Under the pieces are notes generated by a model. That model was given only the letters and a program-made list of their open reading frames with translations, made no database searches and was not told the DNA's origin. Shown here piece by piece: positions 1 to 64,000 of a DNA stretch of 64,000 nt. This DNA comes from Minisyncoccota bacterium (GTDB lineage Bacteria; Patescibacteriota; Minisyncoccia; Phycocordibacterales; CAIZLB01): contig DASWWM010000034.1 of assembly GCA_036405975.1 (NCBI GenBank), positions 4,675-68,674 on the forward strand, written 5' to 3'. The translations under genes and the position numbers were made by a program. Within the stretch, counting starts at the first letter, position 1, and the number at the start of each line of letters is the position of its first letter.

Positions 1-2
1 AC

Positions 3-338
3 GTAACGCTTGCAGACGTTAAGCAAATCACAAAGGATTCAACAAAGCCCCAGAAAAGCATCTCCGTTAAGGATGTCGTTAAAGCCGTTTCAGCCTTCTA
101 CAACATAGAAGAGGAGAGCATCTACAATAAGACAAGGCGACAGGAAGTGGTTAAGCCGAGACAACTCACCATGTACATCCTTAGAGAGGATTACAATATC
201 TCATTCCCATCTATTGGACAGAAACTAGGGAACAGAGACCATACGACAGTCATGCATTCTTGTGAAAAGATCAGAAACGAACTCAAGAACAACCCTGACC
301 TGACTTCAGAATTGAACCAGATCCGATCCCTTATCTAA
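3..338 (+). CDS. dnaA: Chromosomal replication initiator DnaA, C-terminal part (5' end lies upstream of window)
   Basis: Frame-3 translation from position 3 is open to the stop at 336-338. It gives ...SAFYNIEEESIYNKTRRQEVVKPRQLTMYILREDYNISFPSIGQKLGNRDHTTVMHSCEKIRNEL..., which matches the DnaA domain IV helix-turn-helix signature (GGRDHTTV.HA..KI). Confidence 0.9.
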   Translation, partial: VTLADVKQITKDSTKPQKSISVKDVVKAVSAFYNIEEESIYNKTRRQEVVKPRQLTMYILREDYNISFPSIGQKLGNRDHTTVMHSCEKIRNELKNNPDLTSELNQIRSLI

Positions 339-379
339 TAAGACGTCTTTTTGTGTCTTATACACAATGTTAATAACCC

Positions 380-640
380 TGTGGATAACTAGTGAACACT
401 GTGGAGAAAAACGTTGATAACTTGTGGGAATAAGCGTGGATTGCCACCACCCAACATGTGCAAAACTTGTCACTTATCCACAAAGCTCGAGTTATCCACT
501 TTCCCCATCCCCGACAGTTCCCCAGTATCCACAAAATTGAGTTGCGGAAGCAGCCTTTACCAGACAGGAGATTTGACACTTATACACATATCCACCGTGC
601 TAATAATAGTAATAACTTTTTTATTAAAAATAAGATAAGA
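380..640. promoter_or_regulatory. Putative oriC in the dnaA-dnaN intergenic region: DnaA-box cluster plus AT-rich unwinding element
   Basis: Two perfect TTATCCACA boxes, at 380-388 (reverse) and 475-483. One-mismatch boxes at 400-408, 492-500 and 525-533, and a weaker one at 588-596. This is followed by a 40 bp stretch that is about 90 percent AT (601-640: taataatagtaataacttttttattaaaaataagataaga) immediately upstream of the dnaN ATG. Confidence 0.7.
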
Positions 641-648
641 TACAGGCT

Positions 649-1755
649 ATGAAGATCGAGAGCCTTAAGGAAAAACTCTTAAACGGCATACAGAAAGCGG
701 AGAAGGTCACTTCCAAGAACACCTCGCTCCCTGTCCTTAAATGCGTCCTATTGGAGGCGTCTAAAGGAAGTCTCATAGTTCGATCTACCAACCTGGATGT
801 TGGCCTTGAGATCACTGTCCCGGTTAAGCTGGAGACTGAGGGTATCCTTGCTGTGCCTGGCGGCATTGCGGCGAGCGTCCTTGCCCAGCTGCCTTCAGAC
901 AAGTCCATCACTCTTGAGTCCAAAGACGGCAGTCTTCTCATTTCCTCTGCAAAGAACAGCACTCTTATCAAGGCATTTCCGGCTGATGACTACCCGTCCA
1001 TACCGAAAGTTGACGAAGATGCTGCTAAAAGCTTCAAAATTGCCTCAGGAGCGCTTGTTTCGGGTCTGAAGGCTGTTTGGTATAGCTCGGCAAATTCAAA
1101 CATCAAGCCCGAGCTTTCAAGCGTTCGGATGTATCCCGTCGGAGACGAGCTTGTATTTGTTGCCACTGACGGTTTCCGGCTCGCAGAGAAAAGGGTTCCC
1201 GTGAAAGGCCTGCCTGAATTTACACATGTCCTTATTCCTGTCCGAAATGCATCTGAGATCATAAGGATCTTTGACGGACTTGATGAAGAGATCGAAGTCT
1301 TGATTGATGACAACCAGATTGCCGTTAAGTCAGACCACATCTATCTCGTATCAAGGACTATCGAAGGCAATTTCCCTGACTATAAAGCGATCATTCCTAA
1401 GGAGTTTGCGACAGAGGCAGTTGTCCTTAAGCAGGATTTCGTAAATAGCCTTAAGGTCAGCACTATTTTCAGTGATGCATATTTCCATGTGAAGTTTCAG
1501 ATCAAGCCGGGTGACAAGAAATTCGAGATGGTTACCAGGAACTCTGATATCGGGGAAAGCCTTACGGAGCTTCCGGCGGCACTTACTGGCCAGGATCTCG
1601 ATATGAACTTCAATTACCGGTATATCAATGACTGTATCTCCGTCCTTTCAACTGACAGCATGACTTTTGCTTTCGGGGGAGCGAACCGGCCCCTCGTCAT
1701 AAAGCCTGTAAGTGACGCATCTTTCCTGTACTTGGTGATGCCGATGAATAAGTAA
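649..1755 (+). CDS. dnaN: DNA polymerase III beta subunit (sliding clamp)
   Basis: A 368 aa ORF directly downstream of dnaA. The N-terminus MKIESLKEKLLNGIQKAEKVTSKNTSLPVLKCVLLEA..., the three-domain length and the dnaA-dnaN synteny are typical of the beta clamp. Confidence 0.9.
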   Translation: MKIESLKEKLLNGIQKAEKVTSKNTSLPVLKCVLLEASKGSLIVRSTNLDVGLEITVPVKLETEGILAVPGGIAASVLAQLPSDKSITLESKDGSLLISSAKNSTLIKAFPADDYPSIPKVDEDAAKSFKIASGALVSGLKAVWYSSANSNIKPELSSVRMYPVGDELVFVATDGFRLAEKRVPVKGLPEFTHVLIPVRNASEIIRIFDGLDEEIEVLIDDNQIAVKSDHIYLVSRTIEGNFPDYKAIIPKEFATEAVVLKQDFVNSLKVSTIFSDAYFHVKFQIKPGDKKFEMVTRNSDIGESLTELPAALTGQDLDMNFNYRYINDCISVLSTDSMTFAFGGANRPLVIKPVSDASFLYLVMPMNK

Positions 1756-1759
1756 AAAA

Positions 1760-2020
1760 ATGCAGAACCTGGCCGAACTGTTGGCGCGGTTTCAGCGGAT
1801 CGAGAACCCTGCCGAAATAAAGAAGAAGATAACAACAGTTGTCGAAGGCGTCGTGTCATTCAAGATCGCTGAGGGGTCTGTTAAGGTCAGCGAAGGGAAA
1901 GTGTATATTAAGGCTCATCCTGTACAAAAAAACCTCATCTTCGTTAAGAAGGATGAGGTTTTATCTGCGATCAATTCAAATTTTCCCAGCCAGAGGGTCG
2001 ATTCGGTTGTTTTTCTCTAA
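1760..2020 (+). CDS. DUF721-like small protein (YaaB/RecF-neighbourhood family)
   Basis: An 86 aa ORF 4 nt after dnaN. The pattern ...VSFKIAEGSVKVSEGKVYIKAHPVQKNLIFVKKDEVLSAINS...VDSVVF resembles the DUF721 proteins encoded next to dnaN/recF/gyrB. Assignment is from memory of the family pattern only. Confidence 0.5.
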   Translation: MQNLAELLARFQRIENPAEIKKKITTVVEGVVSFKIAEGSVKVSEGKVYIKAHPVQKNLIFVKKDEVLSAINSNFPSQRVDSVVFL

Positions 2021-2026
2021 CCCTTT

Positions 2027-4510
2027 TTACTTTACCGAGAAGAAGGCTTTCGCTTCCAGGGTTTTTCCTATCTGGTCAGTGAGTACGGCCTTGAGTTCGT
2101 TTTCATCCTCTATTCCCTGTACTGCGGCCGGGATGAATGAGAATGAGAAGGGTGCTTCCGTTGATCTTCCGATGAGCCTCTCGTTTATATAGTATTCAAC
2201 TTGTGTCGGCTGACCTGTCGCACCGTCCACTGAGATTACAACCCTGTCTCCTCTGTTAAGCGCTGAGCTTGGTGCTGGGGATGTGATCCTGAACCCTCCC
2301 GTTCCTGGCTGGTCTATGGGGTTCACTCCTATGAGGCCTATTGCCTGAGCCGTTCCAGACCAGTTCAGGACTCCGGCTTCAAAGTTCCTGAAAAGAGGGT
2401 CGTTTGAGCCATTTCCCGGAGCATCTCCTTGCGGATTATTCCTGTTTATCCAATAGAGTTCTGAATGTACTTCGTTTCCCGGGCCTTTCCATACGCCTCT
2501 AAGGAACGGCTTTGTGCTGCTTGATGTCGGTTCTGGTTCCGAGAATTTTTCATCAGGCAGTCTTGAGAGTGCAAAATCCATGAATTCTTTCCAAAGAGGG
2601 CCGACGATTCGGGCTGATGCCTGTTGGGCCATCGGTGTATTGTTGTTATTACCCATCCATGCTCCGATCGAGATGCTTGGTGTGTATCCGAGCATCCATG
2701 CGTCTCGGGAGCTGTTCGTTGTTCCTGTCTTGATGCCAACCTGCCTGTCTCCGAAGTATCTTGAGCCGAAAAGCGGTGCTCTAGCGTACTGGTCTGCAAG
2801 AACGTCGTTCATGAGCTGTGCGGTTCTTTGTGAGATAACCTGGTTCGTTGATGTTGAGTACGTCTCAAGCTCGACCCCTTGGTTTGTCGTGATGTTCAAT
2901 ACTGCCGTCGGTCGTGCCCTCAGTCCTTCGTTCGCGAACACTCCGTATGCTGAGGTCATGTCGAGAAGCGATACTTCGCCGCCTCCAAGAGCGAGGGATA
3001 GACCGTATTGGCTTGCCGAAGAAAGATTCTGTACGCCCATGCTCTCCGCGAGCTTTATGGACTCATTGATTCCGACAACATGGAGCATTCGAACCGCTGG
3101 GAGGTTTCTTGATTCCGCAAGCGCTGATCTGATGCTCATGAGCCCTTTGAAACCTCCTTCGTAGTTCTGGGGGTTGTAGCACTTTGCGCTCGGCGAAGAT
3201 GCGATCGGTTGTCCGTTAGTCCCACATGATGCATTGAATTCAGTCGGAACGTCATATACAGGTGATTCCGGAAGGAATCCCTTGCTGAAGGCTGTCGCGT
3301 ATACGAATGGCTTGAAGGCAGATCCTGGCTGCCTTCGCGCGGTCGTTACATTGAAGTTTCCTTCGATGTCCGTATCGAAATAATCCCTTGATCCGACCAT
3401 TGCGAGAATCTGTCCTGTTCGCGGGTCAGTTGCGACCACGGCTGCATTGGATGCTTTGTACCTTGTCTCATTTGCATCGACGTATCTTTTCGTTATTTCT
3501 TCGGCCTTCTGCTGCAATTCCCAATCAAGGCTAGTTATAACGCTGAAACCGCCTGATTCAAGAAGTTTTTCGCCGTATTTCTGTACGAGGTATTCCCGTA
3601 CGTACATGACAAAGTGAGGCGCCTTGATTCCGGCTACGGACTTAGGCTGGAATACGACTTCCTCCTTAAGTGCCTCCGTGTATTCTGTCTCGGAGATCAT
3701 CCTGTTTTCGTACATTTTCTTAAGCACGAGGTTCTTTCGTTCAACGAGAAGGTTCTTGTTTTTTCCATATGGGGAATAGAGAGAAGGAGCCTGTGGCAAA
3801 GCCGCGATGTATGCTGCTTCTGCAAGCGTTACGTCTGAAGCCTTCTTGGCAAAGAAGAGCTGGGTTGCCTCCTCAACTCCGTAGATGTTTCCTCCGTATG
3901 GCGAGTCGTTGAGGTATAAGTTCAGGATCTGGTCCTTGTCAGTTGACTGCTCAAGCTTGAGGGCGAGGATCCACTCCTTGAGTTTTCGCGAGATATCCTT
4001 GTCCCTGGTCAGTAGAGAGTTCTTCACAACTTGCTGAGTGATGGTCGATCCTCCTTGGCTGAACTTGAGTGTCGTGATGTTTGCAATGACCGCTCGGATG
4101 ATCGATGTCGGCTTGATTCCGTTATGGCTATAGAAGTCGATATCCTCAATGGCGATTGTCGCTTTTTTGATATGAGGGGAGACCGCTTCGAATGGGACGA
4201 TCGTTCGTCGGACTTTCTGGCTTAGGTCGTAGAGGAGAACAGTACCTGTTCGGTCGTAGATCTTCGCTGATTGTCCAAGGAGCCTGTCGTCAAACGACTG
4301 GAGATCAGGTGTCTTGAGGCTTGCGGCCCAAAGAATGAATGCTGTGGCAACCAGAATGATTAGGATGGTCATTCCAAGGATGATATCCCTGATAATGTGT
4401 TTCTTCGGCTTGTTCTTCGTAACTTTCTTGAAAAAGCTCTGGAATTTCCATTCGACGAGCGAGATTCCGCGGTCTAATAATTTAAAAAAACCGGTAATTT
4501 TTTTCTTCAT
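2027..4510 (-). CDS. Class A penicillin-binding protein (PBP1A; glycosyltransferase GT51 plus transpeptidase)
   Basis: An 827 aa protein with an N-terminal TM segment. GT51 motifs are present: EDIDFYSHNGI, GGSTITQQVVKN and RKLKEW. Transpeptidase motifs are present: SGSAFKP (SxxK), SESRN (SxN) and KTGTT (KTG). Confidence 0.9.
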   Translation of the reverse strand: MKKKITGFFKLLDRGISLVEWKFQSFFKKVTKNKPKKHIIRDIILGMTILIILVATAFILWAASLKTPDLQSFDDRLLGQSAKIYDRTGTVLLYDLSQKVRRTIVPFEAVSPHIKKATIAIEDIDFYSHNGIKPTSIIRAVIANITTLKFSQGGSTITQQVVKNSLLTRDKDISRKLKEWILALKLEQSTDKDQILNLYLNDSPYGGNIYGVEEATQLFFAKKASDVTLAEAAYIAALPQAPSLYSPYGKNKNLLVERKNLVLKKMYENRMISETEYTEALKEEVVFQPKSVAGIKAPHFVMYVREYLVQKYGEKLLESGGFSVITSLDWELQQKAEEITKRYVDANETRYKASNAAVVATDPRTGQILAMVGSRDYFDTDIEGNFNVTTARRQPGSAFKPFVYATAFSKGFLPESPVYDVPTEFNASCGTNGQPIASSPSAKCYNPQNYEGGFKGLMSIRSALAESRNLPAVRMLHVVGINESIKLAESMGVQNLSSASQYGLSLALGGGEVSLLDMTSAYGVFANEGLRARPTAVLNITTNQGVELETYSTSTNQVISQRTAQLMNDVLADQYARAPLFGSRYFGDRQVGIKTGTTNSSRDAWMLGYTPSISIGAWMGNNNNTPMAQQASARIVGPLWKEFMDFALSRLPDEKFSEPEPTSSSTKPFLRGVWKGPGNEVHSELYWINRNNPQGDAPGNGSNDPLFRNFEAGVLNWSGTAQAIGLIGVNPIDQPGTGGFRITSPAPSSALNRGDRVVISVDGATGQPTQVEYYINERLIGRSTEAPFSFSFIPAAVQGIEDENELKAVLTDQIGKTLEAKAFFSVK

Positions 4511-4595
4511 ATGTGGTTATTTATTTTTTCAAGAACGTTGAGAAAATAGTAGTGTTAGGATACCAAAAACAGCTGGAATATGCTAGATTATTTTC

Positions 4596-5828
4596 ATGAT
4601 TAAAATCCTCTCAGGAAAAGAAAATAAGCCACAAAATAATGAAGAATTGGTGAATTCGCTCTTCAGCCGAAGTGTCCAGGAAGTCCTCCCTTCAAAAGAT
4701 CTTCTTTCGTCAAAAATGGCTGGAAAAAAACTTCGAGTTTATGCGGGTATCGATCCTACTGGCCCAACTCTTCACCTCGGTCATGTGATCGTTTTGAAGA
4801 AGTTGGCGCAATTCCAGGCTCTGGGTCATGAAACCATCCTCCTCATAGGTGATTTTACGGCAATGATTGGCGATCCTACAGACAAGGCGTCTGTTCGAAA
4901 GGCACTCACTGAAGCGGAGGTAAAGAAGAATCTCAAGCTGTACATCAAGCAGGCCGGCAGATTCATAAACTTCACGGGAAGGAACAAGGCGAAGGTTGTA
5001 TACAACTCGAAGTGGCTCAAAGGGATGAATATGAAGAATGTCCTTGAGCTCACATCGCTCATGACGGTTGATCAGATGATGAAACGCGACATGTTCGCGA
5101 CTCGTTCCGAAGAGGGAAAACCCATCTACATGCATGAATTCATGTACCCACTCCTTCAGGGGTATGACAGCGTAGCGCTCGATGCAGACGTTGAGATAGG
5201 CGGCAATGATCAGATGTTTAATATGATGGTTGGTCGGGATTTCCAGAAAAGACTCCAGAACAAGGAAAAGGTATGCATAACAGTCAAGCTCCTTGCGGAT
5301 GCTACAGGCAAGAAGATGGGCAAGTCTGAAGGCAATATGGCATCGCTTCTTGATTCGAACTTCGAGATGTTCGGCAAGGTTATGAGCTGGACTGACGGCA
5401 TGATGGAAAGCGGTTTCGAGCTCTGCACGAATCTCTCGTCCGAAGAACTTGAGTCTGTCCGGTTGGAACTCAAAGATCCTTCAGTCAACCCTCGAGATAT
5501 GAAGGTTCGGCTGGCATACGAAGTTGTATCCATGTGCTTCGGTGAAGAGAGTGCTATTACGGCAAAGGAAAATTTCATACGAACTTTTTCAAACAATGAA
5601 GTTCCTCAGAATATTGAGGAAATAGGCGTTCGTTTTGAAACTCCGCTCGGCCTCATCCTTCAGAATCAAGGACTTGTTGCTTCAGCTGGAGAGTTCAAGA
5701 GGCTTGTTAAGGAAGGCGCAGTCTCAACCATGGAGGGTGAGAAAATAACAGACTTCAACTACCAAGTCACCAAACCTGTCGTGGTTAAAGTGGGGAAGAG
5801 AAGGTTCCTGGACATCAAGATTCACTAG
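4596..5828 (+). CDS. tyrS: Tyrosyl-tRNA synthetase
   Basis: HIGH-region GIDPTGPTLHLGHVIVL, then LIGDFTAMIGDPTDK, then the KMSKS-type KMGKSEGN. The C-terminal S4-like tail, and a class I aaRS with the GxDPT...LHLGH pattern, are characteristic of TyrRS. Confidence 0.85.
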   Translation: MIKILSGKENKPQNNEELVNSLFSRSVQEVLPSKDLLSSKMAGKKLRVYAGIDPTGPTLHLGHVIVLKKLAQFQALGHETILLIGDFTAMIGDPTDKASVRKALTEAEVKKNLKLYIKQAGRFINFTGRNKAKVVYNSKWLKGMNMKNVLELTSLMTVDQMMKRDMFATRSEEGKPIYMHEFMYPLLQGYDSVALDADVEIGGNDQMFNMMVGRDFQKRLQNKEKVCITVKLLADATGKKMGKSEGNMASLLDSNFEMFGKVMSWTDGMMESGFELCTNLSSEELESVRLELKDPSVNPRDMKVRLAYEVVSMCFGEESAITAKENFIRTFSNNEVPQNIEEIGVRFETPLGLILQNQGLVASAGEFKRLVKEGAVSTMEGEKITDFNYQVTKPVVVKVGKRRFLDIKIH

Positions 5829-5874
5829 TCGTCGGTCCTATTCAGGGAAACTGAACTGCATGAAGGGAAAAAAG

Positions 5875-5907
5875 AAAAAGCCGCCTCAGATCGAAGCGGC
5901 TTTTTTG
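5875..5907. terminator. Bidirectional intrinsic terminator between convergent tyrS and acidic-protein gene
   Basis: GC stem gccgc(5880-5884)/gcggc(5896-5900) with an 11 nt loop. It is flanked by an A-run on the 5' side and tttttt (5901-5906) on the 3' side. Confidence 0.7.
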
Positions 5908-5914
5908 TCTGCGG

Positions 5915-6229
5915 CTAGTATGACTCCCCCTCGTCTCCTTCCTCTGTAAATCCGTCCATCTCGTCCTCATCCTCTTCGAGACCTTCGTCGTCTCCTCCGA
6001 ATCCGTGAGGCGCACCCATTCCAAAAATGTCTCCGTCATCTGCTCGTGAATGCGAATTGAATGTCGCTTCATGCATGTCCTCTATGTCGCCTCCCGCATC
6101 GTCGTCGAGTGTGGATACGGGTGATCCGATCGCGAAGTCAGGATCAGCATCCGCTTCACCTTCGTGAATCTCAGGCTCTCCTTCGGGCTGGTCTTTCATT
6201 TCATCTTCGTTTTCGTCGTGGTCAGTCAT
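5915..6229 (-). CDS. Highly acidic low-complexity protein (104 aa, roughly 45 percent D/E), function unknown
   Basis: The ORF translates to MTDHDENEDEMKDQPEGEPEIHEGEADADPDFAIGSPVSTLDDDAGGDIEDMHEATFNSHSRADDGDIFGMGAPHGFGGDDEGLEEDEDEMDGFTEEGDEGESY. No competing ORF exists on either strand in 5829-6334, and the ORF ends at the bidirectional terminator. Confidence 0.45.
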   Translation of the reverse strand: MTDHDENEDEMKDQPEGEPEIHEGEADADPDFAIGSPVSTLDDDAGGDIEDMHEATFNSHSRADDGDIFGMGAPHGFGGDDEGLEEDEDEMDGFTEEGDEGESY

Positions 6230-6334
6230 GGATGCGTTTCAATTTCGTTATTTTGTATATGGTCATATATGTAACATATGCAAAAAAATATGCAACTGTG
6301 AATAAATGAAGTTCATAGCCGTCATATGGAAAAT

Positions 6335-6811
6335 TTAGATTCTTTCGTATGCGAAGAATGCGAGTCCTATCGCAATTGCGTCATATTCGTCATCGAGTGC
6401 CTTTTTCTTCATATCCTTGATGAGCAAAGTGATCATTTTGATGACCTGATCCTTCGTGCTCCTTCCATCGCCTGTCACGGCAAGCTTTATTTGAAGCGGG
6501 TTGTACTCCTTTACGATGAGTCTGTATTTCTTGGCAATATACAAAAGCATCCCTCGGACTTCGGCGACTCTCATGGCCGTTTTCTGATTATTTGAAATGA
6601 ATAGATTTTCAATGGAGAGTGCTGCGGGGGAATGTTCCTGGATCAATGACTCAACTTTCGCTCCCAGGTCGTATAGCCTGTCTTCAAAGGGCGTTCCTGC
6701 CGGTGTCCTGAAACAGTCCGAAAATACAAGCCTTTCCTTCTGCCCTTTTTCTTTGTTTATTATCGCCACTCCAAGCCGTTCGTAACCCGGGTCAATTGAG
6801 ATAATCTTCAT
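6335..6811 (-). CDS. ruvC: Crossover junction endodeoxyribonuclease RuvC
   Basis: A 158 aa protein. The N-terminus MKIISIDPGYERLGVAI and the KLAVTGDGRSTKDQV motif are typical of RuvC. It lies directly downstream of ruvB on the same strand. Confidence 0.85.
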   Translation of the reverse strand: MKIISIDPGYERLGVAIINKEKGQKERLVFSDCFRTPAGTPFEDRLYDLGAKVESLIQEHSPAALSIENLFISNNQKTAMRVAEVRGMLLYIAKKYRLIVKEYNPLQIKLAVTGDGRSTKDQVIKMITLLIKDMKKKALDDEYDAIAIGLAFFAYERI

Positions 6812-6871
6812 GCGAAATCAGTATAACACCCCTTTCAGGCATTCATCTCGGCAGGCATGGTGCATTCAGGC

Positions 6872-7939
6872 CTACTCAAGGGCCATTTTCTTGTCATCAG
6901 GGTATTCGACACCCATATGCGCATAGCCGAGCTCTGTAACCACTCGCCCTCGCGGCGTTCGCTCGATGAATCCGAGCTGTATAAGGTAGGGCTCATTGAA
7001 CTCCTCAATGGTCGCCTGATCCTCAGAAAGGGAAGCGGCAATGGTATTGAGTCCTACCGGGCCTCCATTGTACTTCTGCACGAGCGTTTCGAGGATGACT
7101 CGGTCTGAATGCGTAAGTCCCTTGCTGTCGATGCCTATGAGCTTCAAGGCCTCCATTACGGACTCTTTTGTAAGCTTTGTTTTTTGGATCTGGGCATAAT
7201 CACGGCATCTCTTGAGGAGATAGTTTGCCGTTCGCGGAGTCCTTCGGCTTCTTCGGGCTATTTCCTGAAAGCCTTCCTCCTCGGCTTCGACGCCAAGGAT
7301 CTTTGATGAGCGCTTGATGATTTCTTCGATTTCGTCTTCTGTATAAAATTCAAGCCTGAAGACGCCTCCTGAGAAGCGTGATCGGAGCGGCGACGACACC
7401 ATCGCGATGCGAGTCGTCGCAGCAATGAGCGTAAACGGAGGGAGGTCGAGCTGGATGCTTCGAGCTGAGGGTCCTTTACCAATGATAATGTCTATCTGTC
7501 CTGACTCCATTGCAGGATAAAGGACTTCCTCGACTGTCTTATTGAGTCTGTGGATCTCATCAATGAAAAGAATGTCGCCTGGGGATAGGTTTGTGAGCAC
7601 TGATGCAAGGTCACCAACCCGTTCGATGGCGGGACCTGACGTAACCTTCATCTGAACGCCTGTCTCTTTGGCGATGAGATGTGCTAACGTGGTTTTACCA
7701 AGACCTGGCGGTCCGTAAAAGAGGATGTGCTCGGGAGGGTGATTTCTTTCCTTTGCAGCAGTCAAAAGGATATGGAGATTGTCCTTTATATTCTTCTGTC
7801 CTATATAGTCGTTGAACTTCGACGGCCTTAATGTCTGGTCCAAAGAAAGGTCGCCTGTGGTTTCGAGCTGGTCACCTTGGTCTGAATAAATAGAGTTATT
7901 TTCAGCCATATCATCTGGTTCTAGGGAAGTGCTTGACAT
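6872..7939 (-). CDS. ruvB: Holliday junction branch-migration ATPase RuvB
   Basis: The sequence LRPSKFNDYIGQ..., Walker A LFYGPPGLGKTTLAHLIA, Walker B ILFIDEIHRL and sensor motifs are present over 355 aa. Confidence 0.9.
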   Translation of the reverse strand: MSSTSLEPDDMAENNSIYSDQGDQLETTGDLSLDQTLRPSKFNDYIGQKNIKDNLHILLTAAKERNHPPEHILFYGPPGLGKTTLAHLIAKETGVQMKVTSGPAIERVGDLASVLTNLSPGDILFIDEIHRLNKTVEEVLYPAMESGQIDIIIGKGPSARSIQLDLPPFTLIAATTRIAMVSSPLRSRFSGGVFRLEFYTEDEIEEIIKRSSKILGVEAEEEGFQEIARRSRRTPRTANYLLKRCRDYAQIQKTKLTKESVMEALKLIGIDSKGLTHSDRVILETLVQKYNGGPVGLNTIAASLSEDQATIEEFNEPYLIQLGFIERTPRGRVVTELGYAHMGVEYPDDKKMALE

Positions 7940-8099
7940 AAAAAAGATTTATGCTATGATGTATATCAGAATCGCATTCAAAGGAATCCCGGCGGAATAC
8001 ATCCAGTATGTACGAAGCGCGGAAATTCCGAGTAGCTGCGATCATCTCTTTCTAAGAATACTCAAAATATTGAGTCTCCTTACAAAAAGGTTCGGCTGA

Positions 8100-8277
8100 A
8101 ACAGCCCCTTAAATCTCTAAGCAATAGAAATTGTAAAATTTCAATCGGTTTTTCTCGAAGGACGCTTTGGTGCGAGCTCCTATGCCACGTTCCTGGGGCT
8201 ATCCTTAGAGAACTGTCGGGCTTTCGATCTCAGGATTGAAAGCATTGCTTAGAGATTTAAGGGGCTGTTTTTTTATT
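8100..8277 (+). repeat. About 170 bp element bounded by a 25 bp perfect inverted repeat and followed by a T-run; candidate structured ncRNA or MITE-like element
   Basis: The arm at 8100-8124 (aacagccccttaaatctctaagcaa) is the exact reverse complement of 8245-8269 (ttgcttagagatttaaggggctgtt). The 120 bp interior has further internal pairing, for example tttcaatc with gattgaaa. The T-run ttttttt at 8270-8276 follows on the plus strand. There is no ORF. Confidence 0.5.
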
Positions 8278-8337
8278 TCCCGGATATCAAGTTACTCATT
8301 AAGAATAAGCGTCCGGGGCAGTGAAGTCAATTGACAT

Positions 8338-10197
8338 TTACACTCTCAAAGTGTCTTGCTGACCCGCAATATCAGGCTTTGTTTCTTGGAAATTATCAAG
8401 GCTTAATCTTTTCTCAACCTCCTCGAATGTCTCTGCTCCGAAATCGGATGAGGCGTCCTGTATGCTGTCCGGTACTGCCGTATCCGCTGGTTCTTCTGGA
8501 ACGAGCTCTATCTCTTCCGCAAGGTCAACTACTCGCTCGAGCTCTTCAAACGTCGTAATTCCTTTGAGTACCTTTGTGAGGCCGTCTTGCTTCATGGTCA
8601 TGATGCGCTGGGAAGCGGCAGCTTTTCGTATTTCTCGTTCACTCGGGTTTTCCCGGATGATGTATTCGATGTTTTTGTCGGCAAGGATGGCCTCGTATAC
8701 GCCGAGTCGTCCTCTATAGCCTGTATTGTTACATTTGTCGCACCCTACAGCCGTCCATATTTCAGTCGGCTTTTCTGGGAAGAACGATGCTTCCTCGTAC
8801 CCTTTAAGGGAATTGATGAGTTCGTCCACAAGGGCCTGTCTCTCTGCCGGAATAGGTATTTTTTTCCTACAGTCGACGCATACCTTTCGAAGAAGTCTTT
8901 GTGCCATGGCTACCCTGATCGAAGAGGTGAGCACTTTCGGGTCCACACCGAGGTCTACAAGTCGCGTGAATGTACCTGCCGCATTGTTGGTGTGAAGGGT
9001 GGAGAGTACGAGGTGACCCGTAAGCGAAGCCTGGATGGCTGTCGCTGCCGTTTCTCCGTCTCGGATTTCTCCCACCATGATCACATCGGGGTCTTGTCGA
9101 AGTGCTGCTCGGAGGCCAGACTCAAAGTTGTAGTTTTTCTTCTCGTCTACCTGCGTCTGCACGATGCCTGCGAGGTGGTATTCGATCGGATCTTCGATCG
9201 TGATGATTTTCATCTCAGGGCTCTGCACTTTTCGGAGGAATGAATAAAGGGTTGTTGTCTTTCCAGAACCCGTAGGACCTGTTGTGAGAATGAGCCCGTT
9301 CGGCCGCTCGATTTCAACGGCAAGAATTCGCAGGAGCTTTTCAGGGAACCCGAGCTCCTCCATCGGCGTTGAGATTGACTTCGGATTGAGGATTCGCATT
9401 ACAATCGACTCGCCATATGCACTCGGAACGGTAGATGTTCGAATTTCAATATCGCTCATGTAGATCTTCACCGTGAATCGTCCGTCCTGCGCAGCGTCTT
9501 TGATATTGAGCTTGAGGCCTGAAAGAAGCTTGATTCGGGATAGGAGCAGCCTGTATGTCTCGATATCGAACTTAGCAACCTCGATAAGGACGCCGTCGAG
9601 CCTGTATCGAATGACTGCATGGTCTGCTTCTGATTCGACGTGGATATCCGAAGCTTTTGTGGAAAGTCCGCCTGCCATAACGATGGCTATAACTCTTGAT
9701 ATTTTATGGCTTTTCTTGATCGCGAGAGCCTCTTCGACGAGAACTGAAATATCCTCGAGCTTTTTCGTCTTTTCTATGAGCTGCTCGATTTCCTCGTTCG
9801 AGATATCGAGTGACCCTGCTTCTGTCTCGAATGCGAACGAAAGATCCTTGTAGCGATCCCATGCTTTCTCGATGCTGTGCATTGAGGAGAGGAATACTGC
9901 CGTCGCATAGCCTTTTCCTTGAAGTTTCTTGATGCTGTCCACTACAGCCTGGCTGTTGATGGTATGAACAGCGATGGAGATTCTCTTTCCGACAATGTCG
10001 AAGACCGCCATCTTGTTCTCGCGAGCTTCGGCTTCGGGAATGAGTCTGAGACCGTCGGTATTGATAGGGACTCGGGTAAGGTCTATGTATGGGAGGCCGT
10101 ATTTTTCAGCGACAATCTGTACGGATTTTTCTTCCTCTTCCGCTCGCAGCGTTCGGAGTCGCTGATTCTGCTTGTCTTCATCAAAATGGATGGTCAT
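8338..10197 (-). CDS. pilB: Type IV pilus assembly ATPase PilB / GspE family
   Basis: A 619 aa protein with an N-terminal GSPII_E-N-like region. Walker A is LILTTGPTGSGKTTTLYS. The Asp and His boxes ITIEDPIEY and VMVGEIRD are present, and a C-terminal tetracysteine CVDCRKK...GCDKCNNTGYRGRLGVYE is typical of PilB. Confidence 0.85.
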   Translation of the reverse strand: MTIHFDEDKQNQRLRTLRAEEEEKSVQIVAEKYGLPYIDLTRVPINTDGLRLIPEAEARENKMAVFDIVGKRISIAVHTINSQAVVDSIKKLQGKGYATAVFLSSMHSIEKAWDRYKDLSFAFETEAGSLDISNEEIEQLIEKTKKLEDISVLVEEALAIKKSHKISRVIAIVMAGGLSTKASDIHVESEADHAVIRYRLDGVLIEVAKFDIETYRLLLSRIKLLSGLKLNIKDAAQDGRFTVKIYMSDIEIRTSTVPSAYGESIVMRILNPKSISTPMEELGFPEKLLRILAVEIERPNGLILTTGPTGSGKTTTLYSFLRKVQSPEMKIITIEDPIEYHLAGIVQTQVDEKKNYNFESGLRAALRQDPDVIMVGEIRDGETAATAIQASLTGHLVLSTLHTNNAAGTFTRLVDLGVDPKVLTSSIRVAMAQRLLRKVCVDCRKKIPIPAERQALVDELINSLKGYEEASFFPEKPTEIWTAVGCDKCNNTGYRGRLGVYEAILADKNIEYIIRENPSEREIRKAAASQRIMTMKQDGLTKVLKGITTFEELERVVDLAEEIELVPEEPADTAVPDSIQDASSDFGAETFEEVEKRLSLDNFQETKPDIAGQQDTLRV

Positions 10198-10246
10198 ATT
10201 CAGTGCATATTGTACCTCTTTTTCAGAATGGACGCATTAGATTTAG

Positions 10247-10723
10247 ATGTTAATTGCTGCTATCATTCGGCATATTAAAGTCATGAAAAATGAAACTATT
10301 ACGTACACGATCGGTGAAATCCCGGAGGTCGCATCCAAAGTCATCGAATTCTTAAGATCAACCGACAGGACGGAAGCTGTCGTGGTGGGCCTGAACGGAG
10401 ACCTCGGAGCGGGGAAGACCACCTTCAGTAAGGAGATTGCTCGACAGCTTGGCGTTACCGAGACGGTTACAAGTCCAACGTTTGTCATTCAGAAGACATA
10501 CCCAACCACTGATCCTGTATTCCAGAATTTTGTGCATATAGACGCATATAGGCTTGATGAGGCACGGGAACTCTCAGTCCTGGGCTTTGAAAAGCTTGTT
10601 TCTGAGCCTGAAAACCTCATTTTTGTCGAATGGCCTGAAAGGGTGGCGGATATCCTTCCGGGTAGTACAATACAAATACATATATCCGTCCTTGATGAGC
10701 ATTCACGGGAAATGAAATTTTAA
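10247..10723 (+). CDS. tsaE: tRNA threonylcarbamoyladenosine biosynthesis protein TsaE (YjeE)
   Basis: The P-loop GLNGDLGAGKTTFSKEI is followed by SPTFVIQ and HIDAYRL, which is the TsaE signature. The true start is possibly the internal Met at 10283. The stop overlaps the polA ATG (TAATG). Confidence 0.8.
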   Translation: MLIAAIIRHIKVMKNETITYTIGEIPEVASKVIEFLRSTDRTEAVVVGLNGDLGAGKTTFSKEIARQLGVTETVTSPTFVIQKTYPTTDPVFQNFVHIDAYRLDEARELSVLGFEKLVSEPENLIFVEWPERVADILPGSTIQIHISVLDEHSREMKF

Positions 10724-13239
10724 TGTCAAAGACTGACCAGCCAAAAGCATCAAAAGGAAAGAAAGCCAAAGGCGATCGAAAGCTCCTGGTTCTTCTCGAT
10801 TCCCATGCCATCATTCATCGGGCATACCACGCACTCCCTGATTTCGCATCAAGCAAAGGCAAGCCTACGGGTGCGCTCTACGGTCTTTCGACAATGCTTT
10901 TCAGCCTTATTGAAAAGTTCAAGCCGGACTACATTGTCGCTTGTTATGATCTTCCTCAGCCAACCTACAGGCATGAGGCTTATGAAGGTTACAAGGCCGG
11001 ACGAAAAAAGACGGATGACGCCCTCGTTGAGCAACTCGTTTCATCTCGGGAGATTTTCACCGCATGCGGAATTCCCATGTATGACATGCCGGGCTTTGAA
11101 GCCGATGACATGCTCGGAACCATCGTTCATCAGGTAACTGATAATAAGGATTTCGAAAATGTCGATGTTCTTATAGCATCGGGCGATATGGATACGCTTC
11201 AGCTTATACAGGGTGACCGGGTTAGGGTATTCACTCTGAAGAAGGGCATAAAAGACACCGTTGTCTACGACGAAGAAGCTGTCCGAGAAAGATTCGGTTT
11301 CGGTCCAGCTCAACTTACGGACTACAAAGGACTTCGGGGTGATCCTTCTGATAACATCATCGGTATCGCAGGTATCGGTGAAAAGACTGCAACCATTCTC
11401 ATTACCGCATTCGGAACGGTTGAAGGCATTTACGCTGCACTTGAAAAAGATCCGAACCTCGTAAAGAAAGCGGGTGTCTCCGATCGAATTATCGAGCTTT
11501 TGGAGAAAGGGAAAGAAGAGGCGCTCTTCAGCAAGATGCTTGCGACCATCCGACGCGATGCGCCTATCAGCTTCACTCTCCCAGAGAATTCATGGAAAGA
11601 AGGATTTGATATCAATGCGGTCGAGACGCTTTTCAAAGAGCTTGAGTTCAGGACTCTTGTCGCACGATTGAAAATTATCAGTGGTCAGGAGACAAAGTCC
11701 GGAGCGGCTGCGGCAAATGTTTCCGTAAAGGCATCTGCGAAGAAGGCGGAAGGAGACATTGACGATGATGGTTTCGTGGTCGAAGGCGGATCTAAGAATA
11801 AGGCTGTAAATAAGCCTGAAATACATATCGATCCGATTCTTGCCGAGAAGCTCAAGATAGGGGTTCATATTTTGAATTCAACAATTGTTAATCCTTCACT
11901 CGAGGATGTTTTTGCTGCAACTCGAACTGAGAATCCGGAGCTCGCTGAAAAAAGAGTCATCGATGATATCCATAAGGAGAAACTTGAAACAGTTTATTTT
12001 GATATTGAATTGCCGCTCATTCCCATCCTTCAAAAAATGCATGAGCTTGGTGTAAAGATTGACGTGATGTTCTTGAAGGATCTGGGACGCGAGTACCATA
12101 AGAAGCTTTCTGAAATCGAAAAGAAGATTTGGGAACATGCAGGAACCGAATTCAATGTCGCTTCTCCTAAGCAGCTTGGTGAGATAATTTATGAAAAGAT
12201 GGGTCTTGGCGGAAAGAAGATCAAGAAGACTGCGGGTGGCGTTAAGTCCACAAAAGAGTCAGAGCTTGAAAAGCTTAAGGGTGAGCATCCTGTCATCGGT
12301 CTCATTCTCGAATACCGAGAGCTTGCGAAGCTTCTTGGCACATACATAGACGTGCTTCCGACTCTTGCTGATGCAAATGACCGCGTTCATACCCAGTTTA
12401 TCCAGACTGGTGCAGCGACAGGGCGAATGTCATCGCAGAATCCAGGCCTTCAGAATATCCCCATCAAGACGGAGCAGGGAAGGGCTATCCGAAATGCATT
12501 CATCTCCGATGACGGCTATACGCTCGTTTCATTCGATTATTCTCAGATTGAGCTTCGAATCGCTGCATTCCTTTCTGGTGACGAAAAGCTTATCGAAATC
12601 TTCAAGAGCGGAACGGACGTTCATACCGGGGTCGCAGCGAGCGTATTTGGTGTCGATGAGAAAGACGTAACTAAAGATATGCGGCGAAGGGCGAAGGTGA
12701 TCAACTTCGGTATTCTTTACGGCATGGGCGTTAATGCCCTCAAGACGAACCTGGGCAGCACGCGAGATGAGGCACAGAAGTTCTATGACGAGTACTTCAA
12801 GAATTTCAGCGGCCTGGCAGCCTACCTTGATAATACAAAGGCGGAGGCTGCCAGGCTGGGCTATACGGAAACGTTCTTTGGCCGAAGGCGGTATTTCGAG
12901 GGTATCCATTCAAGGCTGCCGTTCATCAGGGCAGCAGCAGAACGAATGGCCATCAATGCTCCTATCCAAGGAACGCAGGCTGACCTTATCAAGATCAGCA
13001 TGAGAAGGATCGACGACCGGCTTAGGGAAGAGGGTCTTCTTGAAAAGGCACGGCTTCTCCTACAGGTTCACGACGAACTCATCTATGAGATCAGGACTCC
13101 TGAAGTTAAGCGAGTGGCGACTATCGTAAAGTCGGTCATGGAAGGCGTACTTACATCCGAGCAGACGAAAGGCGTGCCTATCCAGACTTCTGCGAATGCA
13201 GGCAAGAACTGGGGCAATATGGAGGCGATAGAATTCTAG
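10723..13239 (+). CDS. polA: DNA polymerase I (5'-3' exonuclease plus polymerase; the 3'-5' exo region appears reduced)
   Basis: The 5' nuclease N-terminus is LLVLLDSHAIIHRAYHA. The H3TH motif GIGEKTA is present. Polymerase motifs RRRAKVINFGILYGMG and LLQVHDELIYE are present. The protein is 838 aa. Confidence 0.9.
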   Translation: MSKTDQPKASKGKKAKGDRKLLVLLDSHAIIHRAYHALPDFASSKGKPTGALYGLSTMLFSLIEKFKPDYIVACYDLPQPTYRHEAYEGYKAGRKKTDDALVEQLVSSREIFTACGIPMYDMPGFEADDMLGTIVHQVTDNKDFENVDVLIASGDMDTLQLIQGDRVRVFTLKKGIKDTVVYDEEAVRERFGFGPAQLTDYKGLRGDPSDNIIGIAGIGEKTATILITAFGTVEGIYAALEKDPNLVKKAGVSDRIIELLEKGKEEALFSKMLATIRRDAPISFTLPENSWKEGFDINAVETLFKELEFRTLVARLKIISGQETKSGAAAANVSVKASAKKAEGDIDDDGFVVEGGSKNKAVNKPEIHIDPILAEKLKIGVHILNSTIVNPSLEDVFAATRTENPELAEKRVIDDIHKEKLETVYFDIELPLIPILQKMHELGVKIDVMFLKDLGREYHKKLSEIEKKIWEHAGTEFNVASPKQLGEIIYEKMGLGGKKIKKTAGGVKSTKESELEKLKGEHPVIGLILEYRELAKLLGTYIDVLPTLADANDRVHTQFIQTGAATGRMSSQNPGLQNIPIKTEQGRAIRNAFISDDGYTLVSFDYSQIELRIAAFLSGDEKLIEIFKSGTDVHTGVAASVFGVDEKDVTKDMRRRAKVINFGILYGMGVNALKTNLGSTRDEAQKFYDEYFKNFSGLAAYLDNTKAEAARLGYTETFFGRRRYFEGIHSRLPFIRAAAERMAINAPIQGTQADLIKISMRRIDDRLREEGLLEKARLLLQVHDELIYEIRTPEVKRVATIVKSVMEGVLTSEQTKGVPIQTSANAGKNWGNMEAIEF

Positions 13240-13299
13240 TGCGTCGCCGGTTTTTCGCATCCTGATGGCAGAGAAACAAGGGGCGGTATAATACAAACA

Positions 13300-14028
13300 A
13301 TGCTTTACGTAATACATGGATCTGATACTGAAAAGGCTCGGAAGAAACTGAAGGCAATGACCGACATTCTTCAGTCTAAAAGGCCTGATGCGACGGTTTT
13401 CAAGATTACGCCTGAATCATTCAGCGAGTCATATATAGAAGAATCTGTTTCCGGACTCAGCCTTTTTGTGCCTAAGAATATAATCATTCTTGATTCTCTC
13501 ATTACGCATAAAGAGCATTCGGATTTCATTATCGATAAAATACCTGACTTCGCCTCTTCCGATCATGTCTGCATTATCTTCGACAAGAAGCTTACCAAAG
13601 AGCATCTGAAGAAACTTGAAAAGAAAGCTGAAAAAATAGAAGAGCATAATCTCAAAGAAGATGGCGATGCGGGCAAGTTCAAAAAAAGAGAAACAAGCCC
13701 TGTCTTTCCATTTGGCGAAGCCGTTCTTGCGCGAGACAAAGTAAGAAGCTGGACGCTCTTTCAGACAATCATGGCCGACGGTGTCGCACCTGAAGAAATC
13801 CACGGCATTCTCTGGTGGCAGTTCAAATCGCTCTATCTTTCATATTCATATGGTGCCAAGGAGTCAGGGTTGAACCCATTTGTTCATAGAAAATGCATGG
13901 ATGCTCAGAAGCGATGGGCTAAAGAGGAGGTTGAAAGTCTGCTCCATGAAATGATCCAGATGTACCACAAATCCCATAAGGGCGAGCTTGATTTCAGGGC
14001 TGAGCTTGAGCAGCTTTGCTTGAAGTGA
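13300..14028 (+). CDS. DNA polymerase III delta subunit-like protein (HolA-like), tentative
   Basis: The N-terminus MLYVIHGSDTEKARKKL...ATVFKITPESFSES.IEESVSGLSLFVPKNIIILDS follows the HolA pattern (iyllyGed...plF..rlvvl). Its 242 aa is shorter than a typical delta subunit. Confidence 0.45.
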   Translation: MLYVIHGSDTEKARKKLKAMTDILQSKRPDATVFKITPESFSESYIEESVSGLSLFVPKNIIILDSLITHKEHSDFIIDKIPDFASSDHVCIIFDKKLTKEHLKKLEKKAEKIEEHNLKEDGDAGKFKKRETSPVFPFGEAVLARDKVRSWTLFQTIMADGVAPEEIHGILWWQFKSLYLSYSYGAKESGLNPFVHRKCMDAQKRWAKEEVESLLHEMIQMYHKSHKGELDFRAELEQLCLK

Positions 14029-14035
14029 TAAATCA

Positions 14036-14066
14036 AAAGACGTACTGTTGCGGTACGTCTTTTTCT
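14036..14066 (+). terminator. Intrinsic terminator after the holA-like gene
   Basis: Stem agacgtac(14038-14045)/gtacgtct(14053-14060) followed by ttttt. Confidence 0.7.
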
Positions 14067-14069
14067 CTG

Positions 14070-14142
14070 TGCGTCCAGTTGGAATCGAACCAACGACCCT
14101 CTGCTTAAAAGGCAGGTGCTCTACCGACTGAGCTATGGACGC
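14070..14142 (-). tRNA. tRNA-Lys (anticodon TTT)
   Basis: The reverse complement reads GCGTCCA TA GCTC AGTCGGTA GAGC A CCTGC CTTTTAA GCAGA GGGTC GTTGG TTCGATT CCAAC TGGACGC A. It is a cloverleaf with anticodon UUU and A37, and a T-loop TTCGATT. Confidence 0.85.
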
Positions 14143-14234
14143 GTATTGCATTCTGAGGCTTTGCTTGGCCGTGCCAGCTGATGCCGTGCAAGGTAAGGAG
14201 ACCAGAAGAATGCTACGAAATATATCAGAAAATC

Positions 14235-14660
14235 CTAAAGTGGCAAATCGAGGGCCCAGAGTCCTGCCCCTGAGAATACGAGGCTAAGAGAGATGAGGAA
14301 GAGGAGCATGTATTCCATCCAAGATCGCATTTTGAGCTGTGGATCTCGAACGACTACGACAAGCGATACGAATGCGATGATTGCTCCGATGATAGAGGCA
14401 ATCTGCGTAAGAAGGCCGATGATCATGCAGGCACCGATGATGAACTCTGTGAATCCGAGAGCTTTGACGAATTTGTCGGCAGGCTTGATCTTGATCGAAT
14501 CGAAGTATGTGATAAGCGCATGTCGGTTCAGAGTGAACTTTGAGTAGCCGAGCATGATGAAGTACGCTCCGGCACCCAGTCGGATCAGGGTAGGGGCCAT
14601 CGACTTCAGGAATAGAAGTTCTGGAAATGTATTAAGCATGGCTCCTATGATATCACACAT
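14235..14660 (-). CDS. DoxX-family small membrane protein (tentative)
   Basis: A 141 aa protein with four predicted TM segments (APTLIRLGAGAYFIMLGYSKF..., FIIGACMIIGLLTQIASIIGAIIAFVSLVVVV...). The topology and length are like DoxX. The start codon is uncertain. Confidence 0.4.
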   Translation of the reverse strand: MCDIIGAMLNTFPELLFLKSMAPTLIRLGAGAYFIMLGYSKFTLNRHALITYFDSIKIKPADKFVKALGFTEFIIGACMIIGLLTQIASIIGAIIAFVSLVVVVRDPQLKMRSWMEYMLLFLISLSLVFSGAGLWALDLPL

Positions 14661-14680
14661 AATGGTGCTATAAAGGTGTC

Positions 14681-15166
14681 ATGAAGAGCGTTGCCCAAGC
14701 TGTAGTCGTCCTCCCTGATATCAGAAGTGCCCACAATGTCGGTTCTATTTTCCGTACCTGTGATGCTGCGGGAATCGATAAGGTGTATCTTGCTGGCTAT
14801 ACTCCCGATCCTCTCGACCGATTCGGCCGGCCTGTTAAGGAAATCGCAAAGACTGCCTTGGGTGCCGAGAAGACTATTCCTTGGGAGCACGAGGGTGATG
14901 TGCTGAAGCTTCTAGCTAAGCTTAAAAAGGAAGGCTTTGTTGTCGTGGCGATTGAGCTGACTGAAAATTCAGCTGACTATAAGACAATCGCCGTCGCACC
15001 GGATGCGAAAGTCGCATTTGTATTTGGAAACGAGGTTGATGGTGTCAGCGCTGAGGTTCTAGAGCGATGCGATGTCGTGGCGCATATTCCAATGGGCGGG
15101 GAGAAGGAATCACTGAATGTTTCGGTTGCTGCCGGCATCGCGCTTTTTAGAATTCTGGGCATATAG
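14681..15166 (+). CDS. SpoU/TrmH-family RNA 2'-O-methyltransferase
   Basis: SPOUT motifs are present: HNVGSIFRTCDAAG, FVFGNEVDGVS and IPMGGEKESLNVSVAAGIALF. Confidence 0.8.
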   Translation: MKSVAQAVVVLPDIRSAHNVGSIFRTCDAAGIDKVYLAGYTPDPLDRFGRPVKEIAKTALGAEKTIPWEHEGDVLKLLAKLKKEGFVVVAIELTENSADYKTIAVAPDAKVAFVFGNEVDGVSAEVLERCDVVAHIPMGGEKESLNVSVAAGIALFRILGI

Positions 15167-15200
15167 CAAAAATGCTATATTGGGTGTCGAATCAGGTACT

Positions 15201-16142
15201 TTACTTTGCGAGCTGTTGGTGGGCACTGCAAAAATGTGCGCTTCTTCCACCGACCACCTTTCGCAGGATGGTGCCATCGCAGCCTTTCTTTGTGCATGTT
15301 TTGCCGGTCTTTCTATAAGCGTTGTGATGCGCCTGGAATTCTCCGCGCTCGCCTTTGATATTTCTGTAATCTGACATCGAGTCGCCACCGAAGTCGATCC
15401 CTTTCCTGAGTACTTCTTTAACTGCTTTGTATAACGTTTTGAGCTTTTCTTCAGGCACTTTTCGGGGCTTCTCCTCAGGATGGATTCCAGCCAGCCACAA
15501 TGCTTCATCGGAATAGATATTGCCGACGCCTGAGATAAGCGTTTGATCCATTAATACATTCTTTATCCTGCCTTCAGGTCGTCTGAGCAGCTGTTCATTG
15601 AAAACTTTATACGTAAAATTATCTTCAAGCGGTTCCGGGCCAAGATGGCTCATATGCATGCTCATTTCGATATCAGCGGTGTCGATGAGCGTGACTTTCG
15701 CAAACTTCCTCATATCTGAAAGCACGAGGTGCTTCTTATTTGAAAGTGAAAATACGAGTCGGATATGTCTATTGAAAGGATCAAGCAATGCTTCTGATCC
15801 TTCCTTGTCTTTAACGGGTTTCCATGGATCCTTCGCATCTTCCGGCTTATCGCTTTTTGCATATGTGCCGTACATGACATGGCCGGTCATTTTCATGTGG
15901 AGGAGGATGGTTTTTCCTTTGCTTAGATGGATGAGAATATTCTTGGCGCGCCGTTCAGCTTTGAGGATTTTAAATCCAGATACGGCGCGCCTGAAATCAG
16001 CAAAATATGCAGGGTCTTTTATATTGTCCTTACCTTCGTGATGCTTGCTGTCATAGCTTGTCCAAACATCGGTAATCGAAAGGCCTGCAACTGTCTGGTT
16101 GATCCCGTTTACCGTCGTCTGTACTTCAGGGAGTTCTGGCAT
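15201..16142 (-). CDS. mutM: Formamidopyrimidine-DNA glycosylase (Fpg/MutM)
   Basis: The protein starts MPELPEVQTTVNGI, carrying the catalytic Pro2 signature. It has the H2TH region and a C-terminal zinc finger CTKKGCDGTILRKVVGGRSAHFCSAHQ. The ORF-track entry 15201..16703 carries a spurious 187 aa S/R-rich N-terminal extension that overlaps ruvA in another frame. Confidence 0.85.
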   Translation of the reverse strand: MPELPEVQTTVNGINQTVAGLSITDVWTSYDSKHHEGKDNIKDPAYFADFRRAVSGFKILKAERRAKNILIHLSKGKTILLHMKMTGHVMYGTYAKSDKPEDAKDPWKPVKDKEGSEALLDPFNRHIRLVFSLSNKKHLVLSDMRKFAKVTLIDTADIEMSMHMSHLGPEPLEDNFTYKVFNEQLLRRPEGRIKNVLMDQTLISGVGNIYSDEALWLAGIHPEEKPRKVPEEKLKTLYKAVKEVLRKGIDFGGDSMSDYRNIKGERGEFQAHHNAYRKTGKTCTKKGCDGTILRKVVGGRSAHFCSAHQQLAK

Positions 16143-16248
16143 ATGGGCACATAATAGGCGAGCGGGTATAAAATGCAATTGCGAATATGAAAGTCCCGCC
16201 CTTTGTCGGAAGCCGGACTTCATCAAATGCGACGCTTTGTTTGTGAAC

Positions 16249-16821
16249 CTATCTGCTGAGCTGCTTGAGCGCGTACTTAATCTTCTCTGTCGTTCCGTTG
16301 ATATCGCTTGGAATATGCTCAAGTGCATCCTTGGCTTCCTTGTGGTTGTAGCCGAGCGACTTAAGGGCCTCGATGACATCGACGTCTCCTCCGCCGACGC
16401 TTCCGATGCCCGGCTCTGCTGCTCCGGCCTTGCCTTTGAGTTCGAGGACGATCTTGTCAGCGACTTTCTTTCCAATACCTGCAATCTTCGTAATGTATGC
16501 CGTTTCTCCGGTAGAGATAGCCTCGCGAAGTGCCTGCACTGAAGCTGCACCAAGAATGCCGATGGCTGACTTTGGGCCGATGCCTGAAACGGTAAGGAGG
16601 AGTTCGAAGAAGGAGAGGGTGTCTCGGTCCCTAAAACCGTAAAGGTCCAAAGCGTCTTCTCGGACAACCGTATGGATCCAGAGGGTCGCAGGGTCTCCTT
16701 CATGAAGCTGGCTCAGGGTATCGAGCGTTGCATACACTTTATATCCGACACCGCCATTGGTCTGGACGACCACGTATTTGAGGTCTTTGTGAAGGGCGAT
16801 GCCGCTCAGGTATGAAATCAT
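16249..16821 (-). CDS. ruvA: Holliday junction DNA helicase subunit RuvA
   Basis: A 190 aa protein. MISYLSGIALHKDLKYVVVQTNGGVGYKVYAT is the OB-fold N-terminus. The HhH pairs SGIGPKSAIGIL and IAGIGKKVADKIVLEL and the C-terminal domain III are present. Confidence 0.85.
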   Translation of the reverse strand: MISYLSGIALHKDLKYVVVQTNGGVGYKVYATLDTLSQLHEGDPATLWIHTVVREDALDLYGFRDRDTLSFFELLLTVSGIGPKSAIGILGAASVQALREAISTGETAYITKIAGIGKKVADKIVLELKGKAGAAEPGIGSVGGGDVDVIEALKSLGYNHKEAKDALEHIPSDINGTTEKIKYALKQLSR

Positions 16822-16913
16822 GCCTGTATTCTAGCAGAAATGGACCGAAAAGGCCGAATATGGGCCTTGGCAGTTGCTAATCCTGCGATAATCTGGTACA
16901 TTCTTGCGTACAT

Positions 16914-17177
16914 ATGCCAATTATTCAATCAGCAAAAAAGGCTCTCCGAGGCTCTTCAAAGAAGAAGGTTTTCAACCTCCGACGACAGAAGAACGTAGAT
17001 GCAGCCCTCAAGAACATCAAGAAGCTCGTTTCTGAGAAGAACATCAAGGAAGCGGAGAAGGCCCTTTCAGTCGCTTACAAGGCACTCGACAAGGCAGCTA
17101 AGGGTGGAACTATCAAGAAAGGCGAAGCATCTCGAAAGAAGTCTCGAATGTCAGCTCTCATCGTCCGAAGCAAGTAA
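16914..17177 (+). CDS. rpsT: 30S ribosomal protein S20
   Basis: An 87 aa basic protein with MPIIQSAKKALRGSSKKKVFNLRRQKN..., which is the S20 pattern (ANIKSAKKR). Confidence 0.85.
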   Translation: MPIIQSAKKALRGSSKKKVFNLRRQKNVDAALKNIKKLVSEKNIKEAEKALSVAYKALDKAAKGGTIKKGEASRKKSRMSALIVRSK

Positions 17178-17190
17178 TAGCTTCAAATCA

Positions 17191-17222
17191 AAAAGCCTCC
17201 GAGAAATCGGAGGCTTTTGTTT
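17191..17222 (+). terminator. Intrinsic terminator after rpsT
   Basis: Stem agcctccg/cggaggct (17194-17215) followed by ttttgttttt. Confidence 0.75.
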
Positions 17223-17248
17223 TTGCTGATCTGGCAGTCTGCAGCGAT

Positions 17249-17806
17249 TTAGTTTTGACGGCGCTCGTGAACCTCGCGAATGATCGTCACATGCTTCGTG
17301 ATCTCGTCCTTAACGTCTTGCGGGTTTGGGATCTCTCGGCACATGAATCGAAGTTCCGCTGCCGCCGTCTGCACCTCAAGGTCTCCGTATCCCATCATGG
17401 TTGGAATGGCTCCTTCGATTCGCACTGATATGTCCTGGATGTTATGAAGGCTGAGCTCCGAGATTCTCCGGTCAAAGAATCCACACTGCCTGCTATTGAT
17501 GATCCGCTTGTCCGTCACGATCCAAGTTTCAAGGGTGTACATGGTCAGCGTATAGAACAGGAAGAACCAGAGTGCCATGTAATAGCATGAAGATATAAGG
17601 ATGAAGAGGGAAAGGAGGTTGTTGGAGAGAATCATTGGACCGAATACTACGAGTACGGCAAGCGGGATGAATCCGCCGAGAAATATGTACGTAATCCTTC
17701 CAACCAGCGTAAACCAATGCCTATGGAGAAACAGAAGAACTGTCTCGTCATCCTTCTTTCCTTCGAACGTATATGATGTCTTCGTGATGAATGAGAATAG
17801 GTCCAT
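17249..17806 (-). CDS. Membrane protein with a bacterial PH-like (bPH_2/YdbT-like) domain
   Basis: A 185 aa protein with two N-terminal TM helices. The C-terminal region ...ETWIVTDKRIINSRQCGFFDRRISELSLHNIQDISV... resembles the DUF304/bPH_2 fold. Confidence 0.45.
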   Translation of the reverse strand: MDLFSFITKTSYTFEGKKDDETVLLFLHRHWFTLVGRITYIFLGGFIPLAVLVVFGPMILSNNLLSLFILISSCYYMALWFFLFYTLTMYTLETWIVTDKRIINSRQCGFFDRRISELSLHNIQDISVRIEGAIPTMMGYGDLEVQTAAAELRFMCREIPNPQDVKDEITKHVTIIREVHERRQN

Positions 17807-17816
17807 ATGCTTATAG

Positions 17817-18083
17817 TTATGCTGCCAAAACGGCCTGAACGTAGAATAAAGTGGTAATGAGGGACAGAAGTATGGATCCTCCCAGGAATATTATCGCGAG
17901 CTTTTTCGGCTGTCCGCTTACGCCGAATCGAATGAGGTGATAGAGGATGAAAAAAGCTCCGGTCCAGTATATGAGCATCGCGAGCGTGAATACGAATGTC
18001 ACCACTCCTGTGCCTGAAGTGAATGTCGACGCCTGCGAAAGAAGGTCCAATGTTGGGTTATTCATGCAGATTAAGTATATCAA
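17817..18083 (-). CDS. Small hydrophobic membrane protein (hypothetical)
   Basis: An 88 aa protein with two predicted TM helices. It is immediately downstream of the bPH-domain gene on the same strand. Confidence 0.35.
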   Translation of the reverse strand: MIYLICMNNPTLDLLSQASTFTSGTGVVTFVFTLAMLIYWTGAFFILYHLIRFGVSGQPKKLAIIFLGGSILLSLITTLFYVQAVLAA

Positions 18084-18104
18084 TTTGGTATACTTACGTC
18101 ATTC

Positions 18105-19097
18105 ATGGATTCTTCAGCTCCGTTAGGAATCAGGGTTTGGGCGGCACTGATACTGACTCCGCTCATTGTCGGTTTCGGAGGAACTGTCGCTTTCTTGCAT
18201 TTTATGAATCCTCCCGAGTTTCAAGATGATTTTGCTCTGGCGGCCCAGGCCTCCCGCCTTGCTCGGCCGGAAATCCTACCGTCGGTTCAACTGCCCGTCT
18301 CCGTTGCCGTTGCGGAAATTGAGACCCCGGAAGATCCCTTGGAAACCGCTTCTTCAAGCGAAGACACAGCGATCCTTGCTACGACCACAGCATCTTCTTC
18401 AGCACCAACAACGATTCCCTCAAAGCCTGTTACTGCTGCTTCAACCGCAAGCTCTGCTGCGCCATCGAGTACGGCGAAGGCCGATGAACCGGTGACTGGA
18501 TTCAGGCTCAACGTTCCGTACTACAAGCAGCAGTACACCAACAGTTGTGAGGCTGCATCTCTCAGAATGGCGCTGGCTTACAGGGGCATATTCAAGAATG
18601 ATATGGAACTCATTGTCTTGATGGGATACAAGCCGAGACCGAGAGACTTGGTGAACAATATCTGGGATGATCCTCAGGAAATGTACGTGGGGGAAGTTGA
18701 TGTCGTCGATATCTCGAAAGGCTACGGAGTTTATGGAAAGCCTGTTGCGCGAGTTGCGCGCGAGCTTGGCCGGCGTGCTGATTTTGCCGATGACATAACT
18801 CCTTATGCGCTCGCTGCTGAGGTTCGAAGAGGGAATCCTGTCCTTATGTGGGGATATACAAGCCTTACCGGTTCTCCGTATACATGGAATACGCCAGAGG
18901 GAAAAACCGTAACGGCATTCAGAGGCGAGCATTCAAGACTTGTTGTTGGTTATGAGGGTGAAGTTGAAAATCCCACAGGTTTTTACGTTCATGACCCTTT
19001 CAATGGGAGAGAGTACGAGTATTGGACAAGCCAGGCACTCTTCGCACAATTCCATGCGGTGAAGAATGTTACGAATCAGGCTGTCGTGGTTAGGTAA
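18105..19097 (+). CDS. Membrane-anchored peptidase C39-like (C39_2/YvpB-like) domain protein with a Ser/Thr/Ala-rich linker
   Basis: An N-terminal TM segment, then the low-complexity stretch SSSEDTAILATTTASSSAPTTIPSKPVTAASTASSAAPSSTAKA. It then reads NVPYYKQQYTNSCEAASLRMALAYRGI, carrying the catalytic Cys of C39-like peptidases. Confidence 0.55.
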   Translation: MDSSAPLGIRVWAALILTPLIVGFGGTVAFLHFMNPPEFQDDFALAAQASRLARPEILPSVQLPVSVAVAEIETPEDPLETASSSEDTAILATTTASSSAPTTIPSKPVTAASTASSAAPSSTAKADEPVTGFRLNVPYYKQQYTNSCEAASLRMALAYRGIFKNDMELIVLMGYKPRPRDLVNNIWDDPQEMYVGEVDVVDISKGYGVYGKPVARVARELGRRADFADDITPYALAAEVRRGNPVLMWGYTSLTGSPYTWNTPEGKTVTAFRGEHSRLVVGYEGEVENPTGFYVHDPFNGREYEYWTSQALFAQFHAVKNVTNQAVVVR

Positions 19098-19118
19098 GGG
19101 AAGGGCAAAAGCCAGTCT

Positions 19119-19712
19119 TTACGCATTGAACAGATTATCCTTGTCGGTCTCGATTCGGCTGACCAACTCCTTGAAGATGGCCTCGATCGTTTTATCCACT
19201 GCAACTTTTGGCATTTTCATGCTCGTGAGCATTTCTAGTGTCACATTGTTCTTTTTCCATGTTCTGCCTCCGTCGAGATATATGCTGAGGACGGGCTCAA
19301 TTTTGTCTAATGCATAAATGAATTTGCTTTCATCGTCCTCTCTGGCTTCGTATCGGTCGATAGCGTCGTGAAGTTCGGGGAACTCTGGGAACTCGCTTCT
19401 CAGTCTTCGGGCAGCTTCTTGCTCCTTGTTATGCTTGCTGTTCAGGACATCTGCATCTGTCTGATAAAAGAATGTGTCTCCGGCATATATTTCAACCAGG
19501 TCATGTGCAAGGGCATAAGAGAAAAGCTTGCTTAGATCCAAGTCAAGCTTGTACGTCGAATGGATATGCCAAGCAAGCATCGCGAGCGTGAATGAATGCT
19601 CGACGTCGTTTTCGTTCTGGTCACTCTTGTGCACGAGCAGGCTTCGCTCGATCGTTCGGTATTGATGCAGAAGGTTGGTGAATTTGAGAAGCTGGTCCAG
19701 GGAAGGGTTCAT
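19119..19712 (-). CDS. HD-domain 5'-deoxynucleotidase (YfbR-like)
   Basis: Starting from the internal Met (MNPSLDQLL...), the protein is 197 aa. HD motifs are present: EHSFTLAMLAWHIH and YALAHDLVEIYAGDT. The longer ORF-track version (to 20048) runs through a tRNA gene and is rejected. Confidence 0.7.
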   Translation of the reverse strand: MNPSLDQLLKFTNLLHQYRTIERSLLVHKSDQNENDVEHSFTLAMLAWHIHSTYKLDLDLSKLFSYALAHDLVEIYAGDTFFYQTDADVLNSKHNKEQEAARRLRSEFPEFPELHDAIDRYEAREDDESKFIYALDKIEPVLSIYLDGGRTWKKNNVTLEMLTSMKMPKVAVDKTIEAIFKELVSRIETDKDNLFNA

Positions 19713-19964
19713 GGCGGTAGGCGTTGGAATATTGGCTAATTCTAACCCGGCCTGGATTTTGGGCAAATCTACCAGGGATTTCCTTGTTGTGCTCTCTTCG
19801 GAATCTCCGACTACGTCGGCGGGTGGCTTTCCGGTTTCCTCGAATGGCAGTTCTCGAAAACACGGAAAGTCCTTTCGATTCCTGACGCAGGCAAAGCAGT
19901 TTGCCTGCTTCTCGGCATCGGCATAAGTAAAAGGCGCCCATTCCAGGCGCCTTTTACTTATGGG

Positions 19965-20036
19965 TGCTCTCGACAGGAATCGAACCTGTATTTTAGCTTC
20001 CGCAAAGCTATGTCCTATCCATTGAACGACGAGAGC
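19965..20036 (-). tRNA. tRNA-Arg with anticodon GCG (manual fold)
   Basis: The reverse complement reads GCTCTCG TC GTTC AATGGATA GGAC A TAGCT TTGCGGA AGCTA AAAT ACAGG TTCGATT CCTGT CGAGAGC A. The anticodon loop is T-T-G-C-G-G-A, giving G34 C35 G36 and G37. A hairpin terminator follows immediately (19930-19958, ggcgcc...ggcgcc). Confidence 0.7.
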
Positions 20037-20105
20037 GGGGAAGTCCACAGGATGTGCACATGTGTACGGAATCTGTGGATATTCAGGAAAATATCATGAA
20101 GATGG

Positions 20106-20579
20106 CTAGAAGCCAAAGTATTCAAGGACCTTCTGGCCAAGCGGCTCAGGGTGATGGTCCTCGAGGAGGTTCTCGAGAAGGAAGTCTCTCACATCGTCAG
20201 GATCTGTTCCGTCGAGCGGGATTGCGATGAGGGGAACCATCGCCTTTCGCGACTTGATGATGAGCTTTGAATGCCCGTTTACGTGACGGTTATCCTCAAC
20301 CCAGAATGAGTCGAGCGTTGCGTAGGGGTAAAGTGTCCGATCGATCATCACGCCTTTTTTGCTCACTTCAAATCTGACGATCTCTGGCCTCCGGGAGGCA
20401 AAAAGGGAAAGGGCAAATGCCGCGACGATGATGAGGAGGGCGAAAAGGGCGTCACCGAAGATGACTGAAAGTATTGCAATCGAGACGGCTATGATGCCGA
20501 CCGCCCAGTACCAGTCCGAAGTCTTCTCCTGAAAGAAGTATTCGTGAGTTTCCCAGATAAAAGGACCCTTGTATGCCAT
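20106..20579 (-). CDS. Hypothetical membrane protein (two TM helices plus a soluble C-terminal domain)
   Basis: A 157 aa ORF with no recognisable motif. It sits co-directionally downstream of the HExxH membrane protein and the deaminase. Confidence 0.35.
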   Translation of the reverse strand: MAYKGPFIWETHEYFFQEKTSDWYWAVGIIAVSIAILSVIFGDALFALLIIVAAFALSLFASRRPEIVRFEVSKKGVMIDRTLYPYATLDSFWVEDNRHVNGHSKLIIKSRKAMVPLIAIPLDGTDPDDVRDFLLENLLEDHHPEPLGQKVLEYFGF

Positions 20580-20626
20580 GCCGCTATTCTACCATACAAA
20601 TAATTTTTGAAATGTCATGATTCTTG

Positions 20627-21163
20627 TCATTCGTGAACAACCACGGTCTTTGGATTGTAGATCGTGAAGTATAGGGAAAGTGCGGAGGCGGTCGCCGTTA
20701 CGAGCACGCCGATCCAAAAAAAGATATTACCGATGCTTGCGGTGTATTCAAGGGCGCCTGCTTTTGTGAGAATGTAATTCCAGTCATGGATCACGGATTC
20801 TCCTCCCAGGAGTGGAAGTTGCATAGTGATGGCGTCCTTAACATATACGGAAGTGTTTATGAGGCTTTGCCCAAGCCAGAGTGACATGATCGAACCTGCA
20901 TAGTAGCTTCCTTTGGCGGTGAAATAGGACACGAGAAAAGCGGGAATTGCGAGCTGCAAAAATGGCCCTCCGAGTATTCCCACAAACTCTCCAAGCAGCC
21001 TGAATATGGTGTGGCCCGCCTCGTGGAAGGCAAGGTTGGTTGAGTCAAGGAATGAGCCATCAACCGGGTTCGCTGCGTAGATGAAGAATAGGACGATGAA
21101 AAATAAAGTGGCCAATCCTTGGATTGCGGAGAAGGCGAAATCAAATGCTGATCGGGCTTTCAT
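20627..21163 (-). CDS. Polytopic membrane protein with an HEAGH (HExxH) motif; putative intramembrane zinc metalloprotease-like
   Basis: A 178 aa protein with about five TM segments. FHEAGHTIF lies at the edge of TM2. No clear second M50 motif was found. Confidence 0.35.
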   Translation of the reverse strand: MKARSAFDFAFSAIQGLATLFFIVLFFIYAANPVDGSFLDSTNLAFHEAGHTIFRLLGEFVGILGGPFLQLAIPAFLVSYFTAKGSYYAGSIMSLWLGQSLINTSVYVKDAITMQLPLLGGESVIHDWNYILTKAGALEYTASIGNIFFWIGVLVTATASALSLYFTIYNPKTVVVHE

Positions 21164-21195
21164 TGCCTTCAGTATATCAAAACGGACGCATTCAT

Positions 21196-21684
21196 TTATG
21201 CCCTGTGTCTGTATTCGTATGAAAGTCTATTGTATTCGTCGGTCGGGTAGGAGCAGATGCCGGCATCGTTCCAGAGGGCAAACTCCGCGACGCCCGAGTC
21301 GAGGGCGAATCTGCTGCAGACTGTGCAGAACGGTTCTCCTGACTTGAGAATGTTTCCGGCTTCGTCCGCTCGCGTGAAATACAAAGTCGAGCCCTGTATT
21401 TCATTTGGGTGATTTTTAACCGCATTGAGAATCGCGCGCCATTCGGCATGCATGCAGCAGGTCCTGTCATATTTTGGTTTACCTGCGAAGTCGGGCTCAA
21501 GACATCGTCGGCAGGCAAGGTTATCAAGCGGGGGTGCGTTGTATCCCTGGCCGATTACCTTTCCGTATTTCACGATGACGGTACCGCATTTTGCTTTGAG
21601 ACAAAGAGCCTTCTCTGCGACCTTTGCGGCTTCGTGCATCCAGTGGGTGGCTTGTTGTTCGGATTCGCCCGCGATATATTTCAT
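21196..21684 (-). CDS. CMP/dCMP-type zinc deaminase family protein
   Basis: CMHAEWRAI (H-A-E zinc ligand and catalytic Glu) and PFCTVCSR (PCxxC) are present with the correct spacing for the cytidine/deoxycytidylate deaminase fold. The protein is 162 aa. Confidence 0.65.
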   Translation of the reverse strand: MKYIAGESEQQATHWMHEAAKVAEKALCLKAKCGTVIVKYGKVIGQGYNAPPLDNLACRRCLEPDFAGKPKYDRTCCMHAEWRAILNAVKNHPNEIQGSTLYFTRADEAGNILKSGEPFCTVCSRFALDSGVAEFALWNDAGICSYPTDEYNRLSYEYRHRA

Positions 21685-21724
21685 GTTTATTCAATCCAGG
21701 GATCTGGAACTTGGACTGGTTTGT

Positions 21725-22003
21725 TTAGTTGGCGTCGGTGCATCTGAAATCCCTGTCCGGGGACTCAGATTTTGCGACCTTTACCAGGTACTCACATGTT
21801 TCAATGTTATCAGCGTAACCAAAGACAAGCATCATTCGTTCCCATCCGACTGATGAATTCATCATGAACCACTGTGCTGGTATGTTCAAGCCTCCTCTCG
21901 GATGTCTTTCGACTGCTTCGAACAGGTCAGTATTTCTATGTGAGTATCCGGTAAAAAAACCAACAGCAATCGCGATCGTAAAAACTAAGAAGTTATTTTT
22001 CAT
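21725..22003 (-). CDS. Small putative secreted protein (92 aa), weakly supported
   Basis: It starts MKNNFLVFTIAIAVGFFTGYSHR..., which is signal-peptide-like. The ATG abuts the 3' end of tRNA-Ser(GGA). The longer ORF-track version overlaps the tRNA. Confidence 0.25.
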   Translation of the reverse strand: MKNNFLVFTIAIAVGFFTGYSHRNTDLFEAVERHPRGGLNIPAQWFMMNSSVGWERMMLVFGYADNIETCEYLVKVAKSESPDRDFRCTDAN

Positions 22004-22092
22004 GGCGGAGAGAGGGGGATTCGAACCCCCGATGGGATTGCTCCCATGCCACCTTTCCAAGGTGGTACATTCGACCGCTCTGCCATCTCTCC
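22003..22092 (-). tRNA. tRNA-Ser (anticodon GGA)
   Basis: The reverse complement reads GGAGAGA TG GCAGAGCGGTCGAATGTA CCACC TTGGAAA GGTGG long-variable-arm(CATGGGAGCAATCCCATC) GGGGG TTCGAAT CCCCC TCTCTCC G CCA. CCA is encoded. Confidence 0.85.
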
Positions 22093-22243
22093 ATGGGTTC
22101 ATCATATACGGAGTTTGAAGGATGTTCAATTTGTTTGAAAAAAAATGGGGAGGAGGTGAGATGGGTGCAATCTCGCACATACTCCCGCAAAGATAAAGAA
22201 AAAAGCACATACCCTTACAGGTACATGCTTTTTTCTTTATGTG

Positions 22244-22330
22244 CGGAGGAGGTGAGATTCGAACTCACGGGCCCCGTAAAGGGCCTTCTGTTTTCAAGAC
22301 AGACGCATTCGACCACTCTGCCACTCCTCC
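22244..22330 (-). tRNA. tRNA-Ser (anticodon TGA)
   Basis: The reverse complement reads GGAGGAG ... GTCTG/TCTGT CTTGAAA ACAGA, with a long variable arm AGGCCCTTTACGGGGCCC, then GTGAG TTCGAAT CTCAC CTCCTCC G. A putative promoter lies upstream on the minus strand: TTGAAA, about 15 nt, then TATATA. Confidence 0.85.
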
Positions 22331-22479
22331 GCGTATGACTATATATTAAAGCTGGTTTTTTTTCAACTTTTTGACATACTAGGGAAGAAAGGCCGTTTTC
22401 GCCCATAAAACAAAGGAGAAAACGGCCTGGTTGTCAGGACCGGGCGGTCCGACATCCCAAAGATACACGCTAAAATAAC

Positions 22480-22869
22480 ATGAAATACCTCGGCATTGAT
22501 TTCGGCACGAAAAGAATTGGATTGGCTGTTTCGGATGAGGCAGCCACTTTGGCTTTTCCAAAGTCGATCGTTCAGGGTGGCAAAGGCGCTGCCGCTGAAG
22601 TCGTTGCATTCTGCGAGAAGGAAGGGGTTTCCGTTGCGGTCATCGGCGAATCAAAGAATTTCAAAGGTGAGGAAAATGCGATCATGGAAAATACTCGGGG
22701 GTTTGCCAAAGAGCTTGAGGCAGCCGGGCTCAAGGTCGTATATGAGCCTGAGATACTTTCAACGGTTCAGGCGCAACAGATACAAGGGGATACAGGGAAG
22801 CTTGATGCATCAGCGGCAGCCATCATCCTTCAGAGTTATCTAGACAGGCTTAAGTTTCAATCAAATTAA
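22480..22869 (+). CDS. ruvX: Putative pre-16S rRNA nuclease / Holliday junction resolvase-like YqgF (RuvX)
   Basis: MKYLGIDFGTKRIGLAVSDE... is the canonical YqgF N-terminus. The protein is 129 aa. Confidence 0.8.
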   Translation: MKYLGIDFGTKRIGLAVSDEAATLAFPKSIVQGGKGAAAEVVAFCEKEGVSVAVIGESKNFKGEENAIMENTRGFAKELEAAGLKVVYEPEILSTVQAQQIQGDTGKLDASAAAIILQSYLDRLKFQSN

Positions 22870-22885
22870 TCTCAATACCACATAT

Positions 22886-23305
22886 ATGAATACTGAAAAT
22901 ACAAATACAACGAATGCCGAGTCTGAAGTTCCGGCTGCAGGGGTACCAGAAGAATCTGCCCAGCCAATGTCTGCACCTGTATACGCATCAATCGATGACT
23001 TTGTGAAAATTGAAATGAAGATTGGAAAAGTTCTAGAGGCCGTTCCTGTCGAAGGATCTGAAAAACTCCTGAAGCTGAAGGTTGATTTTGCTGAGGCTGA
23101 ACCACGACAGGTCCTTTCTGGAATTGCTAAATTCGTGACGCCTGAAGATTTGATCGGGAATTCATTTCCTTTCGTAACAAACCTTAAGCCTCGACCGATG
23201 ATGGGTCTTGAGAGCCAGGCAATGATTCTCGCAGTGAATGACGATCAGAATTTTGCGCTTCTTAAGCCTACTGCCGAAATAAAAGCAGGAACGAGCCTGA
23301 AATAA
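22886..23305 (+). CDS. tRNA-binding domain protein (CsaA/Trbp111/EMAP-like OB fold)
   Basis: FVKIEMKIGKVLEAVPVEGSEKLLKLKVDFAEAEPRQVLSGIAKFVTPEDLIGNSFPFVTNLKPRPMMGLESQAMIL matches the MetRS C-terminal-like tRNA-binding domain. Confidence 0.7.
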   Translation: MNTENTNTTNAESEVPAAGVPEESAQPMSAPVYASIDDFVKIEMKIGKVLEAVPVEGSEKLLKLKVDFAEAEPRQVLSGIAKFVTPEDLIGNSFPFVTNLKPRPMMGLESQAMILAVNDDQNFALLKPTAEIKAGTSLK

Positions 23306-23323
23306 TTCTGACTTTGTCGTATA

Positions 23324-24418
23324 ATGGGCGAAATGAGTATCGCTCAGAAACTGTTCAAATATTTTCCAGCCCCTCGCATCATCTCGATGCCTCAGGTCGG
23401 AGTTGAGATAACTGCGACTTCGATCAGGTATATGGAGCTTGCGAGGTCGGGGGACGGAACAAAGCTCGGCAGGTACGGCACGCAGGAAGTTCCTGGCGGT
23501 GTATCGCTCAGGGAATCTCTCGTCGCAAACAAGGATCTCGTCGCGGCATTGAAAAAGATCCAGAGAGCAAACCGGTTCCAGTTTGCTGAAGTCTCCATTC
23601 CCGAGGAAGACTCGTACCTGTTCACGACAGAGATACCTCTTGGCGAAGACGAGGAGATTCGAAGCCATATCGAGTTTCACCTTGAAGAGAACGTTCCTGT
23701 CAGCCTCGCTGATGCGGTCTTCGACTACCATGTCATCCATAAGGATGAAAAGAAGGGGACAGGCTTCGCTTCGGTCTCGGTCGTGCAGAGGTCTGTCATT
23801 GATCAGTACATAGATCTGTTCGAAATGTGCGGCATGACGCCTATCTCATTCATTATTGAGAACCAGGCTCTGGCAAAGGCTCTCACTCCTCGCAATGCCG
23901 ACTTCTCGTCGCTCATTGTCCATGTCGGCGCCGTAAAGACCGTTCTTTCGGTTGTCAGCGAGGGTGCCGTTCAGTTCACCTCGACCGTGAGTATCGGGAG
24001 CAATGACTTCACTGCAGCCATCGCAAAGGAGTATGGCATCTCGCCTGTCGAAGCAGAACGGCTCAAGCAGGAGAAAGGGTATCTGAAGAATCCGGAGAAC
24101 AATGAGTTCTTCATGCTCCTCATCAATGCCGTATCCGCACTCAGGGACGAGGTCCAGCGCGTGTACATGTACTGGCAGACCCATTCTGAGAAGAATGGGA
24201 AGCAGGGCTCGCAGACAAAGGTTATCCTTGCCGGCAGAGACTCATCTATCATCGGATTCAGGGAATATCTTGCCCTCTCGCTCAAGGTTCCGGTAGAGCT
24301 TGCGAATGTCTGGGCAAACGTATTCACCTTCGACAAGGAAATTCCGCCGATCGAGTATCTTGAATCGCTCGACTATGCGGTCGCGGTCGGTCTCGCTCTA
24401 CCAAAAAATACAGACTAG
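23324..24418 (+). CDS. pilM: Type IV pilus assembly protein PilM (actin-like ATPase fold)
   Basis: A 364 aa protein. The N-terminal sequence ...VGVEITATSIRYMEL... and the overall ASKHA-like architecture match PilM. It is followed by PilN/PilO-like genes. Confidence 0.65.
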   Translation: MGEMSIAQKLFKYFPAPRIISMPQVGVEITATSIRYMELARSGDGTKLGRYGTQEVPGGVSLRESLVANKDLVAALKKIQRANRFQFAEVSIPEEDSYLFTTEIPLGEDEEIRSHIEFHLEENVPVSLADAVFDYHVIHKDEKKGTGFASVSVVQRSVIDQYIDLFEMCGMTPISFIIENQALAKALTPRNADFSSLIVHVGAVKTVLSVVSEGAVQFTSTVSIGSNDFTAAIAKEYGISPVEAERLKQEKGYLKNPENNEFFMLLINAVSALRDEVQRVYMYWQTHSEKNGKQGSQTKVILAGRDSSIIGFREYLALSLKVPVELANVWANVFTFDKEIPPIEYLESLDYAVAVGLALPKNTD

Positions 24419-24436
24419 CGTACAATAGGAAACGAT

Positions 24437-25072
24437 ATGCTCCATCTTCTTACTGAAGAACACAAGGCGAAAATTATCAGGCAGTACCGAATGAGACTTC
24501 TCATCGTGCTTTGCCTCGGCATCGTTCTGACGCTTGTCGCCGCTGCCATCTTCCTCATTCCTTCCTATGTGATCTCCTTCAGCGCGTACTCCGAGGTGCA
24601 GGCCGAGAAGAATAGGCTCGTCTCTCTTGTTGCGGCAAAGCAGACGGACGCTTTGGCAAATGACGTGAAGGAAGTCTCAAACACTCTCGAGGCACTCAAG
24701 TCTCATGCAGACAGGAGGAATCCGACTCGAATCTTTGAGCGGATTGTTCAGGGCAAGCCATCCGGCGTCTCTGTGACAAGCTTCGCCTATACGCCCGAAT
24801 CGGACTCGCAGGTCACTGTGGACGTTGCGGGGAAGGCAAATACTCGAGGGTCACTTTCGTCATATGTAGACATGCTGAAGGCTGACAAGGTATTCTCAGG
24901 GGTCTCCATCCCGCTTTCCAGCTTTGCCCGCGAGCGAGACATCTCATTCAATCTGAAGATTTCGGTGAACACGGCCGATGAATCATGGATATTCAGCGCT
25001 CCGGAAGCTTCTGTGGTCGAGGAGGCTGCGATGCCGTCGATGGTTCCTGCGACTTCGACAGATAGCCAGTAA
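24437..25072 (+). CDS. PilN-like pilus assembly protein (bitopic)
   Basis: A single N-terminal TM helix (LIVLCLGIVLTLVAAAIFLIP) then a coiled-coil segment. The size and position after pilM support the call. Confidence 0.5.
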   Translation: MLHLLTEEHKAKIIRQYRMRLLIVLCLGIVLTLVAAAIFLIPSYVISFSAYSEVQAEKNRLVSLVAAKQTDALANDVKEVSNTLEALKSHADRRNPTRIFERIVQGKPSGVSVTSFAYTPESDSQVTVDVAGKANTRGSLSSYVDMLKADKVFSGVSIPLSSFARERDISFNLKISVNTADESWIFSAPEASVVEEAAMPSMVPATSTDSQ

Positions 25073-25078
25073 AACATC

Positions 25079-25660
25079 ATGAGCAAAACAACCCGAATCT
25101 TCATACTCAGTCTTCTGGTCTCGCTTGCTTCTGTTGCGGGGTACGCCTACGGCACCTCGTATGTATCAGGCCTTTCAGAAAAGACACGTGCGGCAAAAAG
25201 CGACGTTGAACTAGCTGAAATAAAATACCGGCACATCCTCTCGCTTGAGAAGGCTGCACAAAATACTAACAGTGAGACTTCTCAGATAAACGAGTTTCTC
25301 ATCCAGCCAAATGCGGCGATCGGGTTCGTCACGAAGATCGAGTCTGATGCGGCTGATCTCGGTCTCAGCTATAACACCGATTCAATCGAGGTGCGAAACA
25401 CTGAGGCCTTGAGCGCACAGGGAAAGGAGCTCGTTGTCGTAAGCTTTACGGCAAGCGGCAGATGGGCATCAGTATTCAAGATGATCAAGAGCGTCGAGAA
25501 TCTTCCATATGCAGTCAAGTTCGATAAGATCGATCTGGTCATGCTCGGCGATTCGAATCCGGCACAGGCAGTTTCAGCGACAGGCACGACGCCTTCCGTA
25601 CGGGAAAAGAACTGGAAGGCGTCGATGATCTTCACAGCAGTTAAGATGCAGGACAAATAA
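25079..25660 (+). CDS. PilO-like pilus assembly protein (bitopic)
   Basis: An N-terminal TM helix, a coiled-coil and a C-terminal ferredoxin-like region. It sits in the pilM-pilN-pilO order. Confidence 0.45.
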   Translation: MSKTTRIFILSLLVSLASVAGYAYGTSYVSGLSEKTRAAKSDVELAEIKYRHILSLEKAAQNTNSETSQINEFLIQPNAAIGFVTKIESDAADLGLSYNTDSIEVRNTEALSAQGKELVVVSFTASGRWASVFKMIKSVENLPYAVKFDKIDLVMLGDSNPAQAVSATGTTPSVREKNWKASMIFTAVKMQDK

Positions 25661-25661
25661 T

Positions 25662-25976
25662 ATGAAATCAAACTTCCTTGATAGGGCGAAAAACATAAGG
25701 CTGATCCGGAACAATCCTGACCGGGACTGGGCCGTACTTTTCACGTTGCTTTTGATCCTCGTCGTCTGTGCTCTTGCTTGGAGCGTCTATTTCTTCTTCG
25801 GGATCGTTCGGGATATCGAAGAGGTTCAGGCATATAAGGATACCAAGGTGCAGAACAATCTTGATGGGACTGAAGCCGAGCTGAAGAACATCATAGATAC
25901 ATACGAGAAGAGGAAGGCTGAAGGGCAGAAGCTGAAGGGCAGCTATCCCGTGCTTGGCGACCCGTCGGTATTTTGA
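25662..25976 (+). CDS. Small bitopic membrane protein, probably part of the pilMNO operon
   Basis: A 104 aa ORF starting 2 nt after pilO, with one TM helix (WAVLFTLLLILVVCALAWSVYFFFG). Confidence 0.4.
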   Translation: MKSNFLDRAKNIRLIRNNPDRDWAVLFTLLLILVVCALAWSVYFFFGIVRDIEEVQAYKDTKVQNNLDGTEAELKNIIDTYEKRKAEGQKLKGSYPVLGDPSVF

Positions 25977-25985
25977 TAAGGTACT

Positions 25986-26034
25986 GGTGCCGCGCAATGC
26001 AACGGTTAAAAGACTTTGATGTGCATTGCGCGGC
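25986..26034. other. Strong stem-loop (13 bp perfect inverted repeat, 23 nt loop) between the pilus operon and tRNA-Arg
   Basis: gccgcgcaatgca (25989-26001) pairs with tgcattgcgcggc (26025-26037). No U-tract follows. Confidence 0.5.
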
Positions 26035-26042
26035 AGACACAT

Positions 26043-26114
26043 GCCCTTGTAGTTCAATGGATAGAACTGCGGACTTCTAAGCCGTTAATCTAGGTTCGAT
26101 TCCTAGCGGGGGCA
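26043..26114 (+). tRNA. tRNA-Arg (anticodon TCT)
   Basis: GCCCTTG TA GTTC AATGGATA GAAC T GCGGA CTTCTAA GCCGT TAAT CTAGG TTCGATT CCTAG CGGGGGC A. The anticodon is UCU with A37. The acceptor stem has two G-U pairs, and there is a 31-39 mismatch. A terminator hairpin lies at 26123-26150. Confidence 0.7.
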
Positions 26115-26223
26115 CCCGATTTAAAAAGCCGAGCTCGTCTCGGCTTTTCCTTTACTCGCTCCTCTTCTTGAGCTACTGTTTGCCCAGAAATTCAAAAATC
26201 AAACCAAGAGAAAGGGTGAAAAA

Positions 26224-27123
26224 ATGATCAAGATCAGCAAATCATCATTCCTCAAGGTATTCGGAAGGGTCTTTGAGGCGTACGAAAGAAAGTCAGGAAT
26301 CTTTGCCGAGCATTCGGCGGAAGTCTCGGGTCCTCAGCACATTCATTGTCCGCAAGGCATTGAGCGGGGAAGCCCGGATCATCTGTACTGGCTGGCACTC
26401 GTTGCCATGTCAGACAGAAGGACAAACAGCATGGTTTTATACCGGAACTTCGCAAAGATGTTCGGGGATAATCCCAGTTTGTTTGTCAGAGGCGTATTGT
26501 TGGAGGTTGAGACTGTAACCGTGCTCTTTCGCACATACAAGATTGCTTTGCCCGTAAGCGAAATAGCTTTCTTCATTGAGCGAAAAAGGCATTTGGATGA
26601 ATGTTTCCGAGGCGATCCGCTTCTCATATATGACTGCGTGAAGAACGTATCTGAACTTATGCGAAAGCTCAAGTCGATCGCTCGTTCTCGCGGAATTGGA
26701 AATATCTTTCCGGGAGCAAAAGAGAAAATCTTCTGCTTGCTCGCGATGTTTCTGAGAAAGTTCTCGGGACTGCAATTCGCCGATGTCGTTCCTGTCGACG
26801 TATGGGTCCAATCCATAAGTGTCTCTACGAGAGTCGTGAAAGGGAAGGGCCGAATGAGCTTCGGTGGATTGGGTAAGCGCCTGCGACCCTTGATGCAGAA
26901 GGCATTCCTTCCGTATCTGGATGTTCCTGGTGCCACTGACGCAACCTGGATACTGGGGAAGTTCGGCTGCACTCTTTGTGCGGGTAAGGATATGACGACT
27001 CTCTGCCCTTTGTACGACATTTGTCGCGGTCCATTCGAGAGGCCGCGCAATCAGGTGTCGAACAAGCATGTCGGGATGGTCGAACTGCCTCCGAAGTATA
27101 AAAGAAGGTGTTCTGAAAAATGA
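26224..27123 (+). CDS. HhH-GPD superfamily DNA glycosylase-like protein with an atypical C-terminal Cys cluster (tentative)
   Basis: GIGNIFPGAKEKIFCLLAMFLRKF...VVPVDVWVQSISVSTRVV resembles the EndoIII HhH/GPD region (GVGRKTANVVL...VDTHVFRV). The C-terminus CTLCAGKDMTTLCPLYDIC gives C-x2-C-x8-C-x5-C, which differs from the canonical C-x6-C-x2-C-x5-C. An RBS (aagggtg) precedes the ATG. Confidence 0.4.
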   Translation: MIKISKSSFLKVFGRVFEAYERKSGIFAEHSAEVSGPQHIHCPQGIERGSPDHLYWLALVAMSDRRTNSMVLYRNFAKMFGDNPSLFVRGVLLEVETVTVLFRTYKIALPVSEIAFFIERKRHLDECFRGDPLLIYDCVKNVSELMRKLKSIARSRGIGNIFPGAKEKIFCLLAMFLRKFSGLQFADVVPVDVWVQSISVSTRVVKGKGRMSFGGLGKRLRPLMQKAFLPYLDVPGATDATWILGKFGCTLCAGKDMTTLCPLYDICRGPFERPRNQVSNKHVGMVELPPKYKRRCSEK

Positions 27124-27126
27124 CAC

Positions 27127-27159
27127 AAGGCCCGCACAATTTTATGTGCGGGCCTTTTT
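27127..27159. terminator. Bidirectional intrinsic terminator between the convergent glycosylase-like gene and traX
   Basis: aaggcccgcaca ... tgtgcgggcctttt, flanked by A and T runs. Confidence 0.7.
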
Positions 27160-27184
27160 AGTTCTTATTCTTCAGGTTGGGCAT

Positions 27185-27844
27185 TTAAATACATAAGTAG
27201 ATCAGGGCGAGAATAATCATATTTGCTGGATAGAACCAGTAGAACCACCATCTCGATATCCGAGGACCCAAATTTCCGTTGTAGAACAAGATGGGCACGA
27301 TGCCAAATACGGCAAATGCCTGGATGAGATTCAATCCGGTAAGAGAAATCCTTGCCGCTTCAAGGACGGGAATCGTTGTGAGGCTGGCAACTCCCGCATC
27401 TTTGCTCTTCAGATACAGTCCGCTTGCGAGTATGGTCAGTATTCCATATATGCCATACGACGCTCCACTCACATATGCAATTACGAGAATGATGATGTTC
27501 GTTGAGATTCGAAGTGGCAGGCTTTTGATTTTGTCCGCGGCAGCAAGCGCTGCGACTCCCAGGGCAAGGGTGAAGAAGATATTAAGTGAAAAGAAATCAT
27601 ACCCGCCTAATTCATGGAAATATTTATAGGGAATCTGTGAGATGATCCCGAATAGAAAGAGCCGTCCGAAGTACTTGTTGCGATCCTTTGTTTTTGAGTA
27701 CCCTTCTGCGATCAAGAAGGCGAATAGAGGGAAGGAGAGTCTGCCGATGATTCGCCATGCGATCTGTTCCGGGAAAAATAGAAATCCGATATGGTCGATG
27801 AGCATGGTGAGACATGCAAGGAGTTTCAGCTGGAGCGAATTCAT
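27185..27844 (-). CDS. TraX-family membrane protein
   Basis: MNSLQLKLLACLTMLIDHIGFLF... is the TraX N-terminal signature (KxxAxxxMxxDH). The protein has multiple TM helices and is 219 aa. Confidence 0.7.
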   Translation of the reverse strand: MNSLQLKLLACLTMLIDHIGFLFFPEQIAWRIIGRLSFPLFAFLIAEGYSKTKDRNKYFGRLFLFGIISQIPYKYFHELGGYDFFSLNIFFTLALGVAALAAADKIKSLPLRISTNIIILVIAYVSGASYGIYGILTILASGLYLKSKDAGVASLTTIPVLEAARISLTGLNLIQAFAVFGIVPILFYNGNLGPRISRWWFYWFYPANMIILALIYLCI

Positions 27845-27896
27845 GCACCCTTTATTTTACAATAAAAACCGCACAGAGATCTTGTGTCTGGCTGAG

Positions 27897-28079
27897 CAAA
27901 GAAAAGACCCGGCTCCAGCCGGGTCTTTTCTTTCCGTGCTGGGATACAGTCCTCTCCGACTACGTCGGCCGGTGAGTTTCGATTTCGCCCTCGTCCATCC
28001 TTCGTTGGACTCGGCTCAATAACGAAACTCCTTTCTCGTCCTGACAGGAAACGCGCAGGCGTTTCCCTTATCCCCGTAA
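27897..28079 (-). promoter_or_regulatory. Structured 5' leader upstream of traX ending in an intrinsic-terminator-like hairpin (candidate cis-regulatory RNA / riboswitch-like element)
   Basis: Minus-strand transcript: perfect 8 bp hairpin ggaaacgc/gcguuucc, a long-range stem gaguuucg/cgaaacuc enclosing about 41 nt, and hairpin ccgac-gua-gucgg. A GC-rich terminator hairpin follows (27897-27935, gacccggc...gccgggtc) with a U-run, about 50 nt upstream of the traX ATG. Confidence 0.4.
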
Positions 28080-28123
28080 AAGCAAAAATATAACCGAGCG
28101 TGAAGCCCGGTTATATTTTCGTG

Positions 28124-28196
28124 TGGGGGATACAGGACTCGAACCTGTGACCTTCTCAGTGTAAATGAGTTGCTCTACCAACTGAGCTAATCCCCC
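28124..28196 (-). tRNA. tRNA-Val (anticodon TAC)
   Basis: The reverse complement reads GGGGGAT TA GCTC AGTTGGTA GAGC A ACTCA TTTACAC TGAGA AGGTC ACAGG TTCGAGT CCTGT ATCCCCC A. A terminator hairpin follows immediately on the minus strand (28093-28113 plus a U-run). Confidence 0.85.
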
Positions 28197-28253
28197 GATG
28201 TCGACCACTATACATCAAAGCCTTTCTAATTTCAAATTTTTGAAAACGGGCAT

Positions 28254-29069
28254 TTGCGTGGTACTGTAACGTTAATGACACAAATTGTGCCTAAAAATAT
28301 AGAAATTCTCTTCGAAAATGACGATTTTCTGGCCATAAACAAGCCGGCTGGCCTTGTCGTGCATTCGGACGGAAAGACGGTTGAACCGAGCGTATGCGAC
28401 TGGGTTCTCGAAAAGTACCCTGAAGTGAAAGGGGTAGGAGAGCCTTCTCGGCTCCCGGATGGCTCGATGGTTGATCGTCCTGGCATCGTTCACCGACTCG
28501 ACCGAGACACTTCAGGCGTGCTTCTCATTGTCAAAAATCAGCCCACTTTCGAGTTCTTCAAGGACCTGTTCAAGCGGCATGTTATCCAGAAGCGATACAA
28601 TACGATCGTTTGGGGTGAGGTGAAGCTCGACAAGGGCAAGATTGACCGACCGATCGGTCGGAGCAAGAGCGACTTCCGGAAATGGTCTGCCGAGCGGTTC
28701 GCCCGAGGCGAGCTCCGAGAGGCATTGACCGAATATGAGGTTGCCAAGCGAATTGACCTCACTGATGACTCAGAGAGGGCTCAGCATGGCCATTCTTTCA
28801 AGAATAACCCTGAATTCATCCCTAAATTCACCTTCCTGGATGTCTATCCGAAGACCGGCAGGACTCATCAGATCCGAGTCCATTTCAAGGCGATCAACCA
28901 TCCGGTAGTAGGAGATGGCCTCTACGCTCCAAATCACCCGAAAGCGCTTGGTTTCGAACGGCTTGCACTCCATGCCCGATCTGTCGATTTTACTGCCCCT
29001 TCAGGTGACCGTGTGCTCATTGAGGCACCTCTTCCGGCTGACTTCGAGGCCGCTTTACTTAATATATAA
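28254..29069 (+). CDS. RluA-family pseudouridine synthase
   Basis: [13 protein letters not shown] and [12 protein letters not shown] (catalytic Asp motif) are present. [12 protein letters not shown] is also present, and the protein is 271 aa. Confidence 0.85.
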
Positions 29070-29080
29070 GGTCTGCTATA

Positions 29081-29536
29081 TTGATGTCCCATATGACAGC
29101 TACAACTAAAACAGCTAAAAAGCCTGTAAAGCTCGCTTCCGACAAGGGTTCAAAACTCAAGGATTTCGACATGCGAGTGGGTGACACAGTACGAGTTCAC
29201 CAGAAGATCCAGGAAAAAGGAAAGACTCGACTCCAGGTTTTCGAAGGAATGGTCCTCGCTCGAAAGCACGGTGCTGAGAAGGGTGCTACGTTCACAGTTC
29301 GAAAGAACGCAGGAGGATACGGAGTAGAACGAATTTTCCCTCTCTTCTCTCCAATGATCGACAAGGTAGAAGTCGTTCGACGAGCCAAGGTCCGACGAGC
29401 TAAGCTCTACTACATCCGAGACAAGGCTGCTAAGGAAATCAGCAAGCGAATGAAGATGGAAATGATGCGAGCTGACAGCAATGACGTCCAGGTAGAAGAG
29501 GACGAAGCTCCAGCAGCAGAAGTTGCAGCTGAATAA
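29081..29536 (+). CDS. rplS: 50S ribosomal protein L19 (with N- and C-terminal extensions)
   Basis: The core [85 protein letters not shown] matches the L19 family. Confidence 0.85.
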
Positions 29537-29546
29537 TCTCAATACG

Positions 29547-29584
29547 AAAAAGCCCCGCTCTGCTCTCAGACGGGGCTTTTTTCT
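29547..29584 (+). terminator. Intrinsic terminator after rplS
   Basis: agccccg (29551-57) pairs with cggggct (29571-77), followed by tttttt. Confidence 0.75.
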
Positions 29585-29628
29585 TTGCCAGTTCATGGTC
29601 GACTCAGGGCTGCGCTATCTGGCTACGT

Positions 29629-29657
29629 TTGCAAAAGGGTCTGTTTTTATGTACTAT
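29629..29657 (+). promoter_or_regulatory. Sigma-70-like promoter for tRNA-Leu
   Basis: TTGCAA (29629-34), a 17 nt spacer, then TACTAT (29652-57). It lies 32 nt upstream of the tRNA 5' end. Confidence 0.45.
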
Positions 29658-29689
29658 TCCGTCACAAGCTGTTAGTTGGCTTGGGGAAT

Positions 29690-29773
29690 GCGCGGGTGTT
29701 GAAACTGGTAGACAAGCTACCTTGAGGTGGTAGTGCTCGTAAGGGCGTGGAGGTTCAAGTCCTCTCCCGCGCA
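29690..29773 (+). tRNA. tRNA-Leu (anticodon GAG)
   Basis: The acceptor stem is GCGCGGG paired with CCCGCGC. The anticodon arm is CTACC TTGAGGT GGTAG, giving GAG with G37. It has a long variable arm and the T-loop TTCAAGT. A terminator hairpin lies at 29776-29817. Confidence 0.85.
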
Positions 29774-29903
29774 CAATAAATAAAAGACCCAGATGAATTC
29801 TGGGTCTTTTATTTATCCATGATAGCGGGTGAAAAGCGGGGCTCCGAGAGGCTTGTCTTGTGAAGCAACTTCATAATCTAATCAATTGACCTTCATGTGA
29901 GGG

Positions 29904-30710
29904 GTGTATAATGAATCCATTATGATGCCACGAAAAAAATCAAAGCTTCTTGTTTCAGCTATCTTGCTCGTGCTGGCCGGACTCGTCACCCTTATCTTCA
30001 TTCAGTCCCGCCGACCAAATGAGCTCCCTTCTAGCGTGCTCGGTGTCTCGTCATCAACTCCTGCTCTGACAGGGAACGTCAAGGTTGAAACTTCAAAGAA
30101 TGAAACCGCGGATTACCAGACCGAGGTGAACATTCCACAGTTCGAGAATCCTGGCGATTCATTTGCACTTCAGCATATCAATAAGCAGATTAAGGATAAT
30201 GTCGGACAGCTTGTCATGAATTTTACCGAGGAGATACAGCAGATAAAAACCGAATCTCCCGACAGCCCTTTTAACGATCCGAGCCTTCCGAAGCATTCGC
30301 TCATGATCAAGGTCGCGAGCGCCAAAGAGGTTTCAGGGAAGTATTTCGTAGTAGAGCTTAAGGATTACTCATATGTCTCAGGGTCAGCGCATCCATTCAC
30401 GGCCACCATTGCATATAACTTCGACCTCAAGACTGGTGATCTTATTGGACTGTCCGACATATACAAGGACAAGGCGCAATTCCTTCAGGCGGTGTCAACG
30501 TTCGCAAAAAAGGAGCTTCAGCCAAAACTTGAATCCTTCTTCGAAGATGGGATTTCTCCGCAGGAGCAGAACTTCTCCGTCTACACTCTCGTGGAGGGCG
30601 GCATCCGATTCGTCTTTGACCAGTACCAGGTTGCACCGTATGCGGCAGGGGAGCAGAGCGTAACCGTGCCTGCATCAGCGCTTGCCGGTCAGCTTAAAAT
30701 CGCTCTGTAG
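29904..30710 (+). CDS. Membrane-anchored DUF3298/DUF4163 (RsiV/PdaC-like) domain protein
   Basis: An N-terminal TM helix, then ...YVSGSAHPFTATIAYNFDLKTGDLIGLSDIY..., which resembles the DUF3298 core. The protein is 268 aa. Confidence 0.5.
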   Translation: MYNESIMMPRKKSKLLVSAILLVLAGLVTLIFIQSRRPNELPSSVLGVSSSTPALTGNVKVETSKNETADYQTEVNIPQFENPGDSFALQHINKQIKDNVGQLVMNFTEEIQQIKTESPDSPFNDPSLPKHSLMIKVASAKEVSGKYFVVELKDYSYVSGSAHPFTATIAYNFDLKTGDLIGLSDIYKDKAQFLQAVSTFAKKELQPKLESFFEDGISPQEQNFSVYTLVEGGIRFVFDQYQVAPYAAGEQSVTVPASALAGQLKIAL

Positions 30711-30815
30711 CTTTGCTTCGGTGAGCATTCCTCGTCTCAAGGCCTCATTGCTGGCCATTTCTCAAAAGATTTGATATAACTGTGAGCACGCAATGGCTTC
30801 GGCCAAAGCGCATAT

Positions 30816-30889
30816 GGTGCCCATAGCTTAGTGGTAAAGCTCCAGTCTGTGGATCTGGCTACGAGAGTTCGATCCTCTCTGGGCACCCA
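30816..30889 (+). tRNA. tRNA-His (anticodon GTG) with encoded G-1
   Basis: G(-1) GTGCCCA TA GCTT... CCAGT CTGTGGA TCTGG CTAC GAGAG TTCGATC CTCTC TGGGCAC C. The extra 5' G pairs with C73. A terminator hairpin lies at 30903-30933. Confidence 0.8.
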
Positions 30890-30933
30890 TTTTTTCACGC
30901 ATAAATCCCAGCTTCAAAACAGGCTGGGATTTT

Positions 30934-31194
30934 GCGTTCCGAAAAATGGAGTGTGCCCGTATGGGTGCACCCATTCCGACATTTGCCCGCGCAAGCGGGC
31001 TTTTGTATTGCATGGTTGACCAAGCAAGCACGGAGGTGCTTGCGGGAGAGGGTCGAAAGGGTTCTCCAGCATTTTCGAGAGGCGAGTCGCGTTGCCCTCA
31101 CGCCTCCGACGATCATCGAGCTTTTGGATAGGCACCCTAAAAGAGAGCAGCTAAAACCCCGACCGCAAGGCCGGGTTTTGCTATACTTCCCCCC
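30934..31194 (+). other. 260 bp hairpin-rich noncoding region upstream of the NADAR gene (candidate structured leader / small RNA)
   Basis: Several GC stems with GNRA-type loops: gcccgc-GCAA-gcgggc plus tttt (30983-31002), agcaagcac-ggag-gtgcttgc (about 31022-31043), and ccccgacc-GCAA-ggccggg plus ttttg (about 31153-31180). Only short low-complexity ORFs are present. Confidence 0.35.
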
Positions 31195-31668
31195 ATGGAA
31201 CCAACACCTTCAAAAGAACCGGTACTATTTTACGAGCGGGAATTCTACGTATTTTCAAACTTCTCAGCCTTCATGGTCGAATGGCAAGGCGTACTCTGGA
31301 TGACGTCAGAGCATGCATATCAGGCAGCACATTTTACCGACCAGGGCATTATCGATGAAATCAAAGCTGCACGGTCAGCGCATGATTCGAAGAAGATTGT
31401 TGAGAAATATCAAGACAGGAAAAGGGAGGGGTGGAAGGAAATGAAAATCGCTGTGATGGAAGAAATTGTCAGAGCAAAGCTTTCGCAGCATCCGTACATT
31501 CTTAAGAAGCTTCTTCAGACTGAGGACAGGGAAATCATCGAGAACTCTCCGAAGGATGCATTCTGGGGATGGGGCCTGAACAAGGACGGCGAGAATCATC
31601 TCGGAAAAATTTGGATGAAGCTGCGAGCGGAACTTCAGGCAGATGGCGCCGGCAATATTAATCAGTAA
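31195..31668 (+). CDS. NADAR (YbiA-like, DUF1768) N-glycosidase family protein
   Basis: FYEREFYVFSNFSAFMVEWQGVLWMTSEHAYQAAHF ... ENSPKDAFWGWG matches the NADAR/YbiA pattern (F..SNF....f.....saEhy.qa.Kf ... D..WG.G). Confidence 0.75.
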   Translation: MEPTPSKEPVLFYEREFYVFSNFSAFMVEWQGVLWMTSEHAYQAAHFTDQGIIDEIKAARSAHDSKKIVEKYQDRKREGWKEMKIAVMEEIVRAKLSQHPYILKKLLQTEDREIIENSPKDAFWGWGLNKDGENHLGKIWMKLRAELQADGAGNINQ

Positions 31669-31688
31669 GACGGTACCAAAAGAATTAA

Positions 31689-32102
31689 ATGAAAATATAT
31701 TTTGCAGGATCAATCAGGGGTGGACGGGATGACCAAGAGCTTTATTTCTCAGTCATTGCCGAGCTCCAGAAATACGGAACGGTACTCACGGAACATATCG
31801 GCGACAAGTCTTTAACTGGTTTCGGCGAGACGCAGCGAACAGATAAGGAGATTTTCGAAAGGGATATGGACTGGGTGCGAGAAGCTGATGTGGTTGTCGC
31901 TGAGGTTACAACTCCGAGCCTTGGGGTCGGATACGAATTGGGTCAGGCCGAAGCGATGGGCAAGCCGGTTCTTTGCCTTCATAGAGAAGTCGAAGGGAAG
32001 AGACTTTCTGCGATGCTTGCAGGCAATGACTATTTCACCATTAAGAAGTATGCAAATCTTGATGAGGCGAAGTCGGTCATGAGTGAGTATTTCAGCAAGT
32101 AG
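31689..32102 (+). CDS. 2'-deoxynucleoside 5'-phosphate N-hydrolase (DNPH1/Rcl-like; nucleoside 2-deoxyribosyltransferase superfamily)
   Basis: MKIYFAGSIRGGRDDQELY...GTVLTEH...DVVVAEVTTPSLGVGYELGQAEAMGKPVLCL. The blocks YFxGSIRGGR and VVVAEVTxPSLGVGYELG are the conserved DNPH1 motifs. Confidence 0.8.
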   Translation: MKIYFAGSIRGGRDDQELYFSVIAELQKYGTVLTEHIGDKSLTGFGETQRTDKEIFERDMDWVREADVVVAEVTTPSLGVGYELGQAEAMGKPVLCLHREVEGKRLSAMLAGNDYFTIKKYANLDEAKSVMSEYFSK

Positions 32103-32186
32103 ATCTGGCTCGGTGCAACATAACGAAAAAGGCGATGCTTCGATTGAGGCATCGCCTTTTTTCTTGTCCGGCTCGGTTCGCTCCAC

Positions 32187-32795
32187 TTACTGACAAAGCG
32201 CCTGCGGGATGTATACCGTCACTTCGTCAAAGCCTGCCGTGGCAAAGAGTGCTTTGAGCTGCTTCCGAGCATTATCTGAAGCCGTTTCTAGAATATTTGC
32301 AGCGCATGCATCCTGTCGGATCGCTCTCTCCGCTTCGGCCCGTGCCTTAGACTCGAGATCCTTTCCGTCTCGCGAGAGAATCCCTTGCTTTCGGTCATAG
32401 ACCCGAGTCTTTTCATTGTCGAGTTTTGTCACGAGGATTTCTGGGGCAGGGAGGCTGATTGTAAGCTTTCCATCATCGACCTCAACGTCCTTGTCTGCTA
32501 GCTTCTTGAGATCGAATCCTGCGATAATCTCAGCGTGCGCGATGAGAAGGATTCGATCTCCATACAAGATGTTCGAGAAGAAATTCCCTTTCTGCCCTCC
32601 TTCGATGATCTTCTCCATGGTAAACGAAGAGGTCTCAAGCCTGCCGAGCTCCCGAATTTCCTTCACGACCGAGCTTTGGCTCAGGTTCATGCCTGACGAT
32701 CCGCCGAATATGAACTGACCGATTTTGTAAGAGCAGAAGAGGAATAATAGGATTGCAGCCAGTACCGCTATGATTTTCAAAATGGTCTTATACAT
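32187..32795 (-). CDS. DUF4230-like membrane-anchored protein (tentative)
   Basis: An N-terminal TM helix. The segment ...RILLIAHAEIIAGFDLKKL... is reminiscent of DUF4230. The protein is 202 aa. Confidence 0.4.
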   Translation of the reverse strand: MYKTILKIIAVLAAILLFLFCSYKIGQFIFGGSSGMNLSQSSVVKEIRELGRLETSSFTMEKIIEGGQKGNFFSNILYGDRILLIAHAEIIAGFDLKKLADKDVEVDDGKLTISLPAPEILVTKLDNEKTRVYDRKQGILSRDGKDLESKARAEAERAIRQDACAANILETASDNARKQLKALFATAGFDEVTVYIPQALCQ

Positions 32796-32880
32796 GCATT
32801 AAGCATAATCTCAGTCAGGCTGTGAGTAAAGCGTGTTCCTTGTGGCTCTCTCTGCTATATAATATCTCTCATACAGCTCT

Positions 32881-33519
32881 ATGAATACGAATCCGCAAAA
32901 CTTGCTCCAGGCGGCAACCAAGGTTGCCCTTCTTCTCGTCATATTCGGATTCTTTCCGGTATTCCTCGCCGTCGTCGTCTATAACTACAACAACAACGCT
33001 TCTTCCTTGGTTCAGATAACTTCTGCATTGGACGAGGAATACAGCAAGGCTTCCTCAAGTCTGGTGGTGCTTACTCAGGAGCAGGCAGACATCCTTCGAC
33101 GGATCAATCAGTTCTCAGTCGGTGTCTGGGTAGACAAATCCGATCAGAAGGCACGGACAATCATCAATCCGGACAATACCTTCTCGGAATATGAGGACAA
33201 GAGCAAGACTGCATACGGTACATGGCGTGCCAAAGTCGTCTCCGACAGGAACGAGGCTGGGGAGACACAGGCAAGGTACATGCTCCAGAAGAATCATCTC
33301 GGAGGGAACAAAAAAGTATCGGTTCTATACGAAATTATCCAGCTTGATGAAGAGACATTCGTCCTTAATACTATTGCCCGTGGAAGCACGGAAGACTTGA
33401 ACAGGGCATTCGATTCGGCAACCGGAACGGATACCATTTACAGGCTCCGATCAGGGGGCGGTCAGGGAACTGTTACCCTTGAGAAGGACAAGGAACCGTT
33501 CGATCAGCGCCAGGAATAA
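32881..33519 (+). CDS. Hypothetical membrane-anchored protein
   Basis: A 212 aa protein with one N-terminal TM helix (VALLLVIFGFFPVFLAVVVY). No recognisable motif. Confidence 0.4.
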   Translation: MNTNPQNLLQAATKVALLLVIFGFFPVFLAVVVYNYNNNASSLVQITSALDEEYSKASSSLVVLTQEQADILRRINQFSVGVWVDKSDQKARTIINPDNTFSEYEDKSKTAYGTWRAKVVSDRNEAGETQARYMLQKNHLGGNKKVSVLYEIIQLDEETFVLNTIARGSTEDLNRAFDSATGTDTIYRLRSGGGQGTVTLEKDKEPFDQRQE

Positions 33520-33558
33520 GCCTGAGCCTCGCCTCGGCGCTTGTAGTATACTGTCGGT

Positions 33559-34122
33559 ATGAAGATCATCGCCTCAGGTCCCGCACTTGAAAGACTCAAT
33601 GATGAGGCATTTCGGTTTGCCGCGAGTATCCGATCGGAAGGCTTAAGCGAATTCATGACATTCGTTACGGATATCGGCAGTCCTCAGAATATGGCCATGC
33701 TGTCGCTCGTGCTCGTCTGCCTCTATTGGCTGCATCGCAAGTACGTTCATATGATTCAATTCGCACTTGCGATGGGTTCGGTCAGCCTTATTACCTGGGG
33801 ACTGAAGAATCTCTTCCGGGCTCCAAGGCCTGAAGATTCCATCATGGTTATCGACGGCTTCAGTTTTCCGAGCGGGCATGCATCAACCGCGACTCTGCTT
33901 TTTGTGCTCGTCGCATATACGTATAAAGGGCATATAAAGAATATCTGGCTCAGGCGAGTATTCATCGGTGCCAATGTTCTTGCGGTTATCCTGATCGGTT
34001 TTAGCAGAGTGTATTTCGGCGTGCATTATGCAACCGACGTGATTGCGGGAATCGTGATTGCCGCGATCATGGCATCGATATCCATTATCATTACTGAAAC
34101 CAAGTTTAAAGAAGCTATATGA
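33559..34122 (+). CDS. PAP2-family lipid phosphatase
   Basis: The acid-phosphatase motifs KNLFRAPRP (KxxxxxxRP), PSGH and SRVYFGVHYATD (SRxxxxxHxxxD) are present in a polytopic 187 aa protein. Confidence 0.8.
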   Translation: MKIIASGPALERLNDEAFRFAASIRSEGLSEFMTFVTDIGSPQNMAMLSLVLVCLYWLHRKYVHMIQFALAMGSVSLITWGLKNLFRAPRPEDSIMVIDGFSFPSGHASTATLLFVLVAYTYKGHIKNIWLRRVFIGANVLAVILIGFSRVYFGVHYATDVIAGIVIAAIMASISIIITETKFKEAI

Positions 34123-34931
34123 TGAGTTATTTTGACGCAGTTATTCTTTCGGTTGTTGAGGGCCTTACCGAATTCCTCCCGGTGTCTTCTACTGGCCATA
34201 TGATTCTCGTGAGCAATATCCTGGGCATTGCCAGCGACCCGTTCACGAAAGTCTTCGAGGTGGTCATACAGTTCGCTGCTATCTGCGCCGTAATCTTCAT
34301 ATATTGGAAGACCATTGTCAGCAGCAAGAGCCTTGTCCTCAAGGTCGCAAGCGCATTCATTCCGACTGCGGTTCTCGGTCTCTTACTTCATTCATTCATA
34401 AAGGCGTATCTTTTTGAAAGTGTCCTGACGGTGGTCATTGCCCTTTTTATAGGAGGAATTGCCATCATATTTTTTGAGAAATGGGCCGAAAAGAAGAGGG
34501 CGGCGTCCGGGACTTCAGAAATTGAGCAGTCTCCGTCAGTGCCTCTGGCAGACATTACCTATAAGAAGGCTTTCTTTGTAGGCCTTTGGCAGTCTCTTGC
34601 CATGATTCCCGGCGTATCCCGTTCAGCTGCAACCATCATCGGCGGCGAAGCGATGGGCATAACGCGAAAGTCCATCGTTGAGTTCTCATTCCTTCTCGCC
34701 ATTCCGACCATGCTCGCGGCGACGGTCCTCGACCTGCATTCATCGAGCCTGGCTTTCACGGAAGGGGAATGGAAGCTTTTGGCAGTCGGATGCATCGTTT
34801 CGTTTGCCGTAGCATTTCTGGCCGTTAAGTCATTCCTGAAGTATATTCAGAGCCATTCTTTTGCCGTCTTCGGATATTACCGAATCGTTCTCGCGATCGT
34901 ATACGCTATATTTTTCCTTGGTATTTGGTAA
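34119..34931 (+). CDS. uppP: Undecaprenyl-diphosphatase UppP (BacA)
   Basis: VEGLTEFLPVSSTGHMIL and PGVSRSAATIIGG are the two BacA signature motifs. The protein is 270 aa and polytopic. Confidence 0.85.
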   Translation: MMSYFDAVILSVVEGLTEFLPVSSTGHMILVSNILGIASDPFTKVFEVVIQFAAICAVIFIYWKTIVSSKSLVLKVASAFIPTAVLGLLLHSFIKAYLFESVLTVVIALFIGGIAIIFFEKWAEKKRAASGTSEIEQSPSVPLADITYKKAFFVGLWQSLAMIPGVSRSAATIIGGEAMGITRKSIVEFSFLLAIPTMLAATVLDLHSSSLAFTEGEWKLLAVGCIVSFAVAFLAVKSFLKYIQSHSFAVFGYYRIVLAIVYAIFFLGIW

Positions 34932-34940
34932 AATATCGGC

Positions 34941-35681
34941 ATGAATATTTCATCAAATTACAAGACACCTATCGCTGCAGCATCAAGCATCGTTGCCGGA
35001 GCGATCATTATCGGAGTGCTCGTATTTGCATATACGGCGTACGGAATCAGATCAATGGATAACCAGCTTTCGGTCACTGGTTCTGCGCGACAGTCCATCG
35101 TTGCTGACAAGGCTAAGTGGACTGTGAGCATTACGCGACCCGTCACTGCCTCTACGCTTAAGGCTGGCTATGCCGACATGTCCAATGACCTCAAGGTCGT
35201 CCTCGCATATTTCTCAAGGAATGGATTCGACCAGTCTGCGCTTACAGTTTCGACCGTCTTCATGGAAGAAGTCTATGAAAACTACCAGCCAGCTCCTGAC
35301 CAGAAGAAGTACACCCTTCGACAGAGCGTCGAGCTTGCATCAGATGATGTAGAGAAGGTAAGCGCTCTTTCAAAGAATGTTCAGGAAATCATCAATCAGG
35401 GCGTCATCCTCAATGCCATGTCTCCAGAGTATTCATACTCAAAGCTTGCAGACCTCCGAGTGAGCCTTCTTTCGCAGGCGCTCAAGGATGCGAAGGATCG
35501 AGCGTCAGCTATCTCTGAAATGTCTGGCAACCGAGTCGGAAAGCTCAAGTCAGCTGCAAGCGGCGTGGTGCAGGTTCTTCCGCCGGGATCTATCGAAGTT
35601 TCTGACTACGGAGCGTACGACACTTCAAGCATCAACAAGGAAGTGATGGTTACGGTTCGGGCATCGTTCAGCCTGAAGTAA
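34941..35681 (+). CDS. SIMPL-domain (DUF541/YggE-like) protein
   Basis: The signal anchor, length (246 aa) and composition are typical of the SIMPL family. A second, diverged SIMPL-like paralogue lies at 36717. Confidence 0.55.
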   Translation: MNISSNYKTPIAAASSIVAGAIIIGVLVFAYTAYGIRSMDNQLSVTGSARQSIVADKAKWTVSITRPVTASTLKAGYADMSNDLKVVLAYFSRNGFDQSALTVSTVFMEEVYENYQPAPDQKKYTLRQSVELASDDVEKVSALSKNVQEIINQGVILNAMSPEYSYSKLADLRVSLLSQALKDAKDRASAISEMSGNRVGKLKSAASGVVQVLPPGSIEVSDYGAYDTSSINKEVMVTVRASFSLK

Positions 35682-35819
35682 AAAACTGTTTGGCTTCAAA
35701 AAAAGCCCGCTCTTTTCAAATCAAAGGAGCGGGCTTTTTTGCACCTGTCATTTTTCGCACGGCGCCTGGTTCTTGATTTAGTTGCAATGACTGCATCGGG
35801 ATGTATACTCTGAAGCAAT

Positions 35820-36683
35820 ATGGCAATTATTCTTGATGGAAAAAATCTAAGAAATGAAATCGCTGCGAAGCTCAAGGCCGTCGTGGATGAGAAGCTCGAG
35901 AAAGGCTTTGTTAAGCCTTCTTTGGCCATCGTGCAGATAGGGAACAATAAGGAGTCCGAGACATATATAAGGAATAAGAAGAGGTTCGGTGAAAGCATCG
36001 GCGTGAACGTCCTCCATGTGCATCTTCCAGAGGAAATAGAGCAGACTGAGGTTCAGAAGGAAATAAAGAATCTGAATGAAGACGAATCCGTTGACGGCAT
36101 CATTCTCCAGCTCCCGATTCCGAAGCATCTTCATAAAGAAATGCTCATCGAATCTATTTCGCTAAAGAAAGACGTAGACGGTCTGACTTCAAGAAGCGTC
36201 AAAGGTCTTTGGATTGATTCGGGAACTTCGCTCATGCCAGCTACGACGAGGGGGATACTTTCTCTTCTCAAGAAATACGACGTATCGCTCTCTGGAAAGA
36301 AAGTGGTTGTCGTCGGAAGGTCGGCACTCGTCGGAAAGCCGACCGCACTCGCTCTTCTCAATAAAGGAGCAACTGTAACAATCTGCCACTCCGAGACAAA
36401 AGACCTTGAGGCGCAGACAGTCGAGGCCGACATCATCGTCGCTGCTGTCGGACGGCCTCGACTCATCTCACGCCACCATGTCCGACCCGGCCAAATCATC
36501 ATTGATGTCGGTACGACCATTGAAAATCCTGACGACAGGAAATGCGTAGGGGATGCAGACTTTGAAGACATAAAAGATATTGTCGCAATGATTTCTCCCG
36601 TTCCTGGCGGTGTCGGTCCAATGACCGTTGCCTCGCTTTTTGAAAACGTCGTTGACGTGTACCTGCGAAAAACAATGATATAA
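35820..36683 (+). CDS. folD: Bifunctional methylenetetrahydrofolate dehydrogenase/cyclohydrolase FolD
   Basis: MAIILDGKNL..., PSLAIVQIGNNKESETYIRNKKR and VVVVGRSALVGKP are present, and PVPGGVGPMT is the FolD signature. Confidence 0.9.
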   Translation: MAIILDGKNLRNEIAAKLKAVVDEKLEKGFVKPSLAIVQIGNNKESETYIRNKKRFGESIGVNVLHVHLPEEIEQTEVQKEIKNLNEDESVDGIILQLPIPKHLHKEMLIESISLKKDVDGLTSRSVKGLWIDSGTSLMPATTRGILSLLKKYDVSLSGKKVVVVGRSALVGKPTALALLNKGATVTICHSETKDLEAQTVEADIIVAAVGRPRLISRHHVRPGQIIIDVGTTIENPDDRKCVGDADFEDIKDIVAMISPVPGGVGPMTVASLFENVVDVYLRKTMI

Positions 36684-36716
36684 TGGTAAGCATCTTTACC
36701 AAAATAATCATTACGC

Positions 36717-37628
36717 ATGGATCTTAAAAAATACCATATCAACCTTTCCTCTGAAGAACTCAATTCATTCCTCAAGGGAGCTGGAATTATCTGTCTCGGA
36801 CTCCTTTCCCTCTTCATTCTCGTGAAGACGGTAAGCGAGATCAAGCAGTATCCTACTATCGGAAATACTCCTGGCCAGAATGTGATTTCTGTCGCTGGAA
36901 ACGCTGAGATGTTCATCAAGCCTGATATCACTACATTCACATGGACTGTAGAAGGCGAGGGGGCGACTATTGAAAAGGCTCAGACTGCTGCAGCTGAAAA
37001 GGGAAATAAGGCGGTAGAATTCCTTAAGGAAAAGGGAATCAAGGAGGCTGACCTTAAGACGACTGGATACTATACGAATACGAAGTACGATACTCAGATT
37101 CGGCCTTGCGCAGTTTCTGCTGCACGCCCTGCTAATATCGAGCCTGCCTCTCCTGACATGGCCGTCTCAATGCCAGCGGTCACATCTGTCGGCGTGACTG
37201 TCCCGCCTTGCTCAAACACTGACCAGGTTGCAGTCGGATACACAACTATCCAGACAGTCGAGGTCAAGGTTCGAAAGATCAATGACAATCCAGAGCTTAC
37301 AAGCCAGCTCGTCGCGGGTCTCGGATCAATCGGAGCAAAGGTCTCTTCTCCTCGAAGCACAGTAGACGAGCCTGAGAAGTACCAGCAAAAGGTGCGACAG
37401 GAAGCCATCATCAAGGCTCGAAACGAGGCTGAAGTCCTCGCTCGAACACTTGGCGTGAAGCTCGTACGGGTTGTCAGCTATAACGACAATTCATACCCGG
37501 TTTATCCCATGTACGATATGGCCATGTCTGCACGGGCTGAAGCCGGAGGAAAGGCTGTCGCCCCTTCTCTTCCTACGGGAACGAACAAGATCTCATCTGA
37601 CGTAACGGTCACATTCGAGATTCGGTAG
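36717..37628 (+). CDS. SIMPL-domain (DUF541) protein, second paralogue
   Basis: A 303 aa protein with an N-terminal TM helix and a SIMPL-like C-terminal half. Confidence 0.5.
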   Translation: MDLKKYHINLSSEELNSFLKGAGIICLGLLSLFILVKTVSEIKQYPTIGNTPGQNVISVAGNAEMFIKPDITTFTWTVEGEGATIEKAQTAAAEKGNKAVEFLKEKGIKEADLKTTGYYTNTKYDTQIRPCAVSAARPANIEPASPDMAVSMPAVTSVGVTVPPCSNTDQVAVGYTTIQTVEVKVRKINDNPELTSQLVAGLGSIGAKVSSPRSTVDEPEKYQQKVRQEAIIKARNEAEVLARTLGVKLVRVVSYNDNSYPVYPMYDMAMSARAEAGGKAVAPSLPTGTNKISSDVTVTFEIR

Positions 37629-37761
37629 TCCAAAATAGCAAGATTTAAGGCGCCTAGTCTGAATCTGGGCCGGATTGACAAAATCCTCAAATCTACTACT
37701 ATATGAACAACCGCAAAAGCACCCGAAAGGGTGTTTTTGAATAGAAGATTAAACCAAGTAT

Positions 37762-37950
37762 ATGGCTATAAATAAATACATAAATGAAACTAAGGCCGAA
37801 TTGAAGCATGTCACATGGCCTACAAGGAACCAGACAGTCATCTATTCAGTGCTCGTCGTAGCTATTTCTTTGGTGGTAGCTGCCTACCTCGGCCTCCTCG
37901 ACTCGGCTTTCGGCTCAGTCATCAGGCTCATCCTTCCTTCATACAACTAA
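37762..37950 (+). CDS. secE: Preprotein translocase subunit SecE
   Basis: A 62 aa protein. KYINETKAELKHVTWPTRNQTVIYSVLVVAISLVVAAYLGLLD is the SecE pattern, with a single C-terminal TM helix. It is followed by nusG, the conserved synteny. Confidence 0.85.
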   Translation: MAINKYINETKAELKHVTWPTRNQTVIYSVLVVAISLVVAAYLGLLDSAFGSVIRLILPSYN

Positions 37951-38023
37951 TATCCATCTTGAGCGGCATCAGGCCGGACTCCCTGCAAGGAAAGGGAAGT
38001 TCAAGAATCTAACAACTACTACT

Positions 38024-38566
38024 ATGTCAAAACAAGTACAAGGCGAGCGAAATTGGTACGCGATCCATACATATGCCGGATACGAGAATGCGGTGCTTCG
38101 AAACCTCAAGCAGCGAATCGAGTCTTTGGGCATGGAAGACAAGATCTTCAACGTGATCGTTCCTGTCGAGAAGAAGATCAAGATCAAGGCGGGCAAGCGA
38201 GTCGAAGAAGAGGAAAAAATCTACCCAGGATACGTTCTCGTGGACATGATGGTAACTGATGACTCATGGTACGTAGTCCGAAACACTCCTCGAGTGACAG
38301 GGTTCGTGGGCTCGGGAACTGTTCCTGTGCCTCTCGACAAGTCTGAGGTTGAAACTCTCTTCAAGCGAATGAACACTGACAACGTCAAGCATACAATCGA
38401 CCTTGGAACAGGCGACCTCATTACTATCACGGATGGTCCGTTCAAGGATCTTGAAGGAAAGGTATCGGAAGTCGACACTGATCGAGGAAAGGTAAAGGTC
38501 CTCGTATCGATGTTCGGCCGAGAAACGCCGGTAGAACTCGACTTCTTGCAAGTTAAGAGGATGTAA
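38024..38566 (+). CDS. nusG: Transcription termination/antitermination factor NusG
   Basis: NWYAIHTYAGYENAV is the NGN domain start. The C-terminal KOW region is ...GDLITITDGPFKDLEGKVSEVD. Confidence 0.9.
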   Translation: MSKQVQGERNWYAIHTYAGYENAVLRNLKQRIESLGMEDKIFNVIVPVEKKIKIKAGKRVEEEEKIYPGYVLVDMMVTDDSWYVVRNTPRVTGFVGSGTVPVPLDKSEVETLFKRMNTDNVKHTIDLGTGDLITITDGPFKDLEGKVSEVDTDRGKVKVLVSMFGRETPVELDFLQVKRM

Positions 38567-38677
38567 GGTATCGTACTGCTTACGGCCAGCTCGCTCGGCT
38601 TCTACTTGTCGAAATGGTCATAAATTGGATACAGGGCTTTACTAAGCCGTTTTCAGAAATTAAAACAATATAAATTT

Positions 38678-39103
38678 ATGGCAAAGAAAATAATCAAACA
38701 GCTCAAGCTTCAGATTCCTGCGGCGAAGGCGACTCCGGCTCCACCGATCGGTCCGGCTCTCGGACAGGCCGGAATTCCAATCGGAGAATTCGTTAAGAAA
38801 TTCAACGATGCGACGGCTCAGATGGCAGGGGATATCATCCCTACTGTCATTACGGTCTACGAGGACAGGTCATATGACTTCATCCTCAAGACTCCTCCGG
38901 CTGCAAACCTCGTAAAGAAGGCTATCGGCATCGAGTCAGGATCAGGAACTCCTAACAGCAAGAAGGCTGGAAAAATCACTCGGGCTCAGGTTCGAGAGAT
39001 CGCAGAAAAGAAGATGCCCGACCTCAATGCGAAGGACATCGAAGGCGCTATGAAGATGATCGAAGGAACATGCCGATCACTCGGAGTAGAAGTAGTGGGT
39101 TAA
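38678..39103 (+). CDS. rplK: 50S ribosomal protein L11
   Basis: [43 protein letters not shown] is the canonical L11 N-terminus. The protein is 141 aa. Confidence 0.9.
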
Positions 39104-39121
39104 TCCAACTCTCTTCACAAG

Positions 39122-39152
39122 AAAAAAACCGCCCAGCAATGGGCGGTTTTTT
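39122..39152 (+). terminator. Intrinsic terminator directly after rplK
   Basis: aaccgccc-agcaa-tgggcggtt followed by tttttt. No rplA follows. Confidence 0.75.
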
Positions 39153-39174
39153 CATACGGGTACTCAGACTTTAA

Positions 39175-39609
39175 TTACTTCTCTCCTGTACTACCAAATG
39201 CTCCTGCACCTCTTGTTGTCTCGTTTAGCTCCTCGACTTCGATGATCTGTGCCCTTTCAACTGGCATCACAAGCATCTGTATGATCTTCTGGCCGGCTTC
39301 AAGGGTGTAGGCCTTATCCGACTGATTCATAAGCCCGGCATGGATCTCGCCCCTGTATCCGGAATCGATCACGTTCCCAAAGGTCTTGAGTCCGTATTTA
39401 TGTGAAAGGCTACTCTTGTCGAACATGAGTCCTACGTAACCATCTGGTATTTCCATTGCGATGCCGAGAGGGACGGTCTTTCTGTCACCTGGCTGGAGCG
39501 TGATGCTTTCAGGGACATAGAGGTCGAAGCCAGCGTCGCCTGCATGGGCATAGCTAGGTACTTTCAGGTCCGGATGGAGCTTTTTAATCTTAAGTAGTAC
39601 GGGCGTCAT
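39175..39609 (-). CDS. dut: dUTP diphosphatase
   Basis: The trimeric dUTPase motifs AGDAGFDL, IDSGYRGEI and TRGAGAFGSTG are present. The protein is 144 aa. Confidence 0.85.
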   Translation of the reverse strand: MTPVLLKIKKLHPDLKVPSYAHAGDAGFDLYVPESITLQPGDRKTVPLGIAMEIPDGYVGLMFDKSSLSHKYGLKTFGNVIDSGYRGEIHAGLMNQSDKAYTLEAGQKIIQMLVMPVERAQIIEVEELNETTRGAGAFGSTGEK

Positions 39610-39630
39610 GGGTTTTATGTTACGTATAGC

Positions 39631-40203
39631 CTAATACTTCTCAACTTCCTTGTCGAGAATCTCAAGTTCGGTGCCGGCTTCTTTGAAAATGCGCTTGCTT
39701 TGCTTTGAGGCCTGATAGTCCTTTGCTGCAATAACCCGGACGATGCCGGCGTTTATGACGAGCTTGGCACAGACATAGCAGGGAACCATCTTGCAGTAGA
39801 GCGTTGCACCCTCAAGCGATACGCCGATGCGGGCGGCTTGAACGATGGCATTCTGTTCCGCATGGATGGTTCTAATGCAATGCATCGTCTCTCTGCCGTC
39901 ATCGTGAGTTACTTTATGCATCTCATGGCCGACTTCGTCGCAGTGGGGAAGGCCGATCGGGGAACCGACGTAGCCTGCCGTTACGAGCCTCTTGTCCTTC
40001 ACGATGACGCAGCCCGATCGGCCTCGGTCGCACGTTCCTCGGCTACCGACCATTTCACAGATCGACATGAAGTATTCGTCCCATGACGGTCGCGTATCTT
40101 TGCCGATAGAGTTCTTGGCTGTCTTCTTTGCAGGGACCTTGGCTGCCTTAGTCGAAGCAGCCTTTTTCTTTGAGTTTTTCATTGCACCTGAATTATATCC
40201 CAA
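39631..40203 (-). CDS. comEB: Deoxycytidylate (dCMP) deaminase
   Basis: WDEYFMSICEMVGSRGTC, GYVGSP and TIHAEQNAI (HAE motif) are present. CKMVPCYVCAKLVINAGI (PCxxC) is the dCMP deaminase pattern. The true start is probably the internal Met at 40182. Confidence 0.8.
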   Translation of the reverse strand: MGYNSGAMKNSKKKAASTKAAKVPAKKTAKNSIGKDTRPSWDEYFMSICEMVGSRGTCDRGRSGCVIVKDKRLVTAGYVGSPIGLPHCDEVGHEMHKVTHDDGRETMHCIRTIHAEQNAIVQAARIGVSLEGATLYCKMVPCYVCAKLVINAGIVRVIAAKDYQASKQSKRIFKEAGTELEILDKEVEKY

Positions 40204-40285
40204 TCATCACGAATGTGTGTAACTTGATATTTGCACACATTGTTATGTGATAACATTAAGCCATTAGCTATTATAAGATCATCAC

Positions 40286-41347
40286 ATGAAGAGAATCGCA
40301 CATATGGTAACCGGGATACTTCTTGCCTTCGCAGCGATTGCTGCAAGCCAGTTGGTATCTCCAGAGCCTGGAAACGCCCAAACAAGCATCCGGCGTCTTT
40401 ACGGGCATGCCTGGTCTTCGAATATCGGCTGGGTTTCGTTCAGCGAAAGCAATGATCCTGCGAAGTCGGTAATTATCAGAAGGATAGGAGGAGTAGATTA
40501 CCTCGATGGCTTCGCCTGGTCTCCGAATATCGGCTGGATCAAATTTGGTTGCAGCGGAACTTCGACTTCGAGGGAGAGTTCGAACCAATTCTGCGTGAAA
40601 GATTCTGTTACCTCTTTCGGGCGATACAGGAACCTTTCGCAGCCGAGATTGAGCGGAACGCAGATTATCGGATCTGCACGAACGTGCGCCGGGATGTCTG
40701 CTGCCGCAGATTGCTTCGCTTCTGAGTTAAGTGGAGGGAATCAGCCCGTGAACGGCTGGGACGGTATCATCAGCCTGAGCGGAACGGGTTACGGAATTAC
40801 TGTCCAGTCAAATGGCAGGACATTGGCGGGTCCGGGAGGAACAGGTATTCCATATGCATGGGGAGGGGACAATATCGGCTGGCTCAATTTCAGTGGCGTA
40901 AGCATCGAGTCTGTGGGAGACCTCTGTACTTTGTCTGACGGTACGGTTCTCGTAGAAGGAGGGTCTGCTCCTGTCATTACCAAAGTCGGCACCTCATGCA
41001 CTTCTACCATGTGGTCGTGCATTAACAAGGTTCCCGTTCAAGGCGCAACCGTTGACGTAAGCTGTGACGACGACGTTCCTCTGCCTGAAAATTTCTCTTG
41101 CACCCATGGCGGAAAGACATACGAAGGCGATACGACAACCTCGCTCTTTTCTAGGTCTCAGGTCAGGGCGGGTCAGTCATGCAGCGATTACTCAGCGACG
41201 CTCAGATGCGTAAGGGTTCCGGTTGATGGACCTGATAACGATACGGGAAGAATGGAAATAATAGCGCCTGAGGAAAAACAGGGCGATGATCCGGCCGATT
41301 ACGTCTATCCCGGATGCAGGCCATTGCCAGATTACATCGAACAATAA
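40286..41347 (+). CDS. Secreted cysteine-rich protein with three AWS.NIGWI.F repeats
   Basis: The signal peptide is MKRIAHMVTGILLAFAAIAASQLV. The repeats are GHAWSSNIGWVSF, GFAWSPNIGWIKF and YAWGGDNIGWLNF. The C-terminal half has more than 12 Cys. Confidence 0.6.
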   Translation: MKRIAHMVTGILLAFAAIAASQLVSPEPGNAQTSIRRLYGHAWSSNIGWVSFSESNDPAKSVIIRRIGGVDYLDGFAWSPNIGWIKFGCSGTSTSRESSNQFCVKDSVTSFGRYRNLSQPRLSGTQIIGSARTCAGMSAAADCFASELSGGNQPVNGWDGIISLSGTGYGITVQSNGRTLAGPGGTGIPYAWGGDNIGWLNFSGVSIESVGDLCTLSDGTVLVEGGSAPVITKVGTSCTSTMWSCINKVPVQGATVDVSCDDDVPLPENFSCTHGGKTYEGDTTTSLFSRSQVRAGQSCSDYSATLRCVRVPVDGPDNDTGRMEIIAPEEKQGDDPADYVYPGCRPLPDYIEQ

Positions 41348-41351
41348 TTAT

Positions 41352-41675
41352 ATGGATACAAATAACATGTACGGACAAAGCGGTCGGGCATCAGGCGTCG
41401 CAAAAACGATCATTCTCTACTCGGCAATCATCGTATTTTTCGGGGCGCTGCTAGGAGCAGTCTACTGGTGGGCAAATACCAAGACGGCTGTCGAGGAAAA
41501 TCTGTATGTCGATCCGCGAACTCCCGAACAGATGGAAGCGGCCTATTTCAGGGAAATGGAAGCGAACCCTGAGGACTTTGAATTCGACGTTTCCAATCCT
41601 GCGGAAGTCGAGGCGTATGTGGGTGAAAATCTTCCCGAGCCTTATGCGACCGGTACGCAGCAGAATGCTGACTAA
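41352..41675 (+). CDS. Small membrane-anchored acidic protein (weakly supported)
   Basis: Starts at the internal Met MDTNNMYGQSGRASGVAKTIILYSAIIVFFGALLGAVYWWAN. It has one TM helix and an acidic C-terminal tail. The longer ORF-track form overlaps the upstream gene. The RBS is weak. Confidence 0.3.
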   Translation: MDTNNMYGQSGRASGVAKTIILYSAIIVFFGALLGAVYWWANTKTAVEENLYVDPRTPEQMEAAYFREMEANPEDFEFDVSNPAEVEAYVGENLPEPYATGTQQNAD

Positions 41676-41701
41676 AAGCTAAAAGACCTAATTACAAAAA
41701 T

Positions 41702-42049
41702 ATGAAAAAACAAATCAAAGAAACAGTTTATGGATTCATTCTCGCGATAGTTCTTGTCGGAGGCGCGAGCTTCGTTCATGCCCAGACGTGGTCGAGCTCA
41801 TGGGTTCCAGCTCCAAGCCAGATGCCTCCTTCAAATACAAACATTCCCGCTCCTGTGAATACAGGTTCTGCCGGACAGACCAAGCTTGGGTCGCTGAAAA
41901 TCAACGGATCATTGTCTGTTCTCGGAACAATGCTCTTCTCTGGCCCGGTCAGGATTCCGCAGAATGCGGCGGACGGAAAGGTGCTTACGTCGGATGCTAC
42001 CGGGGTTGCCACATGGCAGCCTCTTCCGGCGGTTTGCCGACCGATTTAG
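41702..42049 (+). CDS. Small secreted protein; paralogous to the N-terminal domain of the next gene
   Basis: Signal peptide, then QTKLGSLKINGSLSVLGTMLFSGPVRIPQNAADGKVLTSDATGVATWQPLP. The same motif order (QTK.GSL...G...GKVL.SD..G...W..L) occurs in the 42089 protein. Confidence 0.55.
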   Translation: MKKQIKETVYGFILAIVLVGGASFVHAQTWSSSWVPAPSQMPPSNTNIPAPVNTGSAGQTKLGSLKINGSLSVLGTMLFSGPVRIPQNAADGKVLTSDATGVATWQPLPAVCRPI

Positions 42050-42088
42050 GGCATTTACCTGCTCCTTTAGCACTCTAATTACTGACGC

Positions 42089-43150
42089 ATGAAGCATACA
42101 ATCAAGACAACCCAATTTCTCCACTTCTTCGCATGGTCGCTTTTCCTTGTCGGGGGACTGCAGCTGGCATTGTCGTTTACATCGGCAGGAAGCAGCGTGC
42201 CGCCCAACGGCACCCCTTCCATTTTTTACCCGATCATGACAGCCAATACCAATCCTGCCGAACAGACAAAGGCTGGATCATTGACTATGAGTCCTGGAGG
42301 TCTCGAGGTGGTCGGGACTACGACTATCAATCAGGCATTCAGGATAAACTCGGGTACTCCCGGAACCGGCAAGGTGCTTATCTCCGATTCGCAGGGATAT
42401 GGAAGCTGGAAAGGGCTGACATTCGCTGATGATCCATACGGTGAATGCCGAAGGACTGCCCAGACTACGACTCCGGGAGCCAGAATAGCATCGGCATCTA
42501 CTAAAGTCGGCCAGAACGGGACATATATCCAAAGAAGAATGGTCTTCGGTGGAGAGCATCTCATTGTTGCCACTACGACTTTCAGCGTCGAGCCGGGATC
42601 CTGCATGTACAGCTACTACCATGTGGCGACAGACGGATCAAAAGAATACAGGTATTGCGACGGCATTGACGAGAGGATTTACTTCAGAAATGGATCATGG
42701 GGCGATAGTTCTGCCAGAAGACATGGGCTAAACGGCACATACGCCGAGGATGATGGCGGAAACGGTATGGCTTTCGCTGTCTGCAAGGAAAGGGCGTTCA
42801 CATACTCTGCGAAAACCGTGGATAATTGCAAGGCGGGATACGGAACGGTAGGTACAGGGCATTATGTAGGAGCCGTTAAGGATTCTGCGGCTACTGATCC
42901 CGGCATTACGACCGGCACGTTCGTGACATGTACCATGGATTATTTCCCGCCTTGGACATGTCCAGCTGAAACGGGCACATATCGCTATTCGAATCTCAAT
43001 CTCGCAACCGGAAAGTGCACGAGGACTCACAAGACAAGCGGCGCGACTGCGCAAGTCAACGTGGTCAAGCCGGGCAAGGTTGACCAATGCGCACCTGGAT
43101 GGACACCGTATCAGATTGCCGGAAGGTGTGTCGGGGGCTCTATCAACTAG
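42089..43150 (+). CDS. Secreted cysteine-rich protein (N-terminal domain paralogous to the 41702 protein plus a Cys-rich C-terminal domain)
   Basis: Signal peptide, then QTKAGSLTMSPGGLEVVGTTTINQAFRINSGTPGTGKVLISDSQGYGSWKGL. The C-terminal 230 aa has about 14 Cys and many Gly/Thr/Tyr. A terminator lies at about 43180-43205. Confidence 0.6.
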   Translation: MKHTIKTTQFLHFFAWSLFLVGGLQLALSFTSAGSSVPPNGTPSIFYPIMTANTNPAEQTKAGSLTMSPGGLEVVGTTTINQAFRINSGTPGTGKVLISDSQGYGSWKGLTFADDPYGECRRTAQTTTPGARIASASTKVGQNGTYIQRRMVFGGEHLIVATTTFSVEPGSCMYSYYHVATDGSKEYRYCDGIDERIYFRNGSWGDSSARRHGLNGTYAEDDGGNGMAFAVCKERAFTYSAKTVDNCKAGYGTVGTGHYVGAVKDSAATDPGITTGTFVTCTMDYFPPWTCPAETGTYRYSNLNLATGKCTRTHKTSGATAQVNVVKPGKVDQCAPGWTPYQIAGRCVGGSIN

Positions 43151-43284
43151 TAATCAATAAGGCTGCATCGCTTGCAAAACCGCCGATACGGGCGGTTTTG
43201 CTTTCTTTGTAGCCATATAAAAACCCTTTGCGAGCCGTATCTTCAGCCTTATACTTAGGATGCTTATACATAACTCAGAATCAC

Positions 43285-44520
43285 ATGAAAGACTTGCAGA
43301 TCAAAAAACTGATTGAATCCGAAAAACGAAGGCAAAGATCAGTCATCAACCTGATCGCCTCAGAGAACTACTGCTCAAAGGATGCACTTGAGGCACTTGG
43401 TTCGGTCTTCGACAATAAGTATGCCGAAGGGTATCCTCATGCGAGATATTACGGAGGGAATCAGGTTGTGGACGAACTTGAGACGCTTGCTCAAATGCGA
43501 GCCATCAAGCTGTTCGGTCTTGATGCTGGCGAGCATAAAGATGCGAAGGCTCCGCTCAAAAGCAAATGGCATGTGAATGTGCAGCCTTGGTCTGGAGCCA
43601 ATGCGAACCTCGCTGCATATCTCGGCGCAGTTCCTGTCGGTTCAAAGATCATGGGCATGACTCTTTCTTCCGGAGGCCATCTCTCTCATGCTCAAAAAGT
43701 CTCAATCACTGGAAAAGTCTGGCAGCCTGTGCCATTCGTCGTGAATCCGACGACAGAGGTTCTTGACTATGACGAAGTTGAACGAATCGCAAAAGAAGAA
43801 AAGCCGGCACTCATCGTCGCGGGATTCACTGCATATCCTCGGCTTGTCGACTGGGCACGTTTTAGAAAGATTGCTGATGCATGCGGCGCTCTTCTCATGG
43901 TAGACATGTCGCATCTTGCCGGACTCATTGCGGGAAAGGCATATGCAAGCCCGTTCGCGTACGCGGACATCGTGACGACTACGACTCATAAGACGCTTCG
44001 GGGTCCGCGAGGGGCAATGATCTTTTCGCGAATCGACGAAAGGGAATTGAATAAAAAGATCGATAAGGCGCTATTCCCGGGTCTACAGGGGGGTCCTCAT
44101 GAAAGCCAGATTGCTGGTATTGCCGTTGCATTGAAAGAGGCAAGCGAAGCTTCATTCAAGACATATGCAAAGCAGGTTATAAAAAATGCGAAGACTCTAG
44201 CAAAGGAGCTTCAGAAGAAAGGCTGGCATATCGTATCAGGAGGAACTGATAGCCATATGGTTCTCGTGGACACGTGGATGGGTGGACAGAAGAATGAGAA
44301 GGGGGCTGGAGCTGTTCCGGGAAAAGTGGCTGAGCTTGCTCTTGAACAAGCTGGCATCATTTGCAATAAGAATACGGTTCCGGGCGAAAGCCGATCTCCA
44401 TTCGATCCATCTGGTATCCGACTCGGAACTCCGGCCGAGACGACTCGAGGAAAGAAGGAGGGCGACTTCGCAAAGATCGCCGAGAAGGTGGACCGGGTTC
44501 TTAGAGGGGTCAAGGCATAA
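43285..44520 (+). CDS. glyA: Serine hydroxymethyltransferase
   Basis: LIASENYCSKDALEALGSVFDNKYAEGYP is present. TTTTHKTLRGPRGAMIF is the PLP Lys motif. The start is taken at the internal Met (MKDLQIKKLIE), since the upstream part of the ORF-track entry lacks homology. Confidence 0.9.
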   Translation: MKDLQIKKLIESEKRRQRSVINLIASENYCSKDALEALGSVFDNKYAEGYPHARYYGGNQVVDELETLAQMRAIKLFGLDAGEHKDAKAPLKSKWHVNVQPWSGANANLAAYLGAVPVGSKIMGMTLSSGGHLSHAQKVSITGKVWQPVPFVVNPTTEVLDYDEVERIAKEEKPALIVAGFTAYPRLVDWARFRKIADACGALLMVDMSHLAGLIAGKAYASPFAYADIVTTTTHKTLRGPRGAMIFSRIDERELNKKIDKALFPGLQGGPHESQIAGIAVALKEASEASFKTYAKQVIKNAKTLAKELQKKGWHIVSGGTDSHMVLVDTWMGGQKNEKGAGAVPGKVAELALEQAGIICNKNTVPGESRSPFDPSGIRLGTPAETTRGKKEGDFAKIAEKVDRVLRGVKA

Positions 44521-44570
44521 GGCCTGAGACCGGAAAAAGAGGAAAAATACAAATACTTACGCGACATCAC

Positions 44571-45290
44571 ATGCTACAAAAAACTCAGAGACCTCTTCAT
44601 ATAGTCATCGAGGGAACGGATGGGTCCGGAAAGGCCACTCAGGTGAAAATCCTGAAGGAGCGATTCGCTTCAGAACTTGGCGAGGACAGCTGCACGACCA
44701 TCGACTTTCCGAGATATGGAACTCCTTCATGCCATTTCGTTGAAAAGTATCTGAATGGCGGATTTGGGACTGCGGAGGATGTTGGTCCGTATGCCGGATC
44801 GCTTTTGTATGCAGTCGATCGATATGACCATGCCCCTACCATCCGCAAGGACTTGGCCGAAGGCCGGCATGTGATCTGCGATCGGTACACGTCTGCGAAT
44901 ATGGGACATCAGGCGGGGAAGATCGACGATCTTGCTGAACGGGACAAGTATCTGGAATGGCTTGATCATACGGAGTTCAATCTTCTCGGGATCCCTCGGC
45001 CAGACCTCACCATTCTGTTATATGTAGATCCGGAAACAAATCAGAGGCTTATTGCCGCAAAAGATGACCGGGCATACTTGAAGGGGAAGAAAGCTGACAT
45101 TCATGAGGCCGACCTTGGGCACCTTCGAAAATCAAGCGAAGCGTTCCTGTATGTTGCAAAAAAATACGGATGGATCGTCGTCGACTGCGCTCCAAAGACT
45201 GAGGAATTCCCGGACGGAAGTCTCTTGTCACGGGAAATGATACATGAGATAGTCTGGAGGGAGATTCAGAAAAAAGTATTAGCAGAATAA
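44571..45290 (+). CDS. tmk: Thymidylate kinase
   Basis: The P-loop is IVIEGTDGSGKATQ. DRYTSANMGHQ (DRY motif) and a LID region are present. The protein is 239 aa. Confidence 0.85.
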   Translation: MLQKTQRPLHIVIEGTDGSGKATQVKILKERFASELGEDSCTTIDFPRYGTPSCHFVEKYLNGGFGTAEDVGPYAGSLLYAVDRYDHAPTIRKDLAEGRHVICDRYTSANMGHQAGKIDDLAERDKYLEWLDHTEFNLLGIPRPDLTILLYVDPETNQRLIAAKDDRAYLKGKKADIHEADLGHLRKSSEAFLYVAKKYGWIVVDCAPKTEEFPDGSLLSREMIHEIVWREIQKKVLAE

Positions 45291-45303
45291 CGCATAAAAC
45301 AAT

Positions 45304-45639
45304 ATGACACTCATGCAATGGCTTATCTCGACTATCGTAATCATCGTCGCGGCGATGCTGGTTCCGGGAGTCACGACTACGCTTGTTGGAGCAATCCTTC
45401 TTGCGGTAGTTCTCGCGATCATCAACCTCTTTATCCGACCGTTCATCTTTGTGCTCACGCTGCCTGTGAACGTCCTGACGCTCGGGCTCTTCTCGCTCGT
45501 CATCAATGCGCTGCTTGTTATGCTCGCAGCGGAAGTGGTGCCGGGATTCGCAGTCAGCGGATTCTGGACGGCGCTCATCTTCTCCGTTGTCCTCGCGCTC
45601 ATCAATGCCGTCTTCGGTACGTATCACCGAAAGGCTTAA
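45304..45639 (+). CDS. DUF360 / phage-holin-4_2-family small membrane protein (YvlD-like)
   Basis: A 111 aa protein with three or four TM helices. LTLPVNVLTLGLFSLVINALLVMLAAEVVPGFAVSGFW is typical of this family. A terminator lies at 45661-45697. Confidence 0.6.
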   Translation: MTLMQWLISTIVIIVAAMLVPGVTTTLVGAILLAVVLAIINLFIRPFIFVLTLPVNVLTLGLFSLVINALLVMLAAEVVPGFAVSGFWTALIFSVVLALINAVFGTYHRKA

Positions 45640-45776
45640 GCTGAAAATCGGTTAGCAAGCGAAAAGCGCCCTTCGATCTGAGGGGCGCTTTTCTATTGAC
45701 TATTTTCCGAGGCGTTGTACTCTTTGATCCGGCTTAAGAACATATAACAATCGACAAAAAGAAAGGAACCGAAAGA

Positions 45777-46466
45777 GTGAGAGCGTTTATCTCGATGGAA
45801 AATGTCCAGAAAAGGGCAGGAATCATATTTGGCGAAAACAATGAACGGATGGGGCTTGCAAAGGTCTTCATGCATCTGAACTTCAGGGTCACCTCGCTGC
45901 AGAGGACAATCCGCAAGCGTGATATCGATATTGCTAGCAGGCAATGTGCGCAAGTGTTCGCGTGGATTGCAGGAGTGGCGAATCTTGCTGAACTGGGAAT
46001 CAATCTGTACCAGAGCCTGCTCGACCGTTACCCTGGCGTCTGTCCGTATTGCGGCGACTCGCCGCATACGTGCGGCACAAAGCGTCCCGATTCTAGATTA
46101 CCAACTGATATTCTGGCACATTTCAGAAATTCTCTTCCGGACGATATTGATGCGCAGTTGATGCTCTACAATATTTATCCCGAGAATGTCCTTGCGGAAT
46201 GCGTCGAGCATCTTATCGAAGAATCAGGGGAGCTCGGTCAGGCAATTTCTCAGGAGTCTCCTGCGGAAATTGAAATAGAGCTCGTGGACATGTTGGCACA
46301 TCTGTGCGGCATTGCCAGCATCTTGGGCTTCAACCTGCTCGACCAGGTTTTGGTCGAGTACCAAGAGGGGTGCACTGGATGCGGCAAGGCCCCATGCAAG
46401 TGCATCCAGTTTCACCAGTGCAAGGTAGGGTCCATCTCTTTGGGGGAATCTGATGCGTGCTCCTAA
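45777..46466 (+). CDS. MazG-like all-alpha NTP pyrophosphohydrolase domain protein with two CxxC zinc-ribbon-like motifs (tentative)
   Basis: LIEESGELGQAISQESPAEIEIELVDMLAHLCGIASILGFNL fits the MazG EExxE...ELxDxL pattern. CPYCGDSPHTC and CTGCGKAPCKC are also present. A terminator hairpin lies at 46492-46526. Confidence 0.4.
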   Translation: MRAFISMENVQKRAGIIFGENNERMGLAKVFMHLNFRVTSLQRTIRKRDIDIASRQCAQVFAWIAGVANLAELGINLYQSLLDRYPGVCPYCGDSPHTCGTKRPDSRLPTDILAHFRNSLPDDIDAQLMLYNIYPENVLAECVEHLIEESGELGQAISQESPAEIEIELVDMLAHLCGIASILGFNLLDQVLVEYQEGCTGCGKAPCKCIQFHQCKVGSISLGESDACS

Positions 46467-46550
46467 GAGTTCGTTCCAGTCGGTGTCATGCGCGGCGCCT
46501 CACGTTTTTGTGAGGCGCCGCTTTTCATGCTATATATAGGTTACATTCAT

Positions 46551-48398
46551 ATGAAAAACCTCATTAAAAATGCCATCGATAGGGCGGTTTCGGATACGGG
46601 CTGCACGGAGTCAGTTTCTTTTGTCATCGAGCGGCCAGCCGATATGTCTCATGGAGACTATGCCACAAACGTCGCCATGGTTCTCGGTCCGAAGCTCAAG
46701 CGGTCTCCCGTATCCGTCGCTATCGACATCGTCGAAAAACTGAAAGCCGAGATCTCATTGGAAGAAAGCGAACTCGGTCGCGCACTTCAAGGGGCTGAAG
46801 TCGCGGGTCCTGGTTTCATCAACTTGAAGCTCAGAGCCGAAGTTCATCAAAGGGAGATTTCAGAAATAGTATCGAAGGGGGGTGCGTACGGATCACACCG
46901 GTCTCTTGCCGGACAAAAGATGGCATTCGAATATACGGATCCGAATCCTTTCAAGGTTTTTCATATTGGCCATCTCATGGCGAATACGGTAGGAGAGGCG
47001 CTCTCGAGAATTGCCGGAAAGAACGGTGCAGACATTAAGCGATACTGCTATCAGGGCGATGTCGGAAGGCATGTGGCACTCACGATCTGGGGCCTCAGAT
47101 TTTTGAATCAGGATCTGCCAAACGATGATGCGTCGGTCTCAGAGAAAGTCGCATACTTCGGAAAGTCATATGCCCTCGGCGCTACGGAGTATAAGCGACT
47201 TGAAGATGAAGCAAAGAAGAATGGCGAAGTCGATGCGACTGACAGGCCTACTTCAAAAGCATTTCTTGAAGCTGACGAAGAGGTCCAGCTCATCAATAAG
47301 AAAATCTACGATCGAAGCGATGCTGAAATCAATGAGCTCTACGATGTCGGAAAGGAGTGGAGCCTTGAGCATTTCGAAGAGCTCTATGCGATTCTCGATA
47401 CCAAGTTCGACAGGTATTTCTTCGAAAGCCAGACTGCTCCTATCGGCATCGAAATTATCAAGGCGAACACTGCGCCAAACGGCAAGGGCGTATTTGAGGA
47501 AAGCAACGGGGCTGTCATTTTCCCTGGAGAAAAGTACGGCCTGCATACGCGAGTCTTTCTTACGCGAAACGGTCTTCCCGGATACGAGGCAAAGGAGATA
47601 GGCTTGGTCAAATACAAATACGAGGCCGAGCCGTATGACAGGTCTATAATTGTCACAGCAAATGAGCAGGACGGATATTTCAAGGTTGTCATGAAGGCTG
47701 CCGAATTTATCTTTCCGGATATCGCCGCGAAGAACAGCCATGTATCTCATGGCATGCTTAGGCTGACGACAGGAAAAATGTCTTCGCGAACCGGAGATGT
47801 CATCACGGGCGAATCTCTGCTTGCATCCATGACTGAGCTTTCATTGGAGAAGATGAAGGAACGGGAGATTTCGGATGAAGAAAAGAAGAGCGTTGCGGAA
47901 GCTGTAGCCGTTGCTGCGATTAAGTATACGATCCTCAGACAGGCGACAGGGAAGGACGTCATCTTCGATCCTGAGAAATCACTTTCATTCGAAGGCGACT
48001 CAGGTCCATACCTCCAATACTCATGCGTCCGAGCCGCATCACTTATCGAGAAGGCGAGAGCTGCTAATATCCCTGAGTACGTCTTTGTGCCAGGCGCAGC
48101 GGCTCCGTCATCGGCATCCGGGACCGCCGTTTTTTCCGCACAGCAGGACAAGCTTGAAAGGCTTTTGGGCAGATTCCCTGAAGTTACTGAAAGGGCTTGG
48201 ACGGATATGGCCCCGCATCATATCGCGAACTATCTCATGGAACTGGCAGGATCATTCAACTCCTTCTATGCGTCTACGCAGGTTATAAAGGAAGGGGATG
48301 CTGCTTCTGCGTACAAGGTGGCACTGGTAAGGGCGTTTTCAATAGTGATGAAAAGCGGGCTCAATGTCCTTGGAATCAAGGTTCCATCAAAGATGTAG
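46551..48398 (+). CDS. argS: Arginyl-tRNA synthetase
   Basis: The N-terminal add-1 domain, FEYTDPNPFKVFHIGHLMANTVGEA (HIGH), GKMSSRTGDVI (KMSKS variant) and a DALR-like C-terminus are present. The start is at the internal Met 46551, after the upstream terminator. Confidence 0.9.
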   Translation: MKNLIKNAIDRAVSDTGCTESVSFVIERPADMSHGDYATNVAMVLGPKLKRSPVSVAIDIVEKLKAEISLEESELGRALQGAEVAGPGFINLKLRAEVHQREISEIVSKGGAYGSHRSLAGQKMAFEYTDPNPFKVFHIGHLMANTVGEALSRIAGKNGADIKRYCYQGDVGRHVALTIWGLRFLNQDLPNDDASVSEKVAYFGKSYALGATEYKRLEDEAKKNGEVDATDRPTSKAFLEADEEVQLINKKIYDRSDAEINELYDVGKEWSLEHFEELYAILDTKFDRYFFESQTAPIGIEIIKANTAPNGKGVFEESNGAVIFPGEKYGLHTRVFLTRNGLPGYEAKEIGLVKYKYEAEPYDRSIIVTANEQDGYFKVVMKAAEFIFPDIAAKNSHVSHGMLRLTTGKMSSRTGDVITGESLLASMTELSLEKMKEREISDEEKKSVAEAVAVAAIKYTILRQATGKDVIFDPEKSLSFEGDSGPYLQYSCVRAASLIEKARAANIPEYVFVPGAAAPSSASGTAVFSAQQDKLERLLGRFPEVTERAWTDMAPHHIANYLMELAGSFNSFYASTQVIKEGDAASAYKVALVRAFSIVMKSGLNVLGIKVPSKM

Positions 48399-48542
48399 GG
48401 CAAGATCGGTTGTAAAATGGAAAGGGAGAAAAAGGCCTCGCCGGCGCATGTGGATAGGAGTCGGCAAGGCCTTTTTGCGTCATAGTACAATTAAGAACGT
48501 AATCACTCATTACGCTTATTAATTCTATTCCTTACCAAATTC

Positions 48543-50528
48543 ATGCAGAAATTTAGAAAAATTGCGGTAACGGCGATCTTCGCTTGCGCATTGGCGTTTG
48601 CGGGATCCTCTCCGGCTCCAGCGGCAGCGGCGACATGCGTTGATCTGCAGGCCAATATCCGGGTAGGAGACAAGGGTGCGAATGTCGCGAGTCTCCAGAC
48701 TTTCCTTTCGGAGCAGGGATTCCTCAAGGCAAAGGTTGATGGCTCTTATGGTCCTCAGACAAAGGCCGCTGTCCTTGCCTTTCAGGCAACGAGAAACCTG
48801 GTATCCGATCCAGCCGGATTTATTGGCGCGGGATCGAGAGCCCAGATCAAGGCTATCTCATGCGGAGGCACGGTAACTCCTGTGAATCCCGGCACGACTG
48901 CCCCGACTCAGCCGGGTACTTCGTATTTGCAGCCAAACATTGCGGTCTGCCAGCCCGGAATGCTCTTCAATACGGCAACGGGGCAGCCTTGCGTATCGTC
49001 TTCATCGGTGACTCCTTATACGAATATTCCTGGTTGTACCGCCACTTCGCTGTTCAGCATCGTGACAGGCCAGCGATGTGACGGGACTCAGAGCCAGACT
49101 CCGTCACAGACCGTTCTTCCTGCCGGATGTTTTCCCGGTTCACTTTTCAGCATCGTAACGGGTCTTCCGTGCTCGTCAAATAATTCTCAGACGCCTTTTA
49201 TTCCCGATACCGGAACCCCATATAACCAGAAGCCCGATCTCAGGATTACTGATGTCGTCTGTACGCCCTCATCGATCCGCGTGGGCGACAGGGTAAACTG
49301 CGACGTGTCGATAGAAAATAACAGCTCGGTAAATATCGACAGCTCATTCAATGTCGAGGTTCTCGGCGTGATCAAGACCGTTCCTTCTCCGCTCTATGCA
49401 TGGATGAAGCAGACCGTCTCGATTCCGGGGGCTTTCAGCCTTGGCACTACCGGATTCACGACTGTGAACTTCAGAATCGATTCGAGCGGAACCGTTGATG
49501 AGATCAATGAATCCAATAACACGTACAACAAGTCGTTTTATGCCAACGCTGCTGTAATTCCGGACCTCTCGCTGAATCACGCCTCTCCTACATGTCCTTA
49601 CACGTTCGGAGCAGACCTGTCTGTTGGCTCTTCAGGAAATGATGTGATTGCCCTGCAGAATATTCTCAAGTCACTCCTGTACTATTCCGGAAATTCTCAT
49701 GGATACTTCAATGATGCGGTAAAGGCCGCGGTCAGTGCATTCCAGTCGGCCAAAGGTATAACTCCGGCTGACGGCAATGTCGGTGCCGTGACAAGGGCCT
49801 CGCTCGGTGCCTCCTGCACGGGAACGGGCGGGTCTCTCTCGCTTACGCTCGCGGCAAATGTGAGCGCGACCACTGGATATCAACTCGCGCCCATCACCGT
49901 CAGCTGGACAGGGACCAATGTGATCAGCTCTTCGGTCATGACCGTCGAGCTCATCAAGGCTTCAGACAGCTCGGCTGTTGCCGGCGTCAAGACAACGGCA
50001 AAATATAGCGCGGGCAGCATTGCTGTCACGCTTCCGGCCACTCTTCCTGCTGGTCAGTACAGGTTTGCGGTCAGCACCCCTGTCTCCGGAGGATCGCTCA
50101 GGGCCGTGACGCCAGTCTTCGCAGTTCCTGAAGCCGGTGCGGTTATAAGCGCAAATGGCGCTCATGCGATCGTTGCGGAGGGTCCGAGCACGAAGAATAC
50201 GGGCCTTGTCGCCACATTCAATCTCACAGTCAAGGCGCAAGGCGTCAATATAGGCCTCCTTGCGGCTGCCGACATAGGAGTTGTGTTCATCGGCCCTAAC
50301 GGAGAGGTGATCAACGATGACAGCGTTGCGGTGGTCACGAATCCGAGCCGGACGATTTCAAGCGGGCAATCCGCTCAAGTCACGATCACTTCGAAGGTTG
50401 CTGCATCCAAGATTTCCGCGAGTGGCGCCTGGAAGGCTGATCTTCGAAGCGTGCGATGGGGCACATCCGCGCAGACTGCCCAGTATGTAGGAATCCATAC
50501 TACGCCTACGGTCACGTTCACGAAGTAG
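48543..50528 (+). CDS. Secreted surface protein with two peptidoglycan-binding (PG_binding_1-like) modules, three Cys-bracketed short repeats and a CARDB-like domain
   Basis: Signal peptide. The modules VGDKGANVASLQTFLSEQGFL...DGSYGPQTKAAVLAFQ and GSSGNDVIALQNILKS...GYFNDAVKAAVSAFQ are PG-binding-like. The repeats are CQPGMLFNTATGQPC, CTATSLFSIVTGQRC and CFPGSLFSIVTGLPC. PDLRITDVVCTP...DEINESNNTY is CARDB-like. Confidence 0.6.
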   Translation: MQKFRKIAVTAIFACALAFAGSSPAPAAAATCVDLQANIRVGDKGANVASLQTFLSEQGFLKAKVDGSYGPQTKAAVLAFQATRNLVSDPAGFIGAGSRAQIKAISCGGTVTPVNPGTTAPTQPGTSYLQPNIAVCQPGMLFNTATGQPCVSSSSVTPYTNIPGCTATSLFSIVTGQRCDGTQSQTPSQTVLPAGCFPGSLFSIVTGLPCSSNNSQTPFIPDTGTPYNQKPDLRITDVVCTPSSIRVGDRVNCDVSIENNSSVNIDSSFNVEVLGVIKTVPSPLYAWMKQTVSIPGAFSLGTTGFTTVNFRIDSSGTVDEINESNNTYNKSFYANAAVIPDLSLNHASPTCPYTFGADLSVGSSGNDVIALQNILKSLLYYSGNSHGYFNDAVKAAVSAFQSAKGITPADGNVGAVTRASLGASCTGTGGSLSLTLAANVSATTGYQLAPITVSWTGTNVISSSVMTVELIKASDSSAVAGVKTTAKYSAGSIAVTLPATLPAGQYRFAVSTPVSGGSLRAVTPVFAVPEAGAVISANGAHAIVAEGPSTKNTGLVATFNLTVKAQGVNIGLLAAADIGVVFIGPNGEVINDDSVAVVTNPSRTISSGQSAQVTITSKVAASKISASGAWKADLRSVRWGTSAQTAQYVGIHTTPTVTFTK

Positions 50529-50609
50529 GCTTTGTTTCCAGCCGAATCATCAAAGCCCGCCGTCCGGCATCGGACGGCGGGCTTTACGATTGCCAGAACG
50601 GGATTCATA

Positions 50610-50638
50610 TTGCATTCATACCGCTTTGATACTATATT
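50610..50638 (+). promoter_or_regulatory. Sigma-70-like promoter upstream of trhO
   Basis: TTGCAT (50610-15), a 17 nt spacer, then TATATT (50633-38). Confidence 0.4.
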
Positions 50639-50714
50639 AGGGTTAATTATATAAGGCTTATCTGAGCCTGTGCACTATATAAGTATTAGAAGGTTAAAAT
50701 ACATATATACGCCC

Positions 50715-51785
50715 ATGACTGAGGCTGCTCAAAACCCATACGAAATAATCCTGTACTACAAGTACGTCGACCTTGCTGATCCGCAAGGCTTTGTTGATTG
50801 GCATAAGGCTGTCTGTGCAAACCTCAACCTCAAAGGAAGGGTCCTCATTGCGAAAGAGGGAATCAATGGAACGCTCGAAGGGCGAGTGGAAGATACGGCA
50901 GAGTATTGCCGACTCATGCATCTTCAGGACGGTTCAGAGGGAACGTTTGCAGACTTCAGCGATGTCGTATTCAAGCGAAGTCCTGGAACGGGAGTCGCTT
51001 TCCCGAAGCTCAAGGTAAAGCTTCGAGACGAAGTGGTTTCCCTCAAGCTCTCTCACGGTTCGGATGTGAATCCAAATGAAACGACGGGCATTCATCTCAA
51101 GGCAGAAGACCTAAAAAAATGGTATGAGACAGGCGAGGACTTCCTCATCGTCGATATGAGAAATGACTACGAATACAAAGTGGGGCATTTTGAAGGATCG
51201 ATCAATCCTAAAATGACAAACTTCCGAGACCTTCCCGACGTCCTTCCGGCACTTGAAGAAGTTAAAAAGGCTTCGCTTGAAGGAAAGAAAATCATCACGG
51301 TCTGTACGGGAGGAATTCGATGCGAAAAGGCGTCAGGCTTTCTGATGAAGAACGGATTCGAGAATGTGTACCAGCTCGATGGGGGGATGCATACATATAT
51401 GGAGAAATTCCCAGGTCAGGATTTCAACGGCGCTCTCTATGTATTCGATGGGCGAGAAACGATGGCATTCACCGATGACCGGCAGATTATCGGAAGGTGC
51501 ATCGCATGCGATACGGCTACTGAGCAGTTCACGAATTGCGCGCATATCAGATGTCATGCAAAGACTCTCATCTGCGGTCCCTGCATCAAGAAATCTCTTG
51601 CAGAAGCTCGGACCCTTGTCGAGGAAAATCCCGCATTCGGTCCCGTAGTGAACAAGATCCTGACTGAAGAGACGAGCGCATTTGTATTCTGCTCTGACGA
51701 ATGCCGCGCTGCGGCCATGGAAAGAATTGAGAAGGCTGCGAAGGCATCTTCTGCGGTGCCTGTTGCAGCGATTGTCGGTGCATAA
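50715..51785 (+). CDS. trhO: Rhodanese-domain tRNA uridine(34) hydroxylase TrhO (YceA/UPF0176)
   Basis: ILYYKYVDLADPQGFVDWHKAVCANLNLKGRVLIAKEGINGTLEG is the UPF0176 N-terminus. The rhodanese catalytic Cys is in TVCTGGIRCEKA, and there is a C-terminal Cys-rich tail. Confidence 0.8.
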   Translation: MTEAAQNPYEIILYYKYVDLADPQGFVDWHKAVCANLNLKGRVLIAKEGINGTLEGRVEDTAEYCRLMHLQDGSEGTFADFSDVVFKRSPGTGVAFPKLKVKLRDEVVSLKLSHGSDVNPNETTGIHLKAEDLKKWYETGEDFLIVDMRNDYEYKVGHFEGSINPKMTNFRDLPDVLPALEEVKKASLEGKKIITVCTGGIRCEKASGFLMKNGFENVYQLDGGMHTYMEKFPGQDFNGALYVFDGRETMAFTDDRQIIGRCIACDTATEQFTNCAHIRCHAKTLICGPCIKKSLAEARTLVEENPAFGPVVNKILTEETSAFVFCSDECRAAAMERIEKAAKASSAVPVAAIVGA

Positions 51786-52194
51786 TTTGACTCTTTGGGA
51801 TTCAAGGAGCAGAATGATATTCCAGAAGGCCCTTTGACTGTCAGCTCACGCTGCGGAAGGTTCCATCGCAACCAACAACTTGGAGGCTCGTTAACAACAT
51901 GAGTGAAGTTCCGAAGAATGCTACCGTTAAACGTCTGCGGCCATGGCGCCGAATCCAGTGTGCACCGTCTCGTGGTCCGTATTGGCCGCGGATCAGGCTT
52001 ATTGTCACGCGATCTCGTCTTGGCAGGTTCTCGTCTAACTAAGCGTTCTCTCACATGTGTTATAGGCCGCCAGCATTCCGCTGGCGGCCTTTTCTATTGC
52101 CACAAATGCCCAAAGTGCTACTATATTTTTATTGCACGGACGAGCCATAAAAAGCAGGCCATGCAGCTTTAGAAAATAACAACCAAATAAGAAA
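51786..52194 (+). promoter_or_regulatory. Long (about 400 nt) ileS leader with candidate promoter and an intrinsic terminator hairpin about 100 nt before the ATG (attenuator / T-box-like candidate)
   Basis: TTGACT at 51787-92 is a possible -35. The terminator aggccgccagc-attcc-gctggcggcct plus ttttc lies at 52065-52098. No clean T-box consensus (GGGTGGNACCGCG) was found; the nearest is gtggtccgtattggccgcgg at 51979-51998. Confidence 0.35.
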
Positions 52195-55100
52195 ATGGCA
52201 GAGAAGACCAATCCAGAGCCCCAGACAGAGGTACATGCGGGCGATGCACTCAAGACAGTCTCTGCCCAAAGGGAAGAAGCGGTTCTTTCCTTTTGGCAGA
52301 ACAACCATATATTCGAAAAGAGCCTGAAAAGGGAATCTCCAAAAGGCAATTTCGTAATTTTTGACGGACCTCCTTACGCGACGGGCTTGCCGCACTACGG
52401 CCACATACTTCCTTCGACTATCAAGGACATCATCCCGCGGTACAAGACCATGCAGGGGTATTTCGTTCCTCGACGATGGGGATGGGACTGCCACGGTCTC
52501 CCGATCGAGAATCTCATCGAGAAGCAGCTCGGACTGAAAGACAAGAAGGCGATCGAAGAATACGGCATCGGCAATTTCAATAAAGCTGCGAAGGACAGCG
52601 TATTCGGCTATGCTCGCGACTGGAAAAGGATCATCGGCAAAGTAGGGCGATGGGTCGATATGGAAAATGACTATCATACGATGGACTCAAGCTATACGGA
52701 GTCAGTATGGTGGTCTTTCAAGGCGCTTCAGGAAAAAGGACTTGTATACGATGCCTTCAAGGTGATGCCGTATTGTCCTCGATGCGAGACATCGCTCTCT
52801 AACTTCGAAGTCGGTTTGGGATATAAGGATATTCCTGATATTTCAGCGTACGTCCTGTTCCCGGTATTGGGAGATGGCGGAAAGGCCACTGAAGAAAATT
52901 TCCTTGCATGGACGACGACCCCTTGGACTCTTCCCGGAAATACCGCACTCGCGCTCAATCCTGAACTTGAATACGTACTCGTGCGAGCGAGGACTGCGTC
53001 AGGCTCAACCCTCGTATGGGTTGCAAAAGATCTCGTTGCCGGACTTTCTGCAAAAGGCATTCTCCAGAAGCCCGAAGGCGATGGGTCGGCTGATTTCGAA
53101 GCGCTCAAGATGAAGAAGGGTTCCGAGCTTTCCGGCATTTCATACACGCCTCCCTTCGATTTCTACACAGCCGCAGGGTCTCTTGCTCCTGACCAGGAAT
53201 CAAAGCGTCCTTCAGCATGGAAGACGCATGTCGCAGATTTTGTAACTGCCGAAGACGGTACAGGCATCGTGCACATTGCACCGGCATTCGGAGATGACGA
53301 CTCCAAGCTCGCTCATGCAAACGGTATCCCTGTGATACAGCATGTCGGACGGGACGGACGACTCAAAGAAGGCCTTGGAAACCTCTCCGGACTTCATGCC
53401 AAGGAAAAGGCAAATCACCAGGCTACTGACATCGAAGTGATCAAGCTTCTTGCACATGCGACCGTCTCTGACGGATCGCCCCTTCTCTTCGCGAAGGAAA
53501 AGCTCGTGCACTCATATCCGCATTGCTGGAGATGCGAGACGCCTCTTCTCAACTATGCGACAACGTCATGGTTTGTTCAGGTTACAAAGCTCAAGGATCA
53601 GCTGATCGAGGCCAATGCCACTGTTAACTGGGTTCCAAAAGAAGTGGGAGAAGGACGGTTTGGGAAATGGCTCGAGAATGTCCGGGATTGGGCCGTATCG
53701 CGAACTCGATACTGGGGAGCTCCGCTTCCTATATGGAAAGGCGAGAAGACCGGACGAGCCGAGTTCATCGGTTCCGTCTCAGAGCTTAGGGAGAGGATTG
53801 CTGACAATGGAAACAGCTTCCTTTTGATGCGACATGGGGAGTCCGAGTCGAATACCAAGAATGTGATCAATTCAAGCGTTGCCGACCTTGATCTTTATCC
53901 GCTTACGGAAGCCGGGAAGACCCAAGTTGAGGCATCGGCACGGGCAATCATCGAGCGACAGCAGAAGCGAGGCAAGAAGATCACGAGGATCTACGCTTCA
54001 GATTTTAGACGAACAAAAGAGACTGCCCGACAGGTTGCTTCAGCACTCGGACTTGATCCGAACGACATCGTATTCGATGCGAGGATTCGAGAGGTTAATG
54101 CCGGAGATTTTAATGGCGGCAGCTGGAAGCAGAGAGATGAATATTTCCCGACACTTCATGAGCGAATCTTCAAGAAATGTCCGAATGGCGAGTCAGTCGC
54201 TGATCTTAAGAAAAGGACTGCTGAATTCCTCTACGACATCGAATCAAAGCATAAGGGCGAAGATATCCTCGTCGTTACGCATGGCCTGCCACTTCGGCTC
54301 ATGATGGGCACGGCTGAAGGAAAGACTTCGAGGGACATGCTCCGGTCTGGCTGGAGAGACTACTCCGATCCGACGGCATCGCTCCATGAATGCCATTTCA
54401 AGCCGCTTCCTCACAATGAGAACTTCGAGCTCGATCTCCATCGGCCATTCATCGATGAGATCGTTTGGAATGCACAGACTCCTGACGGAGGAACTGAGGT
54501 CATGCGAAGGATTCCTGACGTATTCGACGTATGGTATGACTCGGGATCGATGCCGTTTGCTCAGAACCATTACCCGTTCGAATCAAAGGACGAGTTCGAG
54601 AAGGAGGGCAGCACCCTGTTTCCGGCAGACTTCATCTCAGAGGGGATCGATCAGACCCGAGGCTGGTTCTACTCGCTCATGGTTCTTTCGGTGGCTCTCT
54701 TTGGAAAAGCGCCGTATAAGAATGTGACGGTAAACGGACTCATCCTTGCAGAAGACGGAAGGAAAATGTCGAAGAGCCTCAAGAACTATCCGGACCTTGA
54801 GCCCACGCTTGAAAAGTACGGAGGCGATTCGCTCCGGTTCATGCTCGCATCGTCTCCCGCGACTCATGCAGAGGAAGTGCTGTTCTCTGAGAAGGCGCTC
54901 GACGAGGTGAATAAGAAAATCTTCAATCGACTTGAGAACGTATATACGTTCTACAAGATGTACGCCTCTGAAGGATTGGCGGGGGAGACCTTGTCCCATG
55001 ACTCCGTGCCGATGAGCGTTCATGTTCTCGACAAGTGGATCATCTCTCGACTCGCGGAACTCAAGCTCGAAGTCGAAAAGAATCTTGACCTGTATCAGAT

Positions 55101-55899
55101 AGATAAGGCTGCCCGACCGATCAACCTATTCGTTGATGACATCTCGACATGGTATCTCCGACGGTCACGAGATCGATTCAAGGGAGATGACGCTGCGGAC
55201 AAGCAGGCAGCTATCGATACTACCCGTTTCGCTCTCATGACAGTGTCAAAGATCATTGCTCCGTTCGTGCCGTTCATGGCTGAGCACATGTATCAGAACC
55301 TCAAGGCTGATGCCGCTGCCGCAAGTTCGGCTCTCGCCGTTACGATGCCTGAAAGCGTGCATCTCTGCGACTGGCCGACATTGCCTGAGCCGGACATGGC
55401 CCTTATCGACTCTATGGCATCGCTTCGGAAGCTTGTCGAGACTGGCTTGGCCCTTCGGTCAAAGGCTGGCATCAAGGTGCGGCAGCCACTTGCCTCGTTT
55501 GCCTACAATGCGGGCGAAATGAATCTCTCTGCCGAACTTGCGGAGATTGCAGCGGATGAGCTCAATGTGAAGAATGTCGTGGCGGGAACTGAAGTGTCGC
55601 TTGATACTGAGCTGACAAAGGAGCTCAAGGACGAAGGTCTCGTCCGAGACGTCATCCGCGCGATCCAGGAGGGAAGAAAGCTTGCGGGGCTGAATCCTGG
55701 CGATTCGATCTCTCTCGAGCTCGGTTCTGACACTGTGACACTTGAGATTCTCAAGGCATATGAACAGATGATCAAGAAGCCTGTTCTCGCCGAAGCCGTT
55801 GCTTACGGAGATGTCAATGATGCGGCGGGACAGGTTATCGAAGTCGAATCTGCGAAGGTCAGCATCCTCATCAATGTCTCATCACATCTATCAAACTAA
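52195..55899 (+). CDS. ileS: Isoleucyl-tRNA synthetase carrying an in-frame inserted histidine-phosphatase (PGAM-like) domain
   Basis: The protein is 1234 aa. IleRS motifs are present: GPPYATGLPHYGHIL (HIGH), the CP1 editing region, DWAVSRTRYWGAPLPIW, DLHRPFIDEI, DVWYDSGSMPFAQ and GRKMSKSLKNYPD (KMSKS). Between WGAPLPIW and DLHRP, at about aa 538-735, lies LLMRHGESESN...RIYASDFRRTKETA...ILVVTHGLPLRLMMG, which carries the His_Phos_1 catalytic RHG, Arg and HG motifs. Confidence 0.85.
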   Translation: MAEKTNPEPQTEVHAGDALKTVSAQREEAVLSFWQNNHIFEKSLKRESPKGNFVIFDGPPYATGLPHYGHILPSTIKDIIPRYKTMQGYFVPRRWGWDCHGLPIENLIEKQLGLKDKKAIEEYGIGNFNKAAKDSVFGYARDWKRIIGKVGRWVDMENDYHTMDSSYTESVWWSFKALQEKGLVYDAFKVMPYCPRCETSLSNFEVGLGYKDIPDISAYVLFPVLGDGGKATEENFLAWTTTPWTLPGNTALALNPELEYVLVRARTASGSTLVWVAKDLVAGLSAKGILQKPEGDGSADFEALKMKKGSELSGISYTPPFDFYTAAGSLAPDQESKRPSAWKTHVADFVTAEDGTGIVHIAPAFGDDDSKLAHANGIPVIQHVGRDGRLKEGLGNLSGLHAKEKANHQATDIEVIKLLAHATVSDGSPLLFAKEKLVHSYPHCWRCETPLLNYATTSWFVQVTKLKDQLIEANATVNWVPKEVGEGRFGKWLENVRDWAVSRTRYWGAPLPIWKGEKTGRAEFIGSVSELRERIADNGNSFLLMRHGESESNTKNVINSSVADLDLYPLTEAGKTQVEASARAIIERQQKRGKKITRIYASDFRRTKETARQVASALGLDPNDIVFDARIREVNAGDFNGGSWKQRDEYFPTLHERIFKKCPNGESVADLKKRTAEFLYDIESKHKGEDILVVTHGLPLRLMMGTAEGKTSRDMLRSGWRDYSDPTASLHECHFKPLPHNENFELDLHRPFIDEIVWNAQTPDGGTEVMRRIPDVFDVWYDSGSMPFAQNHYPFESKDEFEKEGSTLFPADFISEGIDQTRGWFYSLMVLSVALFGKAPYKNVTVNGLILAEDGRKMSKSLKNYPDLEPTLEKYGGDSLRFMLASSPATHAEEVLFSEKALDEVNKKIFNRLENVYTFYKMYASEGLAGETLSHDSVPMSVHVLDKWIISRLAELKLEVEKNLDLYQIDKAARPINLFVDDISTWYLRRSRDRFKGDDAADKQAAIDTTRFALMTVSKIIAPFVPFMAEHMYQNLKADAAAASSALAVTMPESVHLCDWPTLPEPDMALIDSMASLRKLVETGLALRSKAGIKVRQPLASFAYNAGEMNLSAELAEIAADELNVKNVVAGTEVSLDTELTKELKDEGLVRDVIRAIQEGRKLAGLNPGDSISLELGSDTVTLEILKAYEQMIKKPVLAEAVAYGDVNDAAGQVIEVESAKVSILINVSSHLSN

Positions 55900-56464
55900 T
55901 GCATTCGTCCTAGGCAGTTCTGATCTGGGCGAAGCGAACAAGACCCTGCTTCTCTTCACTGAGGAGCTGGGTGTTTTGTATGCGGTGGCGCAGGGCATAA
56001 GGCTTCAGAAGTCGAAGCTCAAGGCGTCGCTCCAGGATTTCTCGTATATACGAGTCTGTTTAGTAAAAGGAAAGGAGGTGTGGAGGCTGACGAGTGCCGA
56101 GAAGCTCATATCTCTTTATGACAAGCGCCTTTCGCTCGAAGCGCGAAAGGCGCTTGCGGGCATTCTCCGGTTTGTACAGAGAATGTCTCCGGGGGAAGGA
56201 AAGCAGAAAGACCTATTTGAGATTCTGACCAAGCTTTGCGCATACGTATTCCAGAACAAGATTGATCTTGCAAAGATTCATTTGATTTCGGTAGTGGCCA
56301 AGTTCAAGATTCTTCATGTGCTCGGGTACGGATCGGGCAACGACGAGTTGGTGAAGAGGTATCAAGGATCAGAATGGAATGATGCCCTTATCGAAGGTGC
56401 TTCAAAAGATGAAGAAGCGCTGAACAGGCACAATGAAACGGCTCTTCGAGAAAGTCATCTGTGA
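55874..56464 (+). CDS. recO: DNA repair protein RecO (short form)
   Basis: MSHHIYQTNAFVLGSSDLGEANKTLLLFTEELGVLYAVAQGIRLQKSKLKASLQDFSYIRVCLVKGKEVWRL matches the RecO N-terminal OB fold. The start is at the internal Met and overlaps the ileS 3' end by 26 nt. Confidence 0.65.
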   Translation: MSHHIYQTNAFVLGSSDLGEANKTLLLFTEELGVLYAVAQGIRLQKSKLKASLQDFSYIRVCLVKGKEVWRLTSAEKLISLYDKRLSLEARKALAGILRFVQRMSPGEGKQKDLFEILTKLCAYVFQNKIDLAKIHLISVVAKFKILHVLGYGSGNDELVKRYQGSEWNDALIEGASKDEEALNRHNETALRESHL

Positions 56465-56479
56465 TATACTTTTATCCAT

Positions 56480-58432
56480 ATGGCAATGGATGACAGCAAA
56501 ATTGAGCAGCTCAAGAACAGGCTGAATTCTAATTCGGAAACAGATCCTGTTCCGGTCACGCATAGGCAGAAGCTTCCGCGGCACAGCGTCTTGGTGGGCC
56601 AGGCCTGGGAAGGGGATGCTACCGAGGAAAACCCCATCATCCGGCCTGACTTCGCAAAACTAAATCAATATGAGGACAAAAGCCCCCTCAAGAAGATACT
56701 CCTGGCGGTATTCTTGCTGTTCATCGCCGCGGTTGCATTTGCCGGATATGTCATTTTCTCAGGGGCAAATTTCGTCTCGAATAACAACATCGACATTCGG
56801 CTTATCGGTCCTGTGAGTTCGCCTGCAGGAGAAGAGCTCTCGCTCGATGTGGATATTACGAACCGGAATAAGACGGAGCTTCTTCTGGCCGACCTCGTTG
56901 TCACGTATCCTGAAGGAACGAGGTCGGCCAGTGACCGCATCACTCCGCTCCTGACTGACAGGACTGCCGTTGGAACCATCAAGGCGGGAGAGTCCGTGCG
57001 GCTCACTGTTAAGTCTGTTCTCTTCGGCGAGGAGAATGTTAAAAAGAATATCAATGTGGCACTTGAGTACGGCATTCCCGGATCAAGCAATATTTTCATA
57101 AAAGATAAGCAGTATCCGATGTTCATTGGTTCTTCGCCGATCACGGTAAACATCGAGGCGTTGAGAGAGGTGACTCCGGAACAGGAGGCGGACTTCAAAG
57201 TGAAGATCAAGTCGAATAGCTCGTCCATCGTTCGAGGCCTCATTCTCAAGGTGGAGTACCCATTCGGATTCGAATTCATCAGCTCTCTTCCGCAAGTTAC
57301 GGGTGACTCTGGCACCTGGGTTCTTGGGGACGTAAACCCAGGAGAAGAGCGAGAGATCGCCATCCGAGGGCGGATGATAGGCGGAGAAAATCAGGAGCGC
57401 GTATTCAGGTTCTATACTGGAACCGAAGATCCCAATGACAAGACGTCGATTGGCACCATTTTCGTGACCAACTCGGCAACTGTCGCACTCAAGAAACCGT
57501 TCCTCGGGGCTGATATCTCATTGGATGGAAAGACATCTGCCACATATGTCACATATGCCGGTGAGACCGTGAAGGGGGAGATCACATGGCAGAATAACCT
57601 CAATGTTCCCCTGAACGACGTCGTCGTCGAGGCGCGGATTGCCGGACAGATGCTCGACCGGCTCAGCATTCAGGGAGACCGAGGCTTTTACAGGTCAATC
57701 GACAATACCATTCTCTGGGACAGGACAACTCTCGCTGAGCTCAGGGAAGTCGGTCCGGGCCAGATAGGACGCCTTCAGTTCTCATTCTCGCCCGTCTCTC
57801 TCACTGCAAAGAATGCATCAGAGCTCACAAGGCAGGAGATGACGATCGATCTTGCGATCAGGGCAAAGCGATTTAGCGAGGACAATGTTCCTGTTGAAAT
57901 CACATCGAATATCGCGCGAAAGATTCAGATCGCATCAAACCTGGATATCACGACTGGTGCCATTCGGACTGTCGGTCCGTTCCAGAATACAGGACCTGTT
58001 CCGCCTATGCCTGAGCAGAAAACGACATATACCATGTTCGTCAGCGTCACCAACTCGTATAACAATGTGAAGGATGCGGTATATACGGCAACTCTTCCTG
58101 CCTATGTCGAATGGCTTGGAAAGGTATACCCTGAGAATTCAAGCGTGAAGTACAATGCCGATACACGACAGATCACGTGGCCAGTCGGGGACATCTCTTC
58201 GGGTACCGGATACTCGTCGAGCAAGAAGGAATTCGCATTCCAGGTCCAGCTTCTTCCGAGCTTGAGCCAGATCGGAACGTCGCCCATTCTCGTTGGAAGC
58301 CAGAAGCTCACAGGCCGTGACAATTTCACAGGAACCATCGTCGAGAGCAAGACGCAGTCTTCAGATACGAAGATGAGCACGGATCCCGCGTACAAGTTCG
58401 GCGACGAGAAGGTCGGTGGGGAGGGCAGGTAA
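56480..58432 (+). CDS. Large bitopic surface protein with repeated beta-sandwich-like (CARDB/DUF11-like) modules
   Basis: A 650 aa protein. It has a cytoplasmic N-terminus of about 65 aa, a TM helix (ILLAVFLLFIAAVAFAGYVIF), then about four similar 120 aa modules rich in V/T/G and starting ...I.L.V.I.N... Confidence 0.5.
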   Translation: MAMDDSKIEQLKNRLNSNSETDPVPVTHRQKLPRHSVLVGQAWEGDATEENPIIRPDFAKLNQYEDKSPLKKILLAVFLLFIAAVAFAGYVIFSGANFVSNNNIDIRLIGPVSSPAGEELSLDVDITNRNKTELLLADLVVTYPEGTRSASDRITPLLTDRTAVGTIKAGESVRLTVKSVLFGEENVKKNINVALEYGIPGSSNIFIKDKQYPMFIGSSPITVNIEALREVTPEQEADFKVKIKSNSSSIVRGLILKVEYPFGFEFISSLPQVTGDSGTWVLGDVNPGEEREIAIRGRMIGGENQERVFRFYTGTEDPNDKTSIGTIFVTNSATVALKKPFLGADISLDGKTSATYVTYAGETVKGEITWQNNLNVPLNDVVVEARIAGQMLDRLSIQGDRGFYRSIDNTILWDRTTLAELREVGPGQIGRLQFSFSPVSLTAKNASELTRQEMTIDLAIRAKRFSEDNVPVEITSNIARKIQIASNLDITTGAIRTVGPFQNTGPVPPMPEQKTTYTMFVSVTNSYNNVKDAVYTATLPAYVEWLGKVYPENSSVKYNADTRQITWPVGDISSGTGYSSSKKEFAFQVQLLPSLSQIGTSPILVGSQKLTGRDNFTGTIVESKTQSSDTKMSTDPAYKFGDEKVGGEGR

Positions 58433-58521
58433 GGCTTGTCTGAATCGAATAGCTCTCGCATGTAATGCGCGGATGTCCGCGCATTTACTATTGCCATTAA
58501 AACCGCTACTATTGTCACATT

Positions 58522-60021
58522 ATGACAAATACACCGACGAATTACCCTGAAAATACGATGGAAAAGCTCATTTCGCTCTCGAAGCGAAAAGGGTTCATCT
58601 ACCAGGGGTCGGAGATTTACGGAGGACTCGCGGGAACGTGGGATTACGGACCGCTCGGAGTTGCCCTCAAGAACAATATCAAGAATATCTGGTGGAAAAG
58701 GTTCGTCCTCGACCGGGAAGACATGTACGGAGTCGATGCGGCAATCCTCATGAACCAGGAGGTGTGGAAGGCCAGCGGTCATGTCGGCGGTTTCTCTGAT
58801 CCATTGGTCGAAGACCTGAAGACGAACAAGCGCTATCGAGCCGATCATCTCATTGAGGACTTTGCAGAAAAGAATCCTGCAGCGGGTGTCGATACAAAAG
58901 GAATGGGCCTTGCGTATATGGCCGAGGTCATCAAGAACAATGGCATCAAGAGTCCCGAGGGAAATCCGCTTGGCGAGGTGCGACAGTTCAATATGATGTT
59001 CAAGACGAGCGTCGGCGCAATGCAGGACGAAGGATCTGTTTCATATCTTCGACCTGAGACTGCACAGGGAATGTTCGTAAACTTCAAGAATGTCGTCGAC
59101 TCATTCCATCCGAAGCTTCCGTTCGGCCTTGCTCAGATCGGAAAGGCCTTCCGAAACGAGATCGCCCCGCGAGATTTCATTTTCCGAACGCGAGAGTTCG
59201 AACAGATGGAGATCGAGTATTTCATAAAGCCTCCGAAGAATGACGAAGACAAGGCATGGGAGGAGGTGTTCAATCATTTCAGGGAACAGGTCGTGGCATT
59301 CACGACCGACATCGGACTTAATCCGGCAAAGATCCATGAGCTTGAGGTGGCCGGTGCTGACCGAGCTCACTACTCAAAGCGAACCATCGACTTCGAATTC
59401 GACTATACGTTTGGACGAAAAGAGCTGTACGGCCTTGCATACCGAACTGACTTCGACCTCGGCGCTCATATGAATGCGTCAAAGGCAGACCTCAGGTATT
59501 TCGAAGAGCAGTCAGAAGAGACTGATCCTGAAAAAAAGAAATACGTTGCGCATTGCATCGAGCCTTCATTCGGAGTTGACCGAACGGTGCTTGCGGTTCT
59601 TATGGATGCATACGCGGAGGATGAGCTCGGAGGCGAGCCGCGAGCTTTTATGAAATTCTCTCCGAAAGTCGCACCAGTTTTGGCTGCGGTTTCTCCGCTT
59701 CTCAAGAACAAGCCGCATCTCGTTGAGAAGGCGAGAGAGGTGTACGGATCTCTTCGAAAGGCATTTCCAGGACGAGTGGTGTTCGATGACAATGGAAATG
59801 TTGGAAAGCGATACCGACGACAGGATGAGATCGGTACCCCGTTCTGCATCGTGATCGACTTCGATACGATCGAGGGTACAGATGAAAGCGGCCAGGACAA
59901 ATACGACGACAATGGTCAACCACTTCTCAATACAGTAACCGTTCGACACCGAGATACAGGCGAACAGGTGCGAATGGGAATCTTCGAGGTCGAGGCGTAC
60001 ATCCGGGCTTCGCTTGCATAG
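58522..60021 (+). CDS. glyQS: Glycyl-tRNA synthetase (homodimeric class II GlyQS type)
   Basis: FIYQGSEIYGGLAGTWDYGPLGVALKNNIKNIWWKRFV, class II motifs (FRNEIAPRDFIFRTREFEQME; GVDRTVLAV) and a C-terminal anticodon-binding domain are present. The protein is 499 aa. Confidence 0.9.
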   Translation: MTNTPTNYPENTMEKLISLSKRKGFIYQGSEIYGGLAGTWDYGPLGVALKNNIKNIWWKRFVLDREDMYGVDAAILMNQEVWKASGHVGGFSDPLVEDLKTNKRYRADHLIEDFAEKNPAAGVDTKGMGLAYMAEVIKNNGIKSPEGNPLGEVRQFNMMFKTSVGAMQDEGSVSYLRPETAQGMFVNFKNVVDSFHPKLPFGLAQIGKAFRNEIAPRDFIFRTREFEQMEIEYFIKPPKNDEDKAWEEVFNHFREQVVAFTTDIGLNPAKIHELEVAGADRAHYSKRTIDFEFDYTFGRKELYGLAYRTDFDLGAHMNASKADLRYFEEQSEETDPEKKKYVAHCIEPSFGVDRTVLAVLMDAYAEDELGGEPRAFMKFSPKVAPVLAAVSPLLKNKPHLVEKAREVYGSLRKAFPGRVVFDDNGNVGKRYRRQDEIGTPFCIVIDFDTIEGTDESGQDKYDDNGQPLLNTVTVRHRDTGEQVRMGIFEVEAYIRASLA

Positions 60022-60074
60022 CCCGAGAGTCTCATCAGAAGAAGCTTGAGAAAAAGCCCTGAAAGAGGCTTTTT

Positions 60075-60356
60075 ATGTATCTGCTTGCATTCTGTCGTCC
60101 TGTAGAGATAGACTGTGAATGGAAAGGATATTTGATTATGGGCTTTTCACCACGCAAGGACCCGAGGGCAAGCTGCCCCATTTCAGGCATGAGGAACGAT
60201 GCCTACGAAATCCCTCTCGAGACACTTTCTCAGGAGGAGCAGAAAGAGGAACAAAGAATCTTGTCTGAAGAGACACAGGATTTGTTTAAGAGGATCGGTG
60301 TCATGCCCTTGGGGGTTGGCACGGCTTCGTTAGCAAATTCAACCGAGTCCGCATGA
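60075..60356 (+). CDS. Hypothetical small protein (weak)
   Basis: A 93 aa ORF between two terminator-like hairpins (60043-60070 and 60368-60398). No motif recognised. Confidence 0.25.
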   Translation: MYLLAFCRPVEIDCEWKGYLIMGFSPRKDPRASCPISGMRNDAYEIPLETLSQEEQKEEQRILSEETQDLFKRIGVMPLGVGTASLANSTESA

Positions 60357-60502
60357 ACGCGGTCGGCCGCCCCTTTTCGAAGGGGCGGTTTTTTAATTTG
60401 TAAAGTTAGTAAGTCTCTGGCACTCCGCTGCTTGCTCGAATGATAAGAAATGCGCCCGCCCTCAATGTTTGCAAAATCTGTGGGCGGGCGTATATTTTGT
60501 CC

Positions 60503-61795
60503 ATGCCAAAAACCCCTACATTCCACAAAGAAAAGCTCAAGAACGGACTCCGATTCATCCATGTTCCGCTTGAGACAACCGAAACGGTCCTGGCCATGGT
60601 TCTCGTGGGAACGGGCGCTGACTACGAATCAAAAGCCGAGAATGGCCTCGCACATTTCCTTGAGCATATGTGTTTCAAGGGAACGGCAAAGCGGCCTAAT
60701 GCGAAAGGTATCGCCCTCGAGTTCGACAATATCGGCGCTGACTACAATGCCTTCACCGGAAGGTCTCATACCGGATACTATGCGCGAGCGCACAAGAAGC
60801 ATGCATCTAAGATCATCGAGATGGTTTCTGACATTTATCTGAACTCGACGTTTCCGGAAGCCGAGATAGAAAAGGAGAAAGGCGTGATCATTCAGGAAAT
60901 CAATATGTACATGGACGATCCGCAGTTCCGCGTTTCAAGGCTTGCTACAGTTCAGCTTTACGGTGACCAGCCGGCAGGAAGGGAAATAGCCGGCACGAAG
61001 GAGACGGTATCTTCTTTCACAAGAAAAGATATCGTTCGGTATTACGATGACCAGTACTCAGCGAAAAACACCGTGGTTGTGATTGCCGGAAACATAAAGA
61101 GGACGCAGGCAAAGTCTCAAGTGGAGAAGTTGTTTAAAGGCTTGAATCCGGGCAAAGTGGCAAAGCGGCCTATTACAAAAGTGAACCAGGACAAGCCGAA
61201 TGTCGCACTTGAGTTTCGGGAGACTGACCAGACACATCTTATTCTCACTTTCAGGGCGATGGGATATCTCGACAAGAGGAATCCAGCCGCTCGCTCACTT
61301 GCCATGGCTCTTGGATCCGGGATGAGCTCTCGGCTCTTCCAAAAAATGCGTGAGGAGCTCGGCATCTGCTATTACATCAATGCTGGACTCCATGCCCGAC
61401 ATGATGTGGGCGAATTCGTCATAACGGCTGGCGTGGCAAATGACAGGGTGAATGAGGCACTGGAGGGCATCATCGACGAGCTGAAAAACGTAAGCAAGAA
61501 TGGCATCGAACAGGCCGAGCTGGAAAAAGTGAAGGAAGGGAGACTTTCAAGTCTCGTGCTCCATCTTGAGACGACTGAAGACTATGCAGATTTCTATGCA
61601 AAGCAGGAGATCCTTAAGGGTAAGATCGAGCTGCCAAAGGACAGGATCAAGGAAATAGAAGGTGTGACGCTCAAGTCGGTAAATACGCTGGCAAAGGACA
61701 TTTTCAGCCCTGAAAAGGCAAATCTTGCCGTTCTGGGACCCTTCTCCGAGTCAAAAAAGAAGGAGTTCATGAAGATCCTATCAAGTCTTAGTTAG
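60503..61795 (+). CDS. M16-family (insulinase/pitrilysin-like) zinc peptidase
   Basis: GLAHFLEHMCFKGT carries the inverted zinc motif HxxEH of M16. NIGADYNAFTGRSHTGYY is present, and the protein has two-domain length. The start is at the internal Met MPKTPTFHKEKL. Confidence 0.8.
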   Translation: MPKTPTFHKEKLKNGLRFIHVPLETTETVLAMVLVGTGADYESKAENGLAHFLEHMCFKGTAKRPNAKGIALEFDNIGADYNAFTGRSHTGYYARAHKKHASKIIEMVSDIYLNSTFPEAEIEKEKGVIIQEINMYMDDPQFRVSRLATVQLYGDQPAGREIAGTKETVSSFTRKDIVRYYDDQYSAKNTVVVIAGNIKRTQAKSQVEKLFKGLNPGKVAKRPITKVNQDKPNVALEFRETDQTHLILTFRAMGYLDKRNPAARSLAMALGSGMSSRLFQKMREELGICYYINAGLHARHDVGEFVITAGVANDRVNEALEGIIDELKNVSKNGIEQAELEKVKEGRLSSLVLHLETTEDYADFYAKQEILKGKIELPKDRIKEIEGVTLKSVNTLAKDIFSPEKANLAVLGPFSESKKKEFMKILSSLS

Positions 61796-61823
61796 GCCTT
61801 GCGTTTTGTGATATTCTGTAGGC

Positions 61824-62936
61824 ATGTCAAGCAAGGGTTCATCTCCTCTAAAGAACGAATTCGGCGAGCAGAAAGTCATCCTCAATGTCAGCATGGGGAC
61901 GCTCTTCAAGATTGCCTGCTTCGCGCTCGGCGCATACTTGCTCTACGAGCTTCGAGGCCTCGCCCTCGTCATCCTCTCGGCGGTCGTCATCGCATCGGTC
62001 ATTGAGCCGGGCATCAGGTTCCTGGTCAGAAGGGGAATCCAGCGAGTCTTCTCAGCGACAATCATGTATCTTGCCATTTTCAGCTTCATCGGCGTGATGG
62101 TCTCATTCGTCCTGCCTCCGCTCTTCAGCGAAACCATATCTGCCATCAATGGCTTGCCGAAATACGTGAAGACCATCGATGTTCTGAATCCGCTTAATGC
62201 AGAAACGCTCCGAAGCGTTCGAACCTTCTTTCCTGATCTTCCAAGCACCATCTCGGTCGGAGACCTTGGTGGAATGATGACGAACGCCGTCTCCAACTTC
62301 TCAGGCGGACTTTTTGATACGGTCGCCGGGTTCTTCGGCGGCATCGTCAGCCTCATTCTCGTGGTGGTCATCTCTTTCTATCTGTCTGTTAGAAATGACG
62401 GGGTAGGGGAATTCCTCGCGGTCATTACTCCTCTTAAGCATGAGAAATACGTGCGTGGCCTCTGGCTCCGGTCACAGCATAAGATTGGCAAGTGGATGCA
62501 GGGACAGCTCGTTCTTGCGCTCGGTGTCGGAATTATCACATACTGTGCGCTTCTCGTTGCGGGCATTCCGCATCCTCTTCTTCTCGCATTCGTTGCCATG
62601 ATATTCGAACTCATCCCAATCATCGGAGCGACGCTCGCTGCAATCCCGGCATTCTTCCTTGCGACGCTCAGTGGCGGTTTCGGACTCGGCCTTATCGTTA
62701 TCGCCATCTATGTAGTCATCCAGCAAATCGAAGCGCATATCCTTTACCCGCTTGTAGTCAAGAAGGTCATCGGCATACCGCCGCTCCTTGTTATCATTGC
62801 CCTTGTCGCAGGTGCTCAGCTCGCAGGGCTCGTCGGCGTACTTCTTGCCGTGCCGCTTTCGGTGGCACTTATGGAATTCATTAATGATGTTGAGAAAAGA
62901 AAGCGGTTTGTTGTCGAAGGGGAGGAGGCAAAATAG
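61824..62936 (+). CDS. AI-2E family transporter (PerM/YhhT-like, UPF0118)
   Basis: A 370 aa protein with about eight TM helices. The central soluble loop and the C-terminal ...IIGATLAAIPAFFLA...YVVIQQIEAHILYPLVVKKVIGIPPLLVII are typical. Confidence 0.7.
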   Translation: MSSKGSSPLKNEFGEQKVILNVSMGTLFKIACFALGAYLLYELRGLALVILSAVVIASVIEPGIRFLVRRGIQRVFSATIMYLAIFSFIGVMVSFVLPPLFSETISAINGLPKYVKTIDVLNPLNAETLRSVRTFFPDLPSTISVGDLGGMMTNAVSNFSGGLFDTVAGFFGGIVSLILVVVISFYLSVRNDGVGEFLAVITPLKHEKYVRGLWLRSQHKIGKWMQGQLVLALGVGIITYCALLVAGIPHPLLLAFVAMIFELIPIIGATLAAIPAFFLATLSGGFGLGLIVIAIYVVIQQIEAHILYPLVVKKVIGIPPLLVIIALVAGAQLAGLVGVLLAVPLSVALMEFINDVEKRKRFVVEGEEAK

Positions 62937-62989
62937 GATTTTTTGACTTTCTTGCTAGAAGCTATAAGGTATTAAGAATATAATCAGCC

Positions 62990-64000
62990 ATGAAAAAGAC
63001 CTTCTACATAACGACTACTTTGCCTTACGTTAATGCCGAACCACATGTCGGCTTTGCGACTGAGATCATCAGGGCTGATGCTATCGCTCGAGCAAAGAAG
63101 CTCCAGGGCTTTGAGGTTTTTTTCAACACTGGAACTGACGAGCATGGCCAGAAACTGTATGAAGGTGCCATCAAGGAAGGGAAGGATACCCAGGACTACG
63201 TCGATTTTTATGCAAAGAGGTTCCGAGACCTGACGCCGATTCTCGGCATTTCTGAGGATGTGCATTTCATACGAACGACCGACGAGCATCACAAGAAAGC
63301 CGCCCAGGAGTTTTGGAAGCGATGTGACCAGAACGGATACATCTATAAGAAAAACTATGAAGCGAAGTATTGCGTAGGCTGCGAGCTTGAGAAGACTGAC
63401 TCTGAGCTTGTCGATGGCCGATGCCCGATTCATCCCGGCAAGGAACTCGAGATACGAAGCGAGGAAAACTATTTCTTCAAATGGAGCGCTTTCGGAGACA
63501 AGCTCCTCGCTTTGTACGAACAGAATCCGACTCTTGTCGTGCCTGACTTCAGATTCAATGAGATCAAGGCATTCGTCGAAAGGGGGCTCCAGGACTTCAG
63601 CATTTCGCGGCTCAAGAGCAAGATGTCATGGGGCATTCCGGTTCCGAGCGATGAAGACCATGTCATGTACGTATGGTTCGATGCCTTGGTAAATTACATC
63701 TCGACGCTCGGATGGCCTGAAAGCGAAGGCGACGCATCTGGGGAATTTGAGAAGTTCTGGAAGAATGGAACTCCTGTTCAGTATTGCGGAAAAGACAATC
63801 TCCGACAGCAGTCAGCAATGTGGCAGGCAATGCTTATGGCAGCAGGCCTTCCTCCGACCAACAAGATCATCATCAACGGTTTTCTTACAGGTGAAGGGGG
63901 CATAAAGATGTCTAAGTCGATTGGAAATGTGGTAAGCCCATACGATGCCGTCGAGCAGTTTGGAACTGAAGCGCTGCGATACTTCTGCCTCGCAGAACTG
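62990..64000 (+). CDS. metG: Methionyl-tRNA synthetase, N-terminal part (3' end beyond window)
   Basis: Frame-2 translation from ATG 62990 gives MKKTFYITTTLPYVNAEPHVGFATEIIRADAIARAKKLQGFEVFFNTGTDEHGQKL, which matches the HIGH region (P(Y)xNGxPHxGH). KMSKS is encoded at about 63909 (GIKMSKSIGN). It is open to the window end. It is absent from the ORF track because no stop lies in the window. Confidence 0.85.
   Translation, partial: MKKTFYITTTLPYVNAEPHVGFATEIIRADAIARAKKLQGFEVFFNTGTDEHGQKLYEGAIKEGKDTQDYVDFYAKRFRDLTPILGISEDVHFIRTTDEHHKKAAQEFWKRCDQNGYIYKKNYEAKYCVGCELEKTDSELVDGRCPIHPGKELEIRSEENYFFKWSAFGDKLLALYEQNPTLVVPDFRFNEIKAFVERGLQDFSISRLKSKMSWGIPVPSDEDHVMYVWFDALVNYISTLGWPESEGDASGEFEKFWKNGTPVQYCGKDNLRQQSAMWQAMLMAAGLPPTNKIIINGFLTGEGGIKMSKSIGNVVSPYDAVEQFGTEALRYFCLAEL

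Follow-up and report, generated by a model that had tools for sequence, protein, structure and literature searches.

A perfect inverted repeat beside ruvB in Paceibacteria is probably the closing helix of a conserved, structured small RNA gene

What is a perfect inverted repeat with widely separated arms doing in the interval between ruvB and pilB of a Candidatus Paceibacterota (CPR/Patescibacteria) MAG? The question arises in a 64-kb stretch of DNA, analysed as a whole and referred to here as the window, in which a repeat search found two 27-nt arms (8099-8125 and 8244-8270) that are 100% complementary and lie 118 nt apart. The initial annotation had described exact terminal repeats of 25 bp, or 26 of 27 when extended, so that the repeat proves slightly better than first reported. 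Within the 64-kb window the 27-mer arm occurs at these two places only, and 100 shuffles gave an expectation of 0. The run of seven T residues noted earlier on the + strand spans 8268-8274, the first three of which are paired to the AAA at 8099-8101. Folded as RNA, the element reaches -86.7 kcal/mol (z = -10.0) on the + strand and -75.0 kcal/mol (z = -8.8) on the - strand relative to shuffled sequences. Both neighbouring ORFs, RuvB (6872-7939) and a T2SSE/PilB-type ATPase (8338-10197), are on the - strand. The window begins a few kb from dnaN, dnaA, rnpA and yidC, which places the locus near the presumed origin of replication; within the window's clade, the order dnaN-PBP-tyrS/trpS-ruvC-ruvB-RNA-pilB-tsaE-polA is widely kept.

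Two candidates had been put forward for the element, a structured noncoding RNA with a closing stem and a terminator-like 3′ end, and a miniature inverted-repeat transposable element (MITE). We consider it very probable that the element forms the core of a small RNA (sRNA) gene that is conserved, single-copy, structured and transcribed on its own from the window + strand. A single conserved syntenic copy with compensatory changes is the pattern that the initial annotation had named as that of a noncoding RNA, and it is the pattern found, as described below.

The family comprises 201 distinct sequences, drawn from metagenome contigs and from MAGs of Patescibacteria/Paceibacterota. When GTDB species, represented by one genome each, were scanned with the 14-bp inner arms, at least 119 loci were recovered, each on a different Patescibacteria/Paceibacterota contig and with one copy apiece; among the genome loci listed, ruvB lies 43-373 nt from the element in the same relative orientation wherever the contig permits. 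A metagenome scan that was independent of the arms, using only the central motif AGGAC-N3-CUGGT...CUGG-N3-TATCCT plus a covariance model (R1), gave ~100 further members, and ruvB was divergent and adjacent in 79 of the 79 metagenome loci with enough flank. RuvB homologues were also used to reach related contigs, where the RNA was present in all 10 of the complete ruvB upstream regions sampled in this way, among them three loci whose RuvB proteins show 74-77% identity. At one of these three (L258, 3688-3855 of a 1-Mb contig), the RNA stands head-to-head with ruvB even though pilB and ruvC are both elsewhere; a peptidase gene is found upstream. pilB usually, though not always, flanks the opposite side of the RNA gene and is adjacent in ~90% of loci. 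In close relatives found via RuvB, the element takes the same position between pilB and ruvB, and its interior is more conserved than its flanks. Conservation of the family extends over the Paceibacteria and related Patescibacteria (CPR), and the RNA gene is head-to-head with ruvB in every examined Paceibacteria (CPR) locus with sufficient flank. A scan of viral contigs returned two chance matches, neither with a covariance-model hit. In one relative (L009, 5142-5522), an additional called ORF of 126 aa that has no Pfam hit and ~500 bp more DNA separate pilB from the RNA gene.

These observations bear directly on the transposon candidate. A length of ~172 bp with perfect 27-bp terminal inverted repeats does recall bacterial MITEs of the Correia, RUP and ERIC types, which are ~170 bp long with terminal inverted repeats of ~26 bp. 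However, both a pattern search and the covariance model find one copy in the window, where R1 gives a single match of 136.5 bits on the + strand and 58.6 bits on the - strand, and at the at least 119 genome, ~100 metagenome and 10 ruvB-sampled loci the element is next to ruvB wherever the flank suffices, with no other context. The flanks, CTG and TTT, form no target-site duplication, and no empty site was seen, the element being present at all related ruvB loci with full upstream sequence. Unlike a MITE, the element has its own predicted promoter and terminator, and its arms covary as RNA helices do, with strand-specific G.U pairs. Because it is single-copy, always occupies the same ruvB-adjacent site, lacks a target-site duplication and covaries in its arms, the idea that it is a MITE or a MITE remnant is close to untenable.

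A consensus of 82 sequences consists of a closing stem of ~26 bp (P1), which often contains a 2x2 internal loop, a P2 hairpin, a long P3 arm and a P5 hairpin, placed in the window as follows.

8099-8125, + strand: P1 5′ strand of the closing helix; both-side changes in 20 of 24 P1 pairs in the arm-independent sample
8127-8142, + strand: P2 hairpin, GAAAUU-GUAA-AAUUUC; a variable hairpin occupies this place in most members and is absent from minimal variants
8147-8217, + strand: P3 arm, made up of P3.0 (8147-8149/8215-8217), P3 (8152-8162/8202-8212) and an apical hairpin
8159-8171/8193-8205, + strand: P3 motif, AGGAC-GCU-UUGGU...CUGG-GGC-UAUCCU, conserved and rich in G.U
8220-8243, + strand: P5 hairpin, GCUUUCGAUC-UCAG-GAUUGAAAGC; 8 of 8 pairs changed on both sides in the arm-independent alignment (A5)
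8244-8270, + strand: P1 3′ strand, identified from the inverted-repeat arm and covariation

Across the 82 sequences, 92.3% of cells are paired, changes on both sides occur in 29 of the 49 pairs, and the covariation score of 0.36 compares with 0.155 for shuffled alignments (0/500) and with 0.07-0.10 when partners are slid. The arm-independent sample of 96 distinct sequences gives 93% paired cells, 38 of 49 pairs with compensatory changes and a score of 0.457 versus 0.172, pair counts that are somewhat inflated by the fitting of its alignment (A5) to the model's structure. P2 and the apical P4 hairpin were aligned only loosely and were therefore judged sequence by sequence. An apparent invariance of the inner 14-bp arms in the at least 119 genomes is an ascertainment artefact, because the same arms had served as the search query; the arm-independent sample covaries there. 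In the high-GC variants L168, L224, L156 and L197, moreover, P1 is quite different in sequence, and the changes are compensatory. Of two internal pairings proposed in the initial annotation, tcgaagg/cctt falls within the conserved P3 helix and stands, while tttcaatc/gattgaaa joins segments that belong to the separate hairpins P2 and P5, and this pairing is not conserved.

The family form of the P3 motif is AGGAC-N3-CUGGU...CUGG-N3-UAUCCU; on the RNA strand it reads as AGGA/UCCU, a 1x2 loop, a G-C pair, two mostly U.G pairs, and CUGG/CUGG with tandem G.U. Conservation within the family peaks in helices and internal loops, namely in the sequence of P1, in AGGAC/UAUCCU and in the CUGG/CUGG tandem G.U, and not in single-stranded seeds. 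Because the minimal members (L136, 5886-6014, 129 nt; L182, 12448-12585, 138 nt), which are almost continuous hairpins, lack P2 and/or P5, the core can be defined as P1 plus the P3 arm with its motif.

Which strand carries this structure? When the P3 arm is read on the ruvB strand, the pair-type count gives ~350 A.C/C.A mismatches versus 17 G.T; on the + strand these mismatches become G.U pairs that alternate with A-U and G-C, the route that covariation usually takes. A P1 pair (23-181) behaves similarly in the arm-independent sample, with 47 GU, 41 GC and 7 AU in the + sense. The + strand forms the more stable fold in 113 of 122 sequences, and the apical loops on that strand are variable, with sequences such as UUCG, UCCG and CUUG. 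Because the bias in G.U pairs, fold stability, the upstream promoter and the downstream terminators (see below) all point the same way, the structure belongs to the window + strand, and the RNA is predicted to be read from it, opposite to both ruvB and pilB. A reading on the ruvB strand, suggested by U.G wobbles in P1 of close relatives, is rejected on the pair types in P3, on the promoter and terminator statistics, and on the balance of G.U and A.C wobbles in P1 (83 versus 66). DNA-level explanations, i.e. a cruciform or mimicry of a Holliday junction, are also unlikely in view of the 118-nt spacer and the strand-specific G.U pairs.

The strand assignment weighs heavily against a cis-regulatory element of the ruvB 5′ untranslated region, such as a riboswitch or attenuator, folded on the - strand. 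Such an element would explain why, at the loci listed, the structure always keeps the same orientation and a distance of 43-373 nt on the upstream side of ruvB, why a promoter-like site on the ruvB strand is found upstream of it in the window and in some relatives, and why a small terminator-like hairpin is present on that strand (8106-8094). Nevertheless, A.C mismatches would then number in the hundreds in the conserved helices, at positions that are G.U on the + strand; the - strand fold is the less stable in those 113 of 122 sequences; and it is the + strand that carries the strong promoter and the terminators. The structure being on the wrong strand, a ruvB riboswitch is very unlikely. The hairpin itself, GGCTGTTTCAGCC followed by GAACCTTTTT at window positions 8094-8106 (-), overlaps the end of P1 and is not general in the family; it could represent an alternative structure in a ruvB-sense transcript.

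The following signals and leader features of a + strand transcript are predicted in the window.

7933-7938, + strand: -35 box TTGACA of the predicted sRNA promoter; score 11/12, with a 16-nt spacer
7952-7960, + strand: extended -10 element TGcTATGAT; TGnTAnnnT is found at the right spacing in essentially all loci
7967-8098, + strand: predicted 5′ leader of 132 nt with two hairpin units; transcription start inferred from promoter geometry
7971-7976/8037-8042, + strand: 5′ hairpin of the leader in the fold of the predicted transcript, enclosing a hairpin at 7983-8029
8061-8076, + strand: second leader hairpin in the fold of the predicted transcript
8268-8277, + strand: U-tract that, with P1, forms the predicted intrinsic terminator; T7 at 8268-8274 directly follows the stem

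A near-consensus promoter of the form TTGACA-N16/17-TGnTAnnnT lies upstream in the + sense in 193 of the 201 family sequences. In the + sense, the top promoter score reaches 11 or more in 100% of loci, versus 0-2% in five control combinations of region and strand. The promoter appears to be of the sigma-70 type, and its geometry predicts a transcription start at ~7967. From there, a primary transcript of ~310 nt (~7967-8275) is predicted, with z = -7.8 and a centroid fold that agrees with the comparative structure of the core. Both spacer hairpins noted in the initial annotation (7983-8029 and ~8061-8076) are real and fall within the predicted leader. The outer leader stem GAATCGCA...TGCGATC (7971-7976/8037-8042) is kept, with changes, in relatives of the clade; the inner hairpin at 7983-8029 is an insertion found in the window's genome only. 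The leader is lineage-specific, with lengths of 7-184 nt among family members. Because leader length is so variable, the P1-bounded core is taken to be the functional unit, possibly released by processing.

At the 3′ side, a T-run, or a separate hairpin followed by a T-run, is found downstream in 107 of 189 loci in the + sense versus 20 of 189 in the ruvB sense. P1 together with its U-tract has the form of an intrinsic terminator, yet the stem encloses a conserved, structured core of 118 nt. Another alternative is that the element is merely a long, perhaps bidirectional, terminator between pilB and ruvB, or a fortuitous palindrome. P1 followed by U7 is what a terminator would look like; however, conservation is higher in the 118-nt interior than in the flanks, and covarying helices and motifs are found within it, a dedicated consensus promoter is aimed into the element, and a T-run follows the P1 stem on the pilB/ruvB strand in just 12 of 189 loci. 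We regard this alternative as highly improbable. The inverted repeat is better read, from comparative sequence evidence, as both the closing helix and the predicted terminator of a highly structured small RNA gene. In the model that we propose, transcription would start at ~7967 from a promoter whose -35 box lies opposite codons 1 and 2 of ruvB; downstream of the lineage-specific leader, the RNA would fold into a module of ~172 nt closed by P1, which would enclose P2, the long P3 arm with its G.U-rich internal motif, and P5; and P1 with the U7 tract would serve as the RNA's own intrinsic terminator.

The RNA matches no family in Rfam 15. A search of the whole window against Rfam 15 at gathering thresholds reported tRNAs only, and no match was found at the element (7900-8400) at E<=10 or in 12 diverse members at E<=1. 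The initial annotation had recognised no signatures of 6S, SRP, RNase P or tmRNA. Weak Rfam hits to CRISPR-DR42 (E=1.2), SOX2OT and mir-6 were rejected as chance matches. 5S rRNA, RNase P RNA, tmRNA and SRP RNA, as well as hammerhead, hairpin and twister-sister ribozymes, do not fit the element when judged by their sequence motifs, and none of these was reported by Rfam. No rRNA, tmRNA, RNase P RNA or SRP RNA was found in the 64-kb window. It does carry seven single tRNA genes spread over ~17 kb (14070-30887), at 14070, 19965, 22006, 22244, 26043, 28124 and 30817.

Four known kinds of RNA nevertheless invite comparison. The initial annotation had described its RNA candidate as 6S-like, and 6S RNA (SsrS; RF00013 and relatives) is indeed similar in size, in its long end-to-end closing stem, and in being a stand-alone gene with a strong promoter and precursors with variable leaders. 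E. coli ssrS precursors carry a variable 5′ leader. An RNA that binds the RNA polymerase holoenzyme by mimicking an open promoter would account for the ~170-nt core, the long closing stem formed by its ends, and the family's variable 5′ leader and strong promoter. On the other hand, there is no Rfam 6S match, either in the window (E<=10) or in the 12 diverse members (E<=1); the site expected to hold a large central bubble is instead taken up by the four-way junction of P2, P3 and P5, with short linkers and helix P3.0; the minimal variants are nearly continuous hairpins; and the AGGAC/UAUCCU and CUGG/CUGG motif is not a feature of 6S RNA. Because the central bubble is missing, the 6S identity fails, and a 6S-like function is quite unlikely.

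The second comparison is with SRP (4.5S) RNA: the element, too, is predicted to be a stable small RNA, and the minimal members of its family are extended hairpins that have conserved internal loops close to the apex. The element differs in having neither a GNAR tetraloop nor the loops of helix 8, in its variable UNCG/CUUG apices and in the lack of an Rfam SRP match; the identity fails because the GNAR loop and the helix-8 motifs are absent. Y RNA and YrlA share with our RNA a long, sequence-conserved stem formed by both RNA ends and a multi-helix cap. An end-stem of this kind usually means that the stem is recognised by a protein. The RNA differs from Y RNA in lacking an Rfam match and a bulged Ro-binding helix, and because no rsr (TROVE) gene is nearby, none having been found in the gene lists of related loci, this identity fails as well.

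The fourth comparison, with antisense countertranscripts such as CopA, RNA I, plasmid ctRNAs and chromosomal asRNAs, leads to the question of function. Like these, the sRNA has a strong, presumably constitutive promoter that faces the 5′ region of a neighbour, is a compact stem-loop RNA that would end at an intrinsic terminator, and is arranged in a way that predicts interference with that neighbour. In contrast to them, it is chromosomal, conserved class-wide and endowed with a complex covarying fold; its overlap with the ruvB transcript is predicted at most, and it leaves the ruvB start codon and ~30 nt before it uncovered. The features on the ruvB side are these.

6872-7939, - strand: ruvB, the divergent neighbour, whose start codon lies beneath the -35 box of the sRNA
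8302-8330, - strand: promoter-like site TTGACT-17-TATTCT, just past the pilB stop codon and conserved in close relatives

The ruvB ATG (7937-7939, -) and the following Ser codon form the complement of the -35 box plus T7939, an unusual layout in which the -35 box of the RNA is written into the start codon of ruvB. In 135 of the 193 promoter-bearing loci, TTGACAT is the exact complement of the ruvB ATG-TCA-A, the ATG being in frame with a long ORF; in ~30% of loci the -35 box lies off the ruvB ATG, and the linkage is still complete. In the NCBI annotation of the same MAG, RuvB begins 10 codons later (345 aa vs 355 aa).

The arrangement suggests to us, tentatively, a role in cis, in which ruvB is the target of the RNA and of its very strong promoter, and this is the functional reading that we prefer. 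Two routes may be envisaged. The sRNA promoter would occlude the ruvB start region or collide with incoming RNA polymerase, or the RNA would pair as an antisense with a ruvB 5′ untranslated region that begins beyond the RNA gene; by either route, expression of ruvB (and ruvC) would be held down or tuned, and the conserved fold would stabilise the RNA and/or bind a protein. The motifs of promoter and terminator do lie on the strand opposite the ruvB 5′ region, as in cis-encoded antisense RNAs. Promoter-like sites in the ruvB sense are found beyond the RNA gene in 27 of 182 loci (TTGACN) or 53 of 182 (TTGANN), i.e. 15-29%, versus 0-1 (TTGACN) and 3-17 (TTGANN) in the four control regions that do not include the sRNA promoter; the interval from the RNA to ruvB holds such a site in 1 of 182 loci. 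It is therefore plausible, going by these motifs, that transcription of ruvB begins on the far side of the RNA gene and runs through it; the window site at 8302-8330 (-) may be such a ruvB promoter, whose transcript would traverse the sRNA gene in antisense. The -35 sequence of this site sits in a perfect 10-bp palindrome, GTCAATTGAC (8326-8335). If the ruvB mRNA does read through, it would meet both a very strong convergent promoter and a complementary RNA.

Several observations temper the proposal of a role in cis. Synteny is general in this region, pilB also being adjacent in ~90% of loci; a fold of several helices that is deeply conserved, internal loops included, is seen more often in protein-binding or catalytic RNAs than in simple antisense RNAs; and the far-side promoter on the ruvB strand is detected in only 15-29% of loci. 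Because regional synteny is general and the overlap of promoter and start codon would by itself hinder separation, the linkage to ruvB is weaker functional evidence than it appears. The alternative is a trans-acting housekeeping or protein-binding RNA, i.e. a component of an RNP, a sponge or a structural RNA, for which the position next to ruvB would be a frozen accident kept by the overlap of the promoter with the ruvB start and by conserved synteny near the origin. A near-consensus promoter like those of stable-RNA genes, a single copy in all sampled relatives, peak conservation in helices and internal loops as opposed to single-stranded seed regions, and a variable leader suggestive of processing to the P1-bounded core all speak for such an RNA. 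Yet the linkage is complete even in the ~30% of loci that lack the overlap of -35 box and ATG, the RNA stays with ruvB where pilB and ruvC have moved off, and neither a partner protein nor a known RNA family (Rfam) has been identified. We regard a trans-acting role as less likely than not, but almost as probable as the role in cis.

A bolder proposal would be a previously unrecognised, class-wide Paceibacteria RNA that acts with or on the RuvB branch-migration machinery and is not a generic antisense RNA. It might, for example, titrate or load RuvB/RuvC or form part of a dedicated RNA-based circuit that controls recombination repair, in which case a four-way-junction fold beside the gene for a Holliday-junction motor would be no coincidence. 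We consider this unlikely. More generally, with the -35 box lying within the ruvB start, control of recombination repair by an RNA or by promoter competition can be tested in reporters.

The CPR/Patescibacteria make up a large, mostly uncultured share of bacterial diversity and have tiny genomes. To our knowledge, no lineage-specific noncoding RNA has been described for them; our literature searches found none, nor any published description of the present RNA, which is apparently an undescribed family of a known general kind. Because covariation is strong, the RNA is present in every sampled relative and a near-perfect promoter precedes nearly all copies, the sRNA is likely to be both abundant and important. 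The covariance model is ready for the annotation of hundreds of MAGs, and the RNA is a clear target for the mining of metatranscriptomes. The sole positional parallel found in the literature is the unrelated pneumococcal csRNA3, which is also located upstream of ruvB (PMC9764711).

Follow-up and report, generated by a model that had tools for sequence, protein, structure and literature searches.

The ileS gene of a Minisyncoccota bacterium codes for a complete type-2 isoleucyl-tRNA synthetase (IleRS), predicted to be functional, that carries a histidine-phosphatase domain nested within the CP3 subdomain of its catalytic body, and homology searches indicate that this architecture is the norm for a large clade of Patescibacteria (Paceibacteria/Parcubacteria type). 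The reading favoured here, with a probability of about 0.45, is that of a bifunctional synthetase-phosphatase whose phosphatase would act at the synthetase, in cis, on something that IleRS handles. Aminoacyl-tRNA synthetases (aaRSs) are among the best-studied enzymes, and each of their accessory domains, for editing, for tRNA binding or, in eukaryotes, for signalling, has brought new biology to light. Work on SepRS in Parcubacteria and on HIT phosphoramidases does not bear on the present architecture. In the literature searched, no description was found of an IleRS or any other aaRS with a nested histidine phosphatase, in line with the original prediction of an undescribed architecture; the arrangement is nevertheless not rare, and such proteins already stand in public databases under a generic name ('class I tRNA ligase family protein' at NCBI), which makes the feature invisible in annotation.

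The synthetase and its insertion site

The gene lies at 52195..55899 (ATG to TAA) of the window, that is, the whole 64,000-nt stretch of DNA analysed (GCA_036405975.1, contig DASWWM010000034.1, positions 4,675-68,674, forward strand), on the plus strand like all the features given below. HMM, Pfam, and alignment assign its 1234-aa product to the type-2 (eukaryote/Thermus-like) IleRSs. The ileS model TIGR00392 (NCBIfam) gives the whole protein 848 bits (cut-off 621.4), and Pfam reports PF00133 (tRNA-synt_1) broken into two stretches by His_Phos_1, both in agreement with the predicted IleRS of 1234 aa with an in-frame phosphatase in its catalytic region. The HIGH signature H67-Y-G-H70 of the class I ATP site (52393..52404) and the KMSKS signature loop (aa 857-861; 54763..54777) were recognised as sequence motifs, and, across 110 homologs, H67, G69, K857, and K860 are invariant, with H70 conserved in at least 90%. 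The CP1 editing domain (approximately aa 208-445; 52816..53529), aligned to the editing-domain chains 1wk8 and 1ue0, contains the motifs TTTPWTLPGN and GTGIVHIAPAFG, which are conserved in homologs; Pfam places the anticodon-binding domain PF08264 at 55030..55491 and the C-terminal DUF5915, typical of type-2 IleRSs, at 55516..55872. Ahead of ileS, a sigma-70-like promoter (52097-52124) and a terminator-like hairpin of the upstream unit (52064-52090) are consensus matches that carry no evidence of function. The best solved relatives are the IleRS of T. thermophilus (1ILE; E = 7e-208) and IleRS2 of Priestia megaterium (8C8U; E = 1e-207), which share the domain order of the window enzyme (HIGH/KMSKS, CP1 editing, anticodon-binding, DUF5915) but lack the 200-aa enzyme domain that the latter has in CP3. 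With the models of the mupirocin-resistant IleRSs MupA and MupB (NF000257 and NF000258), the scores are 670 and 713 bits (cut-off 1900), a resemblance due to type-2 IleRS ancestry only.

CP3 is a small, structurally variable subdomain that begins right after the CP2-3 linker, and its topology varies among IleRSs (PMC7191050). In the window protein, the linker VRDWAVSRTRYWG (aa 496-508; 53680..53718) was placed from its sequence and its homology to ARDWNVSRNRYWG of yeast IleRS, which, according to PMC7955072, lines the reveromycin pocket, itself assigned there to the tRNA binding site. The linker is followed by the N-terminal half of CP3 (aa 509-535; 53719..53799), made of two strands and a helix according to the structural model and the CP3 literature, by the nested domain (aa 536-735; 53800..54399), and by the C-terminal half of CP3 (aa 736-775; 54400..54519), defined by alignment and model as KPLPHNENFELDLHRPFID plus a beta hairpin; the motif DVWYDSG (54526-54546) marks the return of the chain into the Rossmann fold. 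Specifically, query residues 26-535 and 736-1093 align with residues 13-480 and 482-821 of T. thermophilus IleRS (1ile_A), and therefore the extra block between these two flanking stretches is one contiguous insert, whose 200 aa take the place of about one residue of the Thermus enzyme within CP3 and align to no normal IleRS segment. Its limits nearly coincide with the 53806-54400 of the original prediction, and the W514-D778 spacing, which is 264 aa with the insert included, implies a normal spacing of about 60 aa, close to the 'about 50 aa' formerly estimated. Linker length is under tight constraint, with 28-33 aa separating WGxPxPxW from RHG in 213 of 216 sequences. The window protein has lost the zinc-knuckle cysteines that T. 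thermophilus IleRS has in the N-terminal half of CP3, whereas 55 of the 216 relatives keep them.

A chimeric assembly, or a frameshift masking a separate phosphatase gene, had been named as a possible refutation and is now a practically negligible explanation. The identical 1234-aa product was obtained in two independent assemblies from separate runs, a continuous ORF of 1100-1250 aa is found wherever the contig permits (approximately 70 other species), and both insert junctions are conserved in relatives. The survey of CPR/Parcubacteria IleRSs that had been proposed returned the same insert in at least 80 other species, with matches running from junction through insert to junction in at least 80 GTDB species genomes of Patescibacteria. 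Moreover, a composition scan found no GC discontinuity across the insert, searches for boundary repeats and for promoter or terminator matches on the plus strand within it found none, and a counterpart in ValRS lies on a 1.37-Mb contig with '55x' in the contig name. An intein or mobile element was also considered and rejected, given the lack of splicing motifs and boundary repeats and the enzyme-like conservation of the domain.

PF00300 and PF00133 occur together in all of the best 120 full-length homologs, down to 49% identity, and 195 clusters (50% identity) match the junction-plus-insert profile at E <= 1e-30. Between insert and synthetase core, a congruence that reaches significance but is weak (Mantel r = 0.28) is taken to be consistent with vertical inheritance rather than to demonstrate it. 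Two candidates for free-standing close relatives (P0208 and P0215) were rejected as cut off by the contig or fragmentary.

Fold, conservation, and family of the phosphatase

Pfam, NCBIfam, alignment, AlphaFold2, and Foldseek concur in assigning the insert to branch 1 of the histidine phosphatases. The HMM search suggested with the original prediction gave a strong match to His_Phos_1 (PF00300) at aa 543-719 (E = 2.5e-31; 109-114 bits against a gathering threshold of 21.7; 170 of 194 model positions), and all the motifs quoted there are in place: R546-H547-G548 (53830..53838), the predicted phosphate-binding Arg and nucleophilic His; R606 in SDFRRTKETA (54010..54012), the predicted second phosphate-binding Arg; E633 in REVNAGDFNG (54091..54093), the predicted general acid, which aligns with LREIHLGDWEG of PhoE; and H696-G697 in VVTHG (54280..54285), the predicted second catalytic His. 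In 71 genomes, R546, H547, R606, and H696 are conserved at 100%, G548 at 99%, and N553 and E633 at 97%, and in a set of 110 proteins R546, H547, N553, R606, E633, and H696 are all invariant. The ratio pN/pS, used instead of dN/dS because the synonymous sites of the insert are saturated (pS = 0.80), is about 0.2 for the insert (0.17/0.80), with 0.112/0.667 for the whole gene, and indicates that the insert is under purifying selection. Since the catalytic residues are intact, as had been predicted, and near-invariant across more than 100 divergent homologs, the phosphatase is probably active.

AlphaFold2 models the insert with a pLDDT of 96.8 and a pTM of 0.93, and Foldseek retrieves with this model PspA, Rv2419c, PhoE, and TIGAR at TM ~0.7 (0.64-0.72, with a probability of 1.00, for PspA, Rv2419c, and PhoE). 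In the model of aa 1-1100 (pTM 0.88; linker blocks 91-98), the insert is predicted as a confident domain, docked rigidly and without flexible linkers. Rigid docking beside the active-site entrance in the model, together with a poorly conserved substrate-specificity 'cap' region (approximately aa 638-664), would suit a module that turns over no substrate and modulates IleRS by sensing a ligand or in a purely structural way. Pseudoenzymes, however, usually lose their catalytic residues, whereas the full catalytic set is here invariant over deep divergence, and even the extra phosphatase copies and the ValRS inserts described below nearly always retain the R-H motif, which leaves such a module a very improbable explanation.

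Sequence and model comparisons place the insert nearest to the small PhoE/PspA-type phosphatases and not to the glycolytic mutases, and hence the 'PGAM-like' label first given to it holds for branch 1 of the histidine phosphatases but not for phosphoglycerate mutase proper. PhoE/YhfR, a broad-specificity phosphatase (1H2E/1EBB), and PspA, a phosphoserine phosphatase (4IJ5), share with the insert the fold (TM 0.64-0.72), a length of approximately 200 aa, and the catalytic residues, but they are free-standing and only 25-27% identical to it. Among the specific NCBIfam equivalogs (CobC, PspA, dPGM, SixA, and GpmB), the insert stays far below every cut-off, with 67.5 bits against 350 for PspA (NF045917), although PspA is the top structural neighbour, 78.5 against 162.9 for the CobC alpha-ribazole phosphatase (TIGR03162), and 27.1 against 74.5, over the N-terminal part only, for the SixA phosphohistidine phosphatase (TIGR00249). 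As no equivalog cut-off is reached, the substrates of PhoE and PspA are not transferable to the insert.

The same comparisons bear on the idea that a glycolytic enzyme, the cofactor-dependent phosphoglycerate mutase (dPGM) of the organism, is what was fused into IleRS. The superfamily does include dPGM, fermentative Patescibacteria require a mutase, and weak matches exist to a small archaeal dPGM model (72 bits) and to the S. pombe PGM 1fzt; yet every dPGM model remains far below its cut-off (NF038349, 72 against 225; TIGR01258, 28.6 against 81.7; NF002339, 42.7 against 316; NF010713, 26 against 305) and the best matches are phosphatases. Moreover, dPGM has G-N after the second His and a long C-terminal tail, whereas the insert has G-L in that position and no such tail, and a mutase is accordingly improbable. 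The best NCBIfam match of the insert is the bifunctional RNase H/acid phosphatase NF005567 (Rv2228c type; 85.6 bits, cut-off 326), in which His_Phos_1 is likewise joined to a nucleic-acid enzyme, but end-to-end and not nested; this architecture is also that of P0002, the closest non-synthetase database relative.

A parallel in ValRS and multiple copies

His_Phos_1 is also present in the ValRS of lineages labelled Gracilibacteria/Peregrinibacteria (70 of the 119 clusters listed), where 75 of 84 copies sit at the CP3 site. These proteins (e.g., P0283 and P0342) are likewise class Ia editing synthetases and are predicted to hold one to three catalytically intact domains in CP3, but the host enzyme is different, the entry point lies approximately 12 aa after the W-motif instead of approximately 30 aa as in IleRS, and the inserts form a sequence group separate from that of IleRS. 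Because the ValRS domain groups apart and enters CP3 elsewhere, convergent acquisition of the two phosphatases is suggested, on a comparison with only four free-standing outgroup sequences of ~29% identity.

A census of 150 representatives, combining a local HMM count with a BLAST gap scan, finds two to four phosphatase copies in ~5% of the IleRS clusters, with tandem pairs in some relatives. Among the insert-bearing ValRS clusters listed, ~19% have two to four copies. In some relatives, a phosphatase copy occupies a second insertion site.

Possible roles at the synthetase

The chemistry of the phosphatase would follow, by homology, the two-step mechanism of the superfamily: H547 would attack a phosphomonoester to form a phospho-histidine, with the phosphate held by R546, R606, and H696 and with N553 conserved beside these residues, and E633 would protonate the leaving group and then activate water. 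The domain was probably gained once, early in the Patescibacteria clade. Since then it would have passed down together with the synthetase, subject to purifying selection and with its position fixed by short linkers of conserved length. Candidate substrates, through which dephosphorylation might be coupled to aminoacylation, include a phosphate that blocks the ribose at the 3' end of tRNA-Ile, a phosphorylated ligand of the active site, and a phosphorylated residue of the synthetase. Aminoacyl-adenylate, Ap4A-type side products, and a phosphorylated inhibitor had been put forward with the original prediction, as speculation. The CP1 editing domain of class Ia enzymes offers a precedent, being a hydrolytic domain within the Rossmann fold of IleRS, ValRS, and LeuRS to which the 3' end of the tRNA passes from the synthetic site; it differs from the insert in its unrelated fold, in the hydrolysed bond (the ester of mischarged tRNA), and in being universal, whereas the insert belongs to one lineage. 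Counting for action in cis are the fixed mounting of the domain, the position of CP3 next to the CP2-3 linker that lines the reveromycin pocket (PMC7955072), and the recurrence of His_Phos_1 in the CP3 subdomain of ValRS from other Patescibacteria. Against it, all the closest structural neighbours have small metabolites as substrates rather than RNA or protein; no CP3-tRNA contact is reported in the published IleRS-tRNA structure literature examined.

Targets of the kind proposed for action in cis do occur: toxins are known that pyrophosphorylate the 3'-CCA ends of tRNAs in a tRNA-specific manner (PMC11559606; 10.1101/2021.04.30.441581), and the synthetases GltX and TrpS are phosphorylated by kinase toxins (PMC6581861). 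A more daring version of the cis reading, which we regard as unlikely, would make the CP3 phosphatase a third catalytic site, one that frees the terminal ribose at the 3' end of the cognate tRNA, or the ATP-site loop of the synthetase, from a blocking phosphate or pyrophosphate, as a built-in repair device against phosphorylating toxins (toxSAS-type tRNA pyrophosphokinases and HipA-type kinases), present in the IleRS of one Patescibacteria clade and, convergently, in the ValRS of another.

The strongest competitor of the cis reading, to which we give a somewhat smaller chance, is that of a small-molecule phosphatase (PhoE/PspA/GpgP type) with an autonomous housekeeping or metabolic role, lodged in a permissive surface loop of an essential, constitutively expressed protein. 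The synthetase would ensure its expression and serve as its scaffold without providing a substrate. Small-metabolite phosphatases are indeed the nearest relatives of the insert in both sequence and structure, CP3 is plastic among IleRSs (PMC7191050), and the short conserved linkers could merely reflect the folding needs of CP3; in addition, a copy number of one to four and a second insertion site are hard to square with one precise geometry and fit better with a phosphatase that is simply carried. Conversely, the same superfamily in the same subdomain of two class Ia synthetases is an unlikely coincidence if position is irrelevant, CP3 is occupied solely by His_Phos_1 within sets that were chosen for carrying the insert, and the model docks the domain rigidly, without flexible linkers between it and the synthetase.

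Whichever of these roles applies, the catalytic body of the synthetase houses an additional catalytic domain with a different chemistry, beside a pocket that PMC7955072 assigns to tRNA binding. A whole class of bacteria with very small genomes has kept this domain intact, and in sister lineages ValRS, a paralogous synthetase, seems to have gained the same domain type independently. A phosphatase that works on the end of the tRNA, on the synthetase itself, or on a ligand of its active site would represent a new type of translational quality control or self-defence, while a mere passenger would provide a clean natural case of how nested domains evolve within essential enzymes and would mark CP3 as an engineering site for foreign domains.

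Lastly, rare relatives carry unrelated cargo in other loops (a P-loop domain, a GNAT, and a Y1 transposase), and therefore these synthetases tolerate insertions, a further point in favour of a phosphatase that is only carried. An IleRS with a GNAT domain was not found described in the literature searched, and the window IleRS has no Pfam match to GNAT; NCBIfam nonetheless holds a curated IleRS with an extra enzymatic domain (NF040702, isoleucine--tRNA ligase, N-acetyltransferase domain-containing), whose cargo is a GNAT and not a phosphatase and against which the window protein scores 303 bits (cut-off 1999). The P-loop domain of the relative P0253 gives only weak and uninformative matches to APS, shikimate, and polynucleotide kinases.

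A histidine phosphatase domain nested in IleRS

The ileS gene of the window (52195-55899, plus strand) codes for an uninterrupted 1234-aa product, from ATG to TAA, that is recognized as IleRS by TIGR00392 (NCBIfam; 848 bits, cut-off 621). Pfam detects a His_Phos_1 domain (PF00300) at aa 543-719 (E = 2.5e-31; 109 bits versus a cut-off of 21.7) that interrupts the catalytic domain of class I synthetases, leaving it in two stretches, as well as the anticodon-binding domain and the DUF5915 C-terminus. Residues 13-480 and 482-821 of Thermus thermophilus IleRS (1ile_A) align with residues 26-535 and 736-1093 of the ORF product, respectively; therefore, the extra material is a single clean block, aa 536-735 (nt 53800-54399, plus strand), which replaces about one residue of ordinary type-2 IleRS. 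This matches the original prediction, which had placed an embedded PGAM-like histidine phosphatase at 53806-54400 and had suggested a His_Phos_1 search as a check; all the motifs it quoted are found in the ORF. The GC content is flat across the insert, no boundary repeats were found at its edges, and no plus-strand promoter or terminator matches were found inside ileS, whose own terminator and promoter-like pair lies upstream (52064-52124).

Both enzymes bear signs of function. The synthetase has conserved HYGH (67-70) and KMSKS (857-861) signatures and conserved CP1 editing motifs, and the insert retains the full set of catalytic residues that is canonical for the histidine phosphatase superfamily: R546, H547, R606, and H696 are conserved in 100% and N553 and E633 in 97% of 71 species-level sequences, and none of the six varies among 110 proteins of a separate set, so that a non-catalytic module is very improbable. 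By analogy with the superfamily, H547 would serve as the phospho-histidine nucleophile and E633 as the general acid. These features establish a bifunctional synthetase-phosphatase, the phosphatase activity being predicted.

Sequence change is faster in the insert than in the catalytic core (mean pairwise identity of 37% versus 55%), and column conservation in the insert is at about the level of the anticodon-binding and C-terminal domains. Relative to the closest ortholog (81% identity), pN/pS is 0.17/0.80 for the insert, against 0.112/0.667 over the gene as a whole, which indicates purifying selection, with the caveat that synonymous sites are saturated. Pairwise distances of insert and core show a modest but significant correlation (Mantel r = 0.28, reached by 0 of 999 permutations), which fits a single ancient acquisition and vertical inheritance since then.

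Distribution and variants of the architecture

A profile spanning the insert and both junctions (A2), scanned against one genome per GTDB species, matched the whole insert and both junctions in the best 80 loci (33-65% identity), labelled nearly all as Patescibacteria, Parcubacteria, Paceibacteria, Nomurabacteria, Zambryskibacteria, or similar; the survey of CPR/Parcubacteria IleRS that the original prediction had proposed thus recovers the same insert. In each of the 120 best full-length homologs, the most distant at 49% identity, PF00133 and PF00300 occur together, and when 1.84 billion cluster representatives were searched exhaustively by HMM, 195 clusters scored E <= 1e-30, the full profile being spanned in one stretch by nearly all of the top 150. 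The insert-bearing architecture is the normal state of IleRS in this Patescibacteria clade. An artefact is hardly credible: two sequencing runs, each assembled independently, gave contigs that encode the identical 1234-aa product, and in the species-level loci the insert lies within a continuous ORF of 1100-1250 aa wherever the contig permits, which makes the misjoin or frameshift considered at the outset practically untenable.

The sequences are already public under generic names. The NCBI entry of the window protein, despite its TIGR00392 score above the cut-off, reads 'class I tRNA ligase family protein [Candidatus Paceibacterota bacterium]', and many relatives likewise bear only the family name; the nested domain may be the cause of NCBI withholding a specific name. 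JGI names the same family 'isoleucyl-tRNA synthetase'. Full-text literature searches on IleRS or other aaRS together with histidine phosphatase, PGAM, or CPR lineages found no description of this architecture, and nothing relevant on IleRS with GNAT; an IleRS-with-GNAT family is curated in NCBIfam, so enzyme-bearing IleRS has precedent. The observation is well supported and widespread, and its function is directly testable.

Among 150 representatives, 142 proteins carry one copy, seven carry two, and one carries four. Copies are in tandem in CP3, the small subdomain of the catalytic body hosting the insert, in P0184, P0201, P0242, and P0263, while P0220, P0237, and P0256 combine one CP3 copy with one between the KMSKS region and the anticodon-binding domain. 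In the subclade of P0201, P0242, and P0263, the copies are orthologous one for one (52-56% identity between first copies, 41-44% between second copies) and only 27-33% identical within a protein, where any match is found; the duplication is therefore old and maintained. Other cargo is rare (2 of 236 proteins): P0253 has an apparent in-frame P-loop kinase-like domain after DSGSMP (aa 725-911), and P0186 has an apparent REP-associated tyrosine-transposase-like (Y1) segment within CP1 and an apparent GNAT domain (aa 316-496 and 921-1066), in other loops.

A parallel in ValRS

P0173, the protein with four copies, is a fragment of a ValRS. A search with it retrieved 119 other ValRS clusters among the matches listed, 70 of which carry His_Phos_1 (one copy in 57, two in 12, three in one), a ranking biased by the four copies of the query. 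The domain starts 8-20 aa after WWGHxIPxW, that is, in CP3, in 75 of 84 ValRS copies, 81 of 82 retain R-H-[G/A/S], and the distance from WWGH to DTWFSS is 221-239 aa in insert-bearing versus 40-44 aa in insert-free ValRS. These relatives lie outside the window (proteins P0276-P0393; locus L090, 3001-6372) and are labelled Gracilibacteria or Peregrinibacteria; their one to three copies in CP3 have intact catalytic residues, and some of these ValRS have a further copy in the CP2 region. Two examples score above the valS equivalog cut-offs (853 and 948 bits versus 704), and one comes from a contig of 1.37 Mb with '55x' in its name. The Nomurabacteria-labelled ValRS P0380 lacks the insert, although IleRS loci so labelled have one.

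ValRS and IleRS inserts form separate groups (mean of 87-93 bits within and 48 bits between groups) and resemble each other no more than they resemble four free-standing phosphatases, and their entry points in CP3 differ. This suggests, but does not prove, two independent acquisitions.

Position, possible role, and gene surroundings

According to published descriptions of type-2 IleRS, the host segment is CP3, directly after the CP2-3 linker ARDWNVSRNRYWG, which in the window IleRS reads VRDWAVSRTRYWG (aa 496-508); this linker helps to form the reveromycin pocket, which the title and abstract of PMC7955072 assign to the tRNA binding site. The linker geometry around the insert is conserved across relatives, with 28-33 aa from WGxPxPxW to RHG in 213 of 216 sequences and 188-206 aa (5th to 95th percentile) from RHG to DxHRP. 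AlphaFold2 models the insert alone with pLDDT 96.8 and pTM 0.93 and residues 1-1100 with 92.2 and 0.88; since the linker blocks score 91-98, the phosphatase is predicted to be rigidly docked on IleRS and not tethered. CP3 topology differs among Candida, Thermus, and Staphylococcus IleRS, of which only Thermus has the zinc motif there (PMC7191050). Two cysteine pairs flanking the insert, kept in a quarter of insert-bearing relatives, show that the zinc knuckle of CP3 bears the phosphatase at its distal end.

The nearest solved proteins by sequence are PhoE/YhfR (E = 1e-10) and the phosphoserine phosphatase PspA, and by structure PspA, glucosyl-3-phosphoglycerate phosphatase Rv2419c, TIGAR, PhoE, and a riboflavin-pathway phosphatase (TM 0.64-0.72, identity <=27%). 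All specific NCBIfam equivalogs remain far below their cut-offs, including CobC (78 versus 163), PspA (67 versus 350), SixA (27 versus 74.5), and archaeal dPGM (72 versus 225). The last score makes an embedded glycolytic mutase improbable; of 'PGAM-like', superfamily membership holds and the glycolytic sense does not, PhoE-like phosphatase being the proper name. Judged by sequence, the insert is a superfamily member outside every characterised subfamily, and its substrate cannot be inferred from homology.

The reading tentatively favoured, with a probability of about 0.45, is that the phosphatase acts in cis at the synthetase, because two class Ia editing synthetases have this superfamily fixed in one and the same subdomain, the predicted rigid mounting adjoins the pocket assigned to tRNA binding, and suitable targets are known: toxins add pyrophosphate to the 3'-CCA end in a tRNA-specific manner (10.1101/2021.04.30.441581; PMC11559606), GltX and TrpS are substrates of kinase toxins (PMC6581861), and dedicated hydrolases detoxify non-hydrolysable adenylate analogues (PMC7157772). 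An autonomous metabolic phosphatase carried by the synthetase is a real, if doubtful, possibility, in line with near neighbours that all act on small metabolites, the variable copy number and insertion site, and the plastic nature of CP3.

Three synthetase genes lie within 14 kb (46488-60021): ArgRS (46488-48398), IleRS, and a class II tRNA-synt_2b/HGTP_anticodon enzyme (58522-60021), in the same order as in the 81%-identical relative L088, with genes for a peptidoglycan-binding repeat protein, a UPF0176 rhodanese, RecO, and a DUF11 protein between them. The longest recO-like ORF (TTG at 55799) shares about 100 nt with the end of ileS (55799-55899), and the start set by gene callers on related contigs gives an overlap of about 26 nt. 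ARAGORN and Rfam detect no tRNA-Ile in the 64-kb window; eight tRNA genes extend over 17 kb (14069-30888; Lys-TTT, Arg-GCG, Ser-GGA, Ser-TGA, Arg-TCT, Val-TAC, Leu-GAG, His-GTG), of which tRNA-Leu is found by ARAGORN and missed by Rfam at the gathering threshold. The Fapy_DNA_glyco domain of a 500-aa Fpg/Nei-type DNA glycosylase (15201-16703, minus strand) begins only at residue 187, hence either an N-terminal extension of about 186 aa without assignment or a mis-set start codon.
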